The translations under genes were made by a program, and so were the position numbers. Positions 1-43,044 of a stretch of 43,044 nt of DNA are shown piece by piece. How positions within the stretch are numbered: position 1 is the stretch's first letter; the number at the start of each line of letters is the position of its first letter. The notes beneath the pieces are model-generated. The model was not told where the DNA came from and did not search any database. It worked only from the letters and a program-made list of their open reading frames with translations. Origin of the DNA: a virus (Duplodnaviria > Heunggongvirae > Uroviricota > Caudoviricetes). The DNA is taken from positions 1 to 43,044 of the IMG/VR virus record IMGVR_UViG_2711768052_000001; one strand, written 5' to 3'.

Positions 1-15
1 CTGCAGGGGACACCA
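1..15. repeat. att core copy (left), ctgcaggggacacca; matches the 3' end of argW-type tRNA-Arg
   Basis: Exact 15-bp direct repeat with 43030..43044; ends in CCA like a tRNA 3' terminus; the tRNA-Arg match is from memory. Confidence 0.8.
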
Positions 16-127
16 TTTATCAGTTCGCTCCCATCCGTACCAGTCCGCAAAATCCCCTGAATATCAAGCCTTCCGTATATTCACGGTTCGTCATGGTTCG
101 CGTCAGATCGTTGACAGCCGCACTCCA

Positions 128-176
128 TGACGGGTAAAAAGTGGATAAAATAATTTTACCCACCGGATTTTTACCC
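128..176. promoter_or_regulatory. Candidate integrase/excisionase arm-type binding repeats (GGGTAAAA motif, one direct and two inverted copies) overlapping the int start
   Basis: gggtaaaaa, ggataaaat and two ttttaccc copies within about 50 bp; the same motif recurs twice at 42951..42971 near the other prophage end. Confidence 0.3.
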
Positions 177-1334
177 ATGCTCACCGTTAAGCAGATTGAA
201 GCAGCAAAGCCGAAAGAAAAACCATACCGCCTACTCGATGGTAATGGCCTGTACCTTTATGTCCCTGTATCAGGGAAAAAGGTATGGCAGCTTCGCTACA
301 AGATTGACGGTAAGGAGAAAATCCTGACTGTCGGAAAATATCCGCTTATGACTTTGCAGGAAGCAAGGGATAAGGCATGGACTGCGAGGAAAGACATCTC
401 GGTTGGCATCGATCCGGTAAAGGCGAAAAAGGCTTCGTCTAACAACAATTCATTTAGTGCGATTTACAAGGAATGGTACGAGCACAAGAAGCAAGTCTGG
501 TCAGTAGGCTATGCAACTGAACTTGCCAAAATGTTTGATGACGACATTTTACCCATCATCGGCGGTCTTGAGATTCAGGATATTGAGCCGATGCAACTGC
601 TGGAAGTAATCCGCAGATTTGAAGATCGCGGTGCAATGGAGCGAGCCAACAAAGCACGCAGAAGATGCGGCGAGGTTTTCCGTTACGCTATTGTCACCGG
701 AAGGGCTAAATATAACCCGGCACCTGACCTTGCAGACGCCATGAAAGGATACCGCAAGAAGAACTTCCCGTTCCTTCCAGCAGACCAGATGCCTGCATTC
801 AACAAAGCACTGGCAACATTTTCAGGAAGTATCGTATCGCTCATTGCGACAAAAGTTTTACGTTATACAGCCCTAAGAACGAAAGAGCTTCGTTCCATGC
901 TATGGAAGAACGTCGATTTTGAAAACAGGATTATCACCATCGACGCCAGTGTGATGAAGGGACGCAAAATTCATGTGGTTCCTATGTCAGACCAGGTGGT
1001 TGAACTTCTTACTACGCTAAGCTCAATCACCAAACCAGTCTCAGAGTTTGTTTTTTCCGGGCGCAACGATAAGAAGAAACCAATCTGCGAGAACGCGGTA
1101 TTGCTTGTGATCAAACAAATCGGCTATGAGGGGCTGGAAAGCGGTCACGGATTCAGGCATGAATTCAGCACGATTATGAACGAGCACGAATGGCCTGCTG
1201 ACGCTATTGAAGTGCAACTTGCACATGCCAACGGCGGATCTGTGCGCGGAATTTACAACCATGCTCAGTATCTCGATAAACGCAGAGAAATGATGCAATG
1301 GTGGGCGGACTGGATTGATGGGAAGGTGGAGTAA
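177..1334 (+). CDS. intS: Tyrosine integrase, P4/IntS family (385 aa from the second Met)
   Basis: ORF 141..1334; N-terminal AAKP...DG.GLYL arm-binding motif and C-terminal catalytic domain typical of P4-like integrases; protein from MLTVKQIEAAKPKEKPY recalled as near-identical to E. coli IntS; the ORF track begins at GTG 141 with no SD, so the ATG at 177 is preferred. Confidence 0.9.
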   Translation: MLTVKQIEAAKPKEKPYRLLDGNGLYLYVPVSGKKVWQLRYKIDGKEKILTVGKYPLMTLQEARDKAWTARKDISVGIDPVKAKKASSNNNSFSAIYKEWYEHKKQVWSVGYATELAKMFDDDILPIIGGLEIQDIEPMQLLEVIRRFEDRGAMERANKARRRCGEVFRYAIVTGRAKYNPAPDLADAMKGYRKKNFPFLPADQMPAFNKALATFSGSIVSLIATKVLRYTALRTKELRSMLWKNVDFENRIITIDASVMKGRKIHVVPMSDQVVELLTTLSSITKPVSEFVFSGRNDKKKPICENAVLLVIKQIGYEGLESGHGFRHEFSTIMNEHEWPADAIEVQLAHANGGSVRGIYNHAQYLDKRREMMQWWADWIDGKVE

Positions 1335-1426
1335 TCCTCCTTAACCACTATCGAAGAGCACAAAGCCTTGCAATCCAGTGCAAAGCTTTGTTTGTCTCAG
1401 TTTTGTCTCATCAGGATCTGATTATT

Positions 1427-3898
1427 TTATTGCAGGCGATTCGCAGCATCTCCAACAGAGCCAGTAAAAGCAACGCTTGCACTTACTCCTATAGGGGGGT
1501 TCCCATTTTCAAATGTACAGCCTTGTATTGAGTCGTAATCAGTTAGGTCTGGAGAGACAGGGCTATTAATAAACCTAACAGAATTCCACTCGGCTCTTGG
1601 TAGCTGTGATGAAGAACCACCAGAAGAACTTGGTAATGCGTAGACAAATCCGCCAGATACTTTTATAAAAGAATCCATGTTCCTTCCACCTGATGAGTCT
1701 GTTAGTGAAATAATAAAGCAATCAACTAGGTTTAGTCTGCCTGGGATATCAAACTGACCTGAAAAACCATAAAAGTTACGTACATTTATTTCTGGAACAA
1801 CAGACGGAGTAGGAAAACTGGACACCTCAGTCTGCGTATACATGCACATAAGTGTCTGGACTGCAGTATTCTGACTTGCGCTCTGATGGTCTTTTTGAAA
1901 ACCACTGTGAATATTCTCAATATTAATTATTGAGTTAAAGAAAGCCCGATTATTAGTAGAGGCAACTGCGGCAGTTGTTCCACGCAAATCCGGGAGAATA
2001 ACTGGTGCTATTTTCGCAGTCCTCGGAGGTTTGCTATATTTAATATCTTTCACAGTGATACTTGATGGCATTAGTACGCTGGGGAGTATGTAATTCCCGT
2101 TGTAGTTAATTGCGACAAAAGTTAGCCATGAATCTAGTATTGCGTCATTAAACACCTCTACCGTAATGTTTTTCACAGTAACCGCCGTACCCCACGGAAC
2201 TGGTGCTGTATAGCCATAATCAGGAGTTGTTGAACTTGTTGTGCTAACACCGGCATTGAACGACACGCATGATAGAATTCCTGGTGCGGTCTCCGATGCA
2301 GAAGAAAATGATAATTCCCTCGACATCTTATACGAAATATTTTCAACAGTAATATCACCATCAAAGTAACTACCGTAATCCTCCCGCATAAAGATAACAC
2401 TTCGACGAGTTTTATCTATGTTATTTGCACTGGTTCCAGTTAGGTCTGTCTGAGATCCAAGATATTTGGCACAATTAGAGACTCTAAGATAACCTCCACC
2501 AACACCAATGAACACACCAAATTCGTGTAACTTAGTGTGATTAACGTCTATGTCGAAAAGATGATAATGTCCATCTACCCGATTTAAAGTTGAATTAGTA
2601 ACTATCAAATCTCTCGATTTATTCAGACCAATAGCTCCCCAACCTTGCACAGCATTAACGTTATCAAGAATTATTTCAGCTGCGTAGTTACTCCCCAAGA
2701 GATACGACCCATTGTTCGCGTTATAACTTGACATGGCTTCTGCAGATATGTTATCGAACCTTATCTGACTAACACCATCACCAAGATAAAATATCTGCCT
2801 GATGTTTGTTACCTTAATATTGTCGTCTTGCCGTACAGTTATATCAGAAAACTTAACCTGTGACCTTAACGCTTTAAAAACAACACCTGACGTCATACCA
2901 GACGTATCAATGTGAGCGCCTTCAACTTTCAACCAGAAGTCTTCATCAGGTCTGAAATAGGCCTCCGGAGAGGGTGATGCAGTAAAATCATGCTCAAGAG
3001 GATATTGTAAACCTCCGTATTTTGTTACACGGTTTATCGTTGTTTTGTAATATGTTGGTGCAACTTCAGCAATCTGGCGTTTGCACAGAGGATCTCTTGT
3101 ATCCATCCAAAAAGTACCACGGCTATATGTAATCATGCCGCCATAAAGAGCCATCTCACCTTTTCTCATTCCTCCTTGCGATATTTTAGAGGTAACATTT
3201 TCTGAATTTTTCCCTTGTAGAGAATAAGTTGGAGTTGTGTCAAATGAAGGCTCTCCAGAAAACTGCGGTCTAATTACGCATCCATTGAAATAAACTGGCG
3301 TTCTTACCTCTATGTTAGCCTTTGCGTCCATGGTGATTTCTGAAACATCATATAAAACAGGAATACCAAGTGTGTTTGCTTTTTTGTGAGCTAATCTTAA
3401 TTTTTCTGTTTCATCACCAACTCCGATAACACCGAAGTCTGAGATCTGTATAAATGGTTTTCTTTTTAATATATCCCCAATTGAGCCAGATGGATATGAA
3501 ATATCAGGATTAAATCCAACATATCCAGCACCATACTCTGATTCAATTATCGCTCTAAACTGATCAGGGTCATACTTCAGCACATTAGGAAAATTGAACT
3601 GCTGTGCACCATATGCATCATAAACAGCCATAGAATGGCCTTGTACAGTTACGAATTTGGCAATCTGTCCGTTATATACCGGATATCCAGCAGCGTTAAT
3701 GATGATTGGCTGTTCAACAGGAACGTGAGAGCCGTCTTCGTTCTCCACATAAACCTGAATCTGGTTTTCAGGATTTACCGGGTCCGTGTCAATTTTACCG
3801 ATATAGATTTTGCCATTGGCTACGGCTTTAAAAGAACGAGCCATAGTGAAGAGTTGCGAAGGCATGCTCACTACAACATTGGCTGTAATGTCTGTCAT
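1427..3898 (-). CDS. Tailspike protein (823 aa) with P22-type N-terminal head-binding domain and a divergent receptor-binding domain
   Basis: First about 110 aa ([11 protein letters not shown]...[13 protein letters not shown]...DTDPVNP...YDPDQ) closely match the P22 gp9 head-binding domain; the remainder is unrelated to P22, Sf6 or HK620 spikes as far as I recall. Confidence 0.9.
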
Positions 3899-4030
3899 TT
3901 AATTTGCTCCAGATACAATGAATCGCCGCAGCATGGCTACGGTTGATGTTTGTTGCATACCGAAATGGTACGATTGTTGATTTGTACAGTAGGTTTTACG
4001 ATGCCATTCCACCCATTTGGTGAGGCATTG

Positions 4031-4288
4031 ATGATGTACAGCAAATACGATGAGGCGCAGTTCCACTTGAGGCTTACGCACGAGTTGCACGCTAAGATTA
4101 AGCAGCGTGCAAAAATGAATAACAGGTCTATCAATTCCGAAATTGTGGCTACGATGGAAGAATCACTCTCCAAACCATCACCTGTAAGCGGGTATCGTGA
4201 TGAAGAAGAGAGGTTGGCCTCATTAATCTCGGAGCGAGTAAAAGAAGTTGCGGCTGATATCCTTAGAAAAGAAAAAACCCGCGATTAA
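4031..4288 (+). CDS. mnt: Mnt-like ribbon-helix-helix repressor, copy 1 (85 aa)
   Basis: MMYSKYDEAQFHLRLTHELHAKIKQRAKMNNRSINSEIVATMEESLSKPSPVSGYR resembles P22 Mnt (RHH fold, KPSPVTGYR motif); GAGG SD 5 nt upstream of ATG 4031. Confidence 0.7.
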   Translation: MMYSKYDEAQFHLRLTHELHAKIKQRAKMNNRSINSEIVATMEESLSKPSPVSGYRDEEERLASLISERVKEVAADILRKEKTRD

Positions 4289-4296
4289 GCGGGTTT
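4277..4296. terminator. Bidirectional rho-independent terminator between convergent mnt copy 1 and the 73-aa ORF
   Basis: Hairpin acccgc/gcgggt flanked by an A-run upstream and a T-rich stretch downstream; the mnt stop codon lies in the loop. Confidence 0.5.
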
Positions 4297-4302
4297 AGTT
4301 GG

Positions 4303-4524
4303 TTAGTTATCAAAAAGTCCGTACGTTTCTTCTTCTTCAGGTGTAAGGGGAAGAATCTCTACTCTATCTATAGATATCTTTTCAATGTACCCATGAGGTC
4401 TACTTAAAATTAAAGCTCTCTCATGCCACAGAACTCCAAGAATGTGATACCTTCCAGCATCGCCTTTTACCCTGGCTCTTCCTTTGATTCTTGGCGGCAT
4501 AATGCCATATTTTTTCTTTGCCAT
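4303..4524 (-). CDS. Hypothetical protein (73 aa), last gene of the arc-ant operon
   Basis: ORF with ATGA start/stop overlap to the upstream antirepressor ORF; basic N-terminus. Confidence 0.5.
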   Translation of the reverse strand: MAKKKYGIMPPRIKGRARVKGDAGRYHILGVLWHERALILSRPHGYIEKISIDRVEILPLTPEEEETYGLFDN

Positions 4525-5252
4525 TATGCAACATTACTCCCATGAATCAGGTGTTGTAGTGCTTTAACACCTTCCTCATTGTAGCGGAATGCTTCCACCT
4601 GTTTGCTGGAATGCGCAGATTTATCCAGGAAGAACTTCCCGTACTGCTCAGTTTTGAGGTTGTTTGCGTTAGCAATGCGACCAATCTTGTTGGCCGTTAC
4701 CCCAAGCTGCTCTGCAACCTCCCCTGCTGAGTAGTAATGCTCTTCTATTGCTGGAAGAGGTATTGCATTAAAACCAACGATCGGGTTGATTATGCTTGCT
4801 GCCGCAGTCTGCTTTGCTTCCGGCGCAAGATTTGGCATCAAATCGAACAGATTGGTAACAGCTTCAACCGTCATTTTCAATGTTCGCGCCTGGCGATACT
4901 CAACAAGTCCACTAGACGATTTACCGCTTTTAATGTGCGCTTCTTGCATACTTTCAAGTTGGTCTACAAGTGAGCGGCGAACAGCTTTAGATTCACGAGC
5001 AGCCACTCGAAGGGCTTGCTTAATTGACATAACAACTTTTTCAGAAGTTGTCTTGTTTGATTTTTGAACTACGAAAATTTCGTAGTGCTCACCTTCAAGT
5101 TCATCCTTAATGCGTGCAATAAAGTCGTTATTGCGGACTTCTTTTTCCCCGCACTGTCTACGAGCATGATTGACCATCTCTAACAGGTACTGGCTATCAA
5201 TGGTTTTATCCGTGACAACGGATCCGATGTTTGCTACATTCTTAAAAGTCAT
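4524..5252 (-). CDS. Antirepressor-like protein, KilAC/ANT-type C-terminal domain (242 aa)
   Basis: ORF 4524..5303 trimmed to Met18 with AAGGAA SD; C-terminal segment YYSAGEVAEQLGVTANKIGRIANANNLK resembles phage antirepressor KilAC domains; sits in the immI-like module. Confidence 0.6.
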   Translation of the reverse strand: MTFKNVANIGSVVTDKTIDSQYLLEMVNHARRQCGEKEVRNNDFIARIKDELEGEHYEIFVVQKSNKTTSEKVVMSIKQALRVAARESKAVRRSLVDQLESMQEAHIKSGKSSSGLVEYRQARTLKMTVEAVTNLFDLMPNLAPEAKQTAAASIINPIVGFNAIPLPAIEEHYYSAGEVAEQLGVTANKIGRIANANNLKTEQYGKFFLDKSAHSSKQVEAFRYNEEGVKALQHLIHGSNVA

Positions 5253-5340
5253 TAGGCATTCCTTATGTGGTAGTAAGGGTGTGACATAGGCCGCCAGCAG
5301 CACACTGGCGGTTTTCTTTTTGCGCCGTCCGGCGCACCAA

Positions 5341-5967
5341 TCAATGAATCCATTCCTCGCCGCGCAGTTTTGCCAGCATTGGCTGAGCGTTCTTTACGAC
5401 AAAATTGTTGGTATCAAGATTCTTCATTTCACGAAGAAGTGATTTCTTGGTTTCTTCTGACATGTAGCGAGTCTCATATGCAATATCGTAAATCCTTCCT
5501 GAAAGCTCAGAACCAATTTGCTTCATTCCTGGGTAGATGTGTTTGCACATTTGTTGACTCTTCTCCATCCACAATTGTAAGTAGCAGAGATTAACCAGTT
5601 CTTCGTCAGTAAACTGTTTTGCAATCGGTGAGCATTCTGCCTGCCGATCCAAAATATCCAGCACCCAGCGGCGGAACTCTTTGGCTACCTGAGTGCGAGC
5701 AAACATCGCGATTAGGTGGGCACCGCGTAGTGAGAAAACACGCACTTTTTTGCGATAATTTCCTGAGGTACTCACTTCGAGTACCTGAGTCATTCCGGCG
5801 CTAAACTCATCGCTATACTTGTTATAAATCATTGTTACTGCACGACTATTTGCGTATTTAAGTGCAGATGCAATATTAGATGATGTAAACCAAACACCAT
5901 GCATATCACGGGTGGGCACCAATTCAACTCCGTGGAAGTTATAATCTGATTTTGCTACAATATTCAT
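5341..5967 (-). CDS. ant: Antirepressor, Bro-N domain protein (208 aa)
   Basis: ORF 5341..6051 trimmed to MNIVAKS with AAGGAA SD; N-terminal region (GVWFTSSNIASAL...LISE-like...FRRWVLDIL) fits the Bro-N fold; immediately downstream of arc. Confidence 0.7.
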   Translation of the reverse strand: MNIVAKSDYNFHGVELVPTRDMHGVWFTSSNIASALKYANSRAVTMIYNKYSDEFSAGMTQVLEVSTSGNYRKKVRVFSLRGAHLIAMFARTQVAKEFRRWVLDILDRQAECSPIAKQFTDEELVNLCYLQLWMEKSQQMCKHIYPGMKQIGSELSGRIYDIAYETRYMSEETKKSLLREMKNLDTNNFVVKNAQPMLAKLRGEEWIH

Positions 5968-6040
5968 GTTAGTTTCCTTGCATACGGTTACTGACATAGA
6001 GGCCCGGTTTGTGTTCACGCACTGCCGGGCTTCACTATTT

Positions 6041-6214
6041 TTACTGGGCATTAGCTCTTTCCTCTCTCAGGCTTTTAGCCAGTCGCTGCACAATCGCAGA
6101 GTTGATAGAAATTCCATCCATTTCAGCAACACGTCTAATCTCCTCCTTCATTCGCGCTGGCAAACGAAGCTGGAAACTTTGACTTTTACGACCTGTGTAA
6201 AGCACATCTTTCAT
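6041..6214 (-). CDS. arc: Arc-like ribbon-helix-helix repressor (57 aa)
   Basis: MKDVLYTGRKSQSFQLRLPARMKEEIRRVAEMDGISINSAIVQRL resembles P22 Arc; GGAGG SD upstream of ATG 6214; divergent from mnt copy 2. Confidence 0.75.
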   Translation of the reverse strand: MKDVLYTGRKSQSFQLRLPARMKEEIRRVAEMDGISINSAIVQRLAKSLREERANAQ

Positions 6215-6241
6215 AAGTAATCCTCCCACAATGATACCAAC

Positions 6242-6257
6242 TTGGTTCTAGAACCAA
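6242..6257. promoter_or_regulatory. Candidate operator: perfect 16-bp palindrome TTGGTTCTAGAACCAA in the arc/mnt divergent promoter region
   Basis: Perfect dyad between divergent RHH repressor genes; a partial second copy caagttggtg lies about 35 bp downstream. Confidence 0.5.
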
Positions 6258-6325
6258 TTTAACACCATTTATTTTGATGTCAAGTTGGTGCTATTGTTTA
6301 GCGAACATCTTTACGTTGAGGTCAT

Positions 6326-6646
6326 ATGAGCAAGTTCCCTAGTCATGAAATGGATAGGTTCAATATCAGGCTTCCTGCAGGAATGCGGGATGCTATAGCT
6401 GAACGAGCCAAACGTAACGGCAGATCAATGAACTCAGAGATTGTTCAGATACTGGAAGATGCCTTGAATGCAGAAAATACACTCGGGGAAATAGCAGATA
6501 AAATCAACAGCGTCTCGGTTCCGCTAAATGTTGATGCGCTAGTTCAACTTCAAGCCCAGGTTATCGCCATGCAAAAAGAAATACAGGAAAAGTTCAGAGA
6601 GCAGAACGAAAAGTTGAGAGAACTGCTAAACAAAAAAACCACCTGA
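6326..6646 (+). CDS. mnt: Mnt-like ribbon-helix-helix repressor, copy 2 (106 aa)
   Basis: MSKFPSHEMDRFNIRLPAGMRDAIAERAKRNGRSMNSEIVQILEDAL: RHH N-terminus plus C-terminal coiled coil; GAGG SD; divergent from arc as in P22 immI. Confidence 0.7.
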   Translation: MSKFPSHEMDRFNIRLPAGMRDAIAERAKRNGRSMNSEIVQILEDALNAENTLGEIADKINSVSVPLNVDALVQLQAQVIAMQKEIQEKFREQNEKLRELLNKKTT

Positions 6647-6671
6647 CGGTGGGTTAATTTTTGCCTTTTTT
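6637..6671 (+). terminator. Rho-independent terminator after mnt copy 2
   Basis: aaccacc-tgac-ggtgggtt hairpin followed by aatttttgcctttttt. Confidence 0.6.
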
Positions 6672-6744
6672 GGACCATATTGACTACTCATAAAATGAGA
6701 TCAATATTTAATCGCCCAATAACGGGTGCATGTTGAGGTATATC

Positions 6745-6924
6745 ATGGCGAAAAAACCAGGTGAAAACACAGGAAAAAACGGCGGAATATACCAAGAAGT
6801 TGGCCCGCGCGGAGGTAAGAAAGACAATTTTGCCACCGTCAAGGACAACGAAAGGCTTCCGCCAACAACAAAGCCAGGTCATGGCTGGGTATTAGATAAG
6901 CGAACTCCAGACAGCAAAAAGTAA
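6745..6924 (+). CDS. Small hydrophilic protein (59 aa) with KGG-like glycine/lysine motifs
   Basis: MAKKPGENTGKNGGIYQEVGPRGGKKDNF...; GAGGT SD 7 nt upstream; terminator hairpin directly after the stop. Confidence 0.45.
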   Translation: MAKKPGENTGKNGGIYQEVGPRGGKKDNFATVKDNERLPPTTKPGHGWVLDKRTPDSKK

Positions 6925-6930
6925 TAATCA

Positions 6931-6952
6931 AGCCGGGTCACTCCGGCTTTTT
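6931..6952. terminator. Bidirectional terminator hairpin shared by convergent genes
   Basis: agccgg-gtcact-ccggct followed by ttttt; the stop codon of minus-strand ORF 6938..7303 lies in the loop. Confidence 0.5.
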
Positions 6953-7303
6953 GATATGTCGCTCGCAGAACTCAACAAGCCTGCTCATTAAGTAGCAGTA
7001 AGTCTCGTTGGCTCTTCCTGGTTCAACATCAACGCCGACCCTTGAGCAGATATCGAATGCCATGTGAGCGCACTCATGGGCAATAGTAGATAGTTTGCCA
7101 TTGAACACACCTATCACATGCAAAACACCATTCTCGCTGCTCATTGTATGAGACGCTCCGTTGGCATCCGAGTCCTGCACGTCCACGCCAAGTTTTTGAT
7201 GCAGGCGTTGCCATTCTGGAAAGTCTCTGCAAAACACAATTGTACCGCTCTCAAAGAGCGGAACGAGCATTTTTGGTACGTTTCCAATGTTAACTTTTTT
7301 CAT
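6938..7303 (-). CDS. Hypothetical protein (121 aa) with HExxH motif (possible zinc metallopeptidase-like fold)
   Basis: Contains IAHECAHMAFD (HExxH) and several Cys; ATG start; at the P22 sieA-equivalent position between the ejection genes and immI. Confidence 0.6.
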   Translation of the reverse strand: MKKVNIGNVPKMLVPLFESGTIVFCRDFPEWQRLHQKLGVDVQDSDANGASHTMSSENGVLHVIGVFNGKLSTIAHECAHMAFDICSRVGVDVEPGRANETYCYLMSRLVEFCERHIKKPE

Positions 7304-7333
7304 GGTATCCTGCTCAAAACTAAGGAGGTTGGT

Positions 7334-7561
7334 GTGAAGCGATGGTTCCTCATAATTACTGTTTTCGCGATCATTTACACTATTTTCCCTGCATTAAAAG
7401 CACCAATGCAAATAATTTCGCTAGCAATAATTGCAATTGGTGCTTTCATTGCAGTAGCCGTACTTGTGTTTAAGGTTTTAAAGTTTTTAGTTTGGCTATC
7501 AAAAGATGATGGATGCAAAGTTCATCAAGAAAAAGAAGGCAAAATAACCAAAGTTGACTAA
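7334..7561 (+). CDS. Small membrane protein (75 aa, two predicted TM helices), GTG start
   Basis: AAGGAGG SD 5 nt upstream of GTG 7334; hydrophobic segments FLIITVFAIIYTIF and IISLAIIAIGAFIAVAVLVF; stop codon overlaps the stop of the convergent ejection gene. Confidence 0.55.
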   Translation: MKRWFLIITVFAIIYTIFPALKAPMQIISLAIIAIGAFIAVAVLVFKVLKFLVWLSKDDGCKVHQEKEGKITKVD

Positions 7562-9681
7562 CTGTCACTAGCGAGCCATGTAATAATCCCCGTGCGGGCA
7601 ATGGTTTTTGCTTCATCTGTTGATAAGGTTTTCTCCCATCTCTTAAATGCCCCAGATTGCATCAGTTTCCTTTCTATTACGCGTCTCACTTCTGCTCTGT
7701 CTACTGGTGCGTTTTGCAGGCGAAATAGCATTGATTTAAACTCAGGAGAAGACAGTAGAGCATCAGCAGCCTTTATCCTGCTTGTTTTCCCTGACATCAA
7801 TGCTGACGTTATCACCCCTGTTGCACCTACACCAGGAAGACCAGATAAGCTTGTAATACCTTCCGCCGCAGCAGCTTTTGAGGCTATTCCATAAATTTTT
7901 GCGAGACTACCCTTTTCTTTCAGAAAGTTATTAACTTGCTGATCCACAAGGCTGCTAGCATACTGCTTACCAGTATTGAGTCTATTCATAGCCTTGGCTG
8001 CTTGATAAATCGTATCAAGGCGCTTTGATGCATCTGTGCCAATAGCATCACGGAGAGCCTTCATATTGGCCCCATTGCGTGACATTCCGTTATACCATTT
8101 TACAAATCCATCAACCCCTAATTGCTGGCCTGGTGATTTAGCATAGCTGGTAAATGCTTTATTCATTGAGGTGAGCGCAACTTCCTGCCGCATATCCTTT
8201 GGAATTGACTTCATTAATTGCCTAAAGTCACCACCGTTTCCTTTTGCCATATTAACAACGGCACTTTCAACTTTTGGAATTGCTGATTGCTGAAGTTTTC
8301 TACCCAAAACGGTTACGGCATCATCTTCAATGGATTTTCGTGTTTTTACCAACTCCTTACCAAGCGTCCATAACTCCCCTGCGCCATATTTTTCTGCGAC
8401 AGCCTGTTGGTCATCTGTTATAGCCGCATATAACTTTTTAAGAACACCTGTTTCTTCATCCTTGAATGGGCCAGAGCCTTTGCCAATAGCTTGCCCAACC
8501 TGCTTTCTAGCGAGATCTAAACGCCCATACGTTGGCAAGGTGTTTGGATCAAGTCGGTTCAATGTCCGCTTCATTATTGGAGATAATTCATCAATTCCAC
8601 CTATATCATCAGCAAAATCCTCTAAAAAATTCAATGTATTAGTTGCCTCAATCCGGTCTCTTACAGGAACCTTTTCGGCAATTTTGTTGTAGATGTTATC
8701 TGACTGATTTTGTAATGATGAAATGGTTTTATCAAAATTATCTGCAAGCCTGTCAGAAACCAGTTGCTTATCAAGGCTTCCCCCAAATGAAGTTATCATT
8801 TCATCAGCTTTTCTTCCTAATTCAGTAATAAAACGCTTATGCGCCTCACTAATCTCTGTTCCAGGGAGACTTGCCACTGCATTATCAAGAGCCCTGACAG
8901 CAGGATTATTAGAGATCATGCCTGGAGTGGCATAATTTTCCAGTTCTAGCTCACGAATAGCATTTATCGCGTTAAAATCAGGATTAACTTCATCGGCGAA
9001 ATCTTGAATAGCTCGTTGCCCGCCGATAAATTTATTGTCCATTGCGCCAGCAGCTTTCTTTAACGTTGCTTTAGATGATTTACTACCCATCCCTACGGAT
9101 GAGCGATAAATATCTCCGGCACTATTTTTAATTTTTCCTGCAATCTTCCCAAGCGCTGGACCAACAATCTCTGCTACAGGGCCAGCCACAGCGCCAATAG
9201 CAGCTCCAGAAGCAACATCGCTATTTGTTCCATTGGCTACAATAGCCCCTTCTCCAGCACCAAGCCCTGCGGCGGCAGCCAGCCTTGCCGCCCCTTTCGG
9301 AACCTGAGAAATAATCCCACCACCACTAACAAATGGCGCTGCTTGTCCAACAAACTCACCAACATCTTGTGCGGTTGATGGTTTTGCCGCTAACTTCTGC
9401 TGTAGAGACTGAATTGCGGCTTGCTCTTCTGGTGTCATATCCTGAAACAGGCCAACACCTTTACCAACATCCATCAATCCACTGAGAACGCCATACATAA
9501 AACGGTCGAAACCGTTAGCATTATTAACAACATTTTCCTGTCTGGAATTTTCCTCTGGCGAAACCAAAGGTGATTGCTGCTGTTCTGGTTGGGCATCAAG
9601 CACAAAACCATCAGGAAGCTGTGAGTTATCAGGCTGATTATCGAGAACAAAGCCTTCGGGTAAACCTACATCGGTTGCCAT
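7558..9681 (-). CDS. DNA ejection/injection protein, P22 gp16-like (707 aa)
   Basis: Last gene of a conserved P22-order block (gp14, gp7, gp20, gp16); size and Gly/Ala-rich composition fit. Confidence 0.85.
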
Positions 9682-11009
9682 TGTCCGTTCCTGTAAATGA
9701 GTTTCTGACCAGTTTTAGGGTTCGTTGCCGTCGCGCCTTCTGATATCCCACTTGGCGCAGCTTTTGTCTGCCCATTACCACCTTGTGGTGTAGGCTGCGC
9801 TGGGACATCGTCAAATAGCTTGGCCTTCCTTCTCCCTAAGCTTTTTTTCAGCCCCTGAGGAATAGTATCTCCATACGTATCCAGATATTCGTCTACCTGC
9901 TGGTTAAACTGCTGCCCCATAGCGTTGGCGTTAATTTTTGCTGCGTTAACAATGTTATCCCTCGCTTCCTGTGACAAGCCATTCCCTGCATTAAGCTGGT
10001 CTACATATCCTTTTATCTGCCCCCATATGCCATCAGAGCGCATGACCTGAACCTGTTCACCTTCGCGAACAACTGACTGAGGGTCGAGAGACTTCATGTA
10101 ATTAAAGATAATCCCAAGTTGGGCAGCGCCAGTATTTACCTTGCTAAGGGCTTGCAGAGAGTTTGCCGCCGCTCTGACAGAGTTATAATTTTTGCCAAAA
10201 TTGGTAATGTCAGAATTTAATCCCTTAATTAAGTCTGCTGACGGCTTACCTTTTTGCCCCAGCTCCATTAGCTTCAATCCCATCTCATCTGAGTGCATTT
10301 GTGCCCGCTGAGCCCTGTCTAGTTGAGCGTTCTGGATATTTGCCCATCCTCTCGCATTCTCCATGTCAGCCTGACGGATGCTTTCATCCAATCGCCCTTT
10401 CTCAAGTTGGCGACCAACCATCTTATCCTGAACAGCAAACGCCTTTTCTGGTCCAAGCGCACCGAGAGACATAGTAGTCAGCATGTGTGATAGCTGCTCT
10501 GGATTCTGAATACCTGTCTGAATCATCCAGTCAGCATTCGCCCCCACGCGATTTAACCTGTCCTTGTTGTCAGTAATGAATTTACTGTAGGCTTCCGGTC
10601 CCTGAGAAAGAGCGACGTTAGCCCTCATGGCTAAATCGCCCATATCGTTGCGTTGCTGATCATTAAGACCGGAAAACGCCTGTTGTGCCTGTGCAACAAA
10701 CGCTGGATTTTCCTGGGCAAACTTAAATAGTCCCGATGGATCACCAGAAGCCCATGCATCAGCGTGAACCTTATTGAACGCACTAATAGCTTTCTGTTGC
10801 TGTTCCTGATTGTAAATATCAGCAACTCCAGCCAGACCACGTAACGCGGTCAGGCCAACGTTATTTGCACCTGAGCGAGCCAGTTCATTGTTTTCGCGGA
10901 TCATACCAAGCGTTGCGTTAATGTCGCTTGCCTTTGGCGCATTCTCATTTTGCGTACCGATGCCAGCCAGAAAACCACCAGAATTAATACCCTGTTGCCA
11001 CGTAGCCAT
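9666..11009 (-). CDS. DNA ejection protein, P22 gp20-like (447 aa)
   Basis: Position and size in the conserved P22/Sf6 ejection-gene block. Confidence 0.85.
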
Positions 11010-11019
11010 TGATTACCCC

Positions 11020-11712
11020 TTAAAACAACGAGCCAAGCAGACCAAGACCGCCGCCGATCGCAGCCCCCCACGGAGTTGATGAACCAATTAATTTCGCAAG
11101 TCCGGCCCCAGCAATAGCACCAGACGCACCTCCGCCAATAGCAGATTGCATTGCTGATGGTCTGTTGGCATTTGCCGCTGCAAGAGCCGCACTTTGCTGC
11201 GAAATCTGACTCATATTGTTGGCATATGTTTGCCCGGCGTTTGCCTGTCCTTGCAGTGCGCCAAGACCAATATTTGCCAGATTCTGGTAGTTGTTCATCT
11301 GACCAGATAGCCATTGCTGACCAAGCGTTGGTGCGATTGTTGCTAACTGATTACTGGTTGCGGTGGAACCTAATCCACCTGTTGCTTCCGCTGCCGCCAG
11401 ACTCTGATAACGAGCCTGACCAGCAAGATCTTTGTACTGCTGAGAGTTGTAATACTGGTTAAGTGCCTGACCTTGCCCTTCCAGAGACGATAAGTTCTCG
11501 AGGCTGCCGACATACTTATCAGCCAGAGGAGTAAACGGCTTCAGGTTGTTCATGATGGTGTTGAACTGCTGATTTTGCAGGTCTGCTGCATACTTCTGAG
11601 CTTCTGCGGCATACTTTGCGCTTTTATCAGAACTGCCACCTTTCCCACCCTTTTCAGGGCAATAAGGTTCCTCGCCGCGCAGTTTTCTGCCCAGCTTAAA
11701 TGCATATAACAT
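11020..11712 (-). CDS. DNA ejection protein, P22 gp7-like (230 aa)
   Basis: Position and size (P22 gp7 is 229 aa); Gly/Ala/Gln-rich. Confidence 0.85.
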   Translation of the reverse strand: MLYAFKLGRKLRGEEPYCPEKGGKGGSSDKSAKYAAEAQKYAADLQNQQFNTIMNNLKPFTPLADKYVGSLENLSSLEGQGQALNQYYNSQQYKDLAGQARYQSLAAAEATGGLGSTATSNQLATIAPTLGQQWLSGQMNNYQNLANIGLGALQGQANAGQTYANNMSQISQQSAALAAANANRPSAMQSAIGGGASGAIAGAGLAKLIGSSTPWGAAIGGGLGLLGSLF

Positions 11713-11714
11713 GG

Positions 11715-12170
11715 CTATCTCCCGTGATTCAGGAAGTCGATTAGTTCTTCGCGTGTGGCGCTGTAAAAAGTCACGTCATCAACGCCTTTGAAGTATTTCT
11801 TGATGGTTCCTACACGCTTAAGGCCAACCATTGCGCAGTACATCTGACCGTGGCGGAATTTGCGTGCAGCGAACGATGTTACGCACTGAACGGTGGTGTT
11901 AGTCAGAATGTATCTCCAGAACGCCAGCCCGATTTCCTTGCTGAAGCCGCGAATCTCTGGCAGGTACATGGCGTGGCAATCGAATGTCAGCGGCTGAATC
12001 TCCTGATAGTAAACAATGCCGCCAAACTGACCGTGCACGTTAACCTCAAAGTAACGGTATTCAGGCTTGTAGTCGTATCCATCACCGTTGTTGCTTCCGG
12101 CAATAATGTCAGGGTGATTTCCGACTGCTTCGATCAGGTCGATGTTTCGCGTTGGTTTGAACTGAATCAT
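11715..12170 (-). CDS. Head assembly/ejection-associated protein, P22 gp14-like (151 aa)
   Basis: Position between the tail needle and gp7-like genes. Confidence 0.7.
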   Translation of the reverse strand: MIQFKPTRNIDLIEAVGNHPDIIAGSNNGDGYDYKPEYRYFEVNVHGQFGGIVYYQEIQPLTFDCHAMYLPEIRGFSKEIGLAFWRYILTNTTVQCVTSFAARKFRHGQMYCAMVGLKRVGTIKKYFKGVDDVTFYSATREELIDFLNHGR

Positions 12171-13018
12171 TACTGCTCCGCGATTATCTTGATGGTTGTG
12201 GCAGTAAACGCCGCACCATTTGACTGAATGGTTAACGTACTGCCATTTGTGGCAAGAAAGCCGTCTTTATCCACGCTGAAGAACGTAGCTAACAGGATGT
12301 TATCGGTTGTTGTCGCCGCATTACGACTGCTGACCAACGTGTCAGGAACAGAGCCGGAAAAGGTTAGCTGCATTGATCTGTTGGCGGTTCCGCTGGGCCA
12401 CGTCCCGACAATAGACAGCTTGAAGAACAAAGTTTTGTTCTCGTTGAACACAACCATCTTGTTGTTAACGGTGTCGAAGAATGGTGCCAACGAGCCTGAT
12501 GACGGCGTGAGCGTTTTCAGCAGGCTAACAAGGTTGGTCGGCGCTGTCGGAATGGTTACTGATACGCCAGAGTAAACAACCTCTGACTTCTTGCGAGTAG
12601 TGGCATACTCCAGAGCATCAATGCGCGATTCATGGTCTGAAACCTGCGATTCCAGCGACTGAACTCTGGTATCAAGCGACGCAATATCGCTTTCATTCTG
12701 AGCTATTCGTGTTTCATGTTCCTGAAGAGTTGATTCTGCCTGGCTGATTCGCTCCTCATGATTAACAAGCGTTGCTTCCGCAGCAGAAATTCGCTGCTCA
12801 TGGTCAGCGAGAATCACATCCTGCTCATCGTTCCTGACCTGTGCATCATAAGCGCCCTGTCCGGCCTCGTTGGCTTTGTTAGCCACGTTACCAACATCAG
12901 TACCCTGTGCGATAACGTAAAGCAGATACGACTGCGAGAAGATATTGCGTGGAAGGACTGATGTGTCGAGCCGTGTAGCCTGAATGATTACCGGCACATT
13001 GAGATTCGAATCCGCCAT
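12170..13018 (-). CDS. Tail needle protein, P22 gp26-like (282 aa)
   Basis: N-terminal [29 protein letters not shown] like gp26, followed by a long heptad coiled coil. Confidence 0.85.
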
Positions 13019-14436
13019 TACTCAATCCTTATCTGGCAGCCAGACAGAGTGACAGGTGACTTCGTGATAACGCGCAATTTGAAGCCGACATTTTTCCTGA
13101 TGCGCCCTACTTTCTTCCACAAAACGCGTTTGTCGTAAACGAACGGTTCATTCTGCTCAATCATCTGCTCACGACCGTAATTTATGCCGTCAGTGGTTGC
13201 AGAGAGAAAAAGGCGGTCAGCGTACTGAGCAACACCCGTCGATGATTCCACCTCCAGATCAAAGCATCTGGCGTTATCTGCTTTGAAGAGTGGAGTAAAC
13301 AGCAGGTGTTCCTGTTGAAGCCCATACTGACTACTGATATCGAACTGCAATTTCCCTGTCACCGATTCCAGCTTATCGCCGCACGTTATCTGATTGCCTT
13401 CGTAAATGAAGTCGATAGCGCGGTACACATCGTCATACAAGCCTGTTTTCAGTACACACCATTGCGGACCATTGGCGCTTGAAGATGCGTCATACACGAG
13501 AACATGGCGAGGAAGGTGGATAATCAGCAACTCATGAGCATCAAACCGCAGCGATTCCATCACACCATCAGCCAGTTCATCAGCAGTGTAGGAGCGGAGG
13601 ATTTTCTCAATGCTCGCGCTGGCGATTGGTGACACCTGACCGGAGCCGATGATATACACAGACGGCGCACCCGTTGCCGGATTGCTGATGAACGCATAGG
13701 AATCAGCAAACGGCGTTTTGCAGTAAGTTCCGGCAATACCTTTCTGCACCATCAGCGATGGCTGTGCGACATACAAAGCAGCACCAACGGTGGTTGCACC
13801 AGTCAGGGAGAAATATTCAATCGTCGATGAACCAAAGCAGACGATGAAGTCTCGCCATGTGCCGATACCGATGATGCCGTCCGGCTGCGACTCGGCACGA
13901 TATTGTGCGCTGTAGCGGTCAGGGTGCGATTCATCTTCAAGGTCAGTGATAAACCATGAATCAGTACCGTCTTTTGACCACGCATAACGCCCACGTAAGC
14001 GTGTAATGTCGCGAACTGAACCTAACTCGTACTGTGTGAATCCGCTGTCTGTAGGCCAGTTTGAGACGGTTTTAACCGTGCCATCATAGCGATACTCGAC
14101 CAGTTGACCATTAACGCCTACTGCCTGTGATGTCCGACCATGCGCCATTGATACTCTACCACTTCCGGCAACATCACCGACTTCACTTTCGCCCTTATAC
14201 AGCTTGCCGCCACACACGCGATAAACAGCATTCTGCGCCATGTTGTACTCGACGCCCCGCGATACGCCGTTCACGTCGGAACGTTTTGCAATGCCCGGGA
14301 ATGAGCGAAGATATCCGCTACTGTTCAGGATTTCTTTGGGTGTAGCCAGCATATTCACTGGCAGATAGTCGATATAGTCGGCGTTTCTAAAGTCTTTGCC
14401 GACACCTTTCATAAGCGGAAGTTGCTGAATCGGCAT
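13018..14436 (-). CDS. Tail accessory protein, P22 gp10-like (472 aa)
   Basis: Size and position in the P22 order 4-10-26. Confidence 0.85.
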
Positions 14437-14445
14437 TTATTCACC

Positions 14446-14907
14446 TCACGTACTCGGATCATCTTTCTCGATGTAAAACCGATTCCACGTAAACGCGCTT
14501 TTGTTACCACTACCGCGAGGCATGTCATTTCGCCGCTCAAGTGGTGGTATTTTGGTTAAAGCGATGCAAATTGTCTGGTATGCGCTGTCAGCAGCGGTAA
14601 GGAGAGCATCTGACGGCTGAATGACGTTATCCATGCACACTTGAACGGCGAGTTTCAAAGCGACGCCATCATTTGCCCATGCAGGGATACCTGAATCATC
14701 GTCAGGTAACGGCATGATGCCGTTTTCTGTATCAGCAAACTGATATCCAAGTTCGATGCCTTTCGCCTGCCATGCGGCCATCATGTCTTCGAGGTCATTA
14801 ATGGCATCTTCAATTGCCTGTGGGTCAGCATCTGTCAACGTGGCATTGGAATACAGACCTGCTTTTCGTAAAGCCTTTAGAACGAGATCACCCTTCGTTT
14901 TCGCCAT
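14446..14907 (-). CDS. Head completion/tail adaptor protein, P22 gp4-like (153 aa)
   Basis: Size and position downstream of coat. Confidence 0.8.
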   Translation of the reverse strand: MAKTKGDLVLKALRKAGLYSNATLTDADPQAIEDAINDLEDMMAAWQAKGIELGYQFADTENGIMPLPDDDSGIPAWANDGVALKLAVQVCMDNVIQPSDALLTAADSAYQTICIALTKIPPLERRNDMPRGSGNKSAFTWNRFYIEKDDPST

Positions 14908-15076
14908 CTTCTTCCGCCTTAGCCACTTTTTGCTTCGTTGCGGTTTCTTCAGGAGTTTTTACCCAACCTTTTTTCAGGTGAGATTTAACTTCTTCGTCAT
15001 CAACAATGATGTAATCGACAGCAAACTGACCACAGATGATCATGTTTCCAGGCTTATAGAGCATTGTTCGTGCCAT
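14888..15076 (-). CDS. Small hypothetical protein (62 aa) between coat and gp4-like genes
   Basis: ORF 14888..15115 trimmed to Met14 (GGAG SD); the longer N-terminus would run through the coat terminator hairpin. Confidence 0.45.
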   Translation of the reverse strand: MARTMLYKPGNMIICGQFAVDYIIVDDEEVKSHLKKGWVKTPEETATKQKVAKAEEDGENEG

Positions 15077-15087
15077 TGTCTTCTCCC

Positions 15088-15110
15088 AATAAAAATGGGG
15101 CCGAAGCCCC
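15088..15110 (-). terminator. Rho-independent terminator immediately after the coat gene
   Basis: Minus-strand GGGGCUUCGGCCCC hairpin followed by AUUUUUAUU, 8 nt past the coat stop codon. Confidence 0.6.
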
Positions 15111-15117
15111 ACCAAAA

Positions 15118-16371
15118 TTACTGCCCGGCAATAACGATGCCCGTATATTCAGGAACAAGTACAGAGCAACCGTACAGAGTGGTGAAACGAGCAGTGGTTA
15201 CGCCTTTGATGTGGTCGAAGGCGTAAGACATGATCAGCGTAGCGCCCTGCTCGGTGGTTGCTGTCATTACCTGTGGACCCTGACCAGTCGGGAACGCCAG
15301 TTTGCCGTACATCAGTTCAACAGAACCATCAGCCCAGAACAGGTTAGCCGGTGCGGCATTTTTGTTGAGAATGGTAATTGCTGCACCATTTGCCGCGTTA
15401 GCATCAACGTTTGCATATGGACGGCTGGCGACATCCGCGTTGTCAGGCGGCAGAATTTTCGGGGAGATAGTTACTGTCGTTCCGCTAACTGCAAGAACGC
15501 GGAATACCTGCGGCTGCCCGGTGGTGTCTTTGGTGATCTGGTGTACGGAATTCACGCCAGCAATGGTGAACGCATCGCCAACCTGCAAACCAGATGCAGA
15601 TACCGTAATAGTCCCCTGTCGGTTATCCACTGGCATATCATTGTCATCTTTCGCTTCAACCTTGTGCGCAGGTTCAGCCGCCAGCGTCAGGGAAGTTGCT
15701 GTACCCTTCGGGACACGACCAGAAATATCGGTCTTGTAGCTATCGAAGGACGCGACCGGAGGGATCTGCGCTTTTTCGTATGCTGTCAGGGTTGCGCCCT
15801 GAGCATAGGCACGGTGACCAAGCTCGCCAGCAAGGTCTTTGTAGTTGAAGGGGTTCCAGAAAGAGCGACGGTTGATACCCTGTGGTACACCAATCGCCGT
15901 CATGGTGGCATCAATACCTGCCGCACAGTTCCACAAATCACGGCCCTGTGAACCAGTGGTTGAGTCAGCCATTGTGATCACGTTAGTAGCACGCTGCGTG
16001 ACCATGGAAATCAGGTCAGAGTCAATCTGTGCAGCAAGGCGCATACCTGCGGCGCGACCAGCTTCAGTTTTATGTTCCGGGTCACGCATTTCACGCGCAT
16101 CCAGAGTGTACAGAATGTTTTTCGGCTCCTTGAACACAGAAGGAACAAGGCGCTGAACCAGTGCTGTAGGCGTTTTGCCGCTGAGATCGAGGCCTTCTTC
16201 AATGTTCATGTGGTAATGCTGCGGACGATACAGAACATCACCTGCTCGCTGCATTGCGGTATCACCGGGACGGAATTTTTTAGCGTTACGGGAAACTACG
16301 CAGGCGGCCTCAAAGCCTTCAACGTAGTTTTCGAACATGATTTCAAGGTCTTTTGCTAATTGGTTAGGCAT
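15118..16371 (-). CDS. Major capsid (coat) protein, P22 gp5 family (417 aa)
   Basis: Size, position after scaffold, and similarity as recalled to Sf6/CUS-3-type coat proteins. Confidence 0.9.
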   Translation of the reverse strand: MPNQLAKDLEIMFENYVEGFEAACVVSRNAKKFRPGDTAMQRAGDVLYRPQHYHMNIEEGLDLSGKTPTALVQRLVPSVFKEPKNILYTLDAREMRDPEHKTEAGRAAGMRLAAQIDSDLISMVTQRATNVITMADSTTGSQGRDLWNCAAGIDATMTAIGVPQGINRRSFWNPFNYKDLAGELGHRAYAQGATLTAYEKAQIPPVASFDSYKTDISGRVPKGTATSLTLAAEPAHKVEAKDDNDMPVDNRQGTITVSASGLQVGDAFTIAGVNSVHQITKDTTGQPQVFRVLAVSGTTVTISPKILPPDNADVASRPYANVDANAANGAAITILNKNAAPANLFWADGSVELMYGKLAFPTGQGPQVMTATTEQGATLIMSYAFDHIKGVTTARFTTLYGCSVLVPEYTGIVIAGQ

Positions 16372-16389
16372 GCTTAATGCTCCGATAGG

Positions 16390-17283
16390 TTATTTTTTTG
16401 CCTTTTTAGCGGCGAAATACGGCGTCCAGTCACCAGTTTCCAGCGCCTTGGCTTTCAGTTTGTCTAGGTTATTGATTACTGCGCCGTTGCTCCCCTTAAC
16501 TGTCGGGGTTGTGGCTGCCGTGGTTTTTGCTTTTGGCATGATTCTGGCCTTCGATTCGATACGTTCCAGCAGACGACCAATTGCTACGGGGTTGGTAGCT
16601 TCTGCCAGTTGCTTGCGCAGTTCAGCGTTGCGGCCGAGCGCCAGAACAACGATTTCCGGCTTCTCTGACTCAAACAGGATCGCGTTTTGTGTCTCGATGG
16701 GAATTTCCTCGAGTACGGCCTGCTCAGCTTCCTGATAGCCAGGAACTTTGAGAGCCTTAACACGTTGCTGATATTTGGATAATCGCTCTTGATAGGCAGC
16801 CTGAAGCTCATGCTCCTTCTGCTTGCGAGCCATCTCCTGTTGCTGGTACTTGCCGTTATCCTCTGCCCACTTAGCCATGCGTTGCTGGTAGATTTCTTCA
16901 TCGAAACCGATGTCCTCATCATCCAGTTTTGGCATTCGCGGTGGTTGAGTGATTACCGGCTGCTGCTCGACGGGTTTCTGAGACTGACGCATCAGCTCTT
17001 TCAGCTCACGGTCTTTCTCTTTAATCGTCTTGCGCAGGTGTTTTACCAGTCCATGCTCTGCGTCATCTTCGCTGGTTGGCGAATCCAGCTTTTCGTCACC
17101 AAAGTAGAAATCCTGTTCTGATTCGTCGTCATCAGTTTCAGTAGCTTCCTCTGCATCATTGCCGGAGGACTCACTGCCATCTTCTGTTTCGACTTCTTCA
17201 GCCAGTTCTACATCATCAGGAATCTGCTCTGACGCGTCGGTTTCTATTTCAACTTCTGGTGTGTTTTCTGCCATCTGGTCCAT
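16390..17283 (-). CDS. Scaffolding protein, P22 gp8-like (297 aa)
   Basis: Highly charged, acidic N-terminus, helical; between portal and coat. Confidence 0.85.
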   Translation of the reverse strand: MDQMAENTPEVEIETDASEQIPDDVELAEEVETEDGSESSGNDAEEATETDDDESEQDFYFGDEKLDSPTSEDDAEHGLVKHLRKTIKEKDRELKELMRQSQKPVEQQPVITQPPRMPKLDDEDIGFDEEIYQQRMAKWAEDNGKYQQQEMARKQKEHELQAAYQERLSKYQQRVKALKVPGYQEAEQAVLEEIPIETQNAILFESEKPEIVVLALGRNAELRKQLAEATNPVAIGRLLERIESKARIMPKAKTTAATTPTVKGSNGAVINNLDKLKAKALETGDWTPYFAAKKAKK

Positions 17284-17373
17284 TTGTTACCCCTGTTTAC
17301 TCGATGTTCAGCCCATCGGAAGGCAATAGGGTGCCAGGCCTCATAAAGACAGCCATTGCACGTTATGGGTTAA

Positions 17374-19572
17374 TTACTGCTGTGGTTGTTGCTGAGTTGA
17401 TTTTTGCAGGATGCTGCTGATGTCCATGCGCTGCGCATGGCCATGTGCCTGACTTTTCAGGACAAGCTCTGCATCAGCACGGGCATTGTCTCCTTGCTGT
17501 TGCTGGAACTGTCCGAGCAGCTTCAGAGCCTCGCGGATATCAGATTTCTGCTGACTATCGGCAGATGCGAGTATTTTCACAACATTTGCCGCTGCAACCT
17601 GAGCATCAGTCTGTGCCTGGAATGCTTTAACCTGAATGGCTGCCTGTTCGTTCTGCGCTTTCTGCAATTCAGCCTGACCAGCAAGAAGCTGACCTTGCGC
17701 TGCAACCATAGCCGGATCTGGCTGACTGGCCTGTTGTTGTTTCGCCTGTTCAACCATCTGCTGTTCTTCAGGCGTTCTCGGCTTGATAACGCCAGACAGA
17801 AGCAACTGATTGCGGTTGTATTCTTTCAGGTCGTCCATCCCTTCTCCGTCCATATTGTCGAGAATCATCGACGATACAAGGTCGTGCTTCTGCGTTCCTG
17901 GTGGGATAAGTGCCAGCATGGAAAGTAACGACTTAACCGTTGCATCACGGCGAGTAGCGAACGACTGACCGACATCGACAGTCACTTCATAGTTACCCTG
18001 CGAAAGGTCGTTAAGCGCGATAACCTGCCCTGTCTGACGGTCAACCACTTCACCAGTCATCAGCGCCACGTCATCGCTGCCGTCCTCATTAACGATACGC
18101 ATCGGCGTATCACTGCCATAGACCTCACGCGCCATAGAAAGCCACACTACGCCAGCGCGGCGCATGGATTTAGCCATGTTGTCCATGTAGATATAGGACT
18201 GCGTGTCCATCCGGTTAAAGATGCTATCAACGGTATCGGTAGCGACGTTGCTCGGCATGTTCTCAAGCTGCGACGCACCTGTAATTTGCTGAATAGCCGT
18301 TCCGGTGTACTGTAATAGCCCGGCAAGAGCAGGAGGCATTTGTGTCGGAGGTGTATAACTGCTGACCTGAGCCTGCGCAGTAATATCTCCGTTTTTGTTT
18401 TTCAGACTGACCATCGGCAGGAACGCCGGGCGCTTTTTGTTGCGCTCCGCCCAATGAGTGGCGAGAGGACCAGGAATCATGTCAACATCAACTACAGGAA
18501 TACCATCACCGCCAGCCTGAGTGGCGTTATCTGCAATCATGGAAACCATCAGGTTCTCAAGACGCTGTGCATCCATCGCTTTTGCTGCGTGGCCTTCGAT
18601 TCGCTCCTGATTATCAACAAATGAACGACGCCCATATACCGGGATGAGAGGAATATGTTCGCCCGGAATACGCTTCGGTTCTTCCAGCCATTCAGCGCCA
18701 GACAGAAGGCCGCAATAAACGCGGCGTTTCTTCACCGTTCGCTCACCAATCAGTTCGAATGCGCCATCGGTTAGCTCGTCGACAACATCTTTTATTTGCT
18801 CTTCATCATAGATTGCCGTTTCTCCGCTGACAGGATTGCGCCACGCCGTGAGCTTCACCTTCTCTATGCGAACTTCGTAGTAGCGTCCAACATAGATGGC
18901 ATCAGGCGTTGACCAGTCATACTGAGTACCAGTGTCATCACGAGAAAGACTTGCCGCGATGGAGTCAGGGTATTCAGCCTCGAACGCTTTAGGCGTCATG
19001 GAGAACATTTCCATAGCCCACATAGCATCAGAACGGTCATATTGCTTGCTGTCCTGATCGAAGAAGACGCATGTCGCTGGGTCGTAAACAGGAAGAAGGC
19101 TGATGCGTCGCTGCTCGTTACTCGGATCCATTTCATCTTCGTAATCGGCACACATGCGAAAACAACCGAATCCGCCCGTTACAGCATCATCAAATGCGTT
19201 ATCACACGCTTCGCCACCGGATGTTTCCTGATAGTCAGCGCGGAATTTGCCGTTCATCTTTTCGGCTAACGCTTCCGATGCCTTATCGTCCTTCGGCCTG
19301 AATTTAACGCTGATGCGATTCTGTCGATACTCGCCAATGATGCGATCACATTCACGGGCAATCTTATTCAGTTCAAAACGCGGATAATGCTCAAACCTGC
19401 CTTCATCAAATGAGTAACCAGCGTTTGTGCTGCCTTCCCACTGTGCGCCGGACACCCTGACGAAACGTTGAGCCTCAATAATCTGCTCACGCATATCCTG
19501 CGTTGCTGACCAGGCATTATCAAAGTTGCACAGCACCTTGCGATGCCAGTCAGTCATCTTTTTTTCTGCCAT
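17374..19572 (-). CDS. Portal protein, P22 gp1-like (732 aa)
   Basis: Size (P22 portal 725 aa), position after large terminase, Gln-rich C-terminal barrel-like tail. Confidence 0.9.
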   Translation of the reverse strand: MAEKKMTDWHRKVLCNFDNAWSATQDMREQIIEAQRFVRVSGAQWEGSTNAGYSFDEGRFEHYPRFELNKIARECDRIIGEYRQNRISVKFRPKDDKASEALAEKMNGKFRADYQETSGGEACDNAFDDAVTGGFGCFRMCADYEDEMDPSNEQRRISLLPVYDPATCVFFDQDSKQYDRSDAMWAMEMFSMTPKAFEAEYPDSIAASLSRDDTGTQYDWSTPDAIYVGRYYEVRIEKVKLTAWRNPVSGETAIYDEEQIKDVVDELTDGAFELIGERTVKKRRVYCGLLSGAEWLEEPKRIPGEHIPLIPVYGRRSFVDNQERIEGHAAKAMDAQRLENLMVSMIADNATQAGGDGIPVVDVDMIPGPLATHWAERNKKRPAFLPMVSLKNKNGDITAQAQVSSYTPPTQMPPALAGLLQYTGTAIQQITGASQLENMPSNVATDTVDSIFNRMDTQSYIYMDNMAKSMRRAGVVWLSMAREVYGSDTPMRIVNEDGSDDVALMTGEVVDRQTGQVIALNDLSQGNYEVTVDVGQSFATRRDATVKSLLSMLALIPPGTQKHDLVSSMILDNMDGEGMDDLKEYNRNQLLLSGVIKPRTPEEQQMVEQAKQQQASQPDPAMVAAQGQLLAGQAELQKAQNEQAAIQVKAFQAQTDAQVAAANVVKILASADSQQKSDIREALKLLGQFQQQQGDNARADAELVLKSQAHGHAQRMDISSILQKSTQQQPQQ

Positions 19573-19573
19573 A

Positions 19574-20989
19574 TCAACCTACACCACAAGGAATTGAGTA
19601 ACTGGAATAGTCGGGTTGCGCAGCCGACTCCGGGCAATGCATACACATCATCAGCGCATCAGCCAGGTTAGGAGATGGAATACCGAGCTTCTGCTTCATT
19701 TCGACCTTAGTCATAAGCTCCAGCTTCCCGTTGTTATTGAATTTGCGCTGAATCTGCGTCAATTCTGCAAACAGCTTCTCAAGCATCTTCTCGCCTATCG
19801 CTTCTTTGTCGAAGCTCAGCATGTCGTCGGGGTCTGCATACTCACCGTTGACAACCGCGCGATATGTCAGATACAGCCTGTCAGCCAGCGCGTAATAGAA
19901 TTGTGCTCGCTTATTGCGGAACACATCGCCAATAGTGCGAACGTTGTCACCCTGTACGACTTCATCAGCCCATGCTCCGGCCTGATATGGTGCATCTTCA
20001 TCAAATGGCGATTCGCTGCCCTTGAACATCGTAGCGGTGATTTTCTTACCGGAGAATGCTTCCGTTGTCTGTCTGCGTAGCCCTGCACCGACACCATCAC
20101 CATCCCACAAGTAGTGGTCAGCACCGTCTTCAATCGCCAGCGAAGTAGCCCAGTCAGCCCCCTCGTTGATGTCCATCAGCAGACCTTCGGCAATGCGCTT
20201 AACTACCGAACCGTGACGCGATGCATAACCTTTAGCATCCGGCCCTGTATCTGACGGGTCATGTGCAGAAACAACAGCGCCTTTCGCTTTCCATCCGAGT
20301 TTCTTGTGCGCATCGGTTGCAGCTTCAAGCCATTCTCGTTTGATGATTGCCATATCACTTGCGCTTACTGGCTCACCAAGCCAGATGTGACGATACAGTG
20401 TCGGATTTCTGCGTTTGCACTCTTCCATCTCCAGACGGAGAACTTCAGGAAAATGCGGGTTGTCGGTGTAGTTCACCGTCAGCAGACAAATATCATCGGG
20501 AGGATTTACGACGAATCGCTGATAGGTATCGTCGAGTATGTTCTTCGGGTTAAAGCTCACCCATATTTCGGAAAATGGCTTGCGGATGGTTGGTATCAGG
20601 ATATCCCATGATTCCTTCGTTACCGCTTCCGCTTCCTCCACCCAGCAGATATCAATGCCTTCGAGCGATTTAATCTTCGTCGGGTTGTTTTTGATGCCGT
20701 AGAACATGAACTCAGCATTCGTTCCGAGATGACGAATCATTGAACGCTGAATTTCAAACTCAGCCGAATACCCTTCCCGCTCTATGGTGTCTTCAAGCAA
20801 CCGAATTACCGAATCGCTGATACTGTTTTGCAGCTCACGAGCGCAAAGTATGCGCACAGGCTGCCGACGCGCCGCTTCAACAAGCAGCCTCGCAATTGCC
20901 CATGACTTACCGCTACCTCGACCGCCTTTGGCGACTTTGTAGCGATGCGCCTCAATGAACGGTTCAAAGATAGGATTAATCGAGGTCAT
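19574..20989 (-). CDS. Terminase large subunit (471 aa), Sf6 gp2-like
   Basis: Walker A KGGRGSGKS near the N-terminus; sequence recalled as near-identical to Sf6 large terminase. Confidence 0.95.
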   Translation of the reverse strand: MTSINPIFEPFIEAHRYKVAKGGRGSGKSWAIARLLVEAARRQPVRILCARELQNSISDSVIRLLEDTIEREGYSAEFEIQRSMIRHLGTNAEFMFYGIKNNPTKIKSLEGIDICWVEEAEAVTKESWDILIPTIRKPFSEIWVSFNPKNILDDTYQRFVVNPPDDICLLTVNYTDNPHFPEVLRLEMEECKRRNPTLYRHIWLGEPVSASDMAIIKREWLEAATDAHKKLGWKAKGAVVSAHDPSDTGPDAKGYASRHGSVVKRIAEGLLMDINEGADWATSLAIEDGADHYLWDGDGVGAGLRRQTTEAFSGKKITATMFKGSESPFDEDAPYQAGAWADEVVQGDNVRTIGDVFRNKRAQFYYALADRLYLTYRAVVNGEYADPDDMLSFDKEAIGEKMLEKLFAELTQIQRKFNNNGKLELMTKVEMKQKLGIPSPNLADALMMCMHCPESAAQPDYSSYSIPCGVG

Positions 20990-21414
20990 TTTCCGAATAG
21001 AGTGCTCATCGGTGATGTTTCAATCTGGATTGCGCCGCCGTCCTTACCGACAAGCTCGTTAGTTACCTTGTCGCCATACTTACGGGGATTCATTCGGGCC
21101 AGCGCCCATTTGCGGGTATCAACGCGAAGTCTTGCCTTTGCCACCTCAGCAGCATCTGGAATCGCATTGTCAGCAATTTCGAATATCTCTTCGAAAATAG
21201 AATCAGCTCGTGCCTCAGTTGCCTTCGCGTACTTGTCGCGAAAATCCTCATGCTTTGCCAACCAGCGGAAAACAGTGGACTTATCCGGCATACCAGGACG
21301 CTTACATACTTTCAGCAAACTTTCGCCAGAAGAAAGCAACGAGCAGATATCGTCGGCCACCTCCGGCATATAATCAGAGGGGCGACCAGCTTTTGGTTCA
21401 GTCGCCATATTCAT
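20986..21414 (-). CDS. Terminase small subunit (about 140 aa), Sf6 gp1-like
   Basis: MATEPKAGRPSDYMPEVADDICSLLSSGESLLKVCKRPGMPDKSTVFRWL recalled as Sf6 gp1; the true start may be the Met at 21408. Confidence 0.9.
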   Translation of the reverse strand: MNMATEPKAGRPSDYMPEVADDICSLLSSGESLLKVCKRPGMPDKSTVFRWLAKHEDFRDKYAKATEARADSIFEEIFEIADNAIPDAAEVAKARLRVDTRKWALARMNPRKYGDKVTNELVGKDGGAIQIETSPMSTLFGK

Positions 21415-21431
21415 CTCACTTAGTTGTTATT

Positions 21432-21611
21432 TCAGGTTGAGGACTCTTTCGCGCCTTCAATCAGTGACTGCTTCAGCAATTCGAGTGTGCCAATCGCCTC
21501 GCATAAACTGATTTCACCATCGTAATCATGGATGACGCTTTCCAGCCTCTCGTATAGCTCTTGAGTAATTGGGAATTTCTTCTCCTTACCAAGATCAACG
21601 ACGCTTGTCAT
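21432..21611 (-). CDS. Hypothetical small protein (59 aa)
   Basis: ATG-initiated ORF below the 60-aa cutoff of the ORF track; weak AGGAA SD; fills the gap upstream of the small terminase. Confidence 0.4.
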   Translation of the reverse strand: MTSVVDLGKEKKFPITQELYERLESVIHDYDGEISLCEAIGTLELLKQSLIEGAKESST

Positions 21612-21620
21612 AGAGGATTC

Positions 21621-21908
21621 CTATAATTTTGAATATCCAGACTCAAATACCTCAGCAGGAGAATATGATTCATATCCATCCTCATAGACAACGTAATAGC
21701 CTCCAGACATTGGTCGGTGCTTACAGATATATTCCGCGCTAACATCAAATGCTGCGTATTTCTTATCATCCGGATGAATAATTGCCCCATAACTAGAAGA
21801 GCCAGTCTTACCAGACTGATCTGGGTTTGGCTTATGTTCTATAGAGCCAATCTTCAGGGCGCGAACTTTTTTGTGGCACTGGTATCTCGGCATTTCTTGT
21901 TCAGTCAT
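21621..21908 (-). CDS. Hypothetical protein (95 aa)
   Basis: ORF with Tyr/Gly-rich C-terminus; tightly packed upstream of the terminase genes. Confidence 0.6.
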   Translation of the reverse strand: MTEQEMPRYQCHKKVRALKIGSIEHKPNPDQSGKTGSSSYGAIIHPDDKKYAAFDVSAEYICKHRPMSGGYYVVYEDGYESYSPAEVFESGYSKL

Positions 21909-21911
21909 CTC

Positions 21912-22091
21912 TTACACTCCGGTAGTGAACAGGTCTAACGCTTCCTTCGATTTACGCACCGCTTCGATAGTGCGGGTCGTGATATCTGAATTAGCGCCGC
22001 CTGACTGGAAGTGAATTTTGAATAGCTCAAGCTTCAGCTCGTCAGTGCCAATGAATTGAAATGCTTCCTCTGCGGCTGCGTTCTGGTTCAT
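21912..22091 (-). CDS. Hypothetical small protein (59 aa); may be the C-terminal part of a frameshifted gene
   Basis: ATG ORF with poor SD; an overlapping upstream 37-codon frame has a good SD (see findings). Confidence 0.3.
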   Translation of the reverse strand: MNQNAAAEEAFQFIGTDELKLELFKIHFQSGGANSDITTRTIEAVRKSKEALDLFTTGV

Positions 22092-22258
22092 GACCAGCTT
22101 GTAAATCTCTAACTGGAATTTGCTGTTCTTCAGTCATGGGAATAATCTCTGCCATTGTTGGCTCCGTTTATCCGTTAAAAGGGATATCAGTTAAGTTATC
22201 CCGTGTAGGGTATAAGCCATTATCAAAGCCACTCTGTAGGGAATGGCTTTTGTAATAA

Positions 22259-22639
22259 CTACTGTTCGCTTAGCTTCTGCTTCAGCAAGTAACCTTCGAG
22301 CATCCAGATTTTGTTTACAGCATTTTGCCTGGCAATCTTCCGACCAATTTCTGCATCAAAGTTTTCCGGGCTTGCACAGGCGCTCTCTCCGGTGACGGTG
22401 AAGCCATTCTTCAGCACCAGTACGCAGAAAGTGAGCAACTTCAATGGTGATAAATCACGATCGCCTTCTTCTGGTTTTTCCCTGCCACAATATTCGTTGC
22501 TGGAAATGGCACCATTACGTCCATCATAAGCAGTAAAGTAATGCTCGCTTTTAATCACGTCTTCGATGTGCTGCGGAGTGATTCTCGGAGCGGTTTTGCC
22601 TTTCTCAACGATTTCTTTTTCGATTTGCTGGTCGTTCAT
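22259..22639 (-). CDS. Hypothetical protein (126 aa)
   Basis: ORF followed by a conserved post-stop hairpin element. Confidence 0.6.
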   Translation of the reverse strand: MNDQQIEKEIVEKGKTAPRITPQHIEDVIKSEHYFTAYDGRNGAISSNEYCGREKPEEGDRDLSPLKLLTFCVLVLKNGFTVTGESACASPENFDAEIGRKIARQNAVNKIWMLEGYLLKQKLSEQ

Positions 22640-22865
22640 AATTATGACCCTGTGGAGTGGTTGCTTGATTAGGATGTCTTTCCATCAGTCCGCCACCACA
22701 AAGAATCTTTTTTTGCCATAAGGCAGGAGGTTCATCTTTCAGTGGCTGCCAGTGTTATTTCCCCACTTACTGGCTTGGGTTGTTTCGCTGTACTGCCGTA
22801 ACTGGTTGCCAAGAATAAATTCTGGTTTCATTATCAAGCCCACCCGTAGATAGGCTTTGTAATGG

Positions 22866-23153
22866 CTACTTCTTCAGAACTGATTCGATGAATTCACGTC
22901 GGGGATGACGATAGTTCAGAATATCTTCTGGCATCCTCATAAAGCGGTTGTTGCCGTCTTTGGCAGTAACAAAACAGCTGTGAACTCCGCAGACATCCGT
23001 TTTGATTGTGTCGCTATACTCAAAAAGCAACTGAGCCATCTTCTCTTGCCATTCTGGCGGCATAGCCTCCATGAATACTCGCGGCATCACGCAGAACGGC
23101 GCATGCGTAAGACCAAACCACAGTTGCAGGTCTTTACGATATTCTTCATCCAT
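22866..23153 (-). CDS. Hypothetical protein (95 aa)
   Basis: AAGG SD; preceded by a terminator and followed by the same post-stop element as the 126-aa gene. Confidence 0.6.
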   Translation of the reverse strand: MDEEYRKDLQLWFGLTHAPFCVMPRVFMEAMPPEWQEKMAQLLFEYSDTIKTDVCGVHSCFVTAKDGNNRFMRMPEDILNYRHPRREFIESVLKK

Positions 23154-23171
23154 CGTCTTTACCTTTGTTGC

Positions 23172-23197
23172 AATAAAAAGCCCCGCGAATGCGAGGC
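23172..23197 (-). terminator. Rho-independent terminator between the lysis cassette and downstream late genes
   Basis: Minus-strand GCCUCGC-AUUC-GCGGGGC hairpin followed by UUUUUAUU. Confidence 0.55.
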
Positions 23198-23371
23198 TAA
23201 ATCCTGGTATTTGTAATGACTGGCTCTTATCTCAACGCAGCCCCTTACCGCGCGCAAGATGCTCAATATCAAGCATCAGCAATGAGATGTTTAATCTGGA
23301 TTCACTCCAGAAGTGATCACCACCCTGTCTACAGAGCCAGATGTGAAGGATGATGAGTAAAATTATCGCTA

Positions 23372-23839
23372 TCATCGAAGGCATTGCGTCCTGATGTATT
23401 CCTGAAGCGTTCTCAGTGCTGTTTGGTCGCGGATAATTCCGTCCCGGATATCGAGAACGTTTCGTCCAGCAACTGGAGAGAGTTCGACGGTGGCATCATT
23501 GCCCATGCCGGAGGCGCTGGAGGTTTTGGCTGAGGATGGCACAGGGCATTTTCCTTTGACGAGCACCCTGCCACCATTATCAAGCTTGCGCCGAAGAGCA
23601 TCATTTTCAGCTTTCGCATCAGCTAACTCCTTCGTGTATTTAGCATCGAGTGCATCAGCATCACGCTGGCGCTGTTGCATGTCAGTAATGGTGGCGTTCG
23701 CCAGCTTCAGCTCACTGACTTTTTTATCGCGCTGCTCTTTGTAGGTAATGGCGTTATCACGGTAATGATTAACAGCCCATGACAGGCAGACGATGATGCA
23801 GATAACCAGAGCTGAGATAATCGCGGTTACTCTGCTCAT
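23372..23839 (-). CDS. Rz: Spanin, inner-membrane subunit Rz (155 aa)
   Basis: N-terminal TM segment and coiled coil; strong similarity to lambda Rz; directly downstream of R. Confidence 0.9.
23413..23619 (-). CDS. Rz1: Spanin, outer-membrane lipoprotein subunit Rz1, embedded in the +1 frame of Rz
   Basis: [21 protein letters not shown] lipobox followed by a proline-rich stretch [11 protein letters not shown], like lambda Rz1. Confidence 0.8.
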
Positions 23840-24312
23840 GCCTCAATCTCTCTGACCGTTCCGCCAGCTTCTTTGAATTTTGCAATCAGGCTGTCAGCCT
23901 TATGCTCGAACTGACCATAACCAGCGCCCGGCAGTGAAGCCCAGATATTGCTGCAACGGTCGATAGCCTGACGAATATCACCGCGATCAATCATTGGTAA
24001 AGCGCCACGCTCTTTAATCTGTTGCAGTGCCACAGCGTCCTGGCTTTTCGGAGAGAAGTCTTTCAGGCCAAGCTGCTTACGATAGGCATCCCACCAACGG
24101 GAAAGAAGCTGGTAACGTCCGGCTGCTGTTGATTTGAGTTTGGGGTTTAGCGTGACAAGTTTGCGAGGGTGATCGGAGTAATCAGTGAATAGCTCTCCGC
24201 CAACAATGACGTCATAACCATGATTTCTGGTTTTCTGACGTCCGTTATCAGTCCCCTCTGACCACGCCAGCATATCGAGGAACGCCTTACGTTGATTATT
24301 GATTTCCACCAT
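23836..24312 (-). CDS. R: Endolysin R, lytic transglycosylase (158 aa)
   Basis: [39 protein letters not shown]... recalled as near-identical to lambda R. Confidence 0.97.
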
Positions 24313-24619
24313 CTTCTACTCCGGCTTTTTTAGCAGCGAAGCGTTTGATAAGCGAACCAATCGAGTCAGTACCGATGTAGCCGATGAACACGCTCGTTAT
24401 ATAAGCGAGATTACTACTTAGTCCGGCGAAGTCGAGAAGGTCACGAATGAACCAGGCGATAATGGCGCACATCGTTGCGTCGATTACTGTTTTTGTAAAC
24501 GCACCGCCATTATATCTGCCGCGAAGGTACGCCATTGCAAACGCAAGGATTGCCCCGATGCCTTGTTCCTTTGCCGCGAGAATGGCGGCTAACAGGTCAT
24601 GTTTTTCTGGCATCTTCAT
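24296..24619 (-). CDS. S: Holin S with dual-start motif (107 aa)
   Basis: [39 protein letters not shown]... recalled as near-identical to lambda S, including the MKM S107/S105 starts. Confidence 0.97.
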
Positions 24620-24942
24620 GTCTTACCCCCAATAAGGGGATTTGCTCTATTTAATTAGGAATAAGGTCGATTACTGATAGAACAAATCCAGGCTACTGTG
24701 TTTAGTAATCAGATTTGTTCGTGACCGATATGCACGGGCAAAACGGCAGGAGGTTGTTAGCGCGACCTACTGCCACCCGCTTTCACGAAGGTCATGTGTA
24801 GAAGGCCGCAGCGTAACTATTACTAATGAATTCAGGACAGACAGTGGCTACGGCTCAGTTTGGGTTGTGCTGTTGCTGGGCGGCGATGACGCCTGTACGC
24901 ATTTGGTGATCCGGTTCTGCTTCCGGCATTCGCTTAATTCAG

Positions 24943-25029
24943 CACAACGGAAAGAGCATTTATGGCTCGCATCGCGGGAAAAAGCCCACGGTAGAGAGTC
25001 GAACTCTACAAATACTCTTACCTGTTGTG
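24943..25029 (-). other. Inverted-repeat-flanked structured element B in the late leader, containing a tRNA T-arm-like hairpin
   Basis: Arms cacaacggaaagagca / tactcttacctgttgtg; interior has gtagag-agtcgaa-ctctac, whose complement reads as a TTCGACT T-loop; no full cloverleaf found. Confidence 0.35.
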
Positions 25030-25151
25030 CGCTCCGTTTCGTGGAGCTAACGGCGACGCTAGTGCCGGTCTATGCGTCGCACCCTTGAGGGATTTACTAA
25101 GGCGACATGCCCGTTGTTACCCACTCAATTGGACCCTCCCCGTCGCCATCT

Positions 25152-25177
25152 GGGTCTAGTCAGGAATCGAACCTGCC
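25152..25177 (-). other. tRNA-Arg-like 3' fragment (T-arm plus partial acceptor stem), probable tRNA remnant
   Basis: Minus strand GGCAGGTTCGATTCCTGACTAGACCC; 16 nt match the argW-type T-arm GCAGGTTCGATTCCTG; no D or anticodon arm and no CCA found. Confidence 0.35.
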
Positions 25178-25377
25178 GAGGGTACATTTGAATGGGCGCC
25201 CGTTATTAATCACACCGGGCCAGTGCGCCGAATTTGGTAGCGGGGAGTCGGAAGACCCCGTGATTTTGGTTTCTTAGGCCGCCATCAACATCAAATCATC
25301 GTTTGCATTTATCTTTGTGGTCAGTTTCTAAAAACCCGCAAAGTCGCCAACTCTGACGAAAACTATCGTTGTGCTGC

Positions 25378-25445
25378 CACAACGATAAGAGCACTCGGTG
25401 CATTTAAGCCAAGCCCCATAAGGGAGAATGCTCTTACCTGTTGTG
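25378..25445 (-). other. Inverted-repeat-flanked structured element A in the late leader (paralogue of element B)
   Basis: Arms cacaacgataagagca / tgctcttacctgttgtg; an adjacent perfect palindrome atcgttgtg-ctgc-cacaacgat. Confidence 0.35.
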
Positions 25446-25452
25446 CAAACGC

Positions 25453-25483
25453 AAAAAGCCCCGAGCTATTAACTCAGGGCTTT
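25453..25483 (-). terminator. tR'-like rho-independent terminator about 30-60 nt downstream of the pR' start
   Basis: Minus-strand GCCCUGAG-UUAAUAG-CUCGGGGC hairpin (one G-U pair) followed by UUUUUGCGUUU. Confidence 0.6.
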
Positions 25484-25516
25484 ATTTAACGAGTGCATTT
25501 ATCCATCGTTGAGTCA

Positions 25517-25545
25517 AATTTACCCAACTTTATTCAATAAGTCAA
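25517..25545 (-). promoter_or_regulatory. Late promoter pR' (-35 TTGACT, 17-bp spacer, -10 TAAATT) with lambda-type qut region
   Basis: Minus-strand ATATTGACTTATTGAATAAAGTTGGGTAAATTTGACTCAACGATGG, recalled as nearly identical to lambda pR'/qut through about +8. Confidence 0.8.
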
Positions 25546-25587
25546 TATTATGCCGTTAATATGTTGCCATCCGTGGCAATCATGCCG

Positions 25588-26211
25588 CTAACGTGTGACC
25601 GCATTCAAAATGTTGTCTGCGATTGACTCTTCTTTGTGGCATTGCACCACCAGAGCGTCATACAGCGGCTTAACAGTGCGTGACCAGGTGGGTTGAGTAA
25701 GGTTTGGGATTAGCATCGTTACAGCGCGATATGCGGCGCTTGCTGGCATTCTTGAATAGCCGACACCTTTGCATCTTCCGCACTCTTTCTCAACAACTCT
25801 TCCCCACTGCTCTGTTTTGGCTATATCAACCGCACGGCCTGTACCGTGGCAATCTCTGCACCTTGCTCCCGGCGTCGCGGCACTACGGCAATAATCCGCA
25901 TAAGCGAATGTTGCGAGCACTTGCAGTACCTTTGCCTTAGTATTTCCTTCAAGCTTTGCCACGCCACGGTATTTCCCCGATACCTTGTGTGCAAATTGCA
26001 TCAGATAGTTGATAGCCTTTTGTTTGTCGTTCTGGCTGAGTTCGTGCTTACCACAGAATGCAGCCATTCCGAATCCGGCTTGTGATTGCGCCATCCCCAT
26101 AGCAGCCATCACATCAGTACCGGAAAGAGAGTCAGAAGCCGTAGCCCGTGGTGAGTCGCTCATCATCTGGCTTTTTGGCGAATGAAATTTAGCTACGCTT
26201 TCGAGTCTCAT
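25588..26211 (-). CDS. Q: Late antiterminator Q (207 aa)
   Basis: [31 protein letters not shown]...[12 protein letters not shown]...CGRCKG recalled as near-identical to lambda Q. Confidence 0.97.
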
Positions 26212-26873
26212 GCGCCTTCTCCCTGTACCTGAATCAATGTTAGGTTTCCGCAGAACACTGCGCCGGTATCTATATACATCTGGTTGGCAAACTTGAGTGG
26301 TTTCACTGCTGGCGTATGACCAAAGATGAACGTGTCCGCTCCTTTGATTTCTTTTACGATCCCGTCTTGTGAGTTGCTGATTCGTTCGCGGTTCCAGATT
26401 ACCTGCTGATGATCAACTGGCTTTCCAAACTCGTATTCGTCACAAGGATAATCGGCGTGGCAGATGACATATTTTTTACCTTTGCTCACCAGTTCAATGA
26501 TTAACGGAAGTTCATCTGCTTTATGGGCAAGAGCTTTAGCCAGAATTTCTTTGTCGTAATCGAGATTAAAGAACCAGCCACCGCCATTAAACAGCCAGTG
26601 ATTGACGTTTCCACGCTCTGATAAGCCATCAATCATCATTTGCTCATGGTTTCCACGTACAGCTCGGAACCAGGGGAATGTGATTAATTCCAGACATTCG
26701 ACGTTCTCTGTACCGCGATCGACCAAATCGCCAACCGAGATAAGCAGGTCTTTTTTGGTGTCGAATCCTATCGTCTCCAGTTTTTTCATCAGGTTCGTGT
26801 AGCATCCGTGCAGATCGCCAACTACCCAAATATTTCGGTATTTGCTGCCATCAATTTTTTCGTAATAGCGCAT
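26208..26873 (-). CDS. ninI: Ser/Thr protein phosphatase NinI (lambda ORF221-like, 221 aa)
   Basis: [29 protein letters not shown]...GDLVDRG...GNHE metallophosphatase motifs; start moved to the internal Met matching lambda phosphatase. Confidence 0.9.
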
Positions 26874-27057
26874 CTCTTTCACTCCATCCGCGATGAACCA
26901 TGAGAACGTCGTTGACGATGGCGTGCATTTTCCCGTCTTTATCATCAACGTATTTTCTGACCGTACCGCGACTACATTTCAGTCTGCGTGCTACTTCTGT
27001 CTGGTTTCCGTATGCTTCAACGAGCATGTCTGGAATGGTTTTTACTGAGAACGTCAT
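26851..27057 (-). CDS. ninH: NinH (68 aa, Fis-like DNA-binding)
   Basis: [37 protein letters not shown] matches lambda NinH as recalled. Confidence 0.9.
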
Positions 27058-27665
27058 GCGGCCTCACTTCTGCTATTTCGCAGGTCTTTGAGTTTCTGTT
27101 GGTACTCTGCCTTGATCGCCTTGCACTCTTCGATAGTCCAGCGATGGCGGTTATGGTTTGATTCGATTTCGTCTACTGCTTCCTGCCCGATGCGGCTAAT
27201 CAGTTCGACGCGATACGGAACGAGATTTCCGCTTTTGTGCTGGTTGCACACCACGCATTGCTTGTGAATATTGCGTTCATCAAATCGGAGTTGAGGTGCC
27301 GCAGCAGTTGTCCGGTAATGGCCGGCATCCCACTGAGCAGACGTGAGCGTTCCGCACGAGATACATGGTAAGTCGCGGTCTCTTTCTCTGATGAAGGCGT
27401 TTACGGCTTGTTGGGCTTGTTTAATCCAGTAACTGCGGGGCTTTAAGGCGAGTTTTCGAATCTTAAGTTTATCTTTCTGTTTCTGCTCCTCTCGTCGTCG
27501 TTTCTTCTCTGCTGCTTTTTCCGCTTTTTCGCGTTCTTTACTTCGTCGTTCGAGTGCTATCTTGGTTCCACACTCTGGAGAGCACCACCACTGATTAGCG
27601 AATGCAGGGTGAAACCATTCCCGACATTCACCGTTTTTACATCGTCTTCGTGCTGGTTTAGCCAT
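27054..27665 (-). CDS. ninG: NinG/Rap recombination protein (203 aa)
   Basis: [33 protein letters not shown]... matches lambda NinG as recalled. Confidence 0.9.
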
Positions 27666-27834
27666 CGTCTTCTTCCTCGTACATTGAGCTATTCGGATCG
27701 CTCATCAGTTCTGCGCAGCAATCGGAGCACACGTGAACTTCCAGCACATGCAGCTTCTGACCGCAGTTAGCGCACGTTAAAGCTCGCTCGACGCTTTCTT
27801 TCTGGTATTGAAGGGATTGGGATGGGCTAAGCAT
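27658..27834 (-). CDS. ninF: NinF (58 aa)
   Basis: Hand-translated sub-threshold [61 protein letters not shown]; overlaps ninG start and the upstream stop (TAATG). Confidence 0.8.
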
Positions 27835-28193
27835 TATTGGATTCTCTGCATCATGAGAAAGACAATCATGGCGGCGCGGAGTGGGTTTTCATCTTGAGTC
27901 ATATGATATGGGGTACTATCACTGCCAACTTTTCTATGCGCTGCCTTCCATAATCCATTTTCTGGCGCTGGAATAATGCCAATTCTGTTCTCTACGATAA
28001 TCGGCTCTGCGTCTGATGGGCTTTTACAGTAATCAACCGTTTTTATTGCATAACCAGTTTCGTCATCCCACTCAACACCAACGATTGATGTTCCCAACTT
28101 TGCGATTTCGCAATCTTCGGGAGTAAATCCACAGCAAATTGCCACTCGCTTGTTAATTTCAAAATCACTTAACTGTGAATAATCCATTGTCAT
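27834..28193 (-). CDS. NinX-like hypothetical protein (119 aa) inserted between ninE and ninF
   Basis: ORF 27834..28229 trimmed to MTMDYSQ, whose ATG overlaps the ninE stop (ATGA); lambda has no gene here, P22 has ninX. Confidence 0.6.
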
Positions 28194-28366
28194 TTCCTCG
28201 CACGATGTCTTAGCCACCGGATATCCCACAGGTGAGCCGTGTAGTTGAAGGTTTTTACGTCAGATTCTTTTGGGATTGGCTTGCGTTTATTTCTGGAGCG
28301 TTTCGTTGGAAGGTATTTGCAGTTTTCGCAGATGATGTCGGTGAAACTTCGTCGCTGTCGTCTCAT
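28190..28366 (-). CDS. ninE: NinE (58 aa)
   Basis: Hand-translated [61 protein letters not shown], lambda NinE-like; GGAGG SD. Confidence 0.8.
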
Positions 28367-28773
28367 TCGTACCTCCTGTCGGTAAATCTGACACCCTGAC
28401 CAATAGCCCAGGCTGTTGTGTACTCGATCAGACTTGCCATGCGCTTCACGCTCATCTGCGCGCTGCTTTCGCGAATGTTGACGTATTCGCCTTCAAGCCC
28501 GGGCAAAACATCAGCTTCCTGCTTTGTTGCCACTGCATGACCGCTGATCAACAAAACCTTCCATTGTTCTGGTTTTAACCATTTATCGCACCACTGAACT
28601 TGCCTAGCGATATCTGCGACCATCGCGTGAAATTTTGCGTTCTGGTCAAGGTTGCGCTTGTAGTCAGTAATGCGGATGGTAACTGGCTTGTCTTTATCGA
28701 GTGGTGTTGCGAGGATGGCGTTGATTGCGGCTTGCTGTTGTTGTTTACCACGGAGGAAGATTGTTTGCTTCAT
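28363..28773 (-). CDS. ninB: NinB-family recombination protein (136 aa)
   Basis: ...[22 protein letters not shown]...W similar in pattern to lambda NinB (Orf) but divergent. Confidence 0.75.
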
Positions 28774-28775
28774 CG

Positions 28776-29045
28776 TTACTCCTTCACTTTGACTCCAGCA
28801 GCGCGGATGTTTTCCTCATAAGCATCCATTCCATCGCCGAAGCCATTGGAATAATCAACAGTAAACCCTTTGGTTAATGCTTCTCTGCTGTCGATAAACT
28901 TTGGCGCGGTTATTTCAATAGCTGCTCGCGATGCCTGCCACGCTTGCCAATACATCTCAACCATATTGGCGTATATTTTATTTTTAGGATCACATCCAGT
29001 GTAATTTTCAAACCATTCTTCAAACTGCTTTCTTGATTCGTCCAT
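28776..29045 (-). CDS. Hypothetical protein (89 aa)
   Basis: ORF track starts at GTG 29069; the ATG at 29045 with GGGGA SD is preferred. Confidence 0.5.
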   Translation of the reverse strand: MDESRKQFEEWFENYTGCDPKNKIYANMVEMYWQAWQASRAAIEITAPKFIDSREALTKGFTVDYSNGFGDGMDAYEENIRAAGVKVKE

Positions 29046-29046
29046 A

Positions 29047-29268
29047 TCAATCCCCGTTAGTCGTTTCACTCACGAATCTGACAAAACCAGCCATGTTAAT
29101 TTGCATGAGTTTTTTCAACACTTTGTCTCGCCGGCTACGTTTTGGTTTTGGCCTGTGGTTGAATCTTTCACAAACTGGAAGGCTTGATGATTTCCAGTAC
29201 CTATTACGCCTTGCTCCATCTTCCGCCATATCGGCATGAATAAGGTCTGCGAGTGTGCTCATATTCAC
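29047..29268 (-). CDS. Hypothetical basic protein (73 aa)
   Basis: ORF in a tightly packed early-gene array. Confidence 0.45.
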   Translation of the reverse strand: MNMSTLADLIHADMAEDGARRNRYWKSSSLPVCERFNHRPKPKRSRRDKVLKKLMQINMAGFVRFVSETTNGD

Positions 29269-29276
29269 CTCTCCAG

Positions 29277-29459
29277 TTACATTGGTTTTGTAATGTTGCT
29301 AGTCATCTTACGAATAAAAAAATGCGTACGTAGCTTTGCTTCCCACATGTAAATCTCCTCAAGGCGAGATAAATCTACGAATACCGGACCTTTGTAATCT
29401 GGTCTTGATGCCCTTATGTATGAGCTAATAGTTTGTGCATCTTGCTCGTCAAGATTCAT
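29277..29459 (-). CDS. Hypothetical protein (60 aa)
   Basis: ORF overlapping the upstream gene stop by 11 nt. Confidence 0.4.
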   Translation of the reverse strand: MNLDEQDAQTISSYIRASRPDYKGPVFVDLSRLEEIYMWEAKLRTHFFIRKMTSNITKPM

Positions 29460-29652
29460 GACTTCCCTCTCTAACAGATTTCAGGTTATTCCACTCCGTT
29501 ACCGCACTGCGATAATTCGCGGCCGCCACAGCGGCGTGGTTAGCGCAGTAGATTTGGCACCCGTTCTCCATGTCGAATATTGTCGGTGATTTTCCGCATT
29601 TACATTTTTTGGCACGCGGTGCGTCTGAACACATTCCGTTAACGGTGTCCAT
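29449..29652 (-). CDS. Hypothetical Cys-rich small protein (67 aa), possible zinc-binding
   Basis: CKCGK...CQIYCANH cysteine cluster; first gene after the tR2-like terminator. Confidence 0.45.
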   Translation of the reverse strand: MDTVNGMCSDAPRAKKCKCGKSPTIFDMENGCQIYCANHAAVAAANYRSAVTEWNNLKSVREGSHES

Positions 29653-29677
29653 CAGGATCCCCCTCGTTCTTAATCCA

Positions 29678-29708
29678 ATAAAAAAGGGCTACTGTGTAAA
29701 TAGCCCCT
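29678..29708 (-). terminator. tR2-like rho-independent terminator between the replication genes and the nin region
   Basis: Minus-strand GGGCUAUUUACACAGUAGCCC hairpin followed by UUUUUUAUUGG, right after the helicase stop. Confidence 0.6.
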
Positions 29709-29733
29709 GTTATTAGCTCAGTGATGTAGATGG

Positions 29734-31110
29734 TCATACGTCAGCCCCTTGTGCATATCGTCTGCCACGCGCAGCAGGTGCATTTGATGCTGTGCAAATC
29801 TGTCTGGCTTCATCCTGGTCACATGCAACAAAGTGTCCGTTACAGAACCGCTGGTAAACCGTACCAAGCGAGCCAAAACGGTTTTTCGTCACAATGATTT
29901 CAGCAAATGGCGCGGCGCTACTGTTCTCGTCATATACCGCTTCCCGATAGAGCATGATGATTGAGTCTGCGTCCTGTTCAATGCTTCCTGAATCACGCAA
30001 ATCTGCGTTTGTCGGGCGTTTGTTTGGTCGCTTCTCAACATCGCGCGAAAGCTGACTTAGGGAGATCACAGGCGTTTTCAGGTCTTTCGCCATCGCCTTA
30101 AGGCTTCCGGAGATGTGAGCAATTGCGAGGTCGTTGCGATCTGCTTTCGGCTTCTCAATCAGGCCAAGATAATCCGCCATGATGAGTGACAGGTTTGGAT
30201 TTTCCTGTTTGTGCCGTTCTGCGATTGAGCGTATTTCTTCGACCGATAACCGCGAGGCATCGACTACCCATACATCCAAATCTGCAAGCTGACTCATGCC
30301 GTTAGCAACGCGCGCCCAGCCTTCGTCATCCATCGATGCAGGATTTCGCAGTACGCTAACCGACATCCTCCCGGCGTTGGCAATGCTTCGCTCTGCAATC
30401 TGCAATGCGCTCATTTCCATTGAGAAAATCAATACCCCGCGCCGGACGTCAGAACCAGGAATAACGCGGCTTGCAACGCCTTCGGCAATCTTCAGCGCCA
30501 GTTCGGTTTTCCCCATACCCGGACGAGCAGCGATAATCACCAGGTCTTCCGCGTTCATCCCTCCGGTGATGGCGTCAAGTTCTTCGATTCCGGTCTTCAG
30601 GGTATCTGACTCTTCTCCGTTCCTCAGACGCTTGTCAAGCGTATCAGTGTAGTCAGTGATGATTTCCCCTAACCGTACCGGTTTAACCTCGTCACAGGGC
30701 TTTCTGATGGCTGAGAGACGCTTTACAAGTTCATCCATCGCCTGACTCGATGCGTCGATGGTTCCGCTCTGAATTGGTTCACGCATTTCATCCATGATTT
30801 CCAGCACCAGACGGCGGTGATAGTTATCCGCGACCATTCCGGCATATCCCTTCAGGTTTGCGGCACTCGGGCAGTTTTTGCTGGTCATCAGGATTGACGT
30901 GAAATGCTCCTCTCCGCACGCCTCGGCAACCATCAGCGCGTCGATTAGGTTTCTGTTTCGCGCCTGCTTGCGGATAACCTCGAAGGCTTTCCGGTAGAGC
31001 GGAATTGAAAACGCTTCCGGCTCCAGCGTTGCCAGAACGTCACTGGCAGTTGGTGTTAATCCACCAATCAGCAGGCCACCGATAACGCTCGCTTCGATAT
31101 CCTGTTTCAT
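29734..31110 (-). CDS. Replicative DNA helicase, DnaB family (P22 gp12-like, 458 aa)
   Basis: Walker A ARPGMGKT, DnaB N-terminal domain, RecA-like C-terminal domain; start overlaps the O-like stop (ATGA). Confidence 0.9.
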
Positions 31111-32054
31111 GCAATCCCCCTGCCTGCAAACTTCCCTTCCCGAACTCCCGTTAACGAATCTTCCCTCAGCAGGTAATCAAAATCAGCCGTCCAGCCCGTG
31201 TCGTTGTCTCCGAAGTAAAACGGCTTGGCCTGATGCACAAACGCCCTGACATACGCTCTGAAACCGTCCACGTTTGGCGTTTTCAGTTGCGGGATGATTT
31301 TCTTCAGGCGGCGTTTTCGTTTCTCGTTGACCGCAACAGCGTGTGGCAGTCTGTCACCGACTTCGGTGTTGTAGGCGTTCAGGAAGGATTCGTAGTCGAT
31401 TCGTTCTGCCTTGCGACGTTCAGGTTTAACCTGCCCATCGCCTCCCCCATTGGGGGGTAGGGGGGTATTATTTATATTCTTGTTAATACCTTCTTGTTCA
31501 TGATGTGCGGTTGTTTGTGCGGCTTCATGTGCGCTTTCATGTGCGGCATGTACGCTGAAAGCCGCGCTATTGCTGGCTTCATCATGTGCGGCATCATGTG
31601 CGGTTGTTTGTGCGGCTTCATGTGCGGGTAAATTGTCCATTTTTTGAGCATATTCATGGTAATTTGTGATGGTTATCACACGGCCTTTTTGCTTCTCTCC
31701 ATCAATGGAGATCATCCCCTCTTTCACAAAAACCTGAAGCATCCGCTCAACCTGATCACGGCTTGCTGGCTTGCCATGTCTGTCGCATAACTGAAGACCT
31801 AAATCAGCTGCTGTCACAACCAGTTGACCGGGTTGCAGATGCCATTCATGACCTTTGAAATTCGCTTTGTATGGCTTTCTGGCGGCATTCAGGAGAAGGT
31901 TTTCCCACAGGGTGCGAAGATAAACATCTTTCGCCCATGACTGTTTCAGAATGCTCCGGTACAACGGAATGTAACCAGTTTTCTGGTTCTCCATCCTGTT
32001 GCTCCTGCGCTCGTGTGCGGCGCTGAAATCGTAGATTTTTGCTGTATTGCTCAT
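31107..32054 (-). CDS. Replication initiation protein, lambda O / P22 gp18-like (315 aa)
   Basis: N-terminus [10 protein letters not shown] resembles lambda O MTNTAKI; contains an internal repetitive His/Ala-rich segment encoded by iteron-like DNA repeats. Confidence 0.85.
31440..31630. repeat. Probable replication origin: iteron array (about 8 copies of a (c/t)(a/t)tgtgcgg unit) plus adjacent G-rich and AT-rich tracts, inside the O-like gene
   Basis: Two about 35-bp blocks tcatgatgtgcggttgtttgtgcggcttcatgtgcg are directly repeated; flanked by ggggggtagggggg and tattatttatattc. Confidence 0.6.
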
Positions 32055-32056
32055 AA

Positions 32057-32329
32057 CTACCTGCCTTGACGAAAGACCTTAAGAACATCGTTAAACTGAC
32101 TTACGGATATGTCTTCTTTGAGAAGCTTTTCCAGAAATGCGTTTGGAATGAACGTATATCCCTCCTCTTTTGGTAGAGACGGGAGCAACGCCCTCGCCTC
32201 AGCCTTCAGAAGCTCAGTTCTGGCAACTTTCACAAAAGAGATTTGAGTTCTTTCATCAATGGAACGAAGGAAGCGCAAACGCTTAGCTTCTTTGTGTGTA
32301 TCAGGTGGAGTAAAGCCTTTGTTTCGCAT
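32057..32329 (-). CDS. Hypothetical protein (90 aa) between cII and the O-like gene
   Basis: ORF 32057..32602 trimmed to MRNKGF (GAGGT SD); the longer N-terminus would overlap cII. Confidence 0.5.
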   Translation of the reverse strand: MRNKGFTPPDTHKEAKRLRFLRSIDERTQISFVKVARTELLKAEARALLPSLPKEEGYTFIPNAFLEKLLKEDISVSQFNDVLKVFRQGR

Positions 32330-32351
32330 ATAATTACCTCGTTGGATGTTG

Positions 32352-32645
32352 TTAAAATTCCATTTGTATTTGATCAGAACGCTCGGTTGCCGCCGGGCGT
32401 TTTTTATTGGTGAGAATCGAAGCAACTTGTCGTGCCAATCGAGCCATGTCGTCGTCGACAACACCCCATTCAAGAACAGCAAGCAGCATTGAGAACTTTG
32501 GAATCCAGTCCCTCTTCCACCTGCTGATCTGCGACTTATCAACTCCCACAGCTTCCGCTGTCTTCTCAGTTCCAAGCATTGCGATTTTGTTAAGCAACGC
32601 ACTCTCGATTCTTAGAGCCTCGTTGCGTTTGTTTGCACGAACCAT
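32352..32645 (-). CDS. cII: Transcriptional activator CII (97 aa)
   Basis: MVRANKRNEALRIESALLNKIAMLGTEKTAEAVGVDKSQISRWKRDWIPKFSMLLAVLEWG recalled as near-identical to lambda CII. Confidence 0.95.
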   Translation of the reverse strand: MVRANKRNEALRIESALLNKIAMLGTEKTAEAVGVDKSQISRWKRDWIPKFSMLLAVLEWGVVDDDMARLARQVASILTNKKRPAATERSDQIQMEF

Positions 32646-32724
32646 ATGTAAGTATTTCCTTAGATAACAATTGATTGAATGTATGCAAATAAATGCATAC
32701 ACCATAGGTGTGGTTTAATTTGAT

Positions 32725-32756
32725 GCCCTTTTTCAGGGCTGTGATGTGTAAGAGCG
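32725..32756 (-). promoter_or_regulatory. nutR antitermination site (boxA CGCTCTTA and boxB GCCCTGAAAAAGGGC hairpin)
   Basis: Minus-strand CGCTCTTACACATCACAGCCCTGAAAAAGGGC, lambda nutR-like, between cro and cII. Confidence 0.75.
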
Positions 32757-32764
32757 AGAATGTC

Positions 32765-32980
32765 TTAAGCGGCTTTGTGTTCCGGCGGGAACACGTCATC
32801 AAGACTGACTTTTGCGCCTAACTTGTTTAGGCACTCAACAAGAGCACGGCATGTTTTAAGGTCTGGGAAGCGACGACCAGATTCCCAATGTCCGATAGCT
32901 CCCTGTGTGCATCCAACTGCCTTAGCAAGTGTTGTTTGAGAGATATTCAGTGACTCTCGATATTTTCGTAGGTTGCTCAT
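32765..32980 (-). CDS. cro: Cro-like HTH repressor (71 aa), non-lambda immunity type
   Basis: MSNLRKYRESLNISQTTLAKAVGCTQGAIGHWESGRRFP: HTH_XRE fold; GGAGGG SD; divergent from cI. Confidence 0.8.
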   Translation of the reverse strand: MSNLRKYRESLNISQTTLAKAVGCTQGAIGHWESGRRFPDLKTCRALVECLNKLGAKVSLDDVFPPEHKAA

Positions 32981-33006
32981 ATGCCCTCCATAGTAACCAT
33001 GAAACA

Positions 33007-33035
33007 ATAATACGATATGTACTTTTAGAATGCAA
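33007..33035 (-). promoter_or_regulatory. Candidate PR promoter (-35 TTGCAT, 17-bp spacer, -10 TATTAT) with an operator-like 15-mer in the spacer
   Basis: Minus strand TTGCAT-tctaaaagtacatatcg-TATTAT about 25 nt upstream of the cro ATG; the spacer 15-mer AAGTACATATCGTAT resembles the one in PL. Confidence 0.55.
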
Positions 33036-33092
33036 ACAAAAAAATACATCTTGTGCATGGATGGTTTTAGTACAGAGCGTAATAATAAGGGT

Positions 33093-33752
33093 ATGAAAAT
33101 GAAATGGTATGAACTGGCTAGATCCAGAATGAAAGAGCTCGGCATAACTCAAGAGAGGTTAGCTGAAGAGCTTGGTATGACGCAGGGTGGAATTGGTCAC
33201 TGGTTGCGCGGATCTCGTCATCCATCTCTTGACGAGATTGGTGTGGTGTTTAAATACCTTGGTATTGATAACGTCTCATTCAACCACGACGGTACATTTT
33301 CACCTGTTGGCGAATACTCTCTGCCCCCGTTAAAAAAACAATATGAGTACCCTGTTTTTTCTCATGTTCAGGCCGGGATGTTCTCGCCTGAGCTTAGAAC
33401 CTTTACCAAAGGTGATGCGGAGAGATGGGTCAGCACAACCAAAAAAGCCAGTGATTGTGCGTTCTGGCTTGAAGTTGAAGGTAATTCCATGACCGCGCCA
33501 ACAGGATCCAAGCCAAGCTTTCCTGACGGGATGTTAATTCTCGTTGACCCTGAGCAGGCTGTTGAGCCAGGTGATTTCTGCATAGCCAGACTTGGTGGTG
33601 ACGAGTTTACCTTCAAGAAACTGATCAGGGATAGCGGTCAGGTGTTCCTACAGCCACTAAACCCGCAATATCCAATGATTCCATGCAATGATAGCTGTTC
33701 CGTAGTAGGGAAAGTTATCGCCAGCCAGTGGCCTGAAGAGACATTTAGTTAA
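33093..33752 (+). CDS. cI: CI repressor (about 219 aa): non-lambda N-terminal HTH domain fused to a lambda-like C-terminal S24 peptidase/dimerisation domain
   Basis: C-terminal about 115 aa ([30 protein letters not shown]...EVEGNSMT...) recalled as near-identical to lambda CI; N-terminal HTH differs; start may be 33093 or 33099 (ORF track 33030). Confidence 0.9.
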
Positions 33753-33784
33753 CAGCCTCACAACTCTAAAATACACAACAATAA

Positions 33785-33812
33785 CCCGACCTTAGCGTCG
33801 GGTTTTCTTTTT
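33785..33812 (+). terminator. Rho-independent terminator downstream of cI
   Basis: cccgac-cttagc-gtcggg hairpin followed by ttttcttttt. Confidence 0.65.
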
Positions 33813-33877
33813 CCAAAATATAAACCCATTAAATACAAAGCGTTATAAAAAACTAATTATATTTAGAACATTTTGTA

Positions 33878-33906
33878 TTGACTCAATAAAGTACAAATCG
33901 TACTAT
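33878..33906 (+). promoter_or_regulatory. PL promoter (-35 TTGACT, 17-bp spacer, -10 TACTAT) with an operator-like near-palindrome AGTACAAATCGTACT in the spacer
   Basis: Consensus-like hexamers with correct spacing upstream of nutL and N; the downstream transcript start region ATCAGCAGGACGCACT is lambda-like. Confidence 0.7.
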
Positions 33907-33945
33907 TTAGCCATCAGCAGGACGCACTAACCACCATGAAGGTGA

Positions 33946-33976
33946 GGCTCTTAAAAATTAAGCCCTGAAGAAGGGC
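33946..33976 (+). promoter_or_regulatory. nutL antitermination site (boxA GCTCTTA, boxB GCCCTGAAGAAGGGC)
   Basis: ggctcttaaaaattaagccctgaagaagggc, nearly identical to lambda nutL as recalled. Confidence 0.85.
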
Positions 33977-34159
33977 GGCATTCAAAGCAGAAAGCTTTGG
34001 GGTGTGGTGAAGCTCAACGGCGAGCTAGGGAATAGTTTTGCGGTGAAGATTCTAGACAACTAACCGCAGGATGCGCGTAACCCAATCGGCAGCGCACCGA
34101 TGGAAGCTGGTTCGACTCCAGCCACCACACCACCAAAGCTAACTGACAGGAGAATCCAG

Positions 34160-34486
34160 ATGGATGCACAAACACGCCGCCGCGAACGTCGCGCAGAGAA
34201 ACAGGCTCAATGGAAAGCAGCAAATCCCCTGTTGGTTGGGGTAAACGCAAAACCAGTTAACCGCCCTATTCTCTCGCTGAATCGCAAACCGAAATCACGA
34301 GTAGAAAGCGCACTGAATCCGATAGACCTTACGGTGCTGGCTGAATACCACGAACAGATTGAAAGCAACCTGCAACGTATTGAGCGCAAGAATCAGCGCA
34401 CATGGTACAGCAAGCCACGCAGTGAAATGGGTGTGACTTGTGTTGGTCGCCAGAAAATGAAATTAGGCAGCAAACCACTTATTTGA
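34160..34486 (+). CDS. N: Antiterminator N (108 aa)
   Basis: MDAQTRRRERRAEKQAQWKAANPLLVGV... arginine-rich motif; lambda N-like; AGGAG SD; ORF-track start at 34100 rejected. Confidence 0.95.
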   Translation: MDAQTRRRERRAEKQAQWKAANPLLVGVNAKPVNRPILSLNRKPKSRVESALNPIDLTVLAEYHEQIESNLQRIERKNQRTWYSKPRSEMGVTCVGRQKMKLGSKPLI

Positions 34487-34494
34487 GGTGAGAT

Positions 34495-34860
34495 ATGGAA
34501 GAACAAGCAAACAAGATTCTCGTAGAACTACTGCAAAAAGCCAGTAATGGAATAGACGCGGCTGTTTCATTTAGCCAGGCACAGATTCCTGATGTCATCC
34601 ATCAGCTTTTGATGTGGCACGCCGTATCATCAGCTGGAATTCAGGCTATCTGTGTATTGGTGATTATAGCGTGTGTTTATCTGATGATTTTTGCATGGAA
34701 TAAAGGAGATGATGCGGATGTTGTTATTTTATCGCTACTTGTAACATCAGGAATAGAGATTACTTCTATTGTTGTTTTCTTCAATTATTTCGACTGGCTG
34801 AAAATCTGGCTTGCTCCAAAACTTTACCTTATCGAATATGCAGCATCATTGGTTAAGTAA
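34495..34860 (+). CDS. Membrane protein (121 aa, 2-3 predicted TM helices); candidate superinfection-exclusion-type moron
   Basis: GAGGTGAG SD; hydrophobic segments ICVLVIIACVYLMIFAW and ILSLLVTSGIEITSIVVFF; first gene after N. Confidence 0.6.
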   Translation: MEEQANKILVELLQKASNGIDAAVSFSQAQIPDVIHQLLMWHAVSSAGIQAICVLVIIACVYLMIFAWNKGDDADVVILSLLVTSGIEITSIVVFFNYFDWLKIWLAPKLYLIEYAASLVK

Positions 34861-34864
34861 TTTC

Positions 34865-34892
34865 AGGCCGAATATTCGGCCTTTATTTTTAG
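34865..34892 (+). terminator. Rho-independent terminator after the membrane-protein gene
   Basis: Perfect palindrome aggccgaatattcggcct followed by ttatttttag. Confidence 0.55.
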
Positions 34893-34912
34893 CATAAACA
34901 ACAGAGGTGAAT

Positions 34913-35047
34913 ATGAACGCAGTTGAATTTACAAAATGGATGGCAGAGCAAGATATCACAGGAGCCGACGAAAAGGCTGTGTACTACATGGCTATGCTAT
35001 GGATTCACAAAGCAAAAGAGGCTGCAAATGCTCTTGGAGGTGAGTGA
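34913..35047 (+). CDS. Hypothetical small protein (44 aa)
   Basis: Hand-translated MNAVEFTKWMAEQDITGADEKAVYYMAMLWIHKAKEAANALGGE; AGAGGTGA SD; stop overlaps the next ATG. Confidence 0.4.
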   Translation: MNAVEFTKWMAEQDITGADEKAVYYMAMLWIHKAKEAANALGGE

Positions 35048-35247
35048 TGTGCGAGTTTTATGAAGCAGATATCAAACGCCCAGAAATGGCAAGTGATGCG
35101 ACATTACGTGATTACTTCGCAGCAAAGGCTATGCAAGCAATGATTAGCAATCCATCGATTATCGATAATGATTCTGATGGAGCTGTTAATTATGCAGCAA
35201 GCGCTGCATATAAGTTTGCAGACGCAATGCTCAAAGCTCGCGAATAA
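35047..35247 (+). CDS. Hypothetical acidic protein (66 aa)
   Basis: ORF 35044..35247; the ATG at 35047 is preferred over GTG 35044. Confidence 0.5.
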   Translation: MCEFYEADIKRPEMASDATLRDYFAAKAMQAMISNPSIIDNDSDGAVNYAASAAYKFADAMLKARE

Positions 35248-35381
35248 GCACTGTGTATTCATTCCAACGAGTGAATACACGGAGCAATGTCGCTCGTAAC
35301 TAAACAGGAGCCGACTTGTTCTGATTATTGGAAATCTTCTTTGCCCTCCGATGTGAGGGCAATTTTTTTGATGGAGGATAT

Positions 35382-36350
35382 ATGAGTGAAGTAACAGATT
35401 TAGTTGTTATTGAAAAAGCAAATGCAATGACTGTATTTCAGTCTGCCGACCAGATTGAAGAAATCCTTCAAAAGGTTGAACGTGAAGTTATGTCCTTTGT
35501 GCCTGATATCACAACGGCAAAGGGCAGAAAGGAGATCGCTTCTCTGGCGTATAAAGTTGCGCAGACGAAAACATATCTCGATGGTCTTGGCAAAGACCTT
35601 GTTGCTGAACTGAAGGAAATTCCAAAGCTAATTGATGCCAACCGCAAGACAGTGCGCGATCGCCTTGATGAGCTGAAAGCCAAGGCACGCCAGCCTCTTA
35701 CTGATTATGAGGAAGAACAGGCGCGGATTAAAGCCGAAGAAGAAGCTAAGGCAGCAGCTGAAGCTCTCGCAAAGCAAATTGAGTCTGACCATGAAATAGC
35801 GATTTTGATGGATCGCGAATTTGACCGCCAAAGAGAAGAGGCAAGACTCAAAGCGGAGCAGGAAAAGCGAGAGCATGAAGAACGCTTAAAAAGAGAAGCT
35901 GAAGAGAAAGCCAGAGCAGAAGCCGAAGCAAAGGCAAAATCCGAAATTGAAGCAGCAGCAAGGCGAGAAGCAGAAGCTAAGGCCGCAGCGGAACGTGCAG
36001 AGCGTGAACGCATTGAAGCCGAGCAGCGAGCACAGCGCGAAGCAAAAGAGGCAGCAGAACGAGCTGAAAGAGAAAAGCAGGCAGCAATTGAAGCAGAACG
36101 CAGAAAAGCACAGGAGGAGGCTGAACGAATCCGTCGCGATGCTGAAGCAAAAGAGCAAGCCAGAATAGCAGAAGAAAAAAGAATCAAGGACGAAGAAGAG
36201 CGTAGAGCAAAGGATAAAGCTCACCGGAAAGAAGTAAATAACAAAATACTTGCTGACCTTATCAAGGTTGGCGCATCAGAAGATGTTGCTAAAAATATCA
36301 TAACAGCCATCGTAAAAGGCGAAGTATTCGCAACAAAAATAACCTACTAA
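35382..36350 (+). CDS. Hypothetical protein (322 aa) with a long Glu/Ala/Arg/Lys-rich coiled coil (TolA-like composition)
   Basis: GGAGG SD at Met19 of ORF 35328..36350; about 100-aa globular N-terminus then about 170 aa of charged helical repeats. Confidence 0.7.
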   Translation: MSEVTDLVVIEKANAMTVFQSADQIEEILQKVEREVMSFVPDITTAKGRKEIASLAYKVAQTKTYLDGLGKDLVAELKEIPKLIDANRKTVRDRLDELKAKARQPLTDYEEEQARIKAEEEAKAAAEALAKQIESDHEIAILMDREFDRQREEARLKAEQEKREHEERLKREAEEKARAEAEAKAKSEIEAAARREAEAKAAAERAERERIEAEQRAQREAKEAAERAEREKQAAIEAERRKAQEEAERIRRDAEAKEQARIAEEKRIKDEEERRAKDKAHRKEVNNKILADLIKVGASEDVAKNIITAIVKGEVFATKITY

Positions 36351-36373
36351 TAAACCAACATAAGGAACCACCC

Positions 36374-36505
36374 ATGATTTACGCAATCGCGGGAGGCGCT
36401 CGCATGGGTGCCTTCCAACTAAATGAATCTTTACTTGAACGAATCACCCGTAAATTACGTGACGGATGGAAAAGAGTTGAGGTCTTATTATGCGCAATGA
36501 AATAG
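36374..36505 (+). CDS. cIII: CIII-like protease inhibitor (43 aa)
   Basis: Hand-translated MIYAIAGGARMGAFQLNESLLERITRKLRDGWKRVEVLLCAMK; the ESLLERITRKLRDGWKR core matches lambda CIII as recalled; AAGGAA SD. Confidence 0.7.
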   Translation: MIYAIAGGARMGAFQLNESLLERITRKLRDGWKRVEVLLCAMK

Positions 36506-36642
36506 CCATCAATCACCAGATGCTTCGTGCTGCACAGAACAAAGCAGTAATAGCACGATTTATTGGTGATTCAAAAATGTGGCTTGAAGCAAATAAAGCG
36601 ATGAAATCAGCTATCAATCTTCCGTGGTATCGCAGGAAATGA
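36490..36642 (+). CDS. kil: Kil-like protein (50 aa)
   Basis: Hand-translated MRNEIAINHQMLRAAQNKAVIARFIGDSKMWLEANKAMKSAINLPWYRRK; the FIGD.KM motif resembles lambda/P22 Kil as far as I recall; GAGG SD. Confidence 0.5.
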   Translation: MRNEIAINHQMLRAAQNKAVIARFIGDSKMWLEANKAMKSAINLPWYRRK

Positions 36643-36797
36643 GTTTTACAGATAACTGGTCAGACGAAGAGTTCATTCGTCAGATGAAAGAATTAATCGG
36701 TAACGAAGGAGATATTCATGTCACTTGCAACCACAGTGAAGGAGAGCAAGTTACAGAGACGCATGTACACACAGAAAGCTCTCTGGTATCGCCATAA
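36639..36797 (+). CDS. Hypothetical small acidic protein (52 aa), possibly Arf-like
   Basis: Hand-translated MSFTDNWSDEEFIRQMKELIGNEGDIHVTCNHSEGEQVTETHVHTESSLVSP; ATGA overlap with the kil-like stop; sits just upstream of erf. Confidence 0.4.
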   Translation: MSFTDNWSDEEFIRQMKELIGNEGDIHVTCNHSEGEQVTETHVHTESSLVSP

Positions 36798-36898
36798 TGG
36801 TGACCGCGAAGGAATGCGGGTATGCCTTAATTTGTCCCGAGTCGAAGTATTAAATCAGCGTTATTTCCTTGGGCCATGTCCATTCTGAGAACAATCAT

Positions 36899-37504
36899 AT
36901 GAGCAAAGAATTTTACGCAAGACTGGCAGCTATTCAGGAAAATCTGAACGCGCCCAAGAATCAGTACAACTCATTCGGTAAATATAAATACAGAAGCTGC
37001 GAAGACATTCTTGAAGGCGTTAAGCCGTTACTGAATGGTCTGTTTTTATCAATCAGCGATGAAGTTGTGTTGATTGGTGATCGGTATTACGTGAAAGCCA
37101 CGGCAACTATTACCGATGGCGAAAACAGTCATACGGCAACCGCTCTTGCACGAGAGGAAGAAAGCAAGAAAGGAATGGATTCTGCACAAGTTACTGGAGC
37201 TACAAGTTCTTATGCGCGCAAGTATTGCCTCAATGGTTTGTTCGGCATAGATGATGCGAAAGATGCAGATACAGACGAGCATAAACATCAGCAGAACGCA
37301 GCAGCAAAGCAATCAAAGCCATCACCTACACCTGAACAGGTTTTAAAAGCATTCACTGACGCAGCAATGCAGAAAAACACCGTAGAAGAGCTTAAACAGG
37401 CGTTCGCCAAAGCGTGGAAGATGCTCGAAGGCACACCGGAGCAGCACAAAGCGCAGGACGTTTACAACATCAGACGAGACGAATTAGAAGGAGCGGCTGC
37501 TTAA
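36899..37504 (+). CDS. erf: Erf single-strand annealing recombinase (201 aa)
   Basis: MSKEFYARLAAIQENLNAPKNQYNSFGKYKYRSCEDILEGVKPLL... recalled as highly similar to P22 Erf. Confidence 0.9.
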   Translation: MSKEFYARLAAIQENLNAPKNQYNSFGKYKYRSCEDILEGVKPLLNGLFLSISDEVVLIGDRYYVKATATITDGENSHTATALAREEESKKGMDSAQVTGATSSYARKYCLNGLFGIDDAKDADTDEHKHQQNAAAKQSKPSPTPEQVLKAFTDAAMQKNTVEELKQAFAKAWKMLEGTPEQHKAQDVYNIRRDELEGAAA

Positions 37505-37887
37505 TGGCACATTCGATTACTGTAAGACTAAACAAGCCCGCAAGAGAGTTTCAGGCCGGGGAAAATATCGGATTCAACATCCGTGCTGGCGTTCAGTATT
37601 ACGATCGCCAGACAAAAAAGAAAGAATGGACAAACTACAGCGCCGTTGTATTTGCCAAGCCGGGAGCGCAAGCGGATTACTACCGTAGTGTTCTTGTTGA
37701 AGGTGGCATTGTAGAAATTACCGGAGAAAACATCAGGGTTGATGTTTATCAGGGGCAAAATGGTCAATCAATCACTCTTGAATTACTGAATGCAAAGATT
37801 GGATTTGCAACTTCAGGAAACAGCCAACAGCAGCAAAGTAGCGATCATCAAAATCATCCTGAATACGACGATTCAATTCCATTCTAA
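37504..37887 (+). CDS. Single-stranded DNA-binding protein, phage SSB-like (127 aa)
   Basis: C-terminal Gln-rich linker ending in the acidic tail DDSIPF typical of SSB; TAATG overlap with the erf stop. Confidence 0.7.
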   Translation: MAHSITVRLNKPAREFQAGENIGFNIRAGVQYYDRQTKKKEWTNYSAVVFAKPGAQADYYRSVLVEGGIVEITGENIRVDVYQGQNGQSITLELLNAKIGFATSGNSQQQQSSDHQNHPEYDDSIPF

Positions 37888-37910
37888 AGTAGCAACATAA
37901 GGATTCCATT

Positions 37911-38204
37911 ATGCCAGCGCCTATGTATGGTGCGGATGACCCGCGCCGCTGTTCCGGCAATTCCGTATCGGAGGTGCTGGATAAATTCAGGAAAAACTAC
38001 GACCTGATAATGTCGCTACCGCAGGAAACGAAAGAGGAAAAGGAATTTCGCCACTGTATATGGCTTGCAGAGAAAGAAGAACGAGAGCGAATTTACCAGA
38101 CATCAATCCGACCATTCCGCAAAGCCACATATACCCACTTCCCTGAAATTGACCCGCGCCTGCGTAATTACCGCTCACGCTATGGCGCTATCAGTAATGA
38201 CTGA
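37911..38204 (+). CDS. Hypothetical protein (97 aa); possibly Abc2-like anti-RecBCD protein
   Basis: Size and position (recombination module, next to erf) match P22 abc2 (97 aa); sequence identity not verified. Confidence 0.45.
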
Positions 38205-38214
38205 GGAATTTACC

Positions 38215-38379
38215 ATGAGAGGACTTGCATACAATCCCGGCATTCTTCCGGCAGAAATGATTATTCGCCAACGCGTAAAGCCAATGCCATCGAGAGAGGA
38301 ATTGCTTAAGAGAAAGAGTTTCGGTTCTGTTAATGACAACAAATATCTGAATGCGATGTGGCGGAGTGGGAAGAAATGA
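38215..38379 (+). CDS. Hypothetical small protein (54 aa)
   Basis: GAGGAA SD; ATGA overlap with the downstream gene. Confidence 0.4.
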
Positions 38380-39023
38380 AACAAATGACACTAATTGAGA
38401 TGGATGGATTTCTGAAAGGTAAATGCATCCCACGAGATTTAAAGGTTAACGAAACAAACGCTGAATATCTGGTGCGTAAGTTCGGTGAACTTGAATCAAA
38501 ACTAGAAACGGCGTTGCGGGAGTGTCGTTCTGCTGGAATCACGATTGATAACCTTGATGCCAAGTGCGCGGCGCTGGCAGCGGAGAGTGCGGTGATGAAG
38601 GCGGGACATTCATATTTCTCATATGGCTCTGAGCATAATTTCGAATGGCACAAAACTGCTGAGGAAGCTATCGAATCGGCTGAGGCTGCAATCGACGACT
38701 ATCGCGGTGATGCTTGCGATGGATGGAGCGAAGAGGTCGATAGTATTTGCTGGGGAATCATCATGCAATCGTCAACGAAGGTTGGCGAACGACCACGCAA
38801 CGAGGATGACTGTTGTGATCCTGCGATCGATACGATTTGCGATTATGCGCTTCTACCTAATATCGAAACCCCAGCCACCGACACTTTTCTGGCTGAAGTA
38901 CGTGCGCAGGGTGTGGAGATGGCTATGGAGCATATGCAGTCGAGCGGTTCGTTAACATTTGGAGATTGCTACATATCACTTAACGAGTTCGCCGCAGAGC
39001 TTCGCAAAGGAGGTAACCAGTGA
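38376..39023 (+). CDS. Hypothetical acidic protein (215 aa)
   Basis: ORF 38358..39023 trimmed to the Met that overlaps the upstream stop. Confidence 0.6.
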
Positions 39024-39757
39024 GCAAGATTGACTATCAAAAGCTTCGTGAAATCGCTGAAAAAACAAAAATTGCTGGTGAAGCACCTGTAATGCCTTTC
39101 GATCAGCGAATTAATGCGCTTAACGATTTTATGAAGCACTTTTCGCCAGATATCGCGCTGGCATTGTTGGATGAATGGGAAAGAAACCAGCAATACATAA
39201 AACGCCGCGATCAGGAGAACGAGGATATTGCGCTAACGGTAGGGAAGCTGCGCGTTGAGCTGGAAGGCAAAGACAGCAAAATAGCCAATCTTACCGCCGA
39301 ACGCGATGCTCTTCGTGAAGGTGAGATGGGCGACGCTAGGCATAGCAACACACGGGCCGCAGCTGATATCTACTTCCAACTGGTCGAGGAGTGCGAAATT
39401 CCTGCTGGCGGTTCTCTGGTCGAGTACGTTGACGATATGCGCGAGAAGCTGGAAGCCGCAGAGAAGCGCATTGCAGAACTGGAAAGCAACGAAGTCCGTG
39501 AAGTCGGAAATCAGTTTCTTGTTGTTCGCCATCCTGGGAAAACTCCTGTCATCAAGCACTGCACTGGTGACCTGGAAGAGTTTCTGCGGAAGTTAATCGA
39601 ACAAGACCCGTTAGTAACTATCGACATCATTACGCATCGCTATTACGGGATTGGCGGTCAATGGGTTCAGGATGCAGTTGAGTATCTGCATATGATGTCT
39701 GACGCTGGCATTCGCATCAAAGGAGACGCAGGAGAACAAAACGATGAAAAACCGTAA
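39020..39757 (+). CDS. Hypothetical protein (245 aa) with central coiled coil
   Basis: GTGA start/stop overlap with the upstream gene; the start could instead be an internal Met. Confidence 0.6.
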   Translation: MSKIDYQKLREIAEKTKIAGEAPVMPFDQRINALNDFMKHFSPDIALALLDEWERNQQYIKRRDQENEDIALTVGKLRVELEGKDSKIANLTAERDALREGEMGDARHSNTRAAADIYFQLVEECEIPAGGSLVEYVDDMREKLEAAEKRIAELESNEVREVGNQFLVVRHPGKTPVIKHCTGDLEEFLRKLIEQDPLVTIDIITHRYYGIGGQWVQDAVEYLHMMSDAGIRIKGDAGEQNDEKP

Positions 39758-39920
39758 AGCAAAATTACTTCTTTTATCGCGTTCGACGGGGTACGAGAAG
39801 CTACCAATCAGCAATCACAAACGGGCGGTGATCGGCATGTTTGGTAGGGTGGTATTCGCATTTAACTATAAACCCACCGCGTCGCGGAACAGACGAGAGA
39901 AGGGGTACGCAGTGCGATGA
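39744..39920 (+). CDS. Small very basic protein (58 aa), paralogue of the next gene
   Basis: Hand-translated MKNRKAKLLLLSRSTGYEKLPISNHKRAVIGMFGRVVFAFNYKPTASRNRREKGYAVR; the first 23 nt are repeated at the start of the next ORF. Confidence 0.4.
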   Translation: MKNRKAKLLLLSRSTGYEKLPISNHKRAVIGMFGRVVFAFNYKPTASRNRREKGYAVR

Positions 39921-40108
39921 AAAACCGTAAGGCAAAGATGCTGATAGCAAAGCCCGGGCAGCGTATCCGTATCTCAAATCGGCTTGTTATTTACTATAGA
40001 TATCTGGGTTTTAGGGGGTGTTCCTCTATTCGTTTTTACGGTGTCTGGCGGAGCAGAAGCGCGGCGCAAAACCGCTGGAAAAACCACTTGCGCACTAAAG
40101 GAGAGTGA
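39917..40108 (+). CDS. Small very basic protein (63 aa), paralogue of the preceding gene
   Basis: MKNRKAKMLIAKPGQRIRISNRLVIYYRYLGFRGCSSIRFYGVWRSRSAAQNRWKNHLRTKGE; ATG overlaps the previous stop. Confidence 0.45.
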   Translation: MKNRKAKMLIAKPGQRIRISNRLVIYYRYLGFRGCSSIRFYGVWRSRSAAQNRWKNHLRTKGE

Positions 40109-40327
40109 GGTGCCTACACTATTCAGGAAAACTATCCGCGAAAGAGTAGAGCAATAGAATTGCTGTTTATCATTCTGTTTTTCGTGTTGCTGATACCAAT
40201 ATCCTCAATATTAGTGACTGTTCTAGTGGGGAAAGCATTTGAACCGTTAGTTGACCTGTATATCGATATAGTGTGTAAACCATTCGGGGCACTACACAAT
40301 AAAATTAACCCATACAAGGAAACTGAT

Positions 40328-40564
40328 ATGGCAACTTTGACAAAAGAAGAGAGTTTTACCAAAAAACAAATCGCCGAGGCAAAAATCCTCGACAATAACG
40401 GAACATACTTTATCAACGGCTCCATCCTTCCTGTTTATATCAATGAAAATGGCGACACTTACCTTATTGAAGAGTACGAAAAAGGCAAGCCGAGCGAACA
40501 CCTCATTAAAGACTTATTCGCCGACGGCGTTCTTGTTGCTGTTAATCCGATTGGCTACAACTAA
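40328..40564 (+). CDS. Hypothetical protein (78 aa)
   Basis: AAGGAAA SD at Met57 of ORF 40160..40564; the hydrophobic N-terminal extension starts at TTG without SD in an AT-rich tract. Confidence 0.5.
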   Translation: MATLTKEESFTKKQIAEAKILDNNGTYFINGSILPVYINENGDTYLIEEYEKGKPSEHLIKDLFADGVLVAVNPIGYN

Positions 40565-40574
40565 AGCATAAATT

Positions 40575-41087
40575 ATGACCAGTATTACCAGAGAACAGGC
40601 CAAGAAAATTATTGAAGCTGCCGATGAGGTTATTAGTGCGCTTGCCGGAACTAACGAGGATGTTCACCCTGGTAGCGATAACATGCTACGTCTGTGGGAT
40701 GACCTGAATGACCGTTACGCGCCGCCGGAAGTTGTGCGTGAGCTGGCGCGTATCGTGCTGGCATCGCTGGAAGCGGAGCCTGTAGCGTGGCGATATCGCT
40801 ACGTGAAAAAAGGCGTTACGGACTCTCAGGGGGAGCCGTGGGTTGGTGACTGGAAATATGTACCGACAACAGAGGATTGCAACGACAGGCCGAGCTATGA
40901 GATTCAGGCCTTATTCACTGCCCCGCCAGTCCCGGTGACATCAGAAGGACTGGTTAAAGCCGTGCGTTTCTATGAACAAGTTAAGCGTGAAAATCCGCCA
41001 GTCGAAACCGGAGCATGGAAAGACGCGATTGACTGGGTGCTCAAAGAGGCCTGCCAGGCTGTAAACACTGGCATCAAAGGAGACTGA
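40575..41087 (+). CDS. Hypothetical protein (170 aa) sharing an ASLEAEPVAW...TAPPV motif with ORF 41295..41912
   Basis: ORF; no obvious SD. Confidence 0.55.
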   Translation: MTSITREQAKKIIEAADEVISALAGTNEDVHPGSDNMLRLWDDLNDRYAPPEVVRELARIVLASLEAEPVAWRYRYVKKGVTDSQGEPWVGDWKYVPTTEDCNDRPSYEIQALFTAPPVPVTSEGLVKAVRFYEQVKRENPPVETGAWKDAIDWVLKEACQAVNTGIKGD

Positions 41088-41088
41088 T

Positions 41089-41298
41089 ATGGCTATTGCC
41101 GCAAGTTACACCATGCATCTCTATTGTGATTGCCTCCAGTGTACAGATGGCAAATATAAGTCGCCAGACTTCGGTGAGTATATCGGTACGTCATGGGCTG
41201 GCTGTGCAAAAGAGGCGCGCAAGGATGGCTGGCGAATAAGCAAAGACAAAACGCGTGCTTTTGCGCCCGGGCATAAAGTTTTGAGGATTAACAAATGA
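41089..41298 (+). CDS. Hypothetical Cys-rich protein (69 aa)
   Basis: AAGGAG SD; CDC..C cysteine cluster. Confidence 0.5.
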   Translation: MAIAASYTMHLYCDCLQCTDGKYKSPDFGEYIGTSWAGCAKEARKDGWRISKDKTRAFAPGHKVLRINK

Positions 41299-41912
41299 CC
41301 ACTTTAACCGACAAAGAACTGATTAAAGAAATCAAAGAGCGAATCGGCAGCCTGGACGTGCGAGACGATATTGAGCGCCGTGCTTATGAAATCGCACTGG
41401 CATCGCTGGAAGCAGAGCCAGTGGCGTGGAAGACAACTTTCACGCAAATTGGCCATGAATGTAATACGTACACCGTTACGTATTTTGACAAAGCAGAAGC
41501 TGAGCGGTGGGTACATATTCATAATATAACAGGTGAGTTTCGTGCTGAAGTGGTGCTATTTTATACAGCCCCACCCGTGTCAATTGTGCAATTGCCGTTT
41601 GAGCAATGGCTGGAACAGCAGCGCGAAAAAATCGAGGTTGATTGCGGATGCGTGAGCACTGAAACGCTCATGCACTGGATGAGGATGGCGTATGAGGCGG
41701 GCGACTCTCCGGTAACTCCGGATGGTTGGATAAGCTGTAGTGAGCGAATGCCGGATAAGTTAATTCCGGTAATGGTCATGTATGAAGACGGTGAGATGTG
41801 GTCTGCAATGTGGAATGGCAATCGCTGGGATGATGGCACCGAATATCCGGATCCGCACTCAGTTACGCACTGGCGTGAAATGCCAGCAGCACCGCAGCAG
41901 GAGGTGAAGTGA
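41295..41912 (+). CDS. Hypothetical protein (205 aa) with a C-terminal DUF551-like region
   Basis: C-terminal W...P...VTHWREMP pattern resembles the phage DUF551 family as recalled; N-terminus paralogous to ORF 40575..41087. Confidence 0.6.
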   Translation: MTTLTDKELIKEIKERIGSLDVRDDIERRAYEIALASLEAEPVAWKTTFTQIGHECNTYTVTYFDKAEAERWVHIHNITGEFRAEVVLFYTAPPVSIVQLPFEQWLEQQREKIEVDCGCVSTETLMHWMRMAYEAGDSPVTPDGWISCSERMPDKLIPVMVMYEDGEMWSAMWNGNRWDDGTEYPDPHSVTHWREMPAAPQQEVK

Positions 41913-42403
41913 TGGACTCCTTCGCGAAATATACGATTATTGACTGGATAGCATTCCTTCAGGTTTTGCTCATCTGGTTTTATATGGCTTACAGGAGTGG
42001 GCAGTGGATTGTCAGTGTAGCCTGTAGCAAGGGATGGCGTTGGTGGAACCGAAAGAATAAAAAAGCGCTGGCCTTGGATTCGTTTTACGAAGCATTCAAT
42101 CTTAACAGCCTTCAGCCTGGTTCTGTCATTGTAGTCACCACTCAAAGCGGCATGACCATTCAGATTCATAAACCAAAAGAGGAAAAATTATGTGGCCTAT
42201 ATGTGTTAATTGCGGACGGATGTGCCTATCTGGATGGTGCCGAAAGTGCGACAAATGCACGAAGAAAAGACAATAACAATCCTCGCACTCGCGGGGATTT
42301 CTTTTATCTGAACTCGCTACGGCGGGTTTTGTTTTATGGAGATGATTATGGTCTGTTCAACATTCAACCCTCTAACGTTACAGAAATACCAGCCAGACCC
42401 TGA
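41912..42403 (+). CDS. Hypothetical protein (163 aa) with N-terminal hydrophobic segment
   Basis: AGGAGGTGA SD; overlaps alternative-frame ORFs in its 3' half (see findings). Confidence 0.45.
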   Translation: MDSFAKYTIIDWIAFLQVLLIWFYMAYRSGQWIVSVACSKGWRWWNRKNKKALALDSFYEAFNLNSLQPGSVIVVTTQSGMTIQIHKPKEEKLCGLYVLIADGCAYLDGAESATNARRKDNNNPRTRGDFFYLNSLRRVLFYGDDYGLFNIQPSNVTEIPARP

Positions 42404-42647
42404 AGATTTATGCTCACTGTGTGGCGGAAATCATGGTAAAGCCGCCATGATTGAATGTAAGGACAAAATCCACATTTGCCTTAATTGCGTTGATGTCCTC
42501 GTTGATATCAAAAATGAGAGAGAAGATAAAAAGCGTAGCGAGACTGTTCGCGCCTTAGATTCATGGATGCGAGATGGGTATAGTGCTGCGCAAATTTATG
42601 ACTTAGCAATATCAAAAGGCGAAATACCAGGATTGCGCATCGAATAA
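42348..42647 (+). CDS. Hypothetical protein (99 aa) with two CxxC pairs (possible zinc ribbon)
   Basis: ORF 42336..42647 trimmed to Met5 (GGAG 6 nt upstream); CSLCGG...CLNCVD. Confidence 0.45.
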   Translation: MVCSTFNPLTLQKYQPDPEDLCSLCGGNHGKAAMIECKDKIHICLNCVDVLVDIKNEREDKKRSETVRALDSWMRDGYSAAQIYDLAISKGEIPGLRIE

Positions 42648-42688
42648 GACGTAACCAATATTCGAATTGAAGAAATGAAAGAACACCA

Positions 42689-42714
42689 AGCCGCCTGATG
42701 GCGGTTTTTTATTG
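42689..42714 (+). terminator. Rho-independent terminator at the end of the PL-operon accessory genes
   Basis: gccgcc-tgat-ggcgg hairpin followed by ttttttatt. Confidence 0.6.
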
Positions 42715-42720
42715 CCTGAT

Positions 42721-42736
42721 TTGCAGGTTCGATTCC
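42721..42736. other. 16-nt tRNA-Arg T-arm-like sequence (ttgcaggttcgattcc) inside the prophage, about 300 bp from attR
   Basis: Matches the T-arm portion of the argW-type 3' end immediately 5' of the att core, but is followed by unrelated sequence. Confidence 0.3.
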
Positions 42737-42755
42737 CTATTCGGAGATAGCACTC

Positions 42756-42956
42756 ATGCAACACGAACTACAACCTGATTCACTGGTTGATTTGAAATTC
42801 ATCATGGCCGATACTGGCTTCGGTAAAACCTTCATTTATGACCGGATTAAGTCCGGCGACCTGCCTAAAGCCAAAGTTATCCACGGGCGAGCAAGATGGT
42901 TATATCGTGACCATTGTGAATTCAAAAATAAGCTCTTAAGCCGCGCCAATGGGTAA
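42756..42956 (+). CDS. alpA: AlpA-family transcriptional regulator / excisionase-like protein (66 aa)
   Basis: ...IMADTGFGKTFIYDRIKSGDLPKAKVIHGRARWL: phage AlpA-type HTH; last gene before attR, upstream of int across the att junction. Confidence 0.8.
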   Translation: MQHELQPDSLVDLKFIMADTGFGKTFIYDRIKSGDLPKAKVIHGRARWLYRDHCEFKNKLLSRANG

Positions 42957-42971
42957 AATAGCGGGTAAAAT
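42951..42971. promoter_or_regulatory. Candidate arm-type recombinase binding repeats (2 x GGGTAAAAT) next to attR
   Basis: Tandem gggtaaaat copies; the same motif occurs at 128..176 near attL. Confidence 0.3.
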
Positions 42972-43029
42972 ATTTCTCACACCTAAAAAACACCATTCCA
43001 ATCAATCCCCTGCCGCTTCAAGTAGATGT

Positions 43030-43044
43030 CTGCAGGGGACACCA
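43030..43044. repeat. att core copy (right), ctgcaggggacacca
   Basis: Exact direct repeat of 1..15; preceded by non-tRNA (phage) sequence, so this is the phage-proximal junction. Confidence 0.8.

Follow-up and report, generated by a model that had tools for sequence, protein, structure and literature searches.

We found that positions 3899..7557 of the window, by which we mean the whole 43,044-nt stretch of viral DNA analysed here, correspond to the secondary immunity region (immI-type, the 'ant moron') of an E. coli prophage of the P22-like kind. Sequence comparison suggests that the region is probably mosaic, made of two ribbon-helix-helix repressor-operator units that work independently, and not a switch in which ant is controlled in two layers. 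Two Arc/Mnt-family ribbon-helix-helix genes, mntL1 at 6326..6646 and mnt2 at 4031/4034..4288, flank an arc-ant operon, in agreement with the immI-like module proposed in the initial annotation. Judged by alignment, the far gene is a true Mnt orthologue and the arc-adjacent gene is Mnt-like in its ribbon-helix-helix domain only; the two are not duplicates. Unit A (about 4275..6660) would form a complete, self-contained switch, and in unit B (3957..4296) the Mnt orthologue would be served by a promoter of its own and by an operator resembling Omnt. The sequences establish directly how the genes are related, how operators and promoters are built, and how these features are conserved, co-vary and are distributed; from this we infer all DNA binding, the assignment of proteins to sites, lysogen expression and what unit B does biologically.

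The 'ant moron' between genes 16 and 9 is known to be highly mosaic, and mnt genes that stand alone have been described in ST64T, ST104 and L (PMC2629481; PMC8022706). The arrangement in the window has already been sequenced in E. coli 55989 and other genomes. One border of the moron is the tailspike gene, which is divergent from the gene at 4031, is homologous to P22 gene 9 in its N-terminal region and 5' UTR, and is annotated in E. coli 55989 as 'phage head-binding domain-containing protein'. By analogy with P22, the C2/CI-type repressor encoded elsewhere in the window is the presumed target of the antirepressor(s).

1427..3898, minus strand: tailspike gene, P22 gene 9 homologue with head-binding N-terminus (ORF of 823 aa)
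6745..6924, plus strand: orf59a homologue, in P22 the gene downstream of mnt (PHROG 3202; DNA near-identical to P22 orf59a)
33030..33752, plus strand: C2/CI-type primary repressor (Pfam HTH_3 and Peptidase_S24)

Both Mnt-like genes are intact Arc/Mnt-family repressor genes, as initially described (Pfam Arc domain, E=1.6e-20 for mntL1 and E=4e-15 for the 85-aa plus-strand ORF at 4031..4288). Their proposed likeness to Mnt held over the full length for Mnt2, which shares 47% identity with P22 Mnt across residues 7-79, C-terminal domain included; for MntL1 it held in residues 12-48 only and failed in the C-terminus. In an AF2 model of MntL1, residues 69-105 form a helix (block-mean pLDDT ~68-85), and the protein is 93% identical to 'Arc family' proteins of Stx phages. 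MntL1 occupies the P22 mnt slot, with its last codons, the terminator and orf59a ~97% identical to P22. The arc-adjacent gene and the control region of the ant operon comprise the following features.

6326..6646, plus strand: mntL1, 106 aa, ribbon-helix-helix domain followed by an unrelated long C-terminal helix
6236..6297, no strand: ant operon control region (promoter scan 10/12; repeats I9 and I14), which holds the sites below
6278..6283 (-35) and 6256..6261 (-10), minus strand: Pant, TTGACA-16-TAAATT, 10/12
6236..6246, no strand: palindrome O1, ACCAACTTGGT
6242..6257, no strand: palindrome O2, TTGGTTCTAGAACCAA, perfect over 16 bp and unique in the window
6279..6289, no strand: palindrome O3
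6262..6269, no strand: shared block ACACCATT
6289..6297, plus strand: candidate mntL1 promoter, TGcTATTGT

Pant is the best promoter-like site in the scanned region 3500..7400, and mntL1 would be transcribed divergently from it. The perfect 16-bp palindrome that the initial annotation had placed between arc and the Mnt-like gene is present as O2 and overlaps the -10/+1 of Pant. A perfect 16-bp palindrome is not rare in itself (two in the window; a mean of 0.81 in dinucleotide shuffles, with at least one in 56% of them), and the significance of O2 lies in its position and conservation. O1-O3 are 100% conserved in phage Oslo, where the flanks are ~76% identical. In locus L138, which has a different Mnt-like N-terminus and the same Arc, O1-O3 are replaced by other palindromes; from this one natural swap we infer that MntL1 binds O1-O3. 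Comparison of the control regions defined no common Arc site of consistent geometry.

Downstream of Pant lie four genes, two plus-strand antisense units and a terminator.

6041..6214, minus strand: Arc-like repressor gene, first in the ant operon (Pfam Arc, 8e-12; PDB Arc matches)
5341..5967, minus strand: ant, with Bro-N and P22_AR_C domains (P22_AR_C 2.7e-14; Bro-N 9.5e-10; PHROG 245)
4524..5252, minus strand: second antirepressor-family gene (PHROG 1726 'anti-repressor', 9e-101; named 'KilA protein' in JEP4)
4303..4524, minus strand: 73-aa ORF (hyp73), last gene of the ant operon (PHROG 4977, 1e-53, unknown function)
5953..6042, plus strand: sar homologue (Psar TGcTACAAT at 5953..5961; RNA from ~5968; hairpin 5999..6033 and T run)
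5235..5324, plus strand: sar2-like unit, candidate antisense RNA spanning the RBS and start of 4524..5252
4275..4296, minus strand: terminator hairpin ending the ant operon (8 pairs, then TTTTCTTTTCT)

The Arc-like protein is 42% identical to P22 Arc, and ant matched PHROG 245 'anti-repressor Ant' (7e-53) and shares 94% DNA identity with SPN3UB ant. A Pfam search with the gene at 4524..5252 gave no match; the 73-aa ORF is conserved in JEP4 and many viral contigs. The sar homologue lies antisense to the ant RBS and start codon, aligns with the annotated sar/Psar of P22 and epsilon34, and folds (MFE -33.3 kcal/mol) into the two-hairpin shape of P22 sar. Its terminator stem is kept in 7 phages with both-side changes at 5 pairs, and an Rfam search with it gave no match. 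The sar2-like unit has plus-strand promoter- and terminator-like sites, namely an extended -10 TGcTACATT (hexamer 5235..5240) and a hairpin at 5288..5314 followed by a T run. These are kept in 17 variants and SPN3UB despite divergent flanks, and none of these sequences carries compensatory changes in the hairpin; the unit is probably a second sar-type antisense RNA. The terminator hairpin lies where it had been placed between mnt2 and the operon, and its description as bidirectional holds only in part: it scores as a terminator on the minus strand only, the plus-strand T tail on the mnt2 side being weak.

In the lysogen, MntL1 would keep Pant off through ACCAA/TTGGT palindromes over the -10/+1 and the -35. 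Firing of Pant would yield Arc, acting in negative feedback, together with Ant, the second antirepressor-family protein and the 73-aa protein, while the sar-type antisense RNA, probably together with the second one, would damp translation of both antirepressor genes. Ant would then inactivate C2-type repressors. RNA-seq of lysogens of the related phage Kapi1 showed no detectable expression of an arc-adjacent mnt (PMC12922286), and expression from the prophage therefore cannot be assumed.

Like P22 immI (mnt/Pmnt-Pant, Omnt, Oarc/arc/sar/ant), the region lies between gene 16 and the tailspike gene and has a ribbon-helix-helix repressor divergent from arc-ant. In both, a palindrome covers the start of the ant promoter and a sar-type antisense RNA lies where arc meets ant; the 3' flank (terminator, orf59a) is near-identical. 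Unlike in P22, the arc-adjacent repressor shares only its DNA-binding domain with Mnt, the operators are unrelated in sequence, and the operon has two antirepressor-family genes, the 73-aa ORF and a probable further antisense unit. The true Mnt orthologue stands at the opposite end, where it has an operator to itself, and the Pant belonging to it has decayed. The MntL1-type repressor/operator/arc/sar/ant cassette also occurs in Stx and Salmonella siphophages. Stx2a_WGPS8 and other Stx phages, SPN3UB and vB_SosS_Oslo have the gene order of the window, Mnt-like(+)/control region/arc(-)/ant(-). However, the cassettes of Stx2a_WGPS8, SPN3UB and Oslo lie inside lambdoid siphophage tail gene clusters, not in the P22 16-9 interval, and are without a second mnt, and SPN3UB and the Stx phages differ from the window in their recognition strands and repeats.

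Unit B is made up as follows, together with an RNA hairpin in the adjoining tailspike leader.

4034..4288, plus strand: mnt2, full-length P22 Mnt orthologue, with a further in-frame ATG at 4031
3957..3971, no strand: Omnt2, predicted Mnt2 operator by offset, covariation and conservation, ATACCGAAATGGTAC, arms TACC/GGTA
3974..4002, plus strand: Pmnt2, predicted mnt2 promoter, TTGTTG-17-TACGAT, corresponding in position to P22 Pmnt (TTGAGA-17-TATCAT)
3926..3942, minus strand: conserved RNA hairpin within the 5' UTR of the tailspike gene, CCGUAGC-CAU-GCUGCGG in tailspike sense

Mnt2 matched PDB 1MNT (E=3e-16) and PHROG 795 (6.5e-33). The second ATG, at 4034, is its likely start: only one ATG is present in relatives, and the gene annotated by RefSeq in E. 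coli 55989 corresponds to 4034..4288. About 60 bp separate Omnt2 from the tailspike start, and its offset from the mnt ATG equals that of P22 Omnt (-74..-58). Across 63 distinct upstream regions the arms of Omnt2 are conserved, and the 43 kb window has a single TACC-N5-GGTA, directly upstream of mnt2. Pmnt2 is a weak consensus match, under the 9/12 threshold of the promoter scan; its TTG and TAnnAT hexamers are kept in ST64T, 720R6, Sf101 and the window. The tailspike-leader hairpin is also present in P22, and its stem is kept in 12 diverse relatives, with G-U wobbles pairing on the minus strand only and 2 compensatory pairs. In P22, ST64T and the Mnt2 group, the operator type tracks the N-terminal DNA-reading strand of Mnt: HFNFRMP pairs with GGTCCACcGTGGACC, QFNLRLP with AGACCACnGTGGTCT and QFHLRL with TACC-N5-GGTA, and natural chimeras with a QFNLRLP N-terminus and an Mnt2-type C-terminus carry the AGACCAC operator. 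This covariation suggests that Mnt2 binds Omnt2.

These data bear on the reading of mnt2 as a functionless remnant of a degraded immI that lost its original arc-ant and acquired a new cassette. Its partner promoter Pant has decayed relative to P22, the phage L paper treats 'remnant' as possible for the mnt-like gene of that phage (PMC8022706), and expression of the Kapi1 mnt is not detectable (PMC12922286). We nevertheless consider a remnant quite unlikely: all 34 distinct protein variants have an uninterrupted ORF, the pN/pS of mnt2 relatives is 0.07-0.12 at a near-saturated pS of 0.7-0.8, which indicates purifying selection, the arms of the operator and the hexamers of Pmnt persist in a spacer that otherwise diverges, and operator and N-terminus co-vary, chimeras included.

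In all, 219 viral stretches encode a relative. We examined the distribution of the unit in two samples of viral-contig loci, each capped at 80, one operator-selected and one protein-selected, in which close relatives dominate. The mnt2-type gene always adjoins a tailspike gene (~150 informative among the 160 loci), and an ant gene is absent from 57/80 of the listed operator-selected loci and 26/80 of the listed protein-selected loci with the unit. Sf101, ST64T, ST160 and 720R6 likewise have the mnt-operator-tailspike unit without an ant gene. The orphan mnt beside the tailspike in L, ST64T, ST104, ST160, Sf101, IME10 and VSe13 has the arrangement and spacing of the window, tailspike(-)/palindromic operator/Pmnt/mnt(+), and Sf101 and IME10 have an identical operator core with proteins 63-65% identical. 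These orphan-mnt phages are without a functional ant operon, whereas in the window the unit stands beside an ant cassette that is complete and under separate control. CUS-3, like the window, has two Mnt-family genes in one ant moron, one with a P22-type N-terminus and one of a different type; it differs in that both annotated mnt genes are tandem, co-directional and divergent from ant, with an adjacent control region at the upstream mnt only and an unannotated Arc-domain ORF. The Lederbergvirus JEP4 shares 93% DNA identity over 3899..6047 (tailspike 5' end, Omnt2, mnt2, hyp73, KilA-like gene, ant, sar) and differs in having another arc-type gene and a divergent repressor of the HTH plus Peptidase_S24 type (CI/LexA-like), not Mnt-like. 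JEP4 and ~20 viral contigs keep ant-KilA-hyp73-mnt2-tailspike with the arc-proximal repressor swapped for the CI/S24 type. Unit B therefore appears to be independent of unit A, since JEP4-type loci keep mnt2 and replace the arc-proximal repressor.

In the initial annotation the far copy was given two possible roles: a further layer of control, over antirepressor or tailspike expression, or a second immunity specificity. Layered control of the antirepressor would make Mnt2 a second repressor of the operon, acting at Pant or at another site within it, so that ant firing needs loss of both proteins. This idea draws on the orthology of Mnt2 to the repressor of Pant in P22, on the convergence of mnt2 with the operon on a common terminator, and on ant, the KilA-like gene, hyp73 and mnt2 travelling together in JEP4-type and window-type loci. 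We regard it as highly improbable, because TACC-N5-GGTA is absent from the ant promoter region, 4300..6330 has no Omnt2-type site and near matches to the one exact site in the window are at chance level, the unit is common without any ant gene, and every ant cassette examined comes with a divergent repressor of its own (MntL1-type, Mnt-like of another type, or CI/S24-type). Ribbon-helix-helix proteins can recognise degenerate or non-palindromic sites, and Mnt2 may therefore still bind weakly at Pant. A second specificity fits: the recognition strands RFNIRLP and QFHLRLT differ, as do the palindromes, and different DNA specificities are predicted for MntL1 and Mnt2.

With its own specificity, Mnt2 could silence the ant promoter of superinfecting phages carrying an Omnt2-type operator and so protect the prophage from induction. 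P22 prophage Mnt represses ant of an incoming phage (PMC2629481), and stand-alone mnt genes persist in phages without ant. Such trans-immunity seems unlikely to us, as an Omnt2-type operator or Mnt2-type protein never stood beside an arc-ant operon in the ~150 informative loci of the 160 and the proposal has no known target phage.

A further possibility, which we hold tentatively, is that Mnt2 gates the tailspike gene: its head-on transcription, and its binding at Omnt2 immediately upstream of the tailspike 5' UTR, would limit late or ant-operon transcription into gene 9, be it in the lysogen or during infection. The distance from operator to tailspike start is 55-65 bp in every case, linkage of the unit to the tailspike gene is constant, and purifying selection keeps it where ant is missing; Villafane et al. 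reported an effect of the P22 ant moron on late-transcription readthrough into gene 9, in which Mnt and Arc may participate (PMC2629481). Against this, Sf6 and similar P22-like phages, which lack the moron altogether, still make tailspike (PMC2629481), gating presupposes a ribbon-helix-helix tetramer able to block antiterminated polymerase, and no tailspike-facing promoter survives: the promoter scan and hexamer comparison with P22 revealed no such sigma-70-like promoter in the 3899..4030 spacer, where the P22 Pant hexamers TTGACA/TATATT correspond to ATGGCA/ACAAAT.

Returning to two independent units, the promoter that Mnt controls in P22, Pant, has decayed in unit B. Mnt2 most likely binds its own operator only and autoregulates, and would not repress the ant promoter of the window; it would sit on DNA that transcription must cross to reach the tailspike gene.

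The window comprises a complete P22-like prophage, whose late operon carries a variable gene set between the tailspike gene and a gene 16 homologue. This interval was named the ‘ant moron’, an independently expressed gene set, by Villafane et al. in 2008; ten types were distinguished among sixteen P22-like genomes, and certain types keep only mnt (ST64T, ST104) (PMC2629481). The genes of the region and the C2-type repressor gene are listed below.

1427..3898, minus strand: tailspike gene, left flank of the ant moron
4031/4034..4288, plus strand: Mnt2, Arc/Mnt-family gene (Pfam Arc, 4e-15)
4303..4524, minus strand: 73-aa ORF between Mnt2 and the second antirepressor-family gene
4524..5252, minus strand: second antirepressor-family gene (PHROG 1726, 9e-101)
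5341..5967, minus strand: ant (Bro-N and P22_AR_C domains; PHROG 245)
6041..6214, minus strand: arc-like gene, first of the ant operon (Pfam Arc, 8e-12; 42% identity to P22 Arc)
6326..6646, plus strand: MntL1, Arc/Mnt-family gene (Pfam Arc, 1.6e-20)
6745..6924, plus strand: orf59a homologue, right of MntL1
6938..7303, minus strand: 121-aa ORF between the orf59a homologue and a small 75-aa ORF
7558..9681, minus strand: gene 16 homologue, by position and because relatives' homologues are annotated as DNA transfer/injection protein; right flank
33030..33752, plus strand: C2-type repressor (HTH_3 and S24 domains)

The small ORF (7334..7561, plus strand, 75 aa), flanked by the 121-aa ORF on one side and the gene 16 homologue on the other, where P22 has sieA, has a strongly hydrophobic stretch and no Pfam match, and is hypothetical in E. 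coli 55989. The two Arc/Mnt-family genes, arc-ant operon, 16-bp palindrome and hairpin reported in the initial annotation were all found again in the sequence, with three small corrections: the far gene more likely starts at 4034 than at 4031; the hairpin at 4275..4296, taken to be a bidirectional terminator, is a good terminator for the minus-strand ant operon with a weak T tail on the plus strand; and the palindrome is statistically unremarkable on its own. Three complete E. coli genomes carry the 2.8-kb region at 100% identity and strain 55989 carries it at 99.8%; in 55989 all three ribbon-helix-helix (RHH) genes are annotated merely as ‘Arc family DNA-binding protein’. At least 80% of the region was present in 19 of 5426 genomes.

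The two Mnt-like proteins differ in the extent of their relationship to P22 Mnt. Mnt2, the far copy, shows 47% identity to it over residues 7-79 in an alignment that starts at residue 4 and includes the SKPSPVxGYR linker and C-terminal helix of the Mnt-type tetramerisation region (residues about 45-76), and it matches residues 3-75 of PDB 1MNT (E=3e-16); its proposed kinship with Mnt thus extends to the C-terminal region. MntL1, the arc-adjacent copy, displays 54% identity to P22 Mnt residues 8-44, within the RHH domain, and the alignments revealed no similarity to P22 Mnt or Mnt2 beyond residue 48, so that the relationship first proposed stands for the RHH domain and fails for the C-terminal half. 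The PHROG assignments also differ (1287 for MntL1, 795 for Mnt2). A single-sequence AF2 model built without an alignment, of low confidence (mean pLDDT 66) and used for the C-terminal helix only, has a long helix at residues 69-105 of MntL1. On sequence comparison, MntL1 is not an Mnt orthologue, and it may nevertheless work in an Mnt-like manner by oligomerising. It occupies the P22 mnt slot exactly, divergent from arc-ant and with a palindrome over the start of the ant promoter, and identity between window and P22 is about 97% from the last MntL1 codons through the terminator and orf59a. Many Stx phages have ‘Arc family’ proteins with 93% identity to MntL1, and over its first 50 residues MntL1 shares 78% identity with the proteins of the Salmonella siphophages SPN3UB and Oslo; these phages have the order Mnt-like gene, control region, arc and ant within their tail gene clusters and lack a second mnt there.

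The control region of this cassette (unit A: MntL1, arc, a putative sar and ant) contains the predicted ant promoter, Pant, on the minus strand (TTGACA 6283..6278, 16-bp spacer, TAAATT 6261..6256), which at 10/12 scored highest among the promoter-like sites of the scanned interval 3500..7400. The palindrome TTGGTTCTAGAACCAA at 6242..6257 overlaps its -10/+1 region. Two perfect 16-bp palindromes occur in the window and dinucleotide shuffles yielded a mean of 0.81 per window, so we rejected the idea that the site is statistically exceptional; it matters because of its position and conservation. The only other one, GGCCGAATATTCGGCC at 34866..34881, is followed by TTTATTTTT and therefore resembles an intrinsic terminator, placed shortly ahead of an ORF that begins at 34914. 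Within 6230..6300, the 16-bp palindrome is accompanied by ACCAACTTGGT at 6236..6246 and an inverted partner of the latter over the -35 hexamer at 6279..6289, 42-43 bp away, and all three palindromes are identical in Oslo despite an overall match of 76%.

A variant cassette found in three viral contigs (L138, L142 and L170) represents a natural specificity swap usable for operator assignment. It has the same Arc recognition strand as the window and a different Mnt-like N-terminus (RFTVRMPDG versus RFNIRLPAG in the window). In L138, ATGACATCA-type palindromes replace the ACCAA/TTGGT repeats of the window, and only ACACCATT (window 6262..6269) is shared. In all three variants the control region after the arc start carries the tandem 21-bp palindromes ATGACATCAccaTGATGTCAT and ATGACACCAttaTGATGCCAT. 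This one swap suggests, provisionally, that MntL1 binds the ACCAA/TTGGT sites and that Arc binds near ACACCATT. A common Arc operator could not be assigned because nothing else is shared and the repeat geometry differs between the window and L138. SPN3UB and the Stx phages are uninformative for matching protein to site because both proteins change together. Candidate MntL1-type sites near mnt2 and the tailspike gene were limited to 2-mismatch matches to ACCAACTTGGT (e.g. 4011..4021) and were judged to be chance.

Two candidate antisense units were recognised in the ant operon. One, at the junction of arc and ant, is a homologue of P22 sar, with a candidate Psar (TGcTACAAT, 5953..5961) and a predicted start at about 5968; promoter, body and terminator align with the annotated sar of P22 and epsilon34. 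The candidate folds into the same two hairpins, and seven phages retain its terminator stem, five of whose pairs have changed on both sides. An Rfam scan of 3500..7500 at E<=1 gave no match, sar included, so the call rests on the alignment to the annotated P22 and epsilon34 sar. The segment 5235..5324 (plus strand) is probably, judging from its sequence, a second sar-like unit: it covers the start of the second antirepressor-family gene (4524..5252) together with its ribosome-binding site, and it has an extended -10 (TGcTACATT, hexamer 5235..5240) and a hairpin at 5288..5314 (GCCGCCAG..CTGGCGG) whose T run is confined to the antisense strand. The unit is kept, without covariation, in 17 variants and in SPN3UB, where the downstream gene is different.

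From this layout we infer that unit A would work like P22 immI. MntL1 made in the lysogen would hold Pant off; after infection or loss of MntL1, Pant would fire briefly and strongly to make Arc, Ant and the product of the second antirepressor-family gene, after which Arc would close Pant and the antisense RNAs would limit translation. Ant would then act on the C2-type repressor (33030..33752) or on the repressors of co-resident prophages. In Kapi1, the arc-adjacent mnt was not detected in lysogen RNA-seq (PMC12922286). Kapi1 was considered as a case of tailspike-linked mnt and set aside, as it has the P22-like single mnt-arc-ant layout.

For Mnt2, regions upstream of the mnt genes of 13 phages were compared. 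A palindrome is present at a constant offset from the mnt ATG (-58 to -80), and its sequence varies with the N-terminal DNA-reading strand of Mnt. The predicted operator of Mnt2, Omnt2, and the three natural pairings are as follows.

3957..3971, no strand: Omnt2, ATACCGAAATGGTAC, at -77..-63 from the 4034 ATG (-74..-60 from 4031); P22 Omnt lies at -74..-58 from its mnt ATG
P22, epsilon34: strand DDPHFNFRMP, operator AGGTCCACcGTGGACCT, the annotated Omnt
ST64T, ST160, 720R6: strand DDPQFNLRLP, operator AGACCACnGTGGTCT
Window, JEP4, VSe13, Sf101, IME10: strand DEAQFHLRL, operator TACC-N5-GGTA

In an operator-blind sample selected by protein (80 viral loci among the matches listed, with 63 different upstream regions), both arms, TACC and GGTA, are kept while the centre and the remaining spacer vary. 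Some loci among L136-L215 (upstream variants u49 and u51-u54) encode natural chimeras in which the N-terminus is ST64T-type (GRDDPQFNLRLPYE) and the C-terminal half Mnt2-type. Their operator is the ST64T-type, AGACCAC-type AGACCACAGTGGTCT, and the operator therefore follows the DNA-binding strand. Directly right of Omnt2 lie the hexamers of a predicted promoter, Pmnt2, on the plus strand (TTGTTG 3974..3979 and TACGAT 3997..4002), conserved counterparts of P22 Pmnt (TTGAGA-17-TATCAT).

Stand-alone mnt genes were earlier described as possibly degenerating remnants, and the initial annotation had allowed that one of its genes might prove a pseudogene. The N-terminal domain of Mnt2 is under strong purifying selection (pN/pS 0.07-0.12 at pS 0.7-0.8). 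Because the operator arms are conserved, the operator follows the N-terminal strand and selection is purifying, sequence comparison identifies Mnt2 as an intact repressor-operator unit (unit B, Mnt2 with Omnt2) and not a pseudogene. That unit B is a functionless remnant is improbable on these grounds. Relatives of the stand-alone mnt were found in 219 viral stretches, and the analysis covered about 75 of these genes together with 63 different upstream regions; with gene, promoter and operator intact under purifying selection, these genes probably have a function.

The initial annotation suggested that the far copy could add another layer of control over the antirepressor. TACC-N5-GGTA occurs once in the 43-kb window; searches with this pattern and with the full motif at up to three mismatches detected no Omnt2-type copy at the ant promoter, and the full motif had no match better than chance in 4300..6330. 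In two samples, 80 viral contigs with the exact operator and the 80 protein-selected loci, both among the matches listed, all informative loci have the unit placed between mnt and the N-terminal end of the tailspike gene, and no ant gene is present in 57 of the 80 operator-selected contigs and 26 of the 80 protein-selected loci. Sf101, ST64T, ST160 and 720R6 likewise have an mnt-operator-tailspike unit with no ant gene. Where an ant cassette was present in the loci examined, it always came with its own divergent repressor, either MntL1-type, another Mnt-like protein with different palindromes (L138), or an HTH protein with a Peptidase_S24 domain (JEP4 and about 20 contigs). Since the operator is absent at Pant, the unit is common without ant, and each cassette has its own repressor, a second Mnt2 layer at the ant promoter is unlikely, and direct control of this ant operon by Mnt2 is the least probable reading considered here.

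The HTH_3 plus Peptidase_S24 (CI/LexA-like) gene takes the place of the Mnt-like gene in JEP4 (L001 6424..7065) and about 20 viral contigs (e.g. L136 and L139), within otherwise near-identical ant morons. Its domain content suggests SOS-cleavable control of the antirepressor in these loci.

P22 mnt is divergent from a functional ant promoter overlapped by its operator; the gene divergent from Mnt2 is the tailspike gene, and at the tailspike-mnt2 spacer the P22 Pant hexamers TTGACA/TATATT are degraded to ATGGCA/ACAAAT on the opposite strand. No promoter facing the tailspike gene was detected in a scan of 3899..4030. The lone promoter-like site near the spacer (plus strand, 3892..3919) was rejected, its -10 hexamer not being conserved in relatives or P22. 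The 5' UTR of the tailspike gene contains a hairpin (3926..3942, minus strand) common to P22, about 25 nt before the ribosome-binding site, with no U run after it; G-U wobbles pair on the tailspike-sense strand only, and two compensatory pair changes occur among 12 relatives.

Unit B would be autonomous, with Mnt2 autoregulating and binding Omnt2, whose centre is about 45 bp ahead of the predicted mnt2 start site. Beyond this, unit B might gate transcription entering the tailspike gene, a possibility we hold as doubtful; its constant place beside that gene is to be set next to the empty promoter scan. It is less probable still that the unit confers trans-immunity against the ant promoters of other phages, and less again that it is a functionless remnant. 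A bolder reading, which we consider less likely than not, takes Mnt2/Omnt2 as a distinct, widely conserved regulatory module and not an immI leftover, serving tailspike gating or trans-immunity. If so, one ant moron would contain two orthogonal RHH repressor circuits, Mnt2/Omnt2 running parallel to an unrelated Mnt-like/Arc/Ant switch.

Each part has known relatives: the repressor/arc/sar/ant arrangement of P22 immI and the cassettes of Stx phages, SPN3UB and Oslo for unit A, the stand-alone mnt of L, ST64T and Sf101 for unit B, and the tandem pair of mnt genes in CUS-3 for the two-Mnt arrangement. JEP4 is 93% identical over 3899..6047, but its repressor is CI-like. In CUS-3, said in the literature to lack arc, an unannotated 46-aa ORF (L008 3465..3605, minus strand; Pfam Arc, 3e-08) lies immediately upstream of the ant region, and the first of the two mnt genes runs divergently from it. 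The combination in the window is one more type of a highly mosaic region and is already present in public genomes; no description of this arrangement, or of the Sf101 mnt, was found in the literature. Relative to the literature found, what appears new is that tailspike-linked mnt units are kept by selection with a matching operator, independently of ant, and, probably, the second sar-like unit.

These findings leave the general picture of P22-type secondary immunity unchanged. The three natural operator/N-terminus pairs and the chimeras provide a ready specificity series for Mnt-type RHH proteins. Whether a prophage, or another prophage in the same cell, remains silent is decided by antirepressor modules, and this region shows such modules being swapped as cassettes, each with its own repressor, operators, arc and antisense RNA, while a second P22-type Mnt unit remains attached to the tailspike gene irrespective of the swaps.

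What the first reader, a model, noticed from the sequence alone, without database searches (positions are those of the whole stretch)
15088..15110. Intrinsic terminator immediately after the major capsid gene
A strong GC hairpin plus U-run sits 8 nt after the coat stop within the late operon, a likely attenuator setting the coat-to-downstream expression ratio. The annotated N-terminus of the next small ORF would run through it, which is why that ORF was trimmed.
Basis: seen in the sequence. Interest (0 to 1): 0.2.

Follow-up and report, generated by a model that had tools for sequence, protein, structure and literature searches.

The report
Known terminator hairpin after coat gene
A real, strongly conserved terminator-type RNA hairpin follows the major capsid gene of this P22-like prophage, but the same element is already annotated in P22, Sf6, phage L, HK97 and lambda, and its role has not been tested in anything I could find.

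Summary
On the minus (coding) strand the coat gene (15118-16371) ends in TAA. It is followed by UGGGGC-UUCG-GCCCCA (15111-15096), UUUUUAUU (15095-15088), the SD GGGAG (15087-15083) and the ATG (15076) of a 62-aa orf69-like gene.

The site scores d=28.7 on the d'Aubenton-Carafa scale; no site in 100 shuffles reached that. Among 96 distinct coat-gene junctions from P22-fold coat genes, 86.5% have a terminator within 85 nt of the coat stop. The figure is 0.7% for other long-ORF stops and 0% for random windows. Stem sequences differ between lineages and show compensatory changes. Within the close family, the stem and U-run vary 5-7 times less than synonymous sites.

The element is not new. GenBank records for Sf6 ('t coat'), P22, phage L and HK97 annotate it, lambda has the same layout after gene E, and the phage L genome paper says its role is unknown.

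The 'attenuator' reading is only partly supported. This operon is driven by a Q protein 99% identical to lambda Q, which makes RNA polymerase termination-deficient, and essential genes lie downstream. The most likely role is to define and stabilise a 3' end that is mostly read through, enriching scaffold and coat message. The small ORF starts at the ATG in all public annotations, so nothing annotated runs through the hairpin.

The parts
15118..16371 (-). Major capsid (coat) gene, 417 aa, CUS-3/Sf101 type; stop TAA at 15120-15118
   Evidence: ORF list; Pfam PF11651 P22_CoatProtein, E 7e-75; 98% DNA identity to Sf101 and 94.6% to CUS-3, both annotated as coat protein
15112..15117 (-). Spacer UUUUGG between the stop codon and the core stem. 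It is variable in relatives. GG 15113-15112 can form G-U pairs with UU 15095-15094.
   Evidence: Sequence; minor-allele frequency 0.077, as high as synonymous sites
15096..15111 (-). Terminator hairpin: 5' arm UGGGGC (15111-15106), UUCG tetraloop (15105-15102), 3' arm GCCCCA (15101-15096); dG -11.2 kcal/mol
   Evidence: Stem minor-allele frequency is 0.012 against 0.084 at coat third positions. The basal T-A pair flips to A-T in diverged relatives. Compensatory changes appear across lineages.
15088..15095 (-). U-run UUUUUAUU directly 3' of the stem (tail score 4.29)
   Evidence: minor-allele frequency 0.015
15083..15087 (-). Shine-Dalgarno GGGAG of the small ORF, 6 nt upstream of the ATG
   Evidence: Read directly from the sequence
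14888..15076 (-). Small ORF, 62 aa, homologue of P22 orf69. Its true start is ATG 15076. The mechanical ORF from TTG 15115 (75 aa) is an artefact.
   Evidence: Public annotations; phrog_1175, E 3.5e-28, profile position 1 aligned to residue 2; P22 orf69 hits the same PHROG
14446..14907 (-). gp4 head-completion (tail accessory) gene, the first of the low-copy essential genes that depend on read-through
   Evidence: Pfam PF11650 P22_Tail-4, E 7e-41
25588..26211 (-). Late antiterminator Q (P22 gene 23 equivalent), 207 aa, 205/207 identical to lambda Q
   Evidence: Pfam PF03589; BLASTP against lambda Q
25458..25545 (-). Late promoter region PR' (TTGACT 25545-25540, TAAATT 25522-25517) with a lambda-type Q-loading region, followed by a tR'-like terminator (25480-25458, d=19.5). 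This is the start of the ~24-kb late operon that contains the finding.
   Evidence: Alignment to lambda 44499-44699, nearly identical through about the first 113 columns; terminator score

Best explanation
This is the 't-coat' element of P22-like and lambdoid phages. It is an intrinsic-terminator-type RNA hairpin placed directly after the last high-copy gene (scaffold, then coat) of the late operon. The hairpin (UGGGGC-UUCG-GCCCCA) plus U-run would terminate ordinary RNA polymerase. Late transcription here starts at a lambda-type PR' and is carried out by Q-lambda-loaded, terminator-resistant polymerase. It must also continue into gp4, gp10, the needle, the ejection proteins and the tailspike. 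So most late transcription reads through. The conserved job is most likely to create and protect an RNA 3' end at this point. Such ends would arise in two ways: termination of the minority of polymerases that are not Q-loaded or escape antitermination, and 3'-to-5' trimming of cleaved read-through transcripts back to the stable hairpin. Hairpin-ended RNAs resist exonucleases, so message for the procapsid genes, above all coat, outlasts and outnumbers message for the low-copy downstream genes. Shown here: the structure, its orientation, its statistical excess, its positional conservation, purifying selection on stem and U-run, and the Q-lambda context. Inferred: the 3' ends themselves, the split between termination and decay protection, and the effect on protein ratios.
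For: The structure is canonical and well above chance. A terminator with d>0 lies within 85 nt of the coat stop in 83 of 96 distinct junctions (86.5%). The figure is 0.7% at 412 other long-ORF stops, 0% in 461 random windows and 13.5% on the antisense strand. A hairpin of dG <= -9 is present at 93.8% of coat junctions against 3-5% of controls. There are 34 distinct hairpins with unrelated stems (GGGGC, GGGAGC, GGGCGC/GUGCCC, GGGGAGCC, GGCGGGG and others), and compensatory changes are seen. Within 110 distinct close relatives, stem and U-run are 5-7 times less variable than the adjacent spacer and synonymous sites. Earlier curators annotated the same element in P22, Sf6, phage L and HK97, and lambda has the same layout after gene E. 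Read-through is needed: the simple sigma-70 scan gave no promoter-like hit on the coding strand between the terminator and the essential downstream genes, and P22 is described as having a single late promoter. Q is 99% identical to lambda Q and PR'/qut is lambda-like. Q-loaded complexes are termination-deficient, which favours a mostly post-transcriptional or minority-termination mode. Several environmental relatives, and to a degree lambda, keep a strong hairpin with a poor or absent U-run, so the hairpin is the most widely kept feature.
Against: No 3'-end, RNA-abundance or half-life data were available for this or any P22-like phage in the searchable literature. The U-run is as conserved as the stem in enterobacterial relatives. 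An exonuclease barrier would not need a U-run, so real termination of some polymerase population probably matters. The U-run also lies just upstream of the SD, which could constrain it for translation. The 96 junctions are not phylogenetically independent. From memory and unverified: classical work on lambda attributed late-gene expression ratios mainly to translation initiation, not mRNA dosage.
Confidence: 0.5

Rival explanations
1. True transcriptional attenuator. A substantial fraction, tens of percent, of late Q-dependent transcription terminates here, and that alone sets the coat-to-downstream ratio.
For: The site has canonical terminator features with a conserved U-run. It sits at the boundary between high-copy and low-copy genes. 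The phage L authors proposed the same idea. Leaky terminators are used to balance expression in other phages (ONT-cappable-seq study and its T7 reference).
Against: Q here is 99% identical to lambda Q, and Q-lambda-loaded RNAP is termination-deficient and processive over tens of thousands of nucleotides. The same operon contains other equally strong terminators (25480, 23197, 6652 and 4293) that must also be read through to reach essential genes such as the tailspike. Some relatives keep the hairpin without a U-run.
Confidence: 0.2
2. Insulator against non-antiterminated transcription. The terminator acts only on polymerases lacking Q, for example spurious or internal promoters in the lysogen or early in infection. 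It keeps downstream head-completion, ejection and tailspike genes silent and is irrelevant during Q-driven late transcription.
For: This explains a fully canonical terminator inside a Q operon. The phage L authors proposed it as their second possibility. Internal TSSs exist in the capsid gene cluster of the P22-like prophage BTP1. Other module boundaries of this late operon also carry strong terminators.
Against: It does not explain why the position directly after the capsid gene is the one conserved (86.5% against 0.7% at other gene ends). The same position is kept in phages with unrelated downstream genes and in relatives classified in other genera (IME_EC2, Murrayvirus; Sortsne, genus not checked), where the terminators are even stronger. 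Nor does it explain hairpins without U-runs.
Confidence: 0.17
3. Translation-context element. The hairpin isolates the SD and AUG of the small ORF from the coat coding sequence, or blocks ribosome run-on, and has no role in RNA 3'-end formation.
For: The SD begins immediately after the U-run, 8 nt from the stem. The 41-nt layout of stop, hairpin, U-rich stretch, SD and ATG recurs in lambda E-FI.
Against: The downstream gene differs between lineages (orf69-like, Sf6 gene 6/phrog_3251, a 176-aa ORF in IME_EC2), and the hairpin-to-gene distance varies from about 10 to about 90 nt, yet the hairpin stays next to the coat stop. The U-run and orientation specificity point to termination.
Confidence: 0.06
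4. Mosaic-junction by-product or neutral hitch-hiker. The hairpin marks a recombination boundary between the procapsid module and the head-completion module and is not itself selected.
For: Nucleotide similarity to phages with related coats but different downstream genes ends at the coat stop. The same GGGGC-UUCG-GCCCC core occurs behind coat genes that share only about 20-30% protein identity.
Against: There is purifying selection on the stem relative to the adjacent spacer. Compensatory changes occur. Many unrelated stem sequences occupy the same position. Stem-disrupting variants are singletons (L022, L320).
Confidence: 0.04

Closest known systems
Sf6 't coat' (GenBank AF547987, regulatory/terminator 6147-6173: 'stem-loop that is likely to be a transcription terminator; t coat')
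   Same: Same position, about 5-6 nt after the coat stop and before a small ORF and the gp4 homologue. Same GGGGC/GCCCC stem, 4-nt loop and U-run. Same P22-like late operon.
   Different: The loop is UUAC rather than UUCG. The coat gene is a different sequence type (20% protein identity). The downstream small gene is unrelated (phrog_3251 against phrog_1175). That element is also a prediction only.
P22 stem-loop after gene 5 (BK000583 stem_loop 6102-6119; AF527608 'RNA stem-loop') and the phage L / epsilon34 equivalents
   Same: Syntenic: coat, hairpin, orf69-family gene, gene 4. Epsilon34 and L carry the identical GGGGC-UUCG-GCCCC core. The phage L paper discusses it as an intra-operon terminator of unknown role.
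   Different: The P22-type coat shares only 29% identity. The P22 loop is UGCG. The basal U-A pair of the window's stem is absent.
Lambda E-FI intergenic stem-loop and the HK97 'putative terminator' after gp5
   Same: A GC hairpin sits directly after the major capsid gene inside a Q-antiterminated late operon. Lambda has the same 41-nt gap, a 6-bp stem, a UUCG loop and then SD-ATG. HK97's is annotated as a terminator. The window even uses lambda's own Q and PR'.
   Different: The capsid genes are unrelated in sequence (HK97-fold but different families) and the stem sequences are unrelated. Lambda's U-run is weak (d=9.7).
Leaky terminators after capsid genes in other phages (T7 T-phi after gene 10, f1/M13 terminator after gene VIII, phiX174 intragenomic terminators), recalled from general knowledge and not tested here
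   Same: The logic is the same: a terminator or hairpin after the most abundantly needed structural gene, with obligatory read-through to downstream genes. Inefficient terminators used to balance expression are cited for T7 in the ONT-cappable-seq study.
   Different: Those systems use phage RNAP or unmodified host RNAP, for which partial termination is measured. Here the polymerase is Q-modified and expected to ignore the signal.

Membership tests
Intrinsic (Rho-independent) terminator | GC-rich stem-loop of about 5-12 bp with a short loop | tested here: met
   6-bp stem (8 with G-U pairs), UUCG loop, dG -11.2 kcal/mol
Intrinsic (Rho-independent) terminator | U-rich tract immediately 3' of the stem, on the transcribed strand only | tested here: met
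   UUUUUAUU at 15095-15088, tail score 4.29, d=28.7. The opposite strand has no U-run. In relatives, 13.5% of antisense sites score d>0 and none reach d>=20.
Intrinsic (Rho-independent) terminator | Excess over chance | tested here: met
   No site with d>=28.7 in 100 dinucleotide shuffles; 7 sites with d>0 observed against 0.17 expected
Intrinsic (Rho-independent) terminator | RNA 3' ends or termination activity demonstrated in vivo or in vitro | not testable with these tools
   No transcript data; literature searches found no measurement for P22-like phages
Post-capsid-gene stem-loop of lambdoid phages ('t coat') | Lies directly after the major capsid gene stop, in the sense orientation | tested here: met
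   The core stem starts 6-8 nt after the TAA of a PF11651 coat gene
Post-capsid-gene stem-loop of lambdoid phages ('t coat') | Conserved at the syntenic position in relatives, with the structure kept despite sequence change | tested here: met
   83 of 96 distinct junctions; 34 distinct hairpins; controls at 0-0.7%; compensatory changes; annotated in the P22, Sf6, L and HK97 records
Post-capsid-gene stem-loop of lambdoid phages ('t coat') | Embedded in a Q-antiterminated late operon with essential genes downstream | tested here: met
   Q is 99% identical to lambda Q, with a lambda-type PR'/qut and a tR'-like terminator. gp4, gp10, the needle and the tailspike lie downstream on the same strand.
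Regulated attenuator (riboswitch, leader-peptide or antiterminator-structure type) | Alternative antiterminator structure, ligand-binding or leader element upstream of the terminator | tested here: not met
   The hairpin starts 6 nt after a coding region. Folding shows only the single hairpin plus weak flanking pairs. There are no Rfam matches in the window.
Dispersed repeat (REP-like element) | Multiple copies in the genome | tested here: not met
   A single match in the window even with 2 mismatches
RNase III processing site (T7 R-site type) | Long, roughly 20-bp double-stranded stem (requirement recalled from general knowledge) | tested here: not met
   The stem is only 6-8 bp

The most novel reading that the evidence does not exclude
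The conserved feature may be the hairpin rather than termination. On this reading, a capsid-gene 3' RNA-stability element is maintained across P22-fold, and possibly most, tailed-phage capsid genes. It would work post-transcriptionally even in operons whose polymerase (Q-loaded) cannot terminate, which would explain why 'useless' terminators persist inside antiterminated operons. Some environmental relatives keep strong GC hairpins with no U-run, which fits this reading.
Probability: 0.2. Interest if true: 0.45.

Novelty: already known. Interest (0 to 1): 0.15.

Why it matters
For this window it matters little. The hairpin is an unannotated copy of an element that curators of P22, Sf6, L, HK97 and lambda have already flagged. 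It confirms the gene start of the orf69-like ORF.

The wider question is modest but real. Canonical terminators persist inside operons transcribed by terminator-proof, Q-loaded polymerase, and the phage L authors state their roles 'are not known'. The comparison made here (86.5% of P22-fold coat genes followed by a terminator against under 1% of other gene ends, with purifying selection on stem and U-run) shows the element is selected rather than incidental.

The question can be tested cheaply. The element is intergenic, so stem, compensatory and U-run mutants can be made without touching any protein.

Tried and rejected
1. Rfam scan of the whole window at gathering threshold gave no families. 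An E-value scan of the late leader gave only sub-threshold tmRNA-like hits.

2. ARAGORN found no tRNAs.

3. A genome-contig scan with a 6-sequence coat alignment failed for lack of a conserved stretch. A 2-sequence alignment returned only 7 loci.

4. Viral-contig scans returned mostly near-identical relatives, so the 363 loci collapse to 96 distinct junctions and 34 hairpins.

5. Literature searches for experimental 3'-end or mRNA-level data on P22-like late operons found none. The BTP1 transcriptome paper discusses the late operon only in general terms. The phiCbK and Pseudomonas-phage transcriptome papers were not informative for this point.

6. Rejected readings:
- Dispersed repeat: the motif is single-copy.
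- RNase III site: the stem is too short.
- Regulated attenuator or riboswitch: no alternative structure and no Rfam hit.
- Bidirectional terminator: no U-run on the plus strand.
- Coding sequence of an N-terminally extended small ORF: the public annotations, the SD position, the PHROG profile start and variable upstream spacing in relatives all argue against it.

7. The MAFFT/RNAalifold covariation test is weak, because the hairpins are not truly alignable and were selected as hairpins. The non-circular evidence is the position-specific enrichment against controls and the within-family constraint.

8. A direct-repeat search of the late leader failed on a strand-format error and was not repeated.

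Full report
WHAT IS THERE

The window is a P22-like (Lederbergvirus) prophage of the CUS-3/Sf101 type, with an integrase at its left end (141-1334, +). The late genes run on the minus strand:
- Q antiterminator, 25588-26211
- holin, 24296-24619
- Rz, 23372-23839
- small terminase, 20986-21414
- large terminase, 19574-20989
- portal, 17374-19572
- scaffold, 16390-17283
- coat, 15118-16371
- a 62-aa ORF, 14888-15076
- gp4, 14446-14907
- gp10, 13018-14436
- needle, 12170-13018
- tailspike, 1427-3898

These assignments rest. The coat-to-gp4 segment is 98% identical to phage Sf101 and 94.6% to CUS-3. It occurs in 431 of 5426 complete E. coli genomes.

THE OBSERVATION

Read on the minus strand, the sequence after the coat gene is:

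...CAG TAA UUUUGG UGGGGC UUCG GCCCCA UUUUUAUU GGGAG AAGACA AUG...

- Stop codon: 15120-15118.
- Stem arms: 15111-15106 and 15101-15096.
- Loop: 15105-15102.
- U-run: 15095-15088.
- SD: 15087-15083.
- ATG: 15076.

RNAfold puts the hairpin in both the MFE and the centroid structure. The plus strand has the hairpin but no U-run.

With a d'Aubenton-Carafa-type score the site has dG -11.2, tail score 4.29 and d=28.7. That is third best of only seven sites with d>0 on this strand. In 100 dinucleotide-preserving shuffles the mean was 0.17 such sites, and none reached 28.7. The motif is single-copy in the window.

THE ORF STATEMENT

The mechanical ORF begins at TTG 15115 and runs through the hairpin. 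The Sf101, CUS-3 and E. coli RefSeq records all start the gene at the ATG, 41 nt after the coat stop. Three further points support the ATG start:
- That ATG has a good SD.
- The orf69-family profile (phrog_1175) aligns from residue 2.
- In diverged relatives the protein is conserved from the ATG, while the distance from stop to hairpin changes.

Trimming was therefore right, but no annotated N-terminus crosses the hairpin.

IS IT SELECTED?

I collected 363 loci with P22-fold coat genes: CUS-3, P22, Sf6, APSE-1, IME10 and IME_EC2 types, Xenorhabdus prophages, and an environmental group around a Hyphomicrobium MAG. They collapse to 96 distinct junctions and 34 distinct hairpins.

A terminator with d>0 lies within 85 nt of the coat stop in 83 of 96 junctions (86.5%), usually 5-9 nt after the stop. 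Controls in the same loci:
- other long-ORF stops: 0.7% (n=412)
- random windows: 0% (n=461)
- the antisense strand at the same place: 13.5%, with none at d>=20

A hairpin of dG <= -9 is present at 93.8% of coat junctions, against 3-5% of controls.

Stems differ between lineages: GGGGC/GCCCC, GGGAGC/GCUCCC, GGGCGC/GUGCCC, GGGGAGCC/GGCUCCUC, GGCGGGG/CCCCGCC and many more. An RNAalifold consensus of 19 distinct hairpins has compensatory changes in 3 of 5 pairs. That test is weak and partly circular.

Among 110 distinct close relatives, mean minor-allele frequencies are as follows:
- stem: 0.012
- U-run: 0.015
- spacer just upstream: 0.077
- SD region: 0.046
- coat third codon positions: 0.084

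The basal U-A pair flips to A-U in the diverged lineages. Stem-breaking variants are singletons. The element is under purifying selection.

ALREADY KNOWN

- The Sf6 record annotates 'terminator ... stem-loop that is likely to be a transcription terminator; t coat' at the same place.
- The two P22 records annotate an 'RNA stem-loop' and a 'stem_loop, putative; similar in location to stem-loops in phage HK97 and phage lambda'.
- The phage L record annotates terminators there.
- HK97 has a 'putative terminator' after gp5.
- I checked lambda. The E stop is followed after 3 nt by UGGCCC-UUCG-GGGCCA, a weak U-rich tail, an SD and the FI ATG, in a 41-nt gap like the window's.
[quoted passage not shown] It says such intra-operon terminators' 'roles are not known'. 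It offers two possibilities: partial termination, or stopping transcription that lacks antitermination.

HOW IT MOST LIKELY WORKS

The context is decisive. The window's Q protein is 205/207 identical to lambda Q. The PR'/Q-loading region is nearly identical to lambda's, and is followed by a tR'-like terminator at 25480-25458. Q-lambda-loaded RNAP is 'pausing-deficient, termination-deficient'. [quoted passage not shown]

The late operon also contains other strong terminators that must be passed to reach essential genes (23197, 6652 and 4293). No promoter-like site lies on the coding strand between the hairpin and gp4/gp10. So most late transcription must read through, and a strong attenuator is unlikely.

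Yet both the hairpin and the U-run are conserved, specifically after the last high-copy gene. My best reading (confidence about 0.5) is a 3'-end-forming and stabilising element. Polymerases that are not Q-loaded, or that escape antitermination, terminate here. Cleaved read-through transcripts are trimmed back to the stable UUCG hairpin, which blocks 3' exonucleases. Scaffold and coat message is thereby enriched over downstream message.

The structure, selection and context are shown. The 3' ends, the termination-versus-decay split and the effect on protein ratios are inferred.

Some environmental relatives, and lambda to a degree, keep the hairpin with little or no U-run. That favours an RNA-level role. 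The conserved U-run in enterobacterial relatives indicates that real termination of some polymerase population also matters.

RIVALS

- A true attenuator of Q-driven transcription (0.2).
- An insulator against non-antiterminated transcription in the lysogen (0.17). The BTP1 prophage has internal TSSs in its capsid cluster. This rival does not explain the capsid-specific position.
- A translation-context element for the small ORF (0.06). The downstream gene and its distance vary, while the hairpin stays by the coat stop.
- A neutral mosaic-junction by-product (0.04). The constraint data contradict it.

VERDICT

The element is an unannotated copy of an already described feature of P22-like and lambdoid phages, so novelty is 'already known' and interest is low (0.15). 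One open point remains, and it is cheaply testable: what canonical terminators do inside Q-antiterminated operons.

Noticed in passing
window 23180-23197 (-), 6639-6652 (-), 4278-4293 (-): Three more strong intrinsic terminators (d = 25.5, 33.5 and 30.4) lie inside the same Q-driven late operon. One follows the lysis cassette (Rz). Two lie in the antirepressor 'moron' region, one of them just upstream of the tailspike gene. Together with t-coat they partition the operon at module boundaries.
   Followed up: partly
window 24620-25457 (-): An ORF-poor leader of about 820 nt lies between the tR'-like terminator and the holin gene. It contains T-arm-like sequences and a repeated GCACAACAGGTAAGAG motif (about 25445 and about 25033). 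P22-like phages such as BTP1 carry tRNA genes at this spot. ARAGORN finds none here, and Rfam gives only sub-threshold tmRNA-like hits. These may be decayed tRNA genes.
   Followed up: partly
window 14888-15076 (-); L004 1799-2008; L008 1448-2008: The 62-aa ORF after the terminator belongs to phrog_1175 with P22 orf69. The same ~50-aa module forms the N-terminus of the 186-aa epsilon34 gp6 / phage L Orf186 (phrog_3769). Its function is unknown. RefSeq labels the Sf101 copy 'virion structural protein', and I found no evidence for that label.
   Followed up: partly
L341, L345, L348, L363 and others (environmental relatives of the Hyphomicrobium-MAG coat, L095): Several metagenomic relatives have very stable GC hairpins (dG -9 to -19) 6-16 nt after the coat stop, but no U-run (d<0). 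The hairpin is therefore conserved more widely than the terminator tail.
   Followed up: partly
L369 (lambda 7160-7202): The lambda E-FI intergenic region has the same 41-nt length and the same order of parts (stop, short spacer, 6-bp GC stem with UUCG loop, U-rich stretch, SD, ATG) as the window's coat-orf69 junction, although the capsid genes are unrelated in sequence.
   Followed up: yes
L117 (P22-type viral contig), L022 and L320 (CUS-3-type): These are singleton variants. In L117 the hairpin is followed by AAAAAA instead of UUUUUU. L022 and L320 each carry one stem-disrupting substitution. They could be sequencing or assembly errors or rare defective alleles.
   Followed up: no
window 4278-4293, 6932-6947, 33785-33802: Hairpins at these sites score as terminator-like on both strands, so they are possible bidirectional terminators. 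At 33785-33802 and 6932-6947 the plus strand scores d>0 (15.6, 8.3) and the minus strand is below zero (-2.6, -18.7). At 4278-4293 the minus strand scores 30.4 and the plus strand -5.2.
   Followed up: no
window 14756-15226 (+) and 15064-15951 (+): Long plus-strand ORFs (156 and 295 aa) overlap the finding. They lie antisense to the coat, orf69-like and gp4 genes and are almost certainly artefacts of the mechanical ORF listing.
   Followed up: no
window 1427-3898 (-): The 823-aa tailspike has a P22-type head-binding domain (residues 1-113) but no Pfam match over the remaining ~700 residues. Its receptor-binding part is therefore of an uncharacterised or divergent type.
   Followed up: no

What the first reader, a model, noticed from the sequence alone, without database searches (positions are those of the whole stretch)
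21912..22130. Possible frameshifted or recoded small gene upstream of the terminase region
A 37-codon frame with a good SD (MAEIIPMTEEQQIPVRDLQAGHEPERSRRGSISIHWH) overlaps a 59-codon frame (21912..22091) that has a poor SD but continues open upstream without an in-frame ATG. The pair looks like one gene split by a +1 shift.
Basis: inference. Interest (0 to 1): 0.25.

Follow-up and report, generated by a model that had tools for sequence, protein, structure and literature searches.

The report
Small phage gene broken by one-base insertion
The two overlapping small reading frames are one ordinary 80-codon prophage gene of unknown function (DUF2560 family) that a single extra base has split in two, so this is a frameshift lesion or a sequencing error and not programmed recoding.

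Summary
On the minus strand, a 37-codon ORF (22155..22042, GGAG Shine-Dalgarno 6 nt upstream) overlaps by 50 nt a 59-codon ORF in the +1 frame (22091..21912, no Shine-Dalgarno). Orthologues carry one 243-nt, 80-codon gene here: Shigella phage Sf6 gene 67, HK620 hkbM, and "DUF2560 family protein" in hundreds of E. coli genomes. The window differs by one extra C at 22122 (GAACAG[C]AAATT), after codon 11 and outside any homopolymer. Deleting it restores a protein identical to a common E. coli allele and matching Pfam DUF2560 end to end (E = 1e-43).

The inserted allele appears in none of 896 complete E. coli genomes carrying the segment. Its exact 31-mer is absent from three large collections, while the wild-type 30-mer occurs at least 120 times in IMG/VR alone. 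I found no slippery site, Rfam element or unusual RNA structure.

It is most likely a recent loss-of-function mutation. Other database copies of this gene carry different lesions: two amber codons, a deletion and other frameshifts. An assembly error cannot be excluded without reads. Interest is low.

The parts
21912..22155 (-). Disrupted DUF2560-family gene (orthologue of Sf6 gene 67 / HK620 hkbM). It is 244 nt here against 243 nt in orthologues.
   Evidence: Alignment A1. After deleting base 22122 the translation equals the E. coli 222 protein WP_000807789. Full-length Pfam PF10834 match, E = 1.1e-43.
22122..22122 (-). The inserted base: C on the coding strand, G on the + strand, directly after codon 11 (CAG). 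Context is GAACAG[C]AAATT, so it is not in a homopolymer and its position is unambiguous.
   Evidence: Gap in all 3 relatives in A1. Gap in 107 of 107 covering relatives. It is the only 1-nt indel against the closest 5.2-kb relative, L138.
22162..22165 (-). Native Shine-Dalgarno GGAG, 6 nt upstream of the native ATG (22155..22153).
   Evidence: Read directly from the sequence. Identical in Sf6, Huey and E. coli 222.
22042..22155 (-). ORF A, 37 codons. It has the native start and 11 native residues (MAEIIPMTEEQ), then 26 out-of-frame residues and TGA.
   Evidence: No Pfam hit. This exact product is absent from the 15-billion-protein collection.
21912..22091 (-). ORF B, 59 codons. It equals native codons 22-80, starts at the internal Met22, has no Shine-Dalgarno, and lacks predicted helix 1.
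   Evidence: It matches Pfam PF10834 profile positions 18-72. The AlphaFold2 model places helix 1 at residues 9-20.

Best explanation
One gene of the DUF2560 family has acquired a single-base insertion after codon 11. The family encodes an 80-residue, predicted four-helix protein. The gene sits in the late operon of P22-like and lambdoid phages, between the lysis cassette and the terminase genes.

Ribosomes starting at the native Shine-Dalgarno and ATG read 11 native codons. They then read 26 out-of-frame codons and stop, giving a 37-aa peptide. The remaining 69 native codons lie in the +1 frame. They can be translated only from the internal Met22 ATG, which has no ribosome-binding site. At most, a small amount of a 59-aa fragment lacking helix 1 would be made.

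The lesion is derived, very recent, and not decoded by any programmed mechanism. I take it to be a genuine loss-of-function mutation in a gene the prophage can do without.

Shown: the insertion, its uniqueness, the single-gene state of orthologues, and the absence of recoding signals. Inferred: that the base is present in the real DNA, that the product is non-functional, and that the gene is dispensable.
For: **One gene in orthologues.**
- Sf6 gene 67, phage Huey CDS0067 and E. coli 222 WP_000807789 each have one 243-nt ORF at the same position.
- 114 of 119 fetched relatives have an 80-aa ORF.

**The insertion.**
- One extra C at 22122, seen as a gap in 107 of 107 covering relatives.
- Removing it gives a protein identical to an E. 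coli allele found on at least 1000 contigs, with a full-length PF10834 match.

**Derived and recent.**
- The 80-aa ORF is conserved down to about 60% identity, including Serratia and Shimwellia.
- The three nucleotide differences from the E. coli 222 gene are all synonymous.
- Across alleles I counted 55 synonymous against 24 non-synonymous distinct codon changes, as expected for a normally selected gene.
- Residues 1-21 contain invariant positions M1, T8, Q11, L15 and L20.

**Not recoding.**
- The allele is absent from 896 complete E. coli genomes carrying the segment; the best match is 99.0%, which is the one gap.
- Its 31-mer has 0 hits in genome contigs, IMG/VR and JGI metagenomes. The wild-type 30-mer has at least 120 hits in IMG/VR.
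- No Rfam match. RNA fold z-score is +0.76.

**A real mutation is plausible.**
- No other indel has unanimous support at comparable depth in the 28.7 kb covered by relatives.
- The context is not a homopolymer.
- Other database copies of this gene carry independent lesions: Q11 amber, Q14 amber, a deletion of about 60 nt, mosaic junctions, and frameshifts near codons 46, 47 and 56.
Against: - The allele is a singleton. I could not inspect reads, so a single-base assembly or consensus error would look identical.
- The complete absence of further decay downstream of the insertion fits an artefact as well as it fits a very recent mutation.
- No near-identical prophage is present in the databases (only 6 contigs share the exact TerL, and none is the same prophage). 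The mutation could therefore not be confirmed in a sister isolate.
- Dispensability of the gene is inferred, not tested.
Confidence: 0.68

Rival explanations
1. The extra C is a sequencing, assembly or consensus error. The real prophage carries an intact 80-codon DUF2560 gene.
For: - The allele is seen only in this one draft contig.
- Everything downstream of the insertion is intact and identical in protein sequence to a common allele.
Against: - The site is not a homopolymer.
- In the 28.7 kb covered by relatives, no other indel has unanimous support at comparable depth.
- Against the closest relative over 5.2 kb, the only other gap is a 3-nt intergenic one at a mosaic junction. The assembly is therefore not indel-prone.
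- Real lesions of this gene are common in other records.
- The singleton status carries little weight, because no sister prophage is in the databases.
Confidence: 0.27
2. This is a programmed +1 (or -2) ribosomal frameshift. Ribosomes shift from frame A to frame B within 22133..22045 and make a full-length DUF2560-like protein.
For: - Two overlapping open frames in a +1 relationship, with the only good Shine-Dalgarno on the upstream one.
- Nothing else supports it.
Against: - The arrangement is not conserved. All orthologues encode the protein in one frame, and the shifted allele is unique.
- A-frame codons across the overlap are CAG CAA ATT CCA GTT AGA GAT TTA CAA GCT GGT CAT GAA CCA GAA CGC AGC CGC AGA GGA AGC ATT TCA ATT CAT TGG CAC TGA. 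None offers a P-site codon whose tRNA can re-pair at +1 (no CUU-U, CCC-N or UUU-N type site).
- The terminal CAC-UGA is not slippery, and there is no internal Shine-Dalgarno just upstream.
- The one good +1 site (CCC-A at codon 6) runs straight into the frame-B TGA (read).
- No Rfam frameshift element and no stable downstream structure.
Confidence: 0.01
3. The 59-aa C-terminal fragment, translated from Met22, is a functional short isoform. N-terminal lesions that leave it intact would then be tolerated or even selected.
For: - The exact 59-aa ORF is called on 19 contigs.
- In the 10 places shown, it arises through at least five different upstream lesions.
- It still scores 111 bits against PF10834.
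Against: - The look-up by exact 59-aa product can only find lesions upstream of Met22, so the apparent clustering comes from how the search was done.
- Lesions downstream of Met22 are also frequent.
- Met22 is not conserved in the family; L, S, A and Q occur at that column.
- There is no Shine-Dalgarno in front of it.
- The fragment lacks helix 1 of a four-helix model and several invariant residues.
Confidence: 0.03
4. These are two independent small genes that happen to overlap.
For: Each frame is open and begins with ATG.
Against: - Orthologues have a single gene.
- ORF A has no homologue as such and its exact product is absent from the protein collection.
- Its last 26 residues are simply the out-of-frame reading of conserved DUF2560 codons.
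Confidence: 0.01

Closest known systems
Shigella phage Sf6 gene 67 / coliphage HK620 hkbM / Pfam PF10834 (DUF2560), PHROG 571
   Same: - 97-99% nucleotide identity over the gene and its upstream region.
- Same Shine-Dalgarno and start codon.
- Same position downstream of the lysis cassette and the Gp49 (Sf6 gene 66) homologue, and upstream of the small and large terminase genes.
- Function is unknown in every library consulted.
   Different: The window's copy has one extra base after codon 11, so it is not a single ORF.
Other naturally disrupted DUF2560 alleles in public assemblies
   Same: - The same gene, sporadically inactivated.
- Several alleles leave the identical 59-aa C-terminal ORF, which gene callers then report as a 'DUF2560 family protein'.
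   Different: Their lesions are different events: CAG>TAG at codon 11, CAG>TAG at codon 14, a deletion of about 60 nt that removes the start, mosaic junctions, and frameshifts near codons 46, 47 and 56. None has the +C at codon 12.
prfB (RF2)-type programmed +1 ribosomal frameshifting
   Same: The geometry alone: a short upstream frame with the ribosome-binding site, continued in the +1 frame.
   Different: There is no conservation, no slippery codon followed by a stop or hungry codon, no internal Shine-Dalgarno, and no Rfam hit (plus sequence inspection).

Membership tests
Pfam PF10834 DUF2560 (Sf6 gp67 / HK620 HkbM family) | Profile-HMM score above the curated gathering threshold (25 bits). 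| tested here: met
   The restored 80-aa sequence scores 147.7 bits, E = 1.1e-43, over profile positions 1-72 of 72. ORF B alone scores 111.1 bits over profile positions 18-72.
Pfam PF10834 DUF2560 (Sf6 gp67 / HK620 HkbM family) | Encoded as one uninterrupted ORF of about 80 codons. | tested here: not met
   The window has a 1-nt insertion at 22122 that splits it into 37- and 59-codon ORFs. By descent it is a disrupted member, that is, a pseudogene or an error.
Pfam PF10834 DUF2560 (Sf6 gp67 / HK620 HkbM family) | Conserved position in the late region, between the lysis genes and the terminase small subunit of P22-like/lambdoid (pro)phages. | tested here: met
   The same neighbours are seen in Sf6, E. 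coli 222, CH4804 and 15 further contigs, alongside three different terminase types.
Programmed +1 ribosomal frameshift (prfB-like) | The frameshift is conserved among orthologues. | tested here: not met
   No other sequence carries it, and 107 of 107 covering relatives lack the base.
Programmed +1 ribosomal frameshift (prfB-like) | A slippery P-site codon followed by a stop or rare codon, with a stimulatory internal Shine-Dalgarno. | tested here: not met
   Codon-by-codon inspection of 22133..22042 finds no such site. This was manual inspection, not a dedicated predictor.
Programmed +1 ribosomal frameshift (prfB-like) | A trans-frame protein is actually produced. | not testable with these tools
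   This needs proteomics or a reporter assay.
Programmed -1 frameshift (dnaX / phage tail-chaperone G-GT type) | An X XXY YYZ heptamer, with the downstream frame at -1. | tested here: not met
   The downstream frame is +1, not -1 (coordinates). There is no heptamer in the overlap, no Rfam match and no stable structure.

The most novel reading that the evidence does not exclude
The repeated appearance of alleles that destroy only the first ~20 codons and keep a perfect 59-aa C-terminal ORF might reflect selection in lysogens. Five or more independent lesions do this, including this +C. Selection could act against the full-length protein or for a short Met22-initiated isoform, making this a recurrently 'switched' prophage gene and not random decay.
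Probability: 0.03. Interest if true: 0.4.

Novelty: already known. Interest (0 to 1): 0.07.

Why it matters
It matters little biologically. For annotation, the locus should be labelled as one frameshifted DUF2560 pseudogene (or corrected after checking reads). It should not be annotated as a 59-aa "DUF2560 family protein" plus an orphan 37-aa ORF, and it should not be listed as a recoding candidate. There is a minor by-product: the gene is normally under purifying selection yet is often found broken in prophages. That is weak evidence that lysogens do not need it.

Tried and rejected
- **Recoding.** I looked for conservation of the shift, Rfam elements, stimulatory RNA structure (z = +0.76) and slippery motifs by eye. 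All were negative.
- **Independent assembly of the same isolate.** I tried exact-protein look-ups to find one and so settle error against mutation. None was found. The closest relative, L138 (ERR1618944), is a different prophage with an intact gene.
- **N-terminal clustering of lesions.** I first read the cluster of N-terminal lesions as possibly meaningful. I rejected this because the exact-product look-up can only return such alleles, and lesions elsewhere in the gene are also common.

Full report
**1. What is in the sequence.** The genes in this part of the window run on the minus strand.
GGAG lies at 22165..22162, 6 nt before its ATG.
- ORF B (22091..21912) encodes 59 residues, and no Shine-Dalgarno-like sequence precedes its ATG.
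- Frame B is open for 14 further codons upstream (LKNSKFQLEIYKLV) back to a TGA at 22136..22134, with no ATG, GTG or TTG.
- Frame B is the +1 frame relative to A, and the two ORFs overlap by 50 nt.
- The description is accurate. The one correction is that the stated range (21912-22130) omits the first 25 nt of ORF A.

**2. What orthologues show.**
- A megablast of the region against phage records found 158 records. The best were Escherichia phage Huey, Klebsiella phage phiKp_30, Shigella phage Sf6 and IME10. In each of the three whose coordinates show it (Huey, Sf6, IME10), 744 query bases aligned to 743 subject bases.
- In complete E. coli genomes, 2549 of 5426 carry at least part of the segment, annotated 'DUF2560 family protein'.
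- In Sf6, Huey and E. coli strain 222, one 243-nt CDS occupies this position: Sf6 gene 67 ('similar to phage HK620 gene HKbM protein'), Huey CDS0067 and WP_000807789.
- The four-way DNA alignment shows a single difference of length. The window has GAACAG-C-AAATTCC where the others have GAACAG-AAATTCC.
- The extra base is the C at window 22122 on the coding strand. It has G on one side and A on the other, so its position is unambiguous and it is not in a homopolymer.
- Deleting it gives MAEIIPMTEEQKFQLEIYKLVMNQNAAAEEAFQFIGTDELKLELFKIHFQSGGANSDITTRTIEAVRKSKEALDLFTTGV. This is identical to the E. coli 222 protein and to a sequence recorded on at least 1000 contigs.
- The restored protein matches Pfam PF10834 (DUF2560) over the whole profile (147.7 bits, E = 1.1e-43). 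ORF B alone covers profile positions 18-72, and ORF A matches nothing.

**3. Is the shift shared by anything else?**
- A 101-nt query centred on the insertion matched 896 complete E. coli genomes. The best identity was 99.0%, with 101 query bases aligned to 100 subject bases, so none has the extra base.
- The exact 31-mer containing the insertion has no match in one genome per GTDB species, in IMG/VR, or in JGI metagenomes.
- A blastn of the whole window against all fetched loci found the 22122 insertion as a gap in 107 of 107 covering relatives. No other non-triplet indel had unanimous support at comparable depth. One other, a 1-nt deletion at 33319 supported by 3 of 3 relatives, sits next to compensating insertions at 33332 and 33338 in a divergent patch. 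Most of those 107 loci were selected through the wild-type 30-mer, so the unbiased evidence comes.
- The 37-aa product of ORF A is not on record anywhere.

**4. Where the window comes from.**
- Exact-product look-ups identified the window as the whole 43,044-bp contig CXXR01000044.1 of assembly GCA_001268205.1, in reverse orientation. The sequence identity was verified.
- Only six contigs encode the identical large terminase, and none is the same prophage.
- The closest, a Logan assembly of ERR1618944 (L138), is 99.46% identical over 5.2 kb and has the intact 80-codon gene. Its only length differences from the window are a 3-nt intergenic gap at a mosaic junction and the C at 22122.
- No sister copy of this prophage is in the databases. 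The singleton status of the allele therefore says little about whether it is a real mutation or an error.

**5. Is the gene normally functional, and is the N-terminus needed?**
- Homologues are confined to enterobacterial (pro)phages and go down to about 60% identity, including Serratia and Shimwellia.
- In an alignment of 24 mostly 80-residue members, M1, T8, Q11, L15 and L20 are invariant. E3, E10, F13 and Y18 are nearly so.
- Among 104 distinct 243-nt alleles, I counted 55 synonymous and 24 non-synonymous distinct codon changes relative to the restored allele. By my rough estimate, given about three non-synonymous sites per synonymous site, this indicates purifying selection.
- The three nucleotide differences between the window's gene and the E. 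coli 222 gene are all synonymous.
- An AlphaFold2 model (pLDDT 87.1) is a bundle of four helices at residues 9-20, 25-35, 39-51 and 58-78. ORF B lacks helix 1, and ORF A contains only three native residues of it (9-11).
- Met22, the start of ORF B, is not conserved; L, S, A and Q occur at that column. This argues against a conserved internal start.

**6. Recoding.** A shift that rescues the protein would have to be +1 or -2 and occur between 22133 and 22045.
- Reading the A-frame codons, no P-site codon allows re-pairing at +1. The final CAC-UGA is not slippery, and no internal Shine-Dalgarno is present.
- The one good +1 site, CCC-A at codon 6, leads directly into the frame-B TGA.
- There is no X XXY YYZ heptamer, and the direction is wrong for a -1 shift.
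- Rfam gave no hit even at E up to 1.
- The 96 nt starting just before the insertion (22125..22030) fold no better than shuffled controls (z = +0.76).
- Together with the lack of any conservation, programmed frameshifting is effectively excluded.

**7. Other broken copies.**
- The exact 59-aa ORF B product is on record on 19 contigs.
- Reading their upstream DNA shows that, apart from the window itself, they carry different lesions:
  - CAG>TAG at codon 11 (L126, L131, L133);
  - CAG>TAG at codon 14 (L129);
  - a deletion of about 60 nt that removes the Shine-Dalgarno, the start and roughly the first 18 codons (L127, L130, L134);
  - a mosaic junction that replaces the first codons (L125, L132).
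- This look-up can only return lesions upstream of Met22, so the clustering is an ascertainment effect.
- Other cluster representatives show lesions further along the gene. Frameshifts occur near codons 46, 47 and 56; one of these variants has 63 member sequences. Mosaic junctions occur near codons 27, 35 and 44.
- Sporadic disruption of this gene in (pro)phage copies is therefore common, and the window's allele is one more instance.

**8. Function of the gene.**
- It is unknown in Pfam, PHROGs (phrog_571) and PADLOC.
- No solved relative was found by sequence.
- No informative literature was found.
- The gene keeps its place upstream of the terminase genes, usually with the same 95-aa and 59-aa neighbours. 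It does so whichever of three terminase types follows.

**9. Verdict.**
- Its main interpretation, one gene split by a +1 shift, is correct. The 'recoded' alternative is rejected.
- The best explanation is a recent one-base insertion that inactivates a DUF2560 gene (about 0.68).
- The main rival is a consensus error in the draft assembly (about 0.27). Only the reads can separate the two.
- This is an ordinary frameshifted copy of a known family, of low interest.

Noticed in passing
window 1-15 and 43030-43044; 141-1334(+); 42756-42956(+): The window is an entire draft contig (CXXR01000044.1, GCA_001268205.1). It begins and ends with the same 15-nt sequence, CTGCAGGGGACACCA, where 0 matches are expected by chance. 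A tyrosine integrase lies at the left end and a TorI/Xis-like 66-aa ORF at the right end. It looks like a complete P22-like prophage cut exactly at its att core repeats. From memory, the repeat resembles the 3' end of tRNA-Arg argW, and the layout resembles the KplE1/HK620/Sf6 arrangement in which int and xis are split to opposite ends. A circular contig with a 15-nt overlap is the alternative.
   Followed up: partly
L125-L134 (loci), region upstream of the 59-aa ORF: Other public contigs carry independent N-terminal knock-outs of the same DUF2560 gene: amber codons at Q11 and Q14, a deletion of about 60 nt, and mosaic junctions. Frameshifted and mosaic variants further into the gene are also common (P0089, P0073, P0085, P0105 and others). 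Gene callers report many of these fragments as 'DUF2560 family protein'.
   Followed up: partly
window 22866-23153 (-): This 95-aa ORF matches only the C-terminal part (profile positions 139-230 of 233) of phrog_3527. It may be the remnant of a longer gene left by a mosaic junction. Other relatives have a Rha/ORF11CD3, Tad2-like, T5orf172 or DUF551 gene in this variable slot between the lysis genes and DUF2560.
   Followed up: no
window 22259-22639 (-): This is a homologue of Sf6 gene 66 (Pfam Phage_gp49_66). The identical-position gene in the phage Huey record is labelled 'anti-CRISPR protein', while PGAP calls it 'Gp49 family protein'. The anti-CRISPR label is an automatic annotation that I did not verify.
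   Followed up: no
window 21621-21908 (-) and 21432-21611 (-): Two small conserved genes of unknown function (phrog_11049 and phrog_3546) lie between the DUF2560 gene and the small terminase gene. In other contigs they stay with DUF2560 even when the terminase module is swapped among three types (Sf6_terminase/Terminase_3, GP3_package/Terminase_6N, Terminase_2/Terminase_3).
   Followed up: no

What the first reader, a model, noticed from the sequence alone, without database searches (positions are those of the whole stretch)
22201..22865. Conserved about 40-bp hairpin element repeated immediately after the stop codons of two consecutive late-region genes
The 3' flanks of the 126-aa gene (22201..22258) and the 95-aa gene (22829..22865) share about 80% identity over about 40 bp (minus strand TTACAAA(A)GCC...CTACRGRGTGGCTTGATAATG) with a conserved stem (AAGCC/GGCTT) and compensatory changes. 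A weaker third copy lies at 23206..23231 downstream of Rz. No protein feature explains this; it could be a processing, attenuation or small-RNA element, or the boundary of a mobile gene cassette. A 30-codon ORF with an SD (22739..22831, minus) starts inside the 22829..22865 copy.
Basis: seen in the sequence. Interest (0 to 1): 0.5.

Follow-up and report, generated by a model that had tools for sequence, protein, structure and literature searches.

The report
T7-like RNase III hairpins between phage genes
The two repeated hairpins are real copies of a widespread, apparently undescribed family of RNA stem-loops in lambda-like phages that closely resemble the RNase III cutting sites of phage T7, sit right after accessory genes in the late operon, and mark where those genes get swapped between phages.

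Summary
The "third copy" is only a 9-nt remnant next to a true terminator.

Both belong to a large family found in P22-like, HK97/HK022-like, ES18 and Stx phages and in prophages across Enterobacterales. The layout is: stop codon, (G/C)C-AUUA lower stem, CA/GA internal loop, 9-10-bp upper stem, variable loop, UAAUG.

Evidence that it acts as sense-strand RNA:
- Covariation in the upper stem is strong.
- G·U pairs vastly outnumber A·C.
- Every copy lies on the late-gene strand.

Conservation falls to zero just outside the element. The flanks are extremely mosaic, with about 139 upstream contexts.

The upper stems match phage T7 RNase III sites R1.1 and R1. A model built from the lambdoid hairpins finds only named RNase III sites in T7. 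A model built from T7 sites ranks these hairpins top in the window and in P22.

Best reading (about 0.7): these are RNase III processing and stabilising signals in the Q-antiterminated late mRNA, which also serve as crossover points for accessory-gene cassettes. RNase III cleavage itself is untested.

The 30-codon ORF is not a gene.

The parts
22215..22260 (-). Hairpin A, T7 R1.1-like. Lower stem 22253-22260 pairs with 22215-22222. Internal loop is CA (22251-22252) opposite GA (22223-22224). The 10-bp upper stem AAAGCCAUUC/GAGUGGCUUU is 22241-22250 with 22225-22234. The loop is 22235-22240. By analogy with T7 R1.1, RNase III is predicted to cut between 22223 and 22222.
   Evidence: Fold. Model R1 62.8 bits. 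T7-site model R2 top hit in the window (18.8 bits, E 0.06). The upper stem-loop is 77% identical to T7 R1.1.
22829..22865 (-). Hairpin B, T7 R1/R0.3-like. Lower stem CAUUA (22860-22864) pairs with UAAUG (22829-22833). Internal loop is CA (22858-22859) opposite GA (22834-22835). The 9-bp upper stem AAGCCUAUC/GGUGGGCUU is 22849-22857 with 22836-22844. The tetraloop UACG is 22845-22848. Predicted cut is between 22834 and 22833.
   Evidence: Fold. R1 52.1 bits. R2 third-best hit in the window (14.3 bits). The same hairpin follows four different upstream genes in Huey, Sf6, HK620 and the window.
23210..23218 (-). CATTACAAA, a truncated 5' remnant of a former hairpin.
   Evidence: no model hit. Sf6 has the full hairpin at the same junction.
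23179..23198 (-). Genuine intrinsic terminator: an 8-bp GC-rich stem followed by UUUUUAUU. It lies after the gene-65-like ORF. In other phages the same terminator directly abuts a hairpin.
   Evidence: Ayreon and PhiR40_1 contexts.
22866..23153 (-). 95-aa accessory ORF whose TAG abuts hairpin B (upstream cassette). It matches only the C-terminal 92 positions of a 233-position phage family.
22259..22639 (-). 126-aa accessory gene of the Phage_gp49_66 family (Sf6 gp66-like). Its TAG lies inside the lower stem of hairpin A. This gene travels with hairpin A in 13 of 13 occurrences.
22673..22799 (-). Conserved 126-128-nt non-coding spacer between hairpin B and the next cassette. If both sites are cut, it would be the 5' leader of the gp66 transcript.

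Best explanation
The two elements are members of a family of sense-strand RNA stem-loops, 45-55 nt long. They most likely act as RNase III processing signals of the phage T7 R1/R1.1 type within the long late mRNA of lambdoid phages.

**Shown**
- The structure is selected in the sense strand.
- It sits between cistrons, directly after stop codons or after a terminator. It lies in the accessory-gene region between the lysis genes and the packaging genes.
- It has no U-tract.
- Its upper stem carries the UA/UG distal box and the A-U proximal-box pairs of T7 R1.1. An internal loop lies 9-10 bp below the apical loop.
- It is the exact junction between unrelated flanking modules.

**Inferred**
- Host RNase III cuts once, on the 3' side of the internal loop, between GA and UAAUG.
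- The upstream cistron is left with a 3'-terminal hairpin that blocks 3'-to-5' exonucleases.
- The downstream packaging and structural mRNA gets a new 5' end. This would uncouple the decay of accessory/lysis segments from that of structural segments.
- Because it is the only sequence conserved among otherwise unrelated accessory genes, it also becomes the place where recombination joins, deletes and swaps cassettes.
For: **Structure and strand**
- The fold is significant on the sense strand only.
- In a search that left the five stem positions free, 27 different arm pairs almost all pair. G·U occurs in more than 80 instances against 2 A·C.
- On a MAFFT alignment, 91% of cells pair, 10 pairs show double changes, and 0/500 shuffles match this. 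Slid controls pair 33-44%.
- All copies in a locus share one strand, with 1-4 copies per locus.

**Position**
- 49% of 139 distinct upstream contexts have an ORF ending 1-6 nt before the element, against 5% at random positions. Another 14 have a terminator T-run.
- The next gene with a Shine-Dalgarno site starts 19-100 nt downstream in about half of contexts.
- The location after Rz/Rz1 and before the small terminase holds in Serratia, Erwinia and Rahnella; in Yersinia only the downstream small terminase was seen.

**T7 link**
- T7 R1.1 reads AAGGUCAUUC-GCAA-GAGUGGCCUU. Hairpin A reads AAAGCCAUUC-CCUACA-GAGUGGCUUU.
- T7 R1 contains CAUCUGCGGGUGG, and so does the Huey variant of hairpin B.
- Model R1, built only from lambdoid hairpins, gives just four hits in T7 on both strands. 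All four lie in the intergenic regions upstream of genes 1.1, 1, 18.5 and 3.8, where the named sites R1.1, R1, R18.5 and R3.8 lie.
- Model R2, built only from seven T7 sites, ranks hairpins A and B as the best matches in the window. It ranks the P22 hairpin first and the HK97 hairpin third in those two genomes.

**Published rules for RNase III**
- Required features are an 11-bp helix, a UA/UG distal box with a stringent UG, and A-U proximal-box pairs. An internal loop gives a single cut that leaves a protective 3' hairpin (PMC1540722).

**Mosaic joint**
- Information content is about 0 bits outside positions -5 to the ATG.
- There are 84 flank combinations in 157 copies.
- Phage 1717 has one hybrid hairpin where HK620 has two hairpins plus a 218-nt spacer.
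Against: - No cleavage data exist for any family member, so the assignment rests on resemblance.
- Individual model E-values across phage families are weak (0.06-3.8). The argument relies on where the hits fall.
- T7 site coordinates are from my memory of Dunn & Studier 1983. They are supported only indirectly by the site names and gene map.
- The lower stem and internal loop (CAUUA-CA/GA-UAAUG) are nearly invariant in the lambdoid family, more so than RNase III rules require. They differ from T7's CUC/UAUGA loop, so another factor may read them.
- Hairpin A has A-U where T7 has the preferred G-C at proximal-box position 1.
- The commonest variant elsewhere (GCAGG/CCUGU) would place a C-G at predicted position 2, a reported binding antideterminant, if my register is correct.
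- Hairpin B has only about 16-17 helical positions. T7 R1 is equally short.
Confidence: 0.68

Rival explanations
1. The element is primarily a DNA-level recombination site. It would be a linker or boundary sequence, or the end of a mobile gene cassette, like T4 PeSLs or integron attC sites. Its raison d'être would be to shuffle accessory genes, and any RNA role would be secondary.
For: - Sharp borders of conservation.
- 139 upstream and 126 downstream contexts, and 84 flank combinations.
- ORF-hairpin-ORF-hairpin arrays.
- Polymorphisms of one hairpin versus two hairpins plus a spacer.
- Hairpin subtype tracks the upstream gene more than the downstream sequence: mutual information 3.7 versus 2.9 bits.
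- The PeSL precedent (PMC2839356).
Against: - G·U is tolerated but A·C is not, and strand polarity is strict. This points to a single sense strand rather than duplex DNA.
- The similarity to RNase III sites is specific.
- No dedicated recombinase travels with it. DUF2560, the commonest neighbour, is within 1.5 kb in only 48 of 171 loci.
- No empty sites were found.
- Shuffling is equally expected as a by-product of any conserved intergenic element.
Confidence: 0.12
2. The element is a translational device. A ribosome terminating at the stop codon at the 5' foot melts the lower stem and exposes the AUG at the 3' foot. This would couple the two cistrons by termination-reinitiation, or conversely the hairpin would insulate them.
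For: - The stop codon is 1-6 nt from the element in 49% of contexts.
- The AUG at the 3' foot is invariant.
- A weak Shine-Dalgarno-like GGUGG lies in the 3' arm of the B type.
Against: - The AUG opens mini-ORFs of mostly 1-10 unconserved codons.
- Only 1 of 126 contexts uses it as a start with a Shine-Dalgarno site.
- Real downstream genes have their own ribosome-binding site 19-100 nt away.
- Mini-ORF stops do not cluster at downstream starts.
- The AUG is equally explained as the 3' strand of the CAUUA/UAAUG lower stem.
Confidence: 0.07
3. The element is an operator for an unidentified sequence-specific RNA-binding factor, from host or phage. The factor would read the invariant CAUUA-CA/GA-UAAUG lower stem and internal loop. 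The upper hairpin would be only a scaffold.
For: The lower stem and internal loop are nearly invariant even in copies not selected by any search pattern, while the upper stem and loop vary.
Against: - No conserved partner gene is nearby.
- This does not explain the T7-like upper stem.
- No Rfam family matches.
Confidence: 0.08
4. The element is a transcription terminator, either on the sense strand (as annotated in phage Ayreon) or for antisense transcripts from reverse-oriented morons such as P22 pid.
For: - Ayreon's record labels the copy as a terminator.
- The reverse complement of hairpin A is followed by UUUUGUAAU.
- P22 pid converges on the hairpin.
Against: - There is no U-tract on the sense strand, and the scan does not call either hairpin.
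- The antisense hairpin carries A·C mismatches and folds worse.
- The commonest variant has no antisense U-run.
- P22 pid has its own separate, experimentally supported terminator about 55 nt away (PMC8835761).
Confidence: 0.03

Closest known systems
Phage T7 RNase III processing signals (R0.3, R0.5, R1, R1.1, R1.3, R4.7, R18.5 and others)
   Same: - Intercistronic hairpins on the sense strand of polycistronic phage mRNA, placed just after stop codons of small accessory genes.
- A lower stem, an internal loop, a 9-10-bp upper stem and a small loop.
- Near-identical upper-stem sequence: CAUUC/GAGUG with the UA/UG distal box, AAG.../...CUU at the base, and CAUCUGCGGGUGG in R1.
- No U-tract.
- Reciprocal covariance-model hits.
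   Different: - The lambdoid family has a symmetric 2x2 CA/GA internal loop and an almost invariant CAUUA/UAAUG lower stem. T7 has an asymmetric CUC/UAUGA loop and variable lower stems.
- The five basal pairs of the upper stem vary and covary in lambdoid phages, but are fixed (AAGGNC) in T7.
- The transcripts are host-polymerase, Q-antiterminated late mRNA in temperate phages.
- Cleavage has not been demonstrated.
Lambda sib / tI retroregulation site (RNase III)
   Same: - A lambdoid-phage RNase III hairpin downstream of a gene.
- It forms only in read-through (antiterminated) transcripts.
- 14 family contexts place the hairpin directly after an intrinsic terminator, as in the window's ancestry.
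   Different: - sib overlaps the terminator itself and destabilises the upstream int mRNA.
- I found no sequence similarity, and the model gives no hit at the annotated HK97 sib.
- The direction of the regulatory effect here is unknown.
T4-type PeSLs (promoter-early stem-loops), mobile regulatory cassettes
   Same: Short conserved regulatory motifs that flank non-essential ORFs in plastic regions. Recombination between copies inserts, deletes and replaces genes (PMC2839356; compare).
   Different: - PeSLs combine a strong sigma-70 promoter with a terminator stem-loop.
- The present element has neither a promoter match nor a U-tract.
Integron attC sites
   Same: - Imperfect hairpins placed right after cassette ORFs.
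- Conserved outer inverted repeats with a variable centre.
- One orientation, in arrays.
   Different: - No integron integrase is present.
- No R'/R'' core sites.
- The element is much shorter.
- The evidence favours an RNA role.
Boundary sequences (bsq) annotated in Sf6 and HK620
   Same: Short conserved stretches at mosaic joints of lambdoid genomes.
   Different: In the Sf6 stretch fetched here, the only annotated boundary sequence (bsq7) lies inside gene 63. The hairpins are not annotated there.

Membership tests
E. coli RNase III single-cleavage processing signal (T7 R1/R1.1 type) | Irregular hairpin of about two helical turns, with at least 11 helical positions between the scissile bond and the loop | tested here: met
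   Hairpin A has 8 + 2 + 10 positions. Hairpin B has 5-6 + 2 + 9, the same as T7 R1. The rule is from PMC1540722.
E. coli RNase III single-cleavage processing signal (T7 R1/R1.1 type) | Internal loop below the upper stem that restricts cutting to one strand | tested here: met
   A CA/GA 2x2 loop lies 9-10 bp below the apical loop in both copies. It is nearly invariant across the family.
E. coli RNase III single-cleavage processing signal (T7 R1/R1.1 type) | Distal box UA/UG, with a stringent U·G at position 2 | tested here: met
   Hairpin A has CAUUC/GAGUG, giving U-A plus U·G exactly as in T7 R1.1. Hairpin B has AUC/GGU (U·G, A-U), as in T7 R1 and R0.3. U·G occurs in 47 of 50 aligned copies, though this is partly ascertainment.
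E. coli RNase III single-cleavage processing signal (T7 R1/R1.1 type) | Proximal box: G-C at position 1, A-U/U-A at positions 2-4, and no G-C/C-G at positions 2 or 4 | tested here: inconclusive
   Both window copies have A-U at predicted positions 2-3 and a mismatch at position 4, but A-U rather than G-C at position 1. The common GCAGG/CCUGU variant elsewhere would have C-G at position 2. The register was inferred without the published figure.
E. coli RNase III single-cleavage processing signal (T7 R1/R1.1 type) | Sequence and structure similarity to experimentally established sites | tested here: met
   R1 on T7 gives 4 of 4 hits in the R1.1, R1, R18.5 and R3.8 intergenic regions. R2 on the window, P22 and HK97 ranks the hairpins at or near the top.
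E. coli RNase III single-cleavage processing signal (T7 R1/R1.1 type) | Cleavage by RNase III in vivo or in vitro | not testable with these tools
   The held library contains no RNA-end data for these phages.
Intrinsic (Rho-independent) terminator | GC-rich stem immediately followed by a U-tract | tested here: not met
   The stems are followed by GAUAAUG. The terminator scan calls 23179-23198 but neither hairpin.
T4-type PeSL mobile regulatory cassette | Strong sigma-70 promoter fused to a terminator stem-loop | tested here: not met
   No promoter call overlaps the elements on the sense strand. Only the behaviour of shuffling between copies is shared.
Integron attC | R''/L''...L'/R' core sites recognised by an IntI integrase encoded nearby | tested here: not met
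   No conserved recombinase neighbours the elements. The flanks ATTACA/GATAATG do not fit RYYYAAC/GTTRRRY on direct reading.
Any Rfam 15 family | Match at the gathering score | tested here: not met
   There were zero matches in the window. Only two chance-level hits with E above 1 were found in 21900-23400.
Chi recombination hotspot | 5'-GCTGGTGG-3' | tested here: not met
   The window has no Chi at all. Its hairpin B reads ACGGGTGG. In 33 of 234 other loci a hairpin contains a true Chi, in the B-type variants seen in the loop and 3' arm.

The most novel reading that the evidence does not exclude
The hairpins may be portable RNase III "punctuation marks" that define self-contained expression cassettes: an accessory ORF plus its 3' processing and stabiliser hairpin. 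Such cassettes could be exchanged among lambdoid phages, and possibly with T7-like phages, given the near-identical upper stems.

Where two hairpins bracket the ultra-conserved 126-nt non-coding spacer (P22, HK620, ST64T, HK97), RNase III would excise a stable small RNA from the late transcript. That RNA carries an ACCUCCU motif resembling the anti-Shine-Dalgarno sequence, and its function is unknown.
Probability: 0.2. Interest if true: 0.7.

Novelty: new member of a known kind. Interest (0 to 1): 0.5.

Why it matters
- **RNA processing in the late operon.** If confirmed, the late operon of P22-, HK97- and Stx-type phages is not one uniform mRNA. Host RNase III would cut it at accessory-gene boundaries. 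This gives a concrete, testable handle on differential expression of lysis, accessory and packaging genes.
- **Annotation.** It explains an unannotated element present in hundreds of phage and prophage genomes. The element is mislabelled as a terminator in Ayreon and as orf25 in P22.
- **Genome mosaicism.** It gives a mechanistic reason why mosaic joints in this hyper-variable region fall at exactly the same nucleotides.
- **Evolution.** The similarity to T7 sites raises a question. Do RNase III signals converge on one optimal sequence, or are they exchanged between virulent and temperate phages?

Tried and rejected
- **Attenuator with a leader peptide.** The 9-codon ORF after hairpin A overlaps small hairpins. 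But mini-ORF sequences and lengths vary freely, and the pattern is tandem TATCCC...GGGATA hairpins rather than alternative pairings.
- **Ribosome-binding-site sequestration or coupling.** Rejected as the main role.
- **Promoter.** GATAAT could be a -10 element, but there is no conserved -35, and covariation requires a hairpin.
- **IHF, DnaA, LexA or dif-like sites, and IS200/IS605 or HUH-nuclease targets.** Only partial motif resemblances on reading the sequence. They are not consistent across subtypes.
- **DUF2560/hkbM as a protein partner.** It is the commonest neighbour, but it lies within 1.5 kb in only 48 of 171 loci and in 1 of 34 genome loci.
- **Known prophage small RNAs (AgvB/AsxR, Pas).** These map upstream of the lysis genes, not here.
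- **E. coli K-12 DLP12 and Qin, and phage lambda.** No copy was found, so K-12 RNase III datasets cannot be used.
- **Chi.** Real in some variants elsewhere, but absent from the window.
- **Empty-site search for hairpin-only insertions.** None found.
- **Weak model hit at 19505-19554.** It lies inside the portal gene and is chance.
- **GenBank feature tables for T7.** As shown by the tool, they do not list the RNase III sites, so the coordinates could not be confirmed directly.

Full report
**Setting**

The window is a P22-like (Sf6/HK620-type) prophage. Its late genes run on the minus strand in this order:
- holin, 24296-24619
- endolysin, 23836-24312
- Rz, 23372-23839
- a 50-aa gene-65 homologue, 23232-23384
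- an intrinsic terminator, 23179-23198
- a 95-aa ORF, 22866-23153
- a 126-aa Sf6-gp66-family gene, 22259-22639
- a DUF2560/hkbM homologue
- small terminase, 20986-21414
- large terminase, 19574-20989

**The observation**

Two copies are real.
- Hairpin A (22215-22260) and hairpin B (22829-22865) begin at or within the stop codons of the 126-aa and 95-aa ORFs.
- They share 30 of 39 core columns.
- Both fold into the same two-part stem on the minus strand. The energies are -20.6 and -18.3 kcal/mol, with z scores of -4.6 and -4.3. The plus strand folds worse because several pairs are G·U.
- A covariance model of the family scores them 62.8 and 52.1 bits and finds nothing else in the 43 kb.

The "third copy" is only CATTACAAA at 23210-23218. 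Sf6 has a complete hairpin B at exactly that junction. So in the window a former hairpin was truncated and replaced by a terminator plus the 95-aa ORF.

The 30-codon ORF starts at the element's invariant terminal ATG. It is 3 codons long in Sf6 and HK620, it has no family match, and it runs into non-coding sequence.

**A large family**

- BLAST finds hairpin B in 146 GenBank phage records and hairpin A in 31. These include P22-like phages, HK022, the HK97-like mEp phages, ES18, Stx phages, and Klebsiella and Enterobacter phages.
- A scan of one genome per species found 59 loci across Enterobacterales, including Serratia, Pectobacterium, Erwinia, Yersinia, Rahnella, Klebsiella and Citrobacter.
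- Where flanks could be read in distant genera, the element follows Rz/Rz1 or a small ORF and precedes the terminase genes.
- Lambda and the K-12 prophages DLP12 and Qin lack it. P22 has one copy and HK97 has two.

**Anatomy**

The layout is:
- a stop codon
- (G/C)C-AUUA
- CA
- a 9-10-bp upper stem
- a loop of 3-6 nt
- GA
- UAAUG, followed by G or C

The lower stem and the internal loop are nearly invariant, even in copies that were not selected by any search pattern. The upper stem and the loop vary.

**The structure is selected, in the sense strand**

- One search left the five basal upper-stem positions free on both sides. It returned 27 different arm combinations, for example GCAGG/CCUGU, AAAGC/GCUUU, GGUGG/CCAUC and GAGAC/GUCUC. 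Almost all of them pair. G·U occurs in more than 80 instances and A·C in two.
- On a MAFFT alignment of 50 distinct copies, 91% of cells pair and ten pairs show changes on both sides. No shuffle out of 500 reaches the observed values, and slid registers pair only 33-44%.
- The pair just outside AUUA/UAAU also covaries, as CC..GG versus GC..GC.
- Every locus carries its 1-4 copies on one strand, the strand of the adjacent ORFs.

**Position relative to genes**

- Among 139 distinct upstream contexts, 68 have an ORF of at least 40 codons ending 1-6 nt before ATTACA. At random positions the figure is 5%. Fourteen more have a terminator T-run immediately upstream.
- The terminal AUG opens mini-ORFs of mostly 1-10 unconserved codons. 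Only 1 of 126 downstream contexts uses it as a start with a Shine-Dalgarno site.
- The real next gene starts 19-100 nt further on in about half of contexts.
- Neighbouring genes are diverse. DUF2560 is the commonest on both sides, followed by small terminase and HNH. But it is within 1.5 kb in only 48 of 171 loci.

**A mosaic joint**

- Information content is about 0 bits beyond position -5 and beyond the ATG.
- 157 copies show 55 upstream and 44 downstream clusters in 84 combinations.
- Copies bracket single small ORFs or pairs of ORFs.
- Stx phage 1717 has hkbL, then one hairpin, then the hkbM leader. HK620 has hkbL, hairpin B, a 218-nt spacer, a second hairpin, and then the same leader.
- Hairpin A always accompanies gp66.

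**What it is**

Folding the intergenic regions of phage T7 that hold its RNase III sites showed the same architecture and strikingly similar upper stems.

| Site | Upper stem-loop |
|---|---|
| T7 R1.1 | AAGGUCAUUC-GCAA-GAGUGGCCUU |
| Hairpin A | AAAGCCAUUC-CCUACA-GAGUGGCUUU |
| T7 R1 | UUACAGGUCAUCUGCGGGUGGCCUGAAUA |
| Hairpin B | AUUACAAAGCCUAUCUACGGGUGGGCUUGAUAAUG |

The Huey variant of hairpin B reads ...CUAUCUGCGGGUGGGC....

Two reciprocal, independent tests followed.
- **Lambdoid model on T7.** The model built only from lambdoid hairpins was run without filters over both strands of T7. It returned four hits with E below 10. They lie at 5861-5884, 3115-3134, 36826-36858 and 11200-11237. 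These are the intergenic regions upstream of genes 1.1, 1, 18.5 and 3.8, where sites R1.1, R1, R18.5 and R3.8 lie. That placement rests on the gene map, the site naming and the R3.8/phi3.8 relation in PMC6938266, and the use of the 5843-5909 sequence as an "RNase III splice site" in PMC6615863. The exact cut coordinates are from my memory of Dunn & Studier 1983.
- **T7 model on lambdoid genomes.** A model built only from seven T7 sites ranked hairpin A first, its reverse complement second and hairpin B third in the whole window. It ranked the P22 hairpin first and the HK97 hairpin third across those two genomes.

Published rules for E. coli RNase III (PMC1540722) require the following:
- an 11-bp helix between the cut and the loop
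- a UA/UG distal box with a stringent U·G
- A-U pairs at proximal-box positions 2-4
- an internal loop, which limits cutting to one strand and leaves a 3' hairpin that protects against 3'-5' exonucleases

Hairpin A carries UA plus UG (CAUUC/GAGUG) and A-U at predicted positions 2-3. Hairpin B matches the R1/R0.3 variant.

R1.1 yields a 28-nt upper stem-loop product. By that analogy, the cut should fall 2 nt 3' of the upper stem. That places it between 22223 and 22222 for hairpin A, and between 22834 and 22833 for hairpin B.

**Mechanism proposed**

In the prophage without Q, transcription stops at terminators such as 23179-23198. With Q, RNA polymerase reads through the whole region. Each hairpin forms in the late mRNA, and host RNase III would cut it once. 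The upstream accessory or lysis segment would keep a protective 3' hairpin. The downstream segment would gain a new 5' end.

- **Shown:** the structure, its strand, its position and its resemblance to T7 sites.
- **Inferred:** the cleavage itself and its consequences.

Because the element is the only conserved sequence among unrelated accessory genes, recombination between copies explains the cassette shuffling, much as with T4 PeSLs (PMC2839356).

**Caveats**

- No cleavage data exist for any family member.
- Cross-family E-values are individually weak.
- The invariance of the lower stem and internal loop exceeds what RNase III rules demand.
- Proximal-box position 1 is A-U in hairpin A.
- The commonest variant elsewhere may carry an antideterminant at position 2.
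- I found no prior description in the held library and no Rfam family. Older subscription literature could not be searched.

Noticed in passing
window 22673-22799 (-): A 126-128-nt stretch between hairpin B and the gp66 gene is more than 95% identical in P22, HK97, HK022, Sf6, HK620, ST64T and many IMG/VR contigs. It tolerates frame-breaking indels (6 or 7 A's, a G-run), so it is non-coding. It contains ACCUCCU, like the 16S anti-Shine-Dalgarno sequence, inside a predicted long hairpin. In P22, HK620, ST64T and HK97 it is bracketed by two of the RNase III-like hairpins, so it is a candidate processed small RNA or conserved leader.
   Followed up: partly
window 22122 (-), within 21912-22155: The DUF2560/hkbM homologue is split into two ORFs (22042-22155 and 21912-22091) by a single extra C relative to P22 orf80. 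This is a frameshifted pseudogene or a sequencing error.
   Followed up: yes
window 22866-23153 (-): The 95-aa ORF matches only positions 139-230 of a 233-position PHROG family (phrog_3527). It may be the C-terminal remnant of a longer gene, truncated where the terminator now sits.
   Followed up: no
IMG/VR loci (e.g. L011, L023); window hairpin B 22836-22848: In 33 of 234 loci a hairpin carries a true Chi site (GCTGGTGG), which in the B-type variants seen spans the loop and 3' arm, in the orientation active for RecBCD entering from the packaging end. Those loci have about twice the co-oriented Chi density (0.49 against 0.25 per kb; opposite strand about 0.04). The window has no Chi anywhere, and its hairpin B reads ACGGGTGG. 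Two loop positions seem to toggle Chi on and off. This fits the report that lambdoid phages lacking a recombination module are enriched in Chi (PMC12315714).
   Followed up: partly
P22 NC_002371 (L303) 40302-40357: The annotated P22 orf25 (40329-40406) starts in the loop of the P22 copy of this hairpin, so it is probably not a gene. The reverse-oriented pid moron, with its own terminator at about 40408-40432, is inserted immediately 3' of the hairpin.
   Followed up: partly
window 22181-22213 (-), and many loci: Directly after the hairpin, many contexts carry one to three small hairpins of the form (U)UAUCCC(C)-N5-7-GGGAUA(A). In the window these are UAUACCC..GGGAUAA and GGGAUA..UAUCCC. Their meaning is unknown.
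   Followed up: no
L014 (phage PhiR40_1) 2501-2539: One copy of hairpin A has its apical part exactly inverted: CCACUCUGUAGGGAGUGG against CCAUUCCCUACAGAGUGG. This is a hairpin-tip flip of the kind seen at small palindromes.
   Followed up: no
L260 (Pectobacterium carotovorum) 2707-2743: A copy of the hairpin follows a 292-aa secreted-protein gene next to icd, with no recognisable lysis or terminase genes nearby. This may be a cargo gene left by a decayed prophage at the icd integration site.
   Followed up: no
HK97 NC_002167 (L304) 27554-27599 (-): A weak model hit (18.9 bits) with CAUUACA, 13 nt, then GAUAAUG at the gp49/gp48 junction in the early region. It could be a miniature relative or chance.
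   Followed up: no

Follow-up and report, generated by a model that had tools for sequence, protein, structure and literature searches.

In laboratory and natural immunity hybrids of lambda, such as lambda imm434 and lambda imm21, a block of repressor, cro and operators has been swapped between conserved flanks, with the right boundary just past cro and the left one at PL. The Stx2 phage VT2-Sakai (VT2-Sa; AP000422) carries a combination that was described about 25 years ago. The split of its CI repressor into a lambda-like C terminus and a non-lambda N terminus was published in 2000, as summarised in PMC10742460, and of the clades of Stx-phage CI proteins the one that includes VT2-Sakai comes nearest to lambda CI, with 61% overall (PMC8951638). 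The same immunity type is found in the Stx1-converting phage AP005153 and in Stx2 II, Nil2, 1717, YYZ-2008, 2851 and phages of the PA series, and CI N-terminal domains of this kind occur in at least 63 phage records.

We analysed a 43,044 bp stretch of phage DNA (the window) whose immunity module, judged by its sequence, is of this known VT2-Sakai type and not new. We consider it very probable that the window encodes a complete lambda-style lysis/lysogeny switch with VT2-Sakai immunity specificity in a P22-like (Lederbergvirus-type) E. coli phage or prophage, and that its chimeric CI arose by an ancestral domain exchange. Its CI is identical to that of VT2-Sakai at 205 of 217 residues and its Cro at 70 of 71, with identical recognition helices; the CI N-terminal domains are 91% identical and show no substitution in the helix-turn-helix segment, while the one Cro substitution, E49A, is not in the recognition helix. 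Across cro-OR-cI the DNA identity is 92.5%, and the lambda-like CI C-terminal domain is present in VT2-Sakai as well. The two phages differ in what surrounds the module. The flanks of VT2-Sakai are annotated as 933W/H-19B/HK022-like, whereas the N/nutL, nutR and cII regions of the window are of lambda type; cI and OL of VT2-Sakai are separated by about 1.3 kb that contains two additional ORFs, whereas in the window cI is followed by a terminator and then OL; and the window genome is that of a P22-like podovirus without stx. Phages Louie (PQ850616), vB_EcoP-683R2, vB_EcoP-720R6, phi458 and Dewey share the joining of lambda-type flanks to a VT2-Sakai-type immunity module, and are 96-99% identical to the window over a 2.2 kb cII-cro-cI-OL-N block. 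They differ from it mainly in a cassette in the N leader, where the same outer stem sequences enclose other inserts in 720R6 and Louie.

The architecture of the switch is that of lambda. DNA matching lambda falls into three blocks, 32356-32756 (96.8%), 33342-33746 (93.8%) and 33912-34461 (84%, gapped): homology ends 8 nt before the cro stop, resumes at 33342 within cI, ends at the cI stop and resumes at 33912, position -1 of PL. What has been replaced relative to lambda is a cro-OR-cI N-terminal block (32757-33341) and a cI-distal OL/PL block (33753-33911). On the cII side, cII itself (32352..32645, minus strand; Phage_CII, E=5e-48) matches lambda at 95 of 97 residues (98%) and contains a lambda-type PRE/CII box, TTGC-N6-TTGC, at about 32625-32638; the nutR boxB (GCCCTGAAAAAGGGC; 32725..32739, minus strand) lies inside the block 32356-32756. 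On the N side are a lambda-type nutL boxB (GCCCTGAAGAAGGGC; 33962..33976, plus strand) and a lambda-type N antiterminator (34160..34486, plus strand; 97 of 108 residues, 90%) with an identical arginine-rich motif. The preliminary description had called both flanks lambda-like, which is right for cII and N but overlooks a 127-nt non-lambda cassette in the N/nutL flank. An intrinsic terminator after cI (33783..33812, plus strand) is similar to the one with which rexB ends in lambda, and 33775-33810 corresponds to lambda 35834-35799 at 89% identity; rexA and rexB are absent.

The cI gene runs on the plus strand to 33752, with candidate starts at ATG 33093 or 33099, or upstream at 33057. It encodes an N-terminal HTH domain and linker (33093..33341) of VT2-Sakai and not lambda type, with recognition helix QGGIGHW, followed by a lambda-like C-terminal Peptidase_S24 domain (33342..33752). 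Residues 11-58 match Pfam HTH_3 (E=1.5e-10), the Peptidase_S24 domain is matched at E=8.9e-29, and the Ala-Gly cleavage site (VQAGMF), the serine (GNSM) and the lysine (FKKL) align identically with lambda CI; with its HTH_3 and S24 domains, Ala-Gly site and Ser/Lys dyad, the protein is a LexA/CI-type (Peptidase S24) repressor. Over the full length it is 72% identical to lambda CI by BLASTP, and this identity is very unevenly distributed. From codon 82 to the end, 133 of 136 residues match (97.8%), the exceptions being S140C, E218D and G237S in lambda precursor numbering. The N-terminal 80 or so residues align with about 26% identity, confirming that this part is non-lambda, and they match the N-terminal domain structures of the lambda, 434 and P22 C2 repressors only weakly (E 1e-3 to 0.4). 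The repressor is indeed a chimera, as had been proposed, but its C-terminal domain is near-identical to that of lambda rather than identical: at the nucleotide level the identity is 93.4% (27 differences in 408), with 23 codons changed synonymously and 3 non-synonymously.

That 23 of the 26 changed codons are synonymous implies strong constraint on the C-terminal domain, and one might ask whether recombination within cI is needed at all: the N-terminal domain, cro and the operators could have diverged in place under diversifying selection while purifying selection held the C-terminal domain. The N-terminal domain does keep an HTH_3 fold and a weak match to that of lambda repressor (E about 1e-3). 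Nevertheless, we regard divergence in place as highly improbable. All the junctions with lambda are sharp, at single-nucleotide resolution; at 33342, DNA with no detectable identity gives way over a few bases to DNA of about 94% identity, and the other borders (cro stop, cI stop, PL +1) are equally abrupt. Synonymous divergence of the C-terminal domain is just about 6-9%, and neutral sites directly upstream could not have been randomised in the meantime. Moreover, closer relatives of the N-terminal domain (about 44-55% amino acid identity), in Salmonella and other phages, sit on quite different C-terminal domains; those with 44-52% identity are joined to C-terminal domains that are 43-81% lambda-like, whereas the N-terminal domain seen here is 26-32% lambda-like yet joined to a C-terminal domain that is 98-99% lambda-like.

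Domain exchange is therefore the reading that we adopt for cI. Breakpoints had been placed inside cI and at the PL start, and both positions hold; however, the cI junction did not arise in the window phage, since the chimeric CI is also present in VT2-Sakai and many other phages, and it must be ancestral. The three C-terminal domains, from the window, lambda and VT2-Sakai, lie at similar distances from each other (6.6-8.8% at the nucleotide level), so that the direction and order of the exchanges are not recoverable. Unlike the lambda imm434 and imm21 hybrids, the window has its boundary inside cI, at the inter-domain linker, and the specificity block that was swapped takes in no more of the repressor than its DNA-binding half.

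The other parts of this block are also distinct from lambda. The cro gene (32765..32980, minus strand) encodes a 71-residue HTH_3 protein with recognition helix CTQGAIGHWESG; this helix (QGAIGHW) is nearly identical to that of CI. Between this protein and lambda Cro, BLASTP gives no alignment at E<=100, in line with the proposal that Cro is non-lambda. The same is true of the operators: the lambda 17-bp operators (TATCACCGC and the others) have at least 7 mismatches in 17 at their best matches in OR and OL.

Instead, OR and OL contain six copies of a different motif. The pattern ARTACANNNYGT matches six times on both strands of the window, always in OR or OL, against 1.03 +/- 1.08 matches expected by chance and with none of 100 shuffles reaching six; because the pattern was derived from the six sites themselves, the informative part is its absence elsewhere. 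PR (33007..33035, minus strand) consists of a -35 element TTGCAT (33030-35), a 17-nt spacer and a -10 element TATTAT (33007-12), and the annotated PR of VT2-Sakai maps here. PL (33878..33913, plus strand) has the form TTGACT-17-TACTAT (33878-33906), with its start at about 33913. The two 15-mers that first drew attention, AAGTACATATCGTAT at 33010-33024 on the minus strand and AAGTACAAATCGTAC at 33889-33903, cover the spacer and -10 edge of PR and PL, respectively. Their proposed status as O1-type operators is borne out as putative OR1 (33009..33023, minus strand; AGTACATATCGTATT), for which VT2-Sakai has the "putative operator" AAGTACATATTGTATTT, and putative OL1 (33890..33904, plus strand; AGTACAAATCGTACT), a perfect palindrome, AGTAC-N5-GTACT. 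The related motif noted upstream of PL is also present, one base from where it had been placed (at 33833-33846), and corresponds to putative OL3 (33832..33846, plus strand; AATACAAAGCGTTAT). All elements of the preliminary description are indeed found at, or within 1-2 nt of, their proposed positions, but it had missed three operators. These are putative OR2 (33043..33057, plus strand; AATACATCTTGTGCA), which adjoins the -35 element of PRM as OR2 does in lambda and has a poor right half-site (GTGCA); putative OR3 (33069..33083, plus strand; AGTACAGAGCGTAAT), which overlaps the PRM spacer and -10 element; and putative OL2 (33865..33879, minus strand; AATACAAAATGTTCT). PRM itself, mapped from the VT2-Sakai annotation, would lie at 33058..33086 on the plus strand, with a weak -35 element (TGGATG) and the -10 element AATAAT. 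Its predicted start at about 33093 would leave the cI mRNA with little or no leader. We rejected another OR2 candidate, at 33027-33041, that has TTTAGAA in common with OL2: it lacks a left half-site and is too near OR1, and the VT2-Sakai annotation favours 33043-57.

The six sites correspond one to one with the operators annotated, as putative only, in AP000422, in the same order and spacing (33 and 25 bp in OL) and with 0-3 differences per 17-mer, and the layout of PR, PRM and PL matches too. The centre-to-centre distances are 34 bp for OR1-OR2, 26 bp for OR2-OR3, 25 bp for OL1-OL2 and 33 bp for OL2-OL3. In lambda, by contrast, OR1 and OR2 are 24 bp apart, so lambda-like pairwise cooperativity there is an assumption.

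It could be argued that the true operators lie elsewhere, and that the repeated 15-mers reflect either spacer sequence common to the promoters or AT-rich resemblance by chance. The two best copies occupy the same position in two promoters that possibly share ancestry, and both the origin of the search pattern and the putative status of the operators fit such a view. We think this has only a very slight chance of being correct. Three of the six copies (OR2, OR3 and OL3) lie outside the PR and PL spacers, and the rest of the 43 kb contains none. The sites have dyad symmetry, perfect in OL1; between the window and Stx phages, which are about 8% diverged, half-sites are conserved and central bases vary, as is seen at OR2, for example; and the sites are laid out around PR, PRM and PL in the tripartite fashion of lambda. 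Finally, assignment of the region to a classical immunity type (lambda, 434, 21, P22 or HK97), to which the 72% overall identity to lambda CI and the lambda-type flanks might point, can be set aside almost entirely, given the poor match of the N-terminal domain to lambda and to the 434 and P22 C2 structures; lambda immunity itself is refuted at the sequence level, where the N-terminal domain, Cro and operators all differ.

Reading the motifs as operators, and by analogy with lambda, we propose the following model. The targets of CI dimers would be 15-bp pseudo-palindromes (A-R-TAC-N5-GTA-N-T), three each at OR and OL, bound through the QGGIGHW helix. Occupation of OR1 and OL1, which extend across the spacer and -10 element, would block PR and PL. 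CI at OR2, next to the weak -35 element of PRM, would activate cI transcription, and the overlap of OR3 with PRM would allow negative autoregulation. Cro, with its near-identical helix, is predicted to bind the same sites. Because the S24 domain is essentially that of lambda, lambda-type dimerisation, pairwise cooperativity, looping and self-cleavage are to be expected; in particular, the 98% identity of this domain to its lambda counterpart suggests that CI would undergo RecA-stimulated self-cleavage at the Ala-Gly site upon SOS induction. OL-OR looping would span about 0.88 kb, a distance that reflects the absence of rexAB and contrasts with the roughly 2.4 kb of lambda.

As to the origin of this arrangement, the chimeric CI most probably formed by domain exchange in an ancestor shared with the VT2-Sakai-type phages, and a later exchange probably set the module between lambda-type flanks through short shared border sequences. 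One candidate for these is the 14-nt sequence CATCAGCAGGACGC at the PL start, which is common to the window, lambda and VT2-Sakai. The locus provides a clean natural example of lambdoid module exchange in which the break falls between the two repressor domains, in their linker, although its value is mainly confirmatory. DNA specificity (N-terminal domain, Cro and operators) moves as one unit, and the oligomerisation and RecA-sensing domain is held in common with lambda. Heteroimmune phages that share this domain could therefore form mixed repressor dimers or oligomers in polylysogens. [quoted passage not shown] (2000). The region further shows a repressor type known from a major Stx2 phage in circulation among P22-like coliphages of the non-Stx kind.

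There is nothing unusual in the immunity module; the item that could merit further work is the cassette in the N leader. Inside the long stem of the leader, a conserved 127-nt non-lambda, tRNA-like structured RNA (34003..34129, plus strand) replaces the interior of the RNase III hairpin that lambda has in its PL/N leader. Its parts are a 7-bp acceptor stem, a D-arm with GG, a T-arm (GGTTCGANTCC) and an inserted domain of roughly 55 nt, and covariation gives its consensus structure strong support in both the acceptor and the T stem. At the U33 position its 7-nt loop, CAGCGCA, carries A and so departs from a canonical anticodon loop. ARAGORN, run on the window and five related loci, called no tRNA or tmRNA at this element. 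Searching the whole window against Rfam gave nothing at the gathering threshold, and so no Rfam family that matches the element; in E-value mode, the element and three homologous loci gave just sub-threshold matches to the tmRNA T-arm. It is unannotated in every record examined. A limited literature search on tRNA-like RNAs in lambdoid leaders returned nothing relevant, and a prior description may still exist.

We also considered whether the lambda hairpin might be a degenerate copy of this RNA. A search with a covariance model (R1) derived from 62 variants of the element finds nothing in the lambda or Louie leaders and gives a weak match in 720R6 (19 bits, E=0.01); homology beyond the shared outer stem is therefore unsupported. 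A pseudoknot between the loop and an upstream UGCGCG was likewise rejected, as variants such as loop G to T appear by eye to be uncompensated. We tentatively suggest that this is an undescribed phage tRNA-like RNA, which could serve as a processing signal of the RNase P/Z type and in this way stand in for the RNase III site in the expression of N, or could be a stable mimic of tRNA that acts, for instance, as a decoy for host factors that target tRNA. The family extends to at least 119 viral contigs and 175 of 5426 complete E. coli genomes, and in lambdoid phages with classifiable context its position is always an antiterminated leader, that of the PL-N or the PR'-holin operon, with the same orientation as the operon.

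Over its first 25 kb, the window shares ~95-96% identity with the P22-like coliphages Kapi1, CUS-3, phiv205-1 and 720R6, which identifies it as a Lederbergvirus-type temperate phage or prophage. Its orientation is the reverse of the lambda map: cro (32765-32980; Pfam HTH_3) and cII (32352-32645; Phage_CII) lie on the minus strand, with an O-like replication gene and a small ORF on the same side, and cI (ATG at 33093 or 33099, end at 33752; HTH_3 and Peptidase_S24) and N (34160-34486; N36 peptide) lie on the plus strand, with a terminator, PL and nutL between them. BLASTN against lambda (NC_001416) gave four homologous segments: 32356-32756 (lambda 38649-38249; 96.8%), containing cII, the rut sites and nutR; 33342-33746 (lambda 37637-37233; 93.8%), the latter half of cI; 33775-33810 (lambda 35834-35799; 89%), the terminator that lies at the rexB end; and 33912-34461 (lambda 35583-35062; 84% with gaps), the PL start, nutL and N.

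Base-by-base alignments show that the borders are sharp. Lambda identity disappears when 8 nt remain before the cro stop and is back at 33342; it is lost again at the cI stop and returns at 33912, the base preceding the predicted PL +1 (33913). The proteins follow the same pattern: cII is identical to its lambda counterpart at 95 of 97 residues and N at 97 of 108, the N-terminal helix-turn-helix domain of CI shares ~26% identity with that of lambda, and protein comparison detected no similarity between the two Cro proteins. Together, these results lead us to conclude that the preliminary description was right about the lambda-like C-terminal domain of CI, the non-lambda N-terminal domain and Cro, the lambda-like flanks, and the junctions inside cI and at the PL start. 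Its one error was to call the C-terminal domain identical to lambda's; 3 of 136 residues differ (97.8% amino acid and 93.4% nucleotide identity). rexA and rexB are absent (33753-33830), and immediately after cI comes an intrinsic terminator (33783-33812) sharing 89% identity with lambda DNA at the rexB end, so that OL lies ~0.88 kb from OR, compared with ~2.4 kb in lambda.

Hexamer matches predict PR at 33007-33035 on the minus strand (TTGCAT-17-TATTAT) and PL at 33878-33906 on the plus strand (TTGACT-17-TACTAT). The similar 15-mers originally noticed in these promoters were indeed found in the spacer and -10 edge of both. Repeat analysis combined with the degenerate pattern ARTACANNNYGT yielded six predicted operators: OR1 (33009-33023, minus strand), OR2 (33043-33057), OR3 (33069-33083), OL3 (33832-33846), OL2 (33865-33879, minus strand) and OL1 (33890-33904). 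On both strands of the 43 kb the pattern has exactly six matches, all of them at these sites; 1.03 would be expected by chance, and six were reached in 0 of 100 shuffles. OL1 is a perfect palindrome, AGTAC-N5-GTACT. The centre-to-centre spacing is 34 bp for OR1-OR2, compared with 24 bp in lambda, 26 bp for OR2-OR3, 25 bp for OL1-OL2 and 33 bp for OL2-OL3. A search of OR and OL for lambda operators found none with fewer than 7 mismatches in 17. The recognition helices of CI (QGGIGHW) and Cro (QGAIGHW) are nearly alike, as expected for two proteins with common operators.

At the DNA level, the cro-OR-cI block shares 92.5% identity with the Stx2 phage VT2-Sakai, the Stx1-converting phage AP005153, Stx2 II, Nil2 and others. 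Only 1 of 71 Cro residues and 12 of 217 CI residues differ from VT2-Sakai, all outside the helix-turn-helix. In the GenBank record of that phage, three sites at OR and three at OL are annotated as "putative operators", along with PR, PRM, PL, nutL, nutR and a PRM terminator. Those at OR (AAGTACATATTGTATTT, AAATACACATTGTGCAT and CAGTACAGAGCGTAATA) and at OL (AAATACAAAGCGTTGTA, TAGAACAAATTGTATTG and AAGTACATATCGTACTA) map one-to-one onto the window sites, in the same order and with the same OL spacing (33 and 25 bp); the half-sites are conserved and the central bases vary. Mapping the PRM annotation would place its -35 at 33058-33063 and its -10 at 33081-33086; the -35 would then adjoin OR2, an arrangement also found in lambda, and transcription would begin at approximately the cI ATG. 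The OL/PL block (33814-33925) is also homologous to that of VT2-Sakai, although there two small ORFs separate cI from OL, where the window has its terminator. By analogy with lambda, the region would act as a lambda-type bistable switch with VT2-Sakai-type specificity, in which the CI oligomerisation and RecA-sensing domain would be of lambda type.

By tblastn, 63 phage records, mainly of Stx phages, contain the N-terminal domain with at least 90% identity; Salmonella P22-like phages come next, at ~55%. The work of Fattah et al., as summarised in PMC10742460, describes a CI with a lambda-like C-terminus and a non-lambda N-terminus. Lambda CI binds the six VT2-Sa operators weakly (KDapp 3.7-6.4 uM, versus 0.2-0.35 uM at lambda OL1/OR1; PMC10742460), and of the CI clades, the one that includes the VT2-Sakai type is nearest to lambda CI (61% overall; PMC8951638). 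The chimeric repressor and its operators have thus already been described: the immunity region is real and was correctly interpreted, and it is a known immunity type found in many sequenced phages.

Could the chimera reflect divergence in place rather than domain exchange? Among CI proteins in the collected loci, relatives with N-terminal domains at 44-52% amino acid identity carry C-terminal domains 43-81% like lambda's, whereas the window-type N-terminal domain, 26-32% like lambda's, carries one that is 98-99% lambda-like. Taken together, this discordance and the abruptness of the breakpoint favour domain exchange over divergence in place. The C-terminal domains differ, almost always synonymously, at 27 of 408 nucleotides between window and lambda, 36 between window and VT2-Sakai, and 29 between lambda and VT2-Sakai. 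They are therefore equidistant members of one conserved pool, and the cI junction is older than the window phage. A feature peculiar to this phage and those closely related to it is that the VT2-Sakai-type immunity module is flanked by nutR/cII and nutL/N of lambda type. One crossover point maps no more than 10 bp from the cro stop codon, the other inside CATCAGCAGGACGC, a 14-nt sequence at PL +1 common to lambda, VT2-Sakai and the window. The whole cII-to-N block occurs at 96-99% in five deposited phages: Louie, vB_EcoP-683R2, vB_EcoP-720R6, phi458 and Dewey.

The part that deserves separate study is an RNA adjoining the immunity region. The N leader has kept nutL of lambda as well as the long RNase III stem's outer strands (GGGGTGTGGTG ... 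CACCACACCACC); between these, a conserved tRNA-like RNA of 127 nt (34003-34129, plus strand; covariance-model match 34000-34134) takes the place of the lambda interior. It is predicted to fold like a cloverleaf (z = -4.8), with a 7-bp acceptor-like stem (TGTGGTG/CACCACA), a D-arm-like hairpin (GCUC-AACGGC-GAGC), an inserted domain of ~55 nt in which a 3-bp connector encloses a long hairpin with a conserved ~18-nt loop, a 5-bp/7-nt hairpin (AUCGG-CAGCGCA-CCGAU) and a canonical T-arm (GCUGG-UUCGACU-CCAGC). Sixty-two distinct variants align over the 127 nt. RNAalifold predicts 35 pairs, 18 with compensatory double changes; 97.7% of cells are paired, versus 30-49% with the partners slid, and 0 of 500 shuffles attained even one of these values. 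ARAGORN and Rfam 15 did not recognise it, and a limited literature check found no prior description.

A pattern of 23 nt drawn from the 5' portion of the RNA matches at least 119 IMG/VR contigs. Of 5426 complete E. coli genomes, 175 contain the RNA, and so do Salmonella phages and those of other enterobacteria. Among 30 E. coli matches listed, none has an RNA annotation and 2 overlap a "hypothetical protein"; in one record the 3' 58 nt are labelled "tRNA-Ser". We examined the contexts of 124 copies, 40 of which were not classifiable with our small reference set: ~53 follow the HK75 arrangement, with Q/tR' on one side and the holin gene on the other, ~21 are located between cI and N, and 9 belong to Skatevirus genomes, where the copy in seszw adjoins a genuine tRNA-Ile gene. 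From where the copies lie, we suggest that the RNA, made from antiterminated operons, may serve as a signal for tRNA-type processing or as a stable tRNA mimic.

The same outer stem encloses four different inserts in four phages: the lambda hairpin (lambda 35440-35540), the tRNA-like RNA (window 34000-34135), a 220-nt insert in 720R6 (3144-3363 of its locus, L002) and another in Louie (~2445-2590 of its locus, L009), where a 135-nt "hypothetical protein" is annotated. The inserts in 720R6 and Louie show the interior of the N leader behaving as a cassette that can be exchanged.

Directly downstream of N, where lambda has its early-left accessory genes, lies a 121-aa ORF (34495-34860, plus strand) with hydrophobic segments and without a Pfam match; one possibility is that it is a membrane-associated moron of the exclusion type. 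In lambda O, origin iterons are embedded in the initiator gene. The window's replication gene (31107-32054, minus strand; 315 aa) contains direct repeats with a 12-bp period at 31490-31640 (CATCATGTGCGG and TGTGCGGCTTCA, 3-4 copies each), which encode a repetitive His/Ala-rich stretch and may likewise be iterons embedded in an initiator gene. Between this gene and cII lies an ORF of ~90 aa (32057-32329, minus strand), on the side where lambda homology stops, at 32356, just past cII.

What the first reader, a model, noticed from the sequence alone, without database searches (positions are those of the whole stretch)
34495..36350. PL-proximal accessory block: membrane protein followed by a 322-aa TolA-like coiled-coil protein
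The slot just after N, where lambda and P22 carry ral/sieB-type host-interaction genes, holds a 121-aa multi-TM protein with its own terminator, two small ORFs (44 and 66 aa) and a 322-aa protein that is about half charged Glu/Ala/Arg/Lys coiled coil. None is obviously lambda ral or sieB. These are candidates for exclusion or host-takeover functions.
Basis: partly seen in the sequence, partly recalled or inferred. Interest (0 to 1): 0.5.

Follow-up and report, generated by a model that had tools for sequence, protein, structure and literature searches.

The report
Three unrelated early-gene cassettes after N
The stretch after the N gene of this P22-like E. coli prophage holds three unrelated gene cassettes, and its large "TolA-like" gene is a cytoplasmic relative of phage phi80 Agt, a widespread and mislabelled family that sits next to phage recombination genes.

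Summary
All four ORFs, both terminators and the charged composition are present at the stated coordinates.

The block is not one unit.
- **orfA** (121 aa, two TM helices) is a mobile single-gene cassette of the PHROG 3054 / Sf6 gp34 family. It occurs in temperate and virulent phages, at many genome positions, with no constant neighbour.
- **orfB and orfC** (44 and 66 aa) are small insertions into a conserved boundary sequence.
- **orfD** (322 aa) follows a 133-bp linker, including terminator tL2a, that is near-identical (2 mismatches) to the lambda ral–ea10 intergenic region.

orfD is not TolA. It has no TM segment and scores 9 bits against a cut-off of 59. It is 50% identical over its full length to phi80 Agt, which GenBank annotates as "anti-toxin for Gam".

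The family is very large: 5,736 clusters at 50% identity, with no Pfam model. In 27 of 51 non-redundant distant loci it lies directly beside Erf, RecT, Sak4-like, exonuclease or SSB genes. GamL is mostly absent from these loci.

The charged middle of orfD looks like an ER/K single alpha-helix rather than a heptad coiled coil.

Verdict: a new member of a sparsely studied known family in an ordinary mosaic context. Exclusion is unsupported for orfD and remains open for orfA.

The parts
33878..33906 (+). PL-like promoter (TTGACT-17-TACTAT), context only
   Evidence: the only sigma-70-like site found in 33700-36900
33962..33976 (+). nutL boxB hairpin GCCCTGAAGAAGGGC, context only
   Evidence: read directly from the sequence; that it equals the lambda boxB sequence is from my own knowledge
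34160..34486 (+). N antiterminator, context only
   Evidence: Pfam N36 4e-25, PHROG 271
34495..34860 (+). orfA: 121-aa inner-membrane protein with two TM helices, conserved N- and C-terminal tails and a variable TM hairpin; a mobile single-gene cassette
   Evidence: PHROG 3054 1e-46; 574 homologues including Sf6 gene 34; hydropathy; AF2 model; alignments A6 and A8; varied genome positions
34865..34890 (+). intrinsic terminator closing the N-orfA unit; its 3' half and U tract are shared with the cassette-end sequence of lambda, HK633 and HF4s
   Evidence: (-11.9 kcal/mol)
34913..35047 (+). orfB: 44-aa protein of unknown function
   Evidence: PHROG 24660 3e-34; present in 4 of 80 close loci; exact sequence on 120 contigs
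35047..35247 (+). orfC: 66-aa protein, start overlaps the orfB stop (TGATG); matches the C-terminal part of longer PHROG families
   Evidence: PHROG 2201 4e-18, positions 156-215 of 226; identical copy in phage Sf101; present in 6 of 80 close loci
35249..35381 (+). conserved 133-bp linker ('boundary sequence' bsq4 of Sf6): a 14-bp-stem hairpin, terminator tL2a and the orfD RBS; within the four phages carrying an agt-type gene it differs only at three positions (one in the hairpin stem of HK633; the terminator loop has two variants, GATGTG in the window and HF4s, AGTGTG in Sf6, HK633 and lambda); lambda shares the linker only through the terminator U tract (35249-35369) with two further changes there, and diverges over the last ~12 bases (the RBS, 35370-35381), so 'near-identical to lambda' does not apply to the RBS
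   Evidence: alignment A7; hairpin -21.7 kcal/mol, z -5.9; Sf6 record annotation
35341..35369 (+). intrinsic terminator tL2a immediately upstream of orfD
   Evidence: -13.2 kcal/mol; annotated 'tL2A, homology to phage lambda' in the Sf6 record
35382..35711 (+). orfD N-terminal conserved domain (aa 1-110) with the motif PDxxTxKGRxxIASxAxKVxxxK...GKxL...DxxR
   Evidence: alignments A1-A5; the profile finds 5,736 clusters at 50% identity
35712..36206 (+). orfD ER/K-type charged helix (aa 111-275), about 25 nm if a single helix; its length varies among homologues
   Evidence: homologue lengths 245-463 aa
36207..36350 (+). orfD C-terminal conserved domain (aa 276-322, HRKxVN...G.SE..AK..I.AI..G.I....I.Y, invariant terminal Tyr) plus the stop codon
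   Evidence: weak, non-significant UBA / RuvA domain III resemblance
36374..38204 (+). downstream conserved block that travels with orfD: cIII, kil, arf, erf, an SSB-like ORF and abc2 (P22-type Rec module)
   Evidence: Pfam and PHROG hits; linkage in 80 close loci; Abc2 confirmed by tblastn

Best explanation
The interval is a mosaic of three independent cassettes in the PL operon of a P22-like (Lederbergvirus-type) E. coli phage.

**(1) orfA.** It is a self-contained membrane-protein cassette inserted between N and the first intrinsic terminator. It should therefore be transcribed together with N, before antitermination is needed (inferred). Its conserved parts are the soluble N- and C-terminal tails, which are held together by a sequence-variable two-helix membrane hairpin. 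I infer an early inner-membrane function. Blocking superinfecting DNA entry is the leading guess, at low confidence.

**(2) orfB and orfC.** These are small cargo genes inserted into the conserved boundary sequence. Their function is unknown.

**(3) orfD.** This is the functionally anchored gene. It is a cytoplasmic member of the phi80 Agt / Sf6 gp33 / D3 Orf53 family and is expressed only after N reads through tL2a (inferred).

The protein is an elongated rod: a small conserved N-terminal domain, a variable-length ER/K helix of about 25 nm, and a conserved C-terminal domain of about 45 aa that ends in an invariant Tyr.

I propose that it works as an adaptor or modulator of the phage's recombination and anti-nuclease takeover of host DNA repair (RecBCD/SbcCD). 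In phi80 it is reported to neutralise the toxicity of the nuclease inhibitor GamL. Here it would act alongside Abc2, Arf and Erf.

Shown: homology, architecture, absence of membrane features, genomic association with Rec modules, and independence from GamL and from SSAP type.

Inferred: the molecular target and the adaptor mechanism.
For: - **Homology.** BLASTP to phi80 Agt gives 50% identity over 322 of 322 aa, E 1e-64.
- **Annotation of the relative.** The phi80 record calls it 'anti-toxin for Gam; Mog (modifier of Gam)', with gamL 'toxic without Mog', in the gene order agt-gamL-recT-exo. The HF4s record names its homologue 'similar to phage phi80 Agt'.
- **Rec-module association.** In 51 non-redundant distant loci, 38 have a recognisable Rec-module gene within -3 to +5 genes and 27 have one directly adjacent. 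Pfam confirms the neighbours as ERF, RecT, RecA/AAA_24 (Sak4-like), YqaJ, DUF3799, SSB and NinB. Annotated phages show the same: LC3I3 (Bet-exo-SSB), phiLM21 (Erf-exo-NinB) and phiV039C (Erf-SSB).
- **Linkage in close relatives.** cIII follows orfD in 68 of 80 close loci, while the upstream side is variable.
- **No specific phage partner.** The same Agt allele sits with P22-type Erf, a distant Erf, RecT, or lambda Bet/Exo/Gam. GamL occurs in 6 of 80 distant loci and 0 of 80 close loci. A host target or a generic role is therefore more likely than a specific phage partner.
- **Cytoplasmic.** There is no TM segment.
- **Rod shape.** The AF2 model is all-helical with pLDDT 83, and the middle has an ER/K signature.
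- **Same slot as lambda ea10.** The linker with tL2a is near-identical (2 mismatches) to the lambda ral-ea10 intergenic region.
- **Positional precedent.** In Firmicutes phages the slot upstream of erf/sak4-ssb is filled by Mu Gam homologues, DUF1351, DUF2483 or gp157 (PMC8093625).
- **orfA independence.** Its genome positions are varied and no neighbour cluster is larger than 3 in 36 non-redundant loci.
Against: - The only functional statement for the family is a GenBank annotation plus my recollection of the abstract of Rotman et al. 2012. The paper itself could not be read.
- This window has no GamL, so the one reported activity cannot apply literally.
- In this phage, cIII, kil and arf lie between orfD and erf. 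A recent survey of lambdoid Rec modules does not list the gene as a Rec component (PMC12315714).
- Gene adjacency in early operons can reflect shared timing rather than shared function.
- 13 of the 51 distant loci showed no recognised Rec gene nearby. My gene calling there was crude, and singleton neighbours were not annotated.
- For orfA there is no functional evidence at all.
Confidence: 0.55

Rival explanations
1. orfD has a function unrelated to recombination, for example an anti-defence factor, a nucleoid or replication organiser, or a generic scaffold. On this view its position beside Rec modules reflects only co-expression in the early operon, and the phi80 'antidote' effect is indirect.
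For: - No GamL in the window or in most family loci.
- 13 of 51 distant loci lack a recognised Rec neighbour.
- Here cIII and kil separate it from erf.
- It is not listed among Rec-module proteins in the lambdoid survey.
- No recognisable DNA-repair domain.
Against: - The association holds across three SSAP superfamilies and across alpha- and gammaproteobacterial phages whose surrounding genes otherwise differ. By my estimate, about 53% direct adjacency is far above the roughly 7% expected for a random gene in a 60-gene phage.
- The only member with a reported phenotype acts on an anti-RecBCD/SbcCD protein.
Confidence: 0.25
2. orfD is a TolA-like envelope-spanning protein that interferes with Tol-dependent import, so that it acts in exclusion or colicin and phage resistance. 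This is what the NCBI product name 'cell envelope biogenesis protein TolA' implies.
For: - Public records name hundreds of homologues TolA or 'colicin import membrane protein'.
- The composition resembles TolA domain II.
Against: - No TM anchor or signal peptide: no 19-residue window exceeds Kyte-Doolittle 1.6.
- TIGR02794 scores 9.0 bits against a cut-off of 59.45, E 0.72.
- No TolA C-terminal domain or any other Pfam hit.
- The conserved N- and C-terminal domains are unrelated to TolA.
Confidence: 0.03
3. orfA and orfD form one two-part system, with a membrane anchor and a long rod, and orfB and orfC are accessories. On this view the block is a single functional unit.
For: Homologues of both are adjacent in Sf6 (gp34-gp33), HK633 and HF4s.
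Against: - An orfA homologue accompanies orfD in only 10 of 80 close loci.
- An Agt homologue is near orfA in only 1 of 36 non-redundant orfA loci.
- orfA occurs alone next to terminase, methylase or portal genes, and in virulent phages without Agt.
- A terminator and a recombination boundary sequence separate the two genes.
Confidence: 0.05
4. orfD is strictly a GamL-specific antitoxin and is an orphan or decaying remnant here.
For: The phi80 annotation ties Agt to GamL, and GamL-like genes directly follow Agt in six distant loci.
Against: - The gene is intact.
- Its N- and C-terminal domains are conserved across thousands of clusters.
- Nearly identical alleles persist in many prophages with Abc2 and without GamL.
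Confidence: 0.05

Closest known systems
Phage phi80 (Lula) Agt / Mog, PHI80_40 (AFV29176.1)
   Same: Same length (322 aa), 50% identity end to end, and the same three-part architecture. Same operon (PL) and the same position upstream of the recombination genes.
   Different: In phi80 it lies directly before gamL-recT-exo. Here there is no GamL: the anti-RecBCD gene is Abc2, the SSAP is Erf, and cIII-kil-arf intervene. The antidote activity is known only for phi80.
Sf6 gene 33 protein / Pseudomonas phage D3 Orf53 / PHROG 1376 (unknown function)
   Same: The first 109 of the 123 N-terminal residues queried (tblastn) are 100% identical to Sf6 gp33; that stretch is the conserved N-terminal domain, and the remainder of the protein was not compared with Sf6. 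The window shares the upstream tL2a linker and the downstream cIII-kil-arf-erf block with Sf6. PHROG 1376 matches at 3e-110.
   Different: The exact sequence is not in the protein collection. The cargo between N and the linker also differs: Sf6 has genes 36, 35 (ral) and 34, whereas the window has orfA, orfB and orfC.
E. coli TolA (TIGR02794)
   Same: A long Ala/Glu/Lys/Arg-rich helical region, which is the origin of the public 'TolA' labels.
   Different: No TM anchor and no TolA domain III, with a score far below the cut-off. The protein is cytoplasmic and phage-encoded.
Firmicutes phage proteins DUF1351 (PF07083), Sipho_Gp157, DUF2483 and Mu Gam homologues, found upstream of erf/sak4-ssb
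   Same: They occupy the same position relative to the SSAP-SSB module and are of unknown accessory function (PMC8093625, compared).
   Different: HMMER detects no sequence relationship for the window protein or for 40 diverse family members. A profile-profile comparison could not be run.
Lambda ea10 (the slot occupant in lambda)
   Same: It lies immediately downstream of the same conserved tL2a linker and upstream of cIII.
   Different: It is an unrelated 122-aa protein. ea10 co-occurs with orfD in 5 of 80 close loci, so the two are not strict alternatives.
ER/K single alpha-helix (SAH) domains, as in myosin VI and X (from my own knowledge)
   Same: About 79% E/A/R/K, few hydrophobic residues, no heptad signal, and an excess of i to i+3/i+4 opposite-charge pairs. 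Variable length is consistent with a spacer or ruler.
   Different: Monomeric helix behaviour has not been shown, and Ala content is higher than in classic ER/K motifs.
Sf6 gene 34 protein / PHROG 3054 (for orfA)
   Same: 52% identity and the same layout of tail, TM hairpin and tail.
   Different: Sf6 gp34 has a longer inter-TM loop (140 aa in total). The function of either protein is unknown.

Membership tests
phi80 Agt / Sf6 gp33 family (PHROG 1376) | Full-length sequence homology to phi80 Agt | tested here: met
   50% identity, 322 of 322 aa, E 1e-64; PHROG 1376 3e-110
phi80 Agt / Sf6 gp33 family (PHROG 1376) | Architecture: conserved N-terminal domain, variable charged helix, conserved C-terminal domain of about 45 aa ending in Tyr | tested here: met
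   alignments A1, A2, A4 and A9; composition; AF2 model
phi80 Agt / Sf6 gp33 family (PHROG 1376) | Encoded in the early operon on the promoter-proximal side of the recombination module | tested here: met
   window order orfD-cIII-kil-arf-erf-abc2; family-wide association
phi80 Agt / Sf6 gp33 family (PHROG 1376) | Paired with a GamL-type nuclease inhibitor | tested here: not met
   no GamL in the window; found in 0 of 80 close and 6 of 80 distant loci. Pairing therefore does not hold across the sequence family, only in the phi80 case.
phi80 Agt / Sf6 gp33 family (PHROG 1376) | Neutralises toxicity of the phage anti-RecBCD/SbcCD protein | not testable with these tools
   requires co-expression and viability assays; the claim for phi80 rests on the GenBank annotation
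TolA (cell envelope integrity protein) | N-terminal transmembrane anchor | tested here: not met
   no 19-residue window with Kyte-Doolittle above 1.6
TolA (cell envelope integrity protein) | Score above the curated cut-off of TIGR02794, and presence of TolA domain III | tested here: not met
   9.0 bits against 59.45; no Pfam hit of any kind
Canonical heptad coiled coil | Hydrophobic a/d periodicity (3.5 residues) | tested here: not met
   zero power at period 3.5 (99.75% of shuffles higher); a/d positions at most 13% hydrophobic in any register
ER/K single alpha-helix | High E/R/K content with excess i+3/i+4 opposite-charge pairs and predicted continuous helix | tested here: met
   87 pairs against 53 +/- 5.7 in shuffles; AF2 helix 148-295 with pLDDT 82-94
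ER/K single alpha-helix | Stable monomeric helix in solution | not testable with these tools
   needs CD, SAXS or analytical ultracentrifugation
Lambda Ral / SieB / Ea10 | Sequence similarity to the lambda proteins | tested here: not met
   tblastn of lambda ral, sieB and ea10 against the window gave no hit; no Pfam hit
DUF1351 / Sipho_Gp157 (Firmicutes Rec-module neighbours) | Match to the Pfam models | tested here: not met
   no hit for orfD, its N-terminal domain or 40 family members, even at E up to 5-10
DUF1351 / Sipho_Gp157 (Firmicutes Rec-module neighbours) | Remote homology by profile-profile or fold comparison | not tested
   no DUF1351 sequences could be obtained. TP901-1 ORF10, tried as a proxy, has no Pfam hit. 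The afdb50 library was unavailable.
PHROG 3054 / Sf6 gp34 family (orfA) | Sequence homology and the layout of conserved tail, two TM helices and conserved tail | tested here: met
   PHROG 3054 1e-46; 574 homologues; alignments A6 and A8; AF2 model
Moron (autonomous cassette with its own promoter and terminator), for orfA | Own terminator and independent insertion at different genome positions | tested here: met
   terminator; found after N, after Q, before terminase, and antisense between portal and terminase genes
Moron (autonomous cassette with its own promoter and terminator), for orfA | Own promoter | tested here: not met
   no sigma-70-like site between PL and orfA, and none upstream of the antisense copy in L175. 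The consensus scan is insensitive.
Known exclusion or holin families (SieB, Imm, phage holins), for orfA | Match to Pfam, PADLOC or PHROG models with that annotation | tested here: not met
   no Pfam hit; PADLOC gives only 2TM-effector noise at E 0.07; the PHROG hits are of unknown function

The most novel reading that the evidence does not exclude
Agt-family proteins are an unrecognised, general component of proteobacterial phage recombination modules. The family has about 5,700 clusters at 50% identity, no Pfam model, and is widely mislabelled TolA. On this reading the protein is a rod-shaped adaptor in which an ER/K 'ruler' of tunable length separates an N-terminal domain from a UBA-like C-terminal docking domain. 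It would act on a host target such as RecBCD or SbcCD, regardless of which SSAP or nuclease inhibitor the phage carries. The phi80 'Gam antidote' would then be one manifestation of this role.
Probability: 0.3. Interest if true: 0.6.

Novelty: new member of a known kind. Interest (0 to 1): 0.33.

Why it matters
For this window the result is mostly clarifying. The interval is ordinary lambdoid mosaic cargo. Its eye-catching 'TolA-like' gene is a homologue of phi80 Agt and has nothing to do with the envelope.

Three wider points follow.

1. Thousands of prophage proteins carry a wrong 'TolA / colicin import' label that comes only from composition.
2. The Agt family is very large, has no curated model, and sits beside Erf-, RecT- and Sak4-type recombination modules across Proteobacteria, usually without GamL. 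Its one reported activity therefore cannot be the whole story, and it is a tractable candidate for a missing accessory function in phage recombination or RecBCD takeover. That bears on recombineering and on defence systems that sense RecBCD inhibition.
3. orfA belongs to a membrane-protein family shared by temperate and virulent phages, with unusually conserved soluble tails. It is a cheap target for exclusion or membrane-physiology screens.

Tried and rejected
- **Curated families.** Pfam, NCBIfam and PADLOC scans of all four proteins and of orfD sub-domains gave nothing above noise. Pfam on 40 diverse Agt-family members gave no shared family at E 0.01, and none at E 5 beyond scattered noise hits such as Baculo_PEP_C in 7 of 40.
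- **Fold search for orfA.** Foldseek against the PDB had no hit with E below 0.7.
- **PDB profile searches.** The N-terminal domain had no hit below E 0.1. The C-terminal domain gave weak UBA (E 0.034) and RuvA domain III (E 0.23) hits. I keep these as a lead, not a result.
- **Homology to Firmicutes DUF1351.** I could not obtain DUF1351 sequences. TP901-1 ORF10, upstream of its SSAP, has no Pfam hit, so I dropped this.
- **Literature.** Rotman et al. 2012 (PMC3510586) is not held. No held paper contains both 'GamL' and 'Agt'. The 2025 lambdoid Rec-module survey does not mention the gene and has no held supplements. The 2010 Lula paper has nothing relevant.
- **Does orfA share orfD's Rec-module association?** The contexts in virulent phages suggested it might. 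Neighbour clustering of 36 non-redundant loci showed no conserved partner, so I rejected the idea.
- **tRNA or tmRNA in the N leader.** ARAGORN and Rfam were negative.
Full report
**Setting.** The window is a P22-like (Lederbergvirus-type) E. coli phage or prophage. Its first 24 kb match Kapi1, phiv205-1 and CUS-3 at 95-96% identity. On the + strand the early-left operon runs: cI (33030-33752), a PL-like promoter (33878-33906), nutL boxB (33962-33976), N (34160-34486), the four ORFs of the finding, then cIII, kil, arf, erf, an SSB-like ORF and abc2.

The four ORFs are:
- orfA, 34495-34860, 121 aa;
- orfB, 34913-35047, 44 aa;
- orfC, 35047-35247, 66 aa, with its start overlapping the orfB stop;
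- orfD, 35382-36350, 322 aa.

All have good ribosome-binding sites and strong PHROG matches, every one to a family of unknown function. Exact copies of orfA, orfB and orfC lie on 57, 120 and 994 public contigs, always labelled 'hypothetical'.

orfA has two hydrophobic helices. It is followed by a real intrinsic terminator (-11.9 kcal/mol).

orfD residues 111-275 are 79% E/A/R/K.

Lambda ral, sieB, ea10 and gam have no counterpart in the window. In lambda the order is N-sieB-orf28-ral-ea10-cIII.

**The block is a mosaic, not a unit.** I aligned the region upstream of orfD with Sf6, HK633, HF4s and lambda. Window 35249-35381 holds a 14-bp-stem hairpin (-21.7 kcal/mol), the terminator that the Sf6 record annotates as tL2A, and the RBS. 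This stretch is near-identical in all five phages, apart from three positions (one in the hairpin stem, two in the terminator loop). In lambda it is the ral-ea10 intergenic region, which matches through the terminator U tract but diverges over the last ~12 bases including the RBS.

In the other phages this linker abuts a cassette-end sequence (…GGCCTTTATTTTTGGCATAAACAACAGAATAAAC…). In the window that sequence is split: its 5' part forms the orfA terminator, and orfB-orfC (about 340 bp) are inserted before the linker resumes.

Among 80 close relatives that carry orfD (N-terminal domain 73-100% identical), cIII follows in 68, kil in 55 and abc2 in 55. An orfA homologue is present in only 10, orfB in 4 and orfC in 6, and all three are present together in none. 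So orfD belongs with the conserved cIII-kil-Rec block, and orfA, orfB and orfC are interchangeable cargo.

**orfD is not TolA.**
- It has no hydrophobic segment at all.
- It scores 9.0 bits against a cut-off of 59.45 on the TolA model.
- It has no Pfam domain.

The many public labels 'cell envelope biogenesis protein TolA' and 'colicin import membrane protein' are compositional artefacts.

The charged region is also unlikely to be a classical coiled coil. It has 9.7% bulky hydrophobic residues, no 3.5-residue periodicity, at most 13% hydrophobic a/d positions in any register, and a six-sigma excess of i+3/i+4 opposite-charge pairs. This is the signature of an ER/K single alpha-helix (from my own knowledge of such domains), about 25 nm long.

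AlphaFold2 predicts an all-helical rod (pLDDT 83). Helices span residues 46-140 and 148-295, with a small N-terminal helical cap and a short C-terminal element.

**What orfD is.** The HF4s record calls its homologue 'similar to phage phi80 Agt; Gam antitoxin'. The phi80 record has agt (PHI80_40, 322 aa, 'anti-toxin for Gam; Mog (modifier of Gam)') directly upstream of gamL ('toxic without Mog'), recT and exo. orfD and phi80 Agt align end to end at 50% identity, E 1e-64.

As I recall the abstract of Rotman et al. 2012 (J Bacteriol 194:6802), gamL encodes an inhibitor of RecBCD and SbcCD that is toxic to E. coli, and agt is 'its own antidote, apparently encoding a modifier protein'. The paper is not in the held library, so this rests on the GenBank record and on my memory.

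**The family.** A profile of the N-terminal domain finds 5,736 clusters at 50% identity (2,022 with E at most 1e-30). The domain starts within about 25 residues of the N-terminus in every listed hit, in proteins mostly 300-370 aa long. Forty diverse members share no Pfam family.

Three parts are conserved:
- an N-terminal domain with the near-invariant motif PDxxTxKGRxxIASxAxKV…K…GKxL…DxxR…R…LD…RxPL;
- a charged helix of variable length (whole proteins range from 245 to 463 aa);
- a C-terminal domain of about 45 aa ending in an invariant Tyr.

The C-terminal profile gives weak hits to UBA domains (E 0.034) and RuvA domain III (E 0.23). This is a lead only.

Phage hosts include Escherichia, Klebsiella, Yersinia, Vibrio, Pseudomonas, Shewanella, Acinetobacter, Erwinia and Sinorhizobium.

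**Genomic association.** In annotated distant phages the homologue is next to these genes:
- Bet-exonuclease-SSB in Pseudomonas phage LC3I3;
- Erf-exonuclease-NinB in Sinorhizobium phage phiLM21;
- Erf-SSB in Vibrio phage phiV039C.

I then took 80 distant loci from IMG/VR and reduced them to 51 non-redundant ones. I clustered the neighbouring ORFs and annotated the cluster representatives with Pfam. The dominant neighbours are ERF (22 loci, mostly at position +1), YqaJ exonuclease (22, mostly +2), SSB (9), DUF3799 nuclease (5), RecT (6), a RecA/AAA_24 Sak4-like ATPase (2) and NinB (2). In all, 38 of 51 loci have such a gene within -3 to +5 genes, and 27 of 51 have one directly adjacent.

GamL homologues follow Agt in only 6 of 80 distant loci and in none of the 80 close loci.

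Essentially the same Agt allele (N-terminal domain at least 97% identical, C-terminal domain at least 95%) is found with several Rec combinations across 56 loci:
- P22-type Erf plus Abc2 (28 loci);
- a distant Erf plus Abc2 (17);
- Abc2 with no recognised SSAP (7);
- RecT (3);
- lambda Bet/Exo/Gam (1).

So the family tracks Rec modules whatever the SSAP or nuclease-inhibitor type. That argues for a host target or a generic role rather than a dedicated phage partner (inference).

The literature on Firmicutes phages describes an analogous slot upstream of erf/sak4-ssb, occupied by Mu Gam homologues, DUF1351, DUF2483 or gp157 (PMC8093625). I found no sequence link to those families.

The recent survey of lambdoid Rec modules (PMC12315714) discusses GamL but not Agt.

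**Proposed mechanism for orfD.** It is expressed only after N-mediated read-through of the orfA terminator and tL2a. No promoter-like site lies between PL and orfD; this step is inferred. The protein stays in the cytoplasm as an elongated adaptor. Its two conserved ends are held apart by an ER/K helix. It modulates the phage's takeover of host double-strand-break processing, by tempering or redirecting the action of the anti-RecBCD protein (GamL in phi80, Abc2 here) or by acting directly on RecBCD/SbcCD.

I hold family membership and the Rec association with high confidence. I hold this mechanism with moderate-to-low confidence.

**orfA.** The family has 574 hits in the protein collection and 181 phage records. 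Its N-terminal 45 residues and its C-terminal 'FDWLKIWLAPKLYLIEYAASLVK' are highly conserved. The two TM helices and the loop between them vary freely. The membrane hairpin therefore looks like an anchor for two conserved soluble tails on the same side of the membrane.

Homologues occur in many positions:
- after N in Pectobacterium prophages;
- between a DNA methylase and an Acb2/Tad1-hairpin gene downstream of Q;
- between the lysis cassette and terminase;
- as a lone antisense gene between portal and terminase genes;
- in the early regions of virulent phages (Justusliebigvirus, N4-like Triduovirus, Vibrio phages).

Neighbour clustering of 36 non-redundant loci shows no conserved partner. 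No known holin, SieB, Imm or defence-effector model matches, and there is no PDB fold match.

In the window it lies 8 nt after N and before the first terminator, so it should be made together with N (inference).

Its function is unknown. An early membrane-directed role such as superinfection exclusion is the best guess. It is not specific to lysogeny.

**orfB and orfC.** These are small soluble proteins of unknown function. orfC corresponds to the C-terminal roughly 55 residues of longer PHROG families, one of which is annotated 'transcriptional regulator'. An identical copy is in phage Sf101.

**Verdict.** It is wrong about a TolA-like or exclusion role for the large gene and about the block being a unit. 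The finding is a new member of a sparsely characterised known family in an ordinary mosaic context. Interest is modest. The residual upside is that the Agt family may be an overlooked general Rec-module component.

Noticed in passing
window 33985-34150 (+), N leader between nutL and the N start: The long closing stem GGGGUGUGGUG/CACCACACC + ACCA, which lambda shares at its RNase III site, here encloses a different interior. That interior folds into a cloverleaf-like shape with a T-arm-like CUGG-UUCGACU-CCAG (MFE -67.8 kcal/mol, z -5.4). About 75% identical copies lie in unannotated DNA of 91 records, the listed ones being virulent Salmonella siphophages (seszw, Skate). ARAGORN and Rfam call nothing. 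It may be a tRNA-like element embedded in the N leader.
   Followed up: partly
public records homologous to window 35382-36350: Hundreds of RefSeq, GenBank and IMG entries name this cytoplasmic phage protein 'cell envelope biogenesis protein TolA', 'colicin import membrane protein' or 'fibrinogen binding protein'. These labels come from its charged low-complexity helix and are wrong (against 12, 32).
   Followed up: yes
L170 2934-4687 and L171 611-2364 (Scandinavium-type prophage): A 61%-identical orfA homologue sits between an N6/N4 DNA methyltransferase and an Acb2/Tad1-hairpin (anti-CBASS/Thoeris sponge-like) gene, downstream of the Q antiterminator. This is a small cluster of probable counter-defence cargo.
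   Followed up: no
window 35249-35381 compared with lambda 33905-34086 (ral-ea10 intergenic): A 133-bp non-coding linker (hairpin plus tL2a) is near-identical between this P22-like phage, Sf6, HK633, HF4s and lambda, even though the flanking genes differ. orfB-orfC are inserted exactly at its upstream edge. This fits the 'boundary sequence' recombination-joint idea annotated in the Sf6 record.
   Followed up: yes
window 35705-36224 (- strand): Long antisense ORFs (160, 112 and 82 aa) overlap the ER/K-coding region of orfD. Their Ser/Ala/Cys/Leu-rich translations are compositional artefacts of the GAA/GCA/AAG-rich sense strand, not genes. The same artefact disturbed my automatic gene calling in related loci.
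   Followed up: partly
window 37504-37887 and 38358-39023 (+): Two further early-left ORFs have no Pfam hit. One is a 127-aa protein in the position of the Rec-module SSB. The other is a 221-aa protein downstream of abc2.
   Followed up: no
L112, L114, L128 (position +1 after the Agt homologue) and L110, L121, L156: GamL-like genes of 93-95 aa (46-94% identical to phi80 GamL) directly follow the Agt homologue. In the two of three inspected loci where an SSAP was recognised (L112, L114) they precede recT, reproducing the phi80 agt-gamL-recT order in uncultivated viral contigs.
   Followed up: partly
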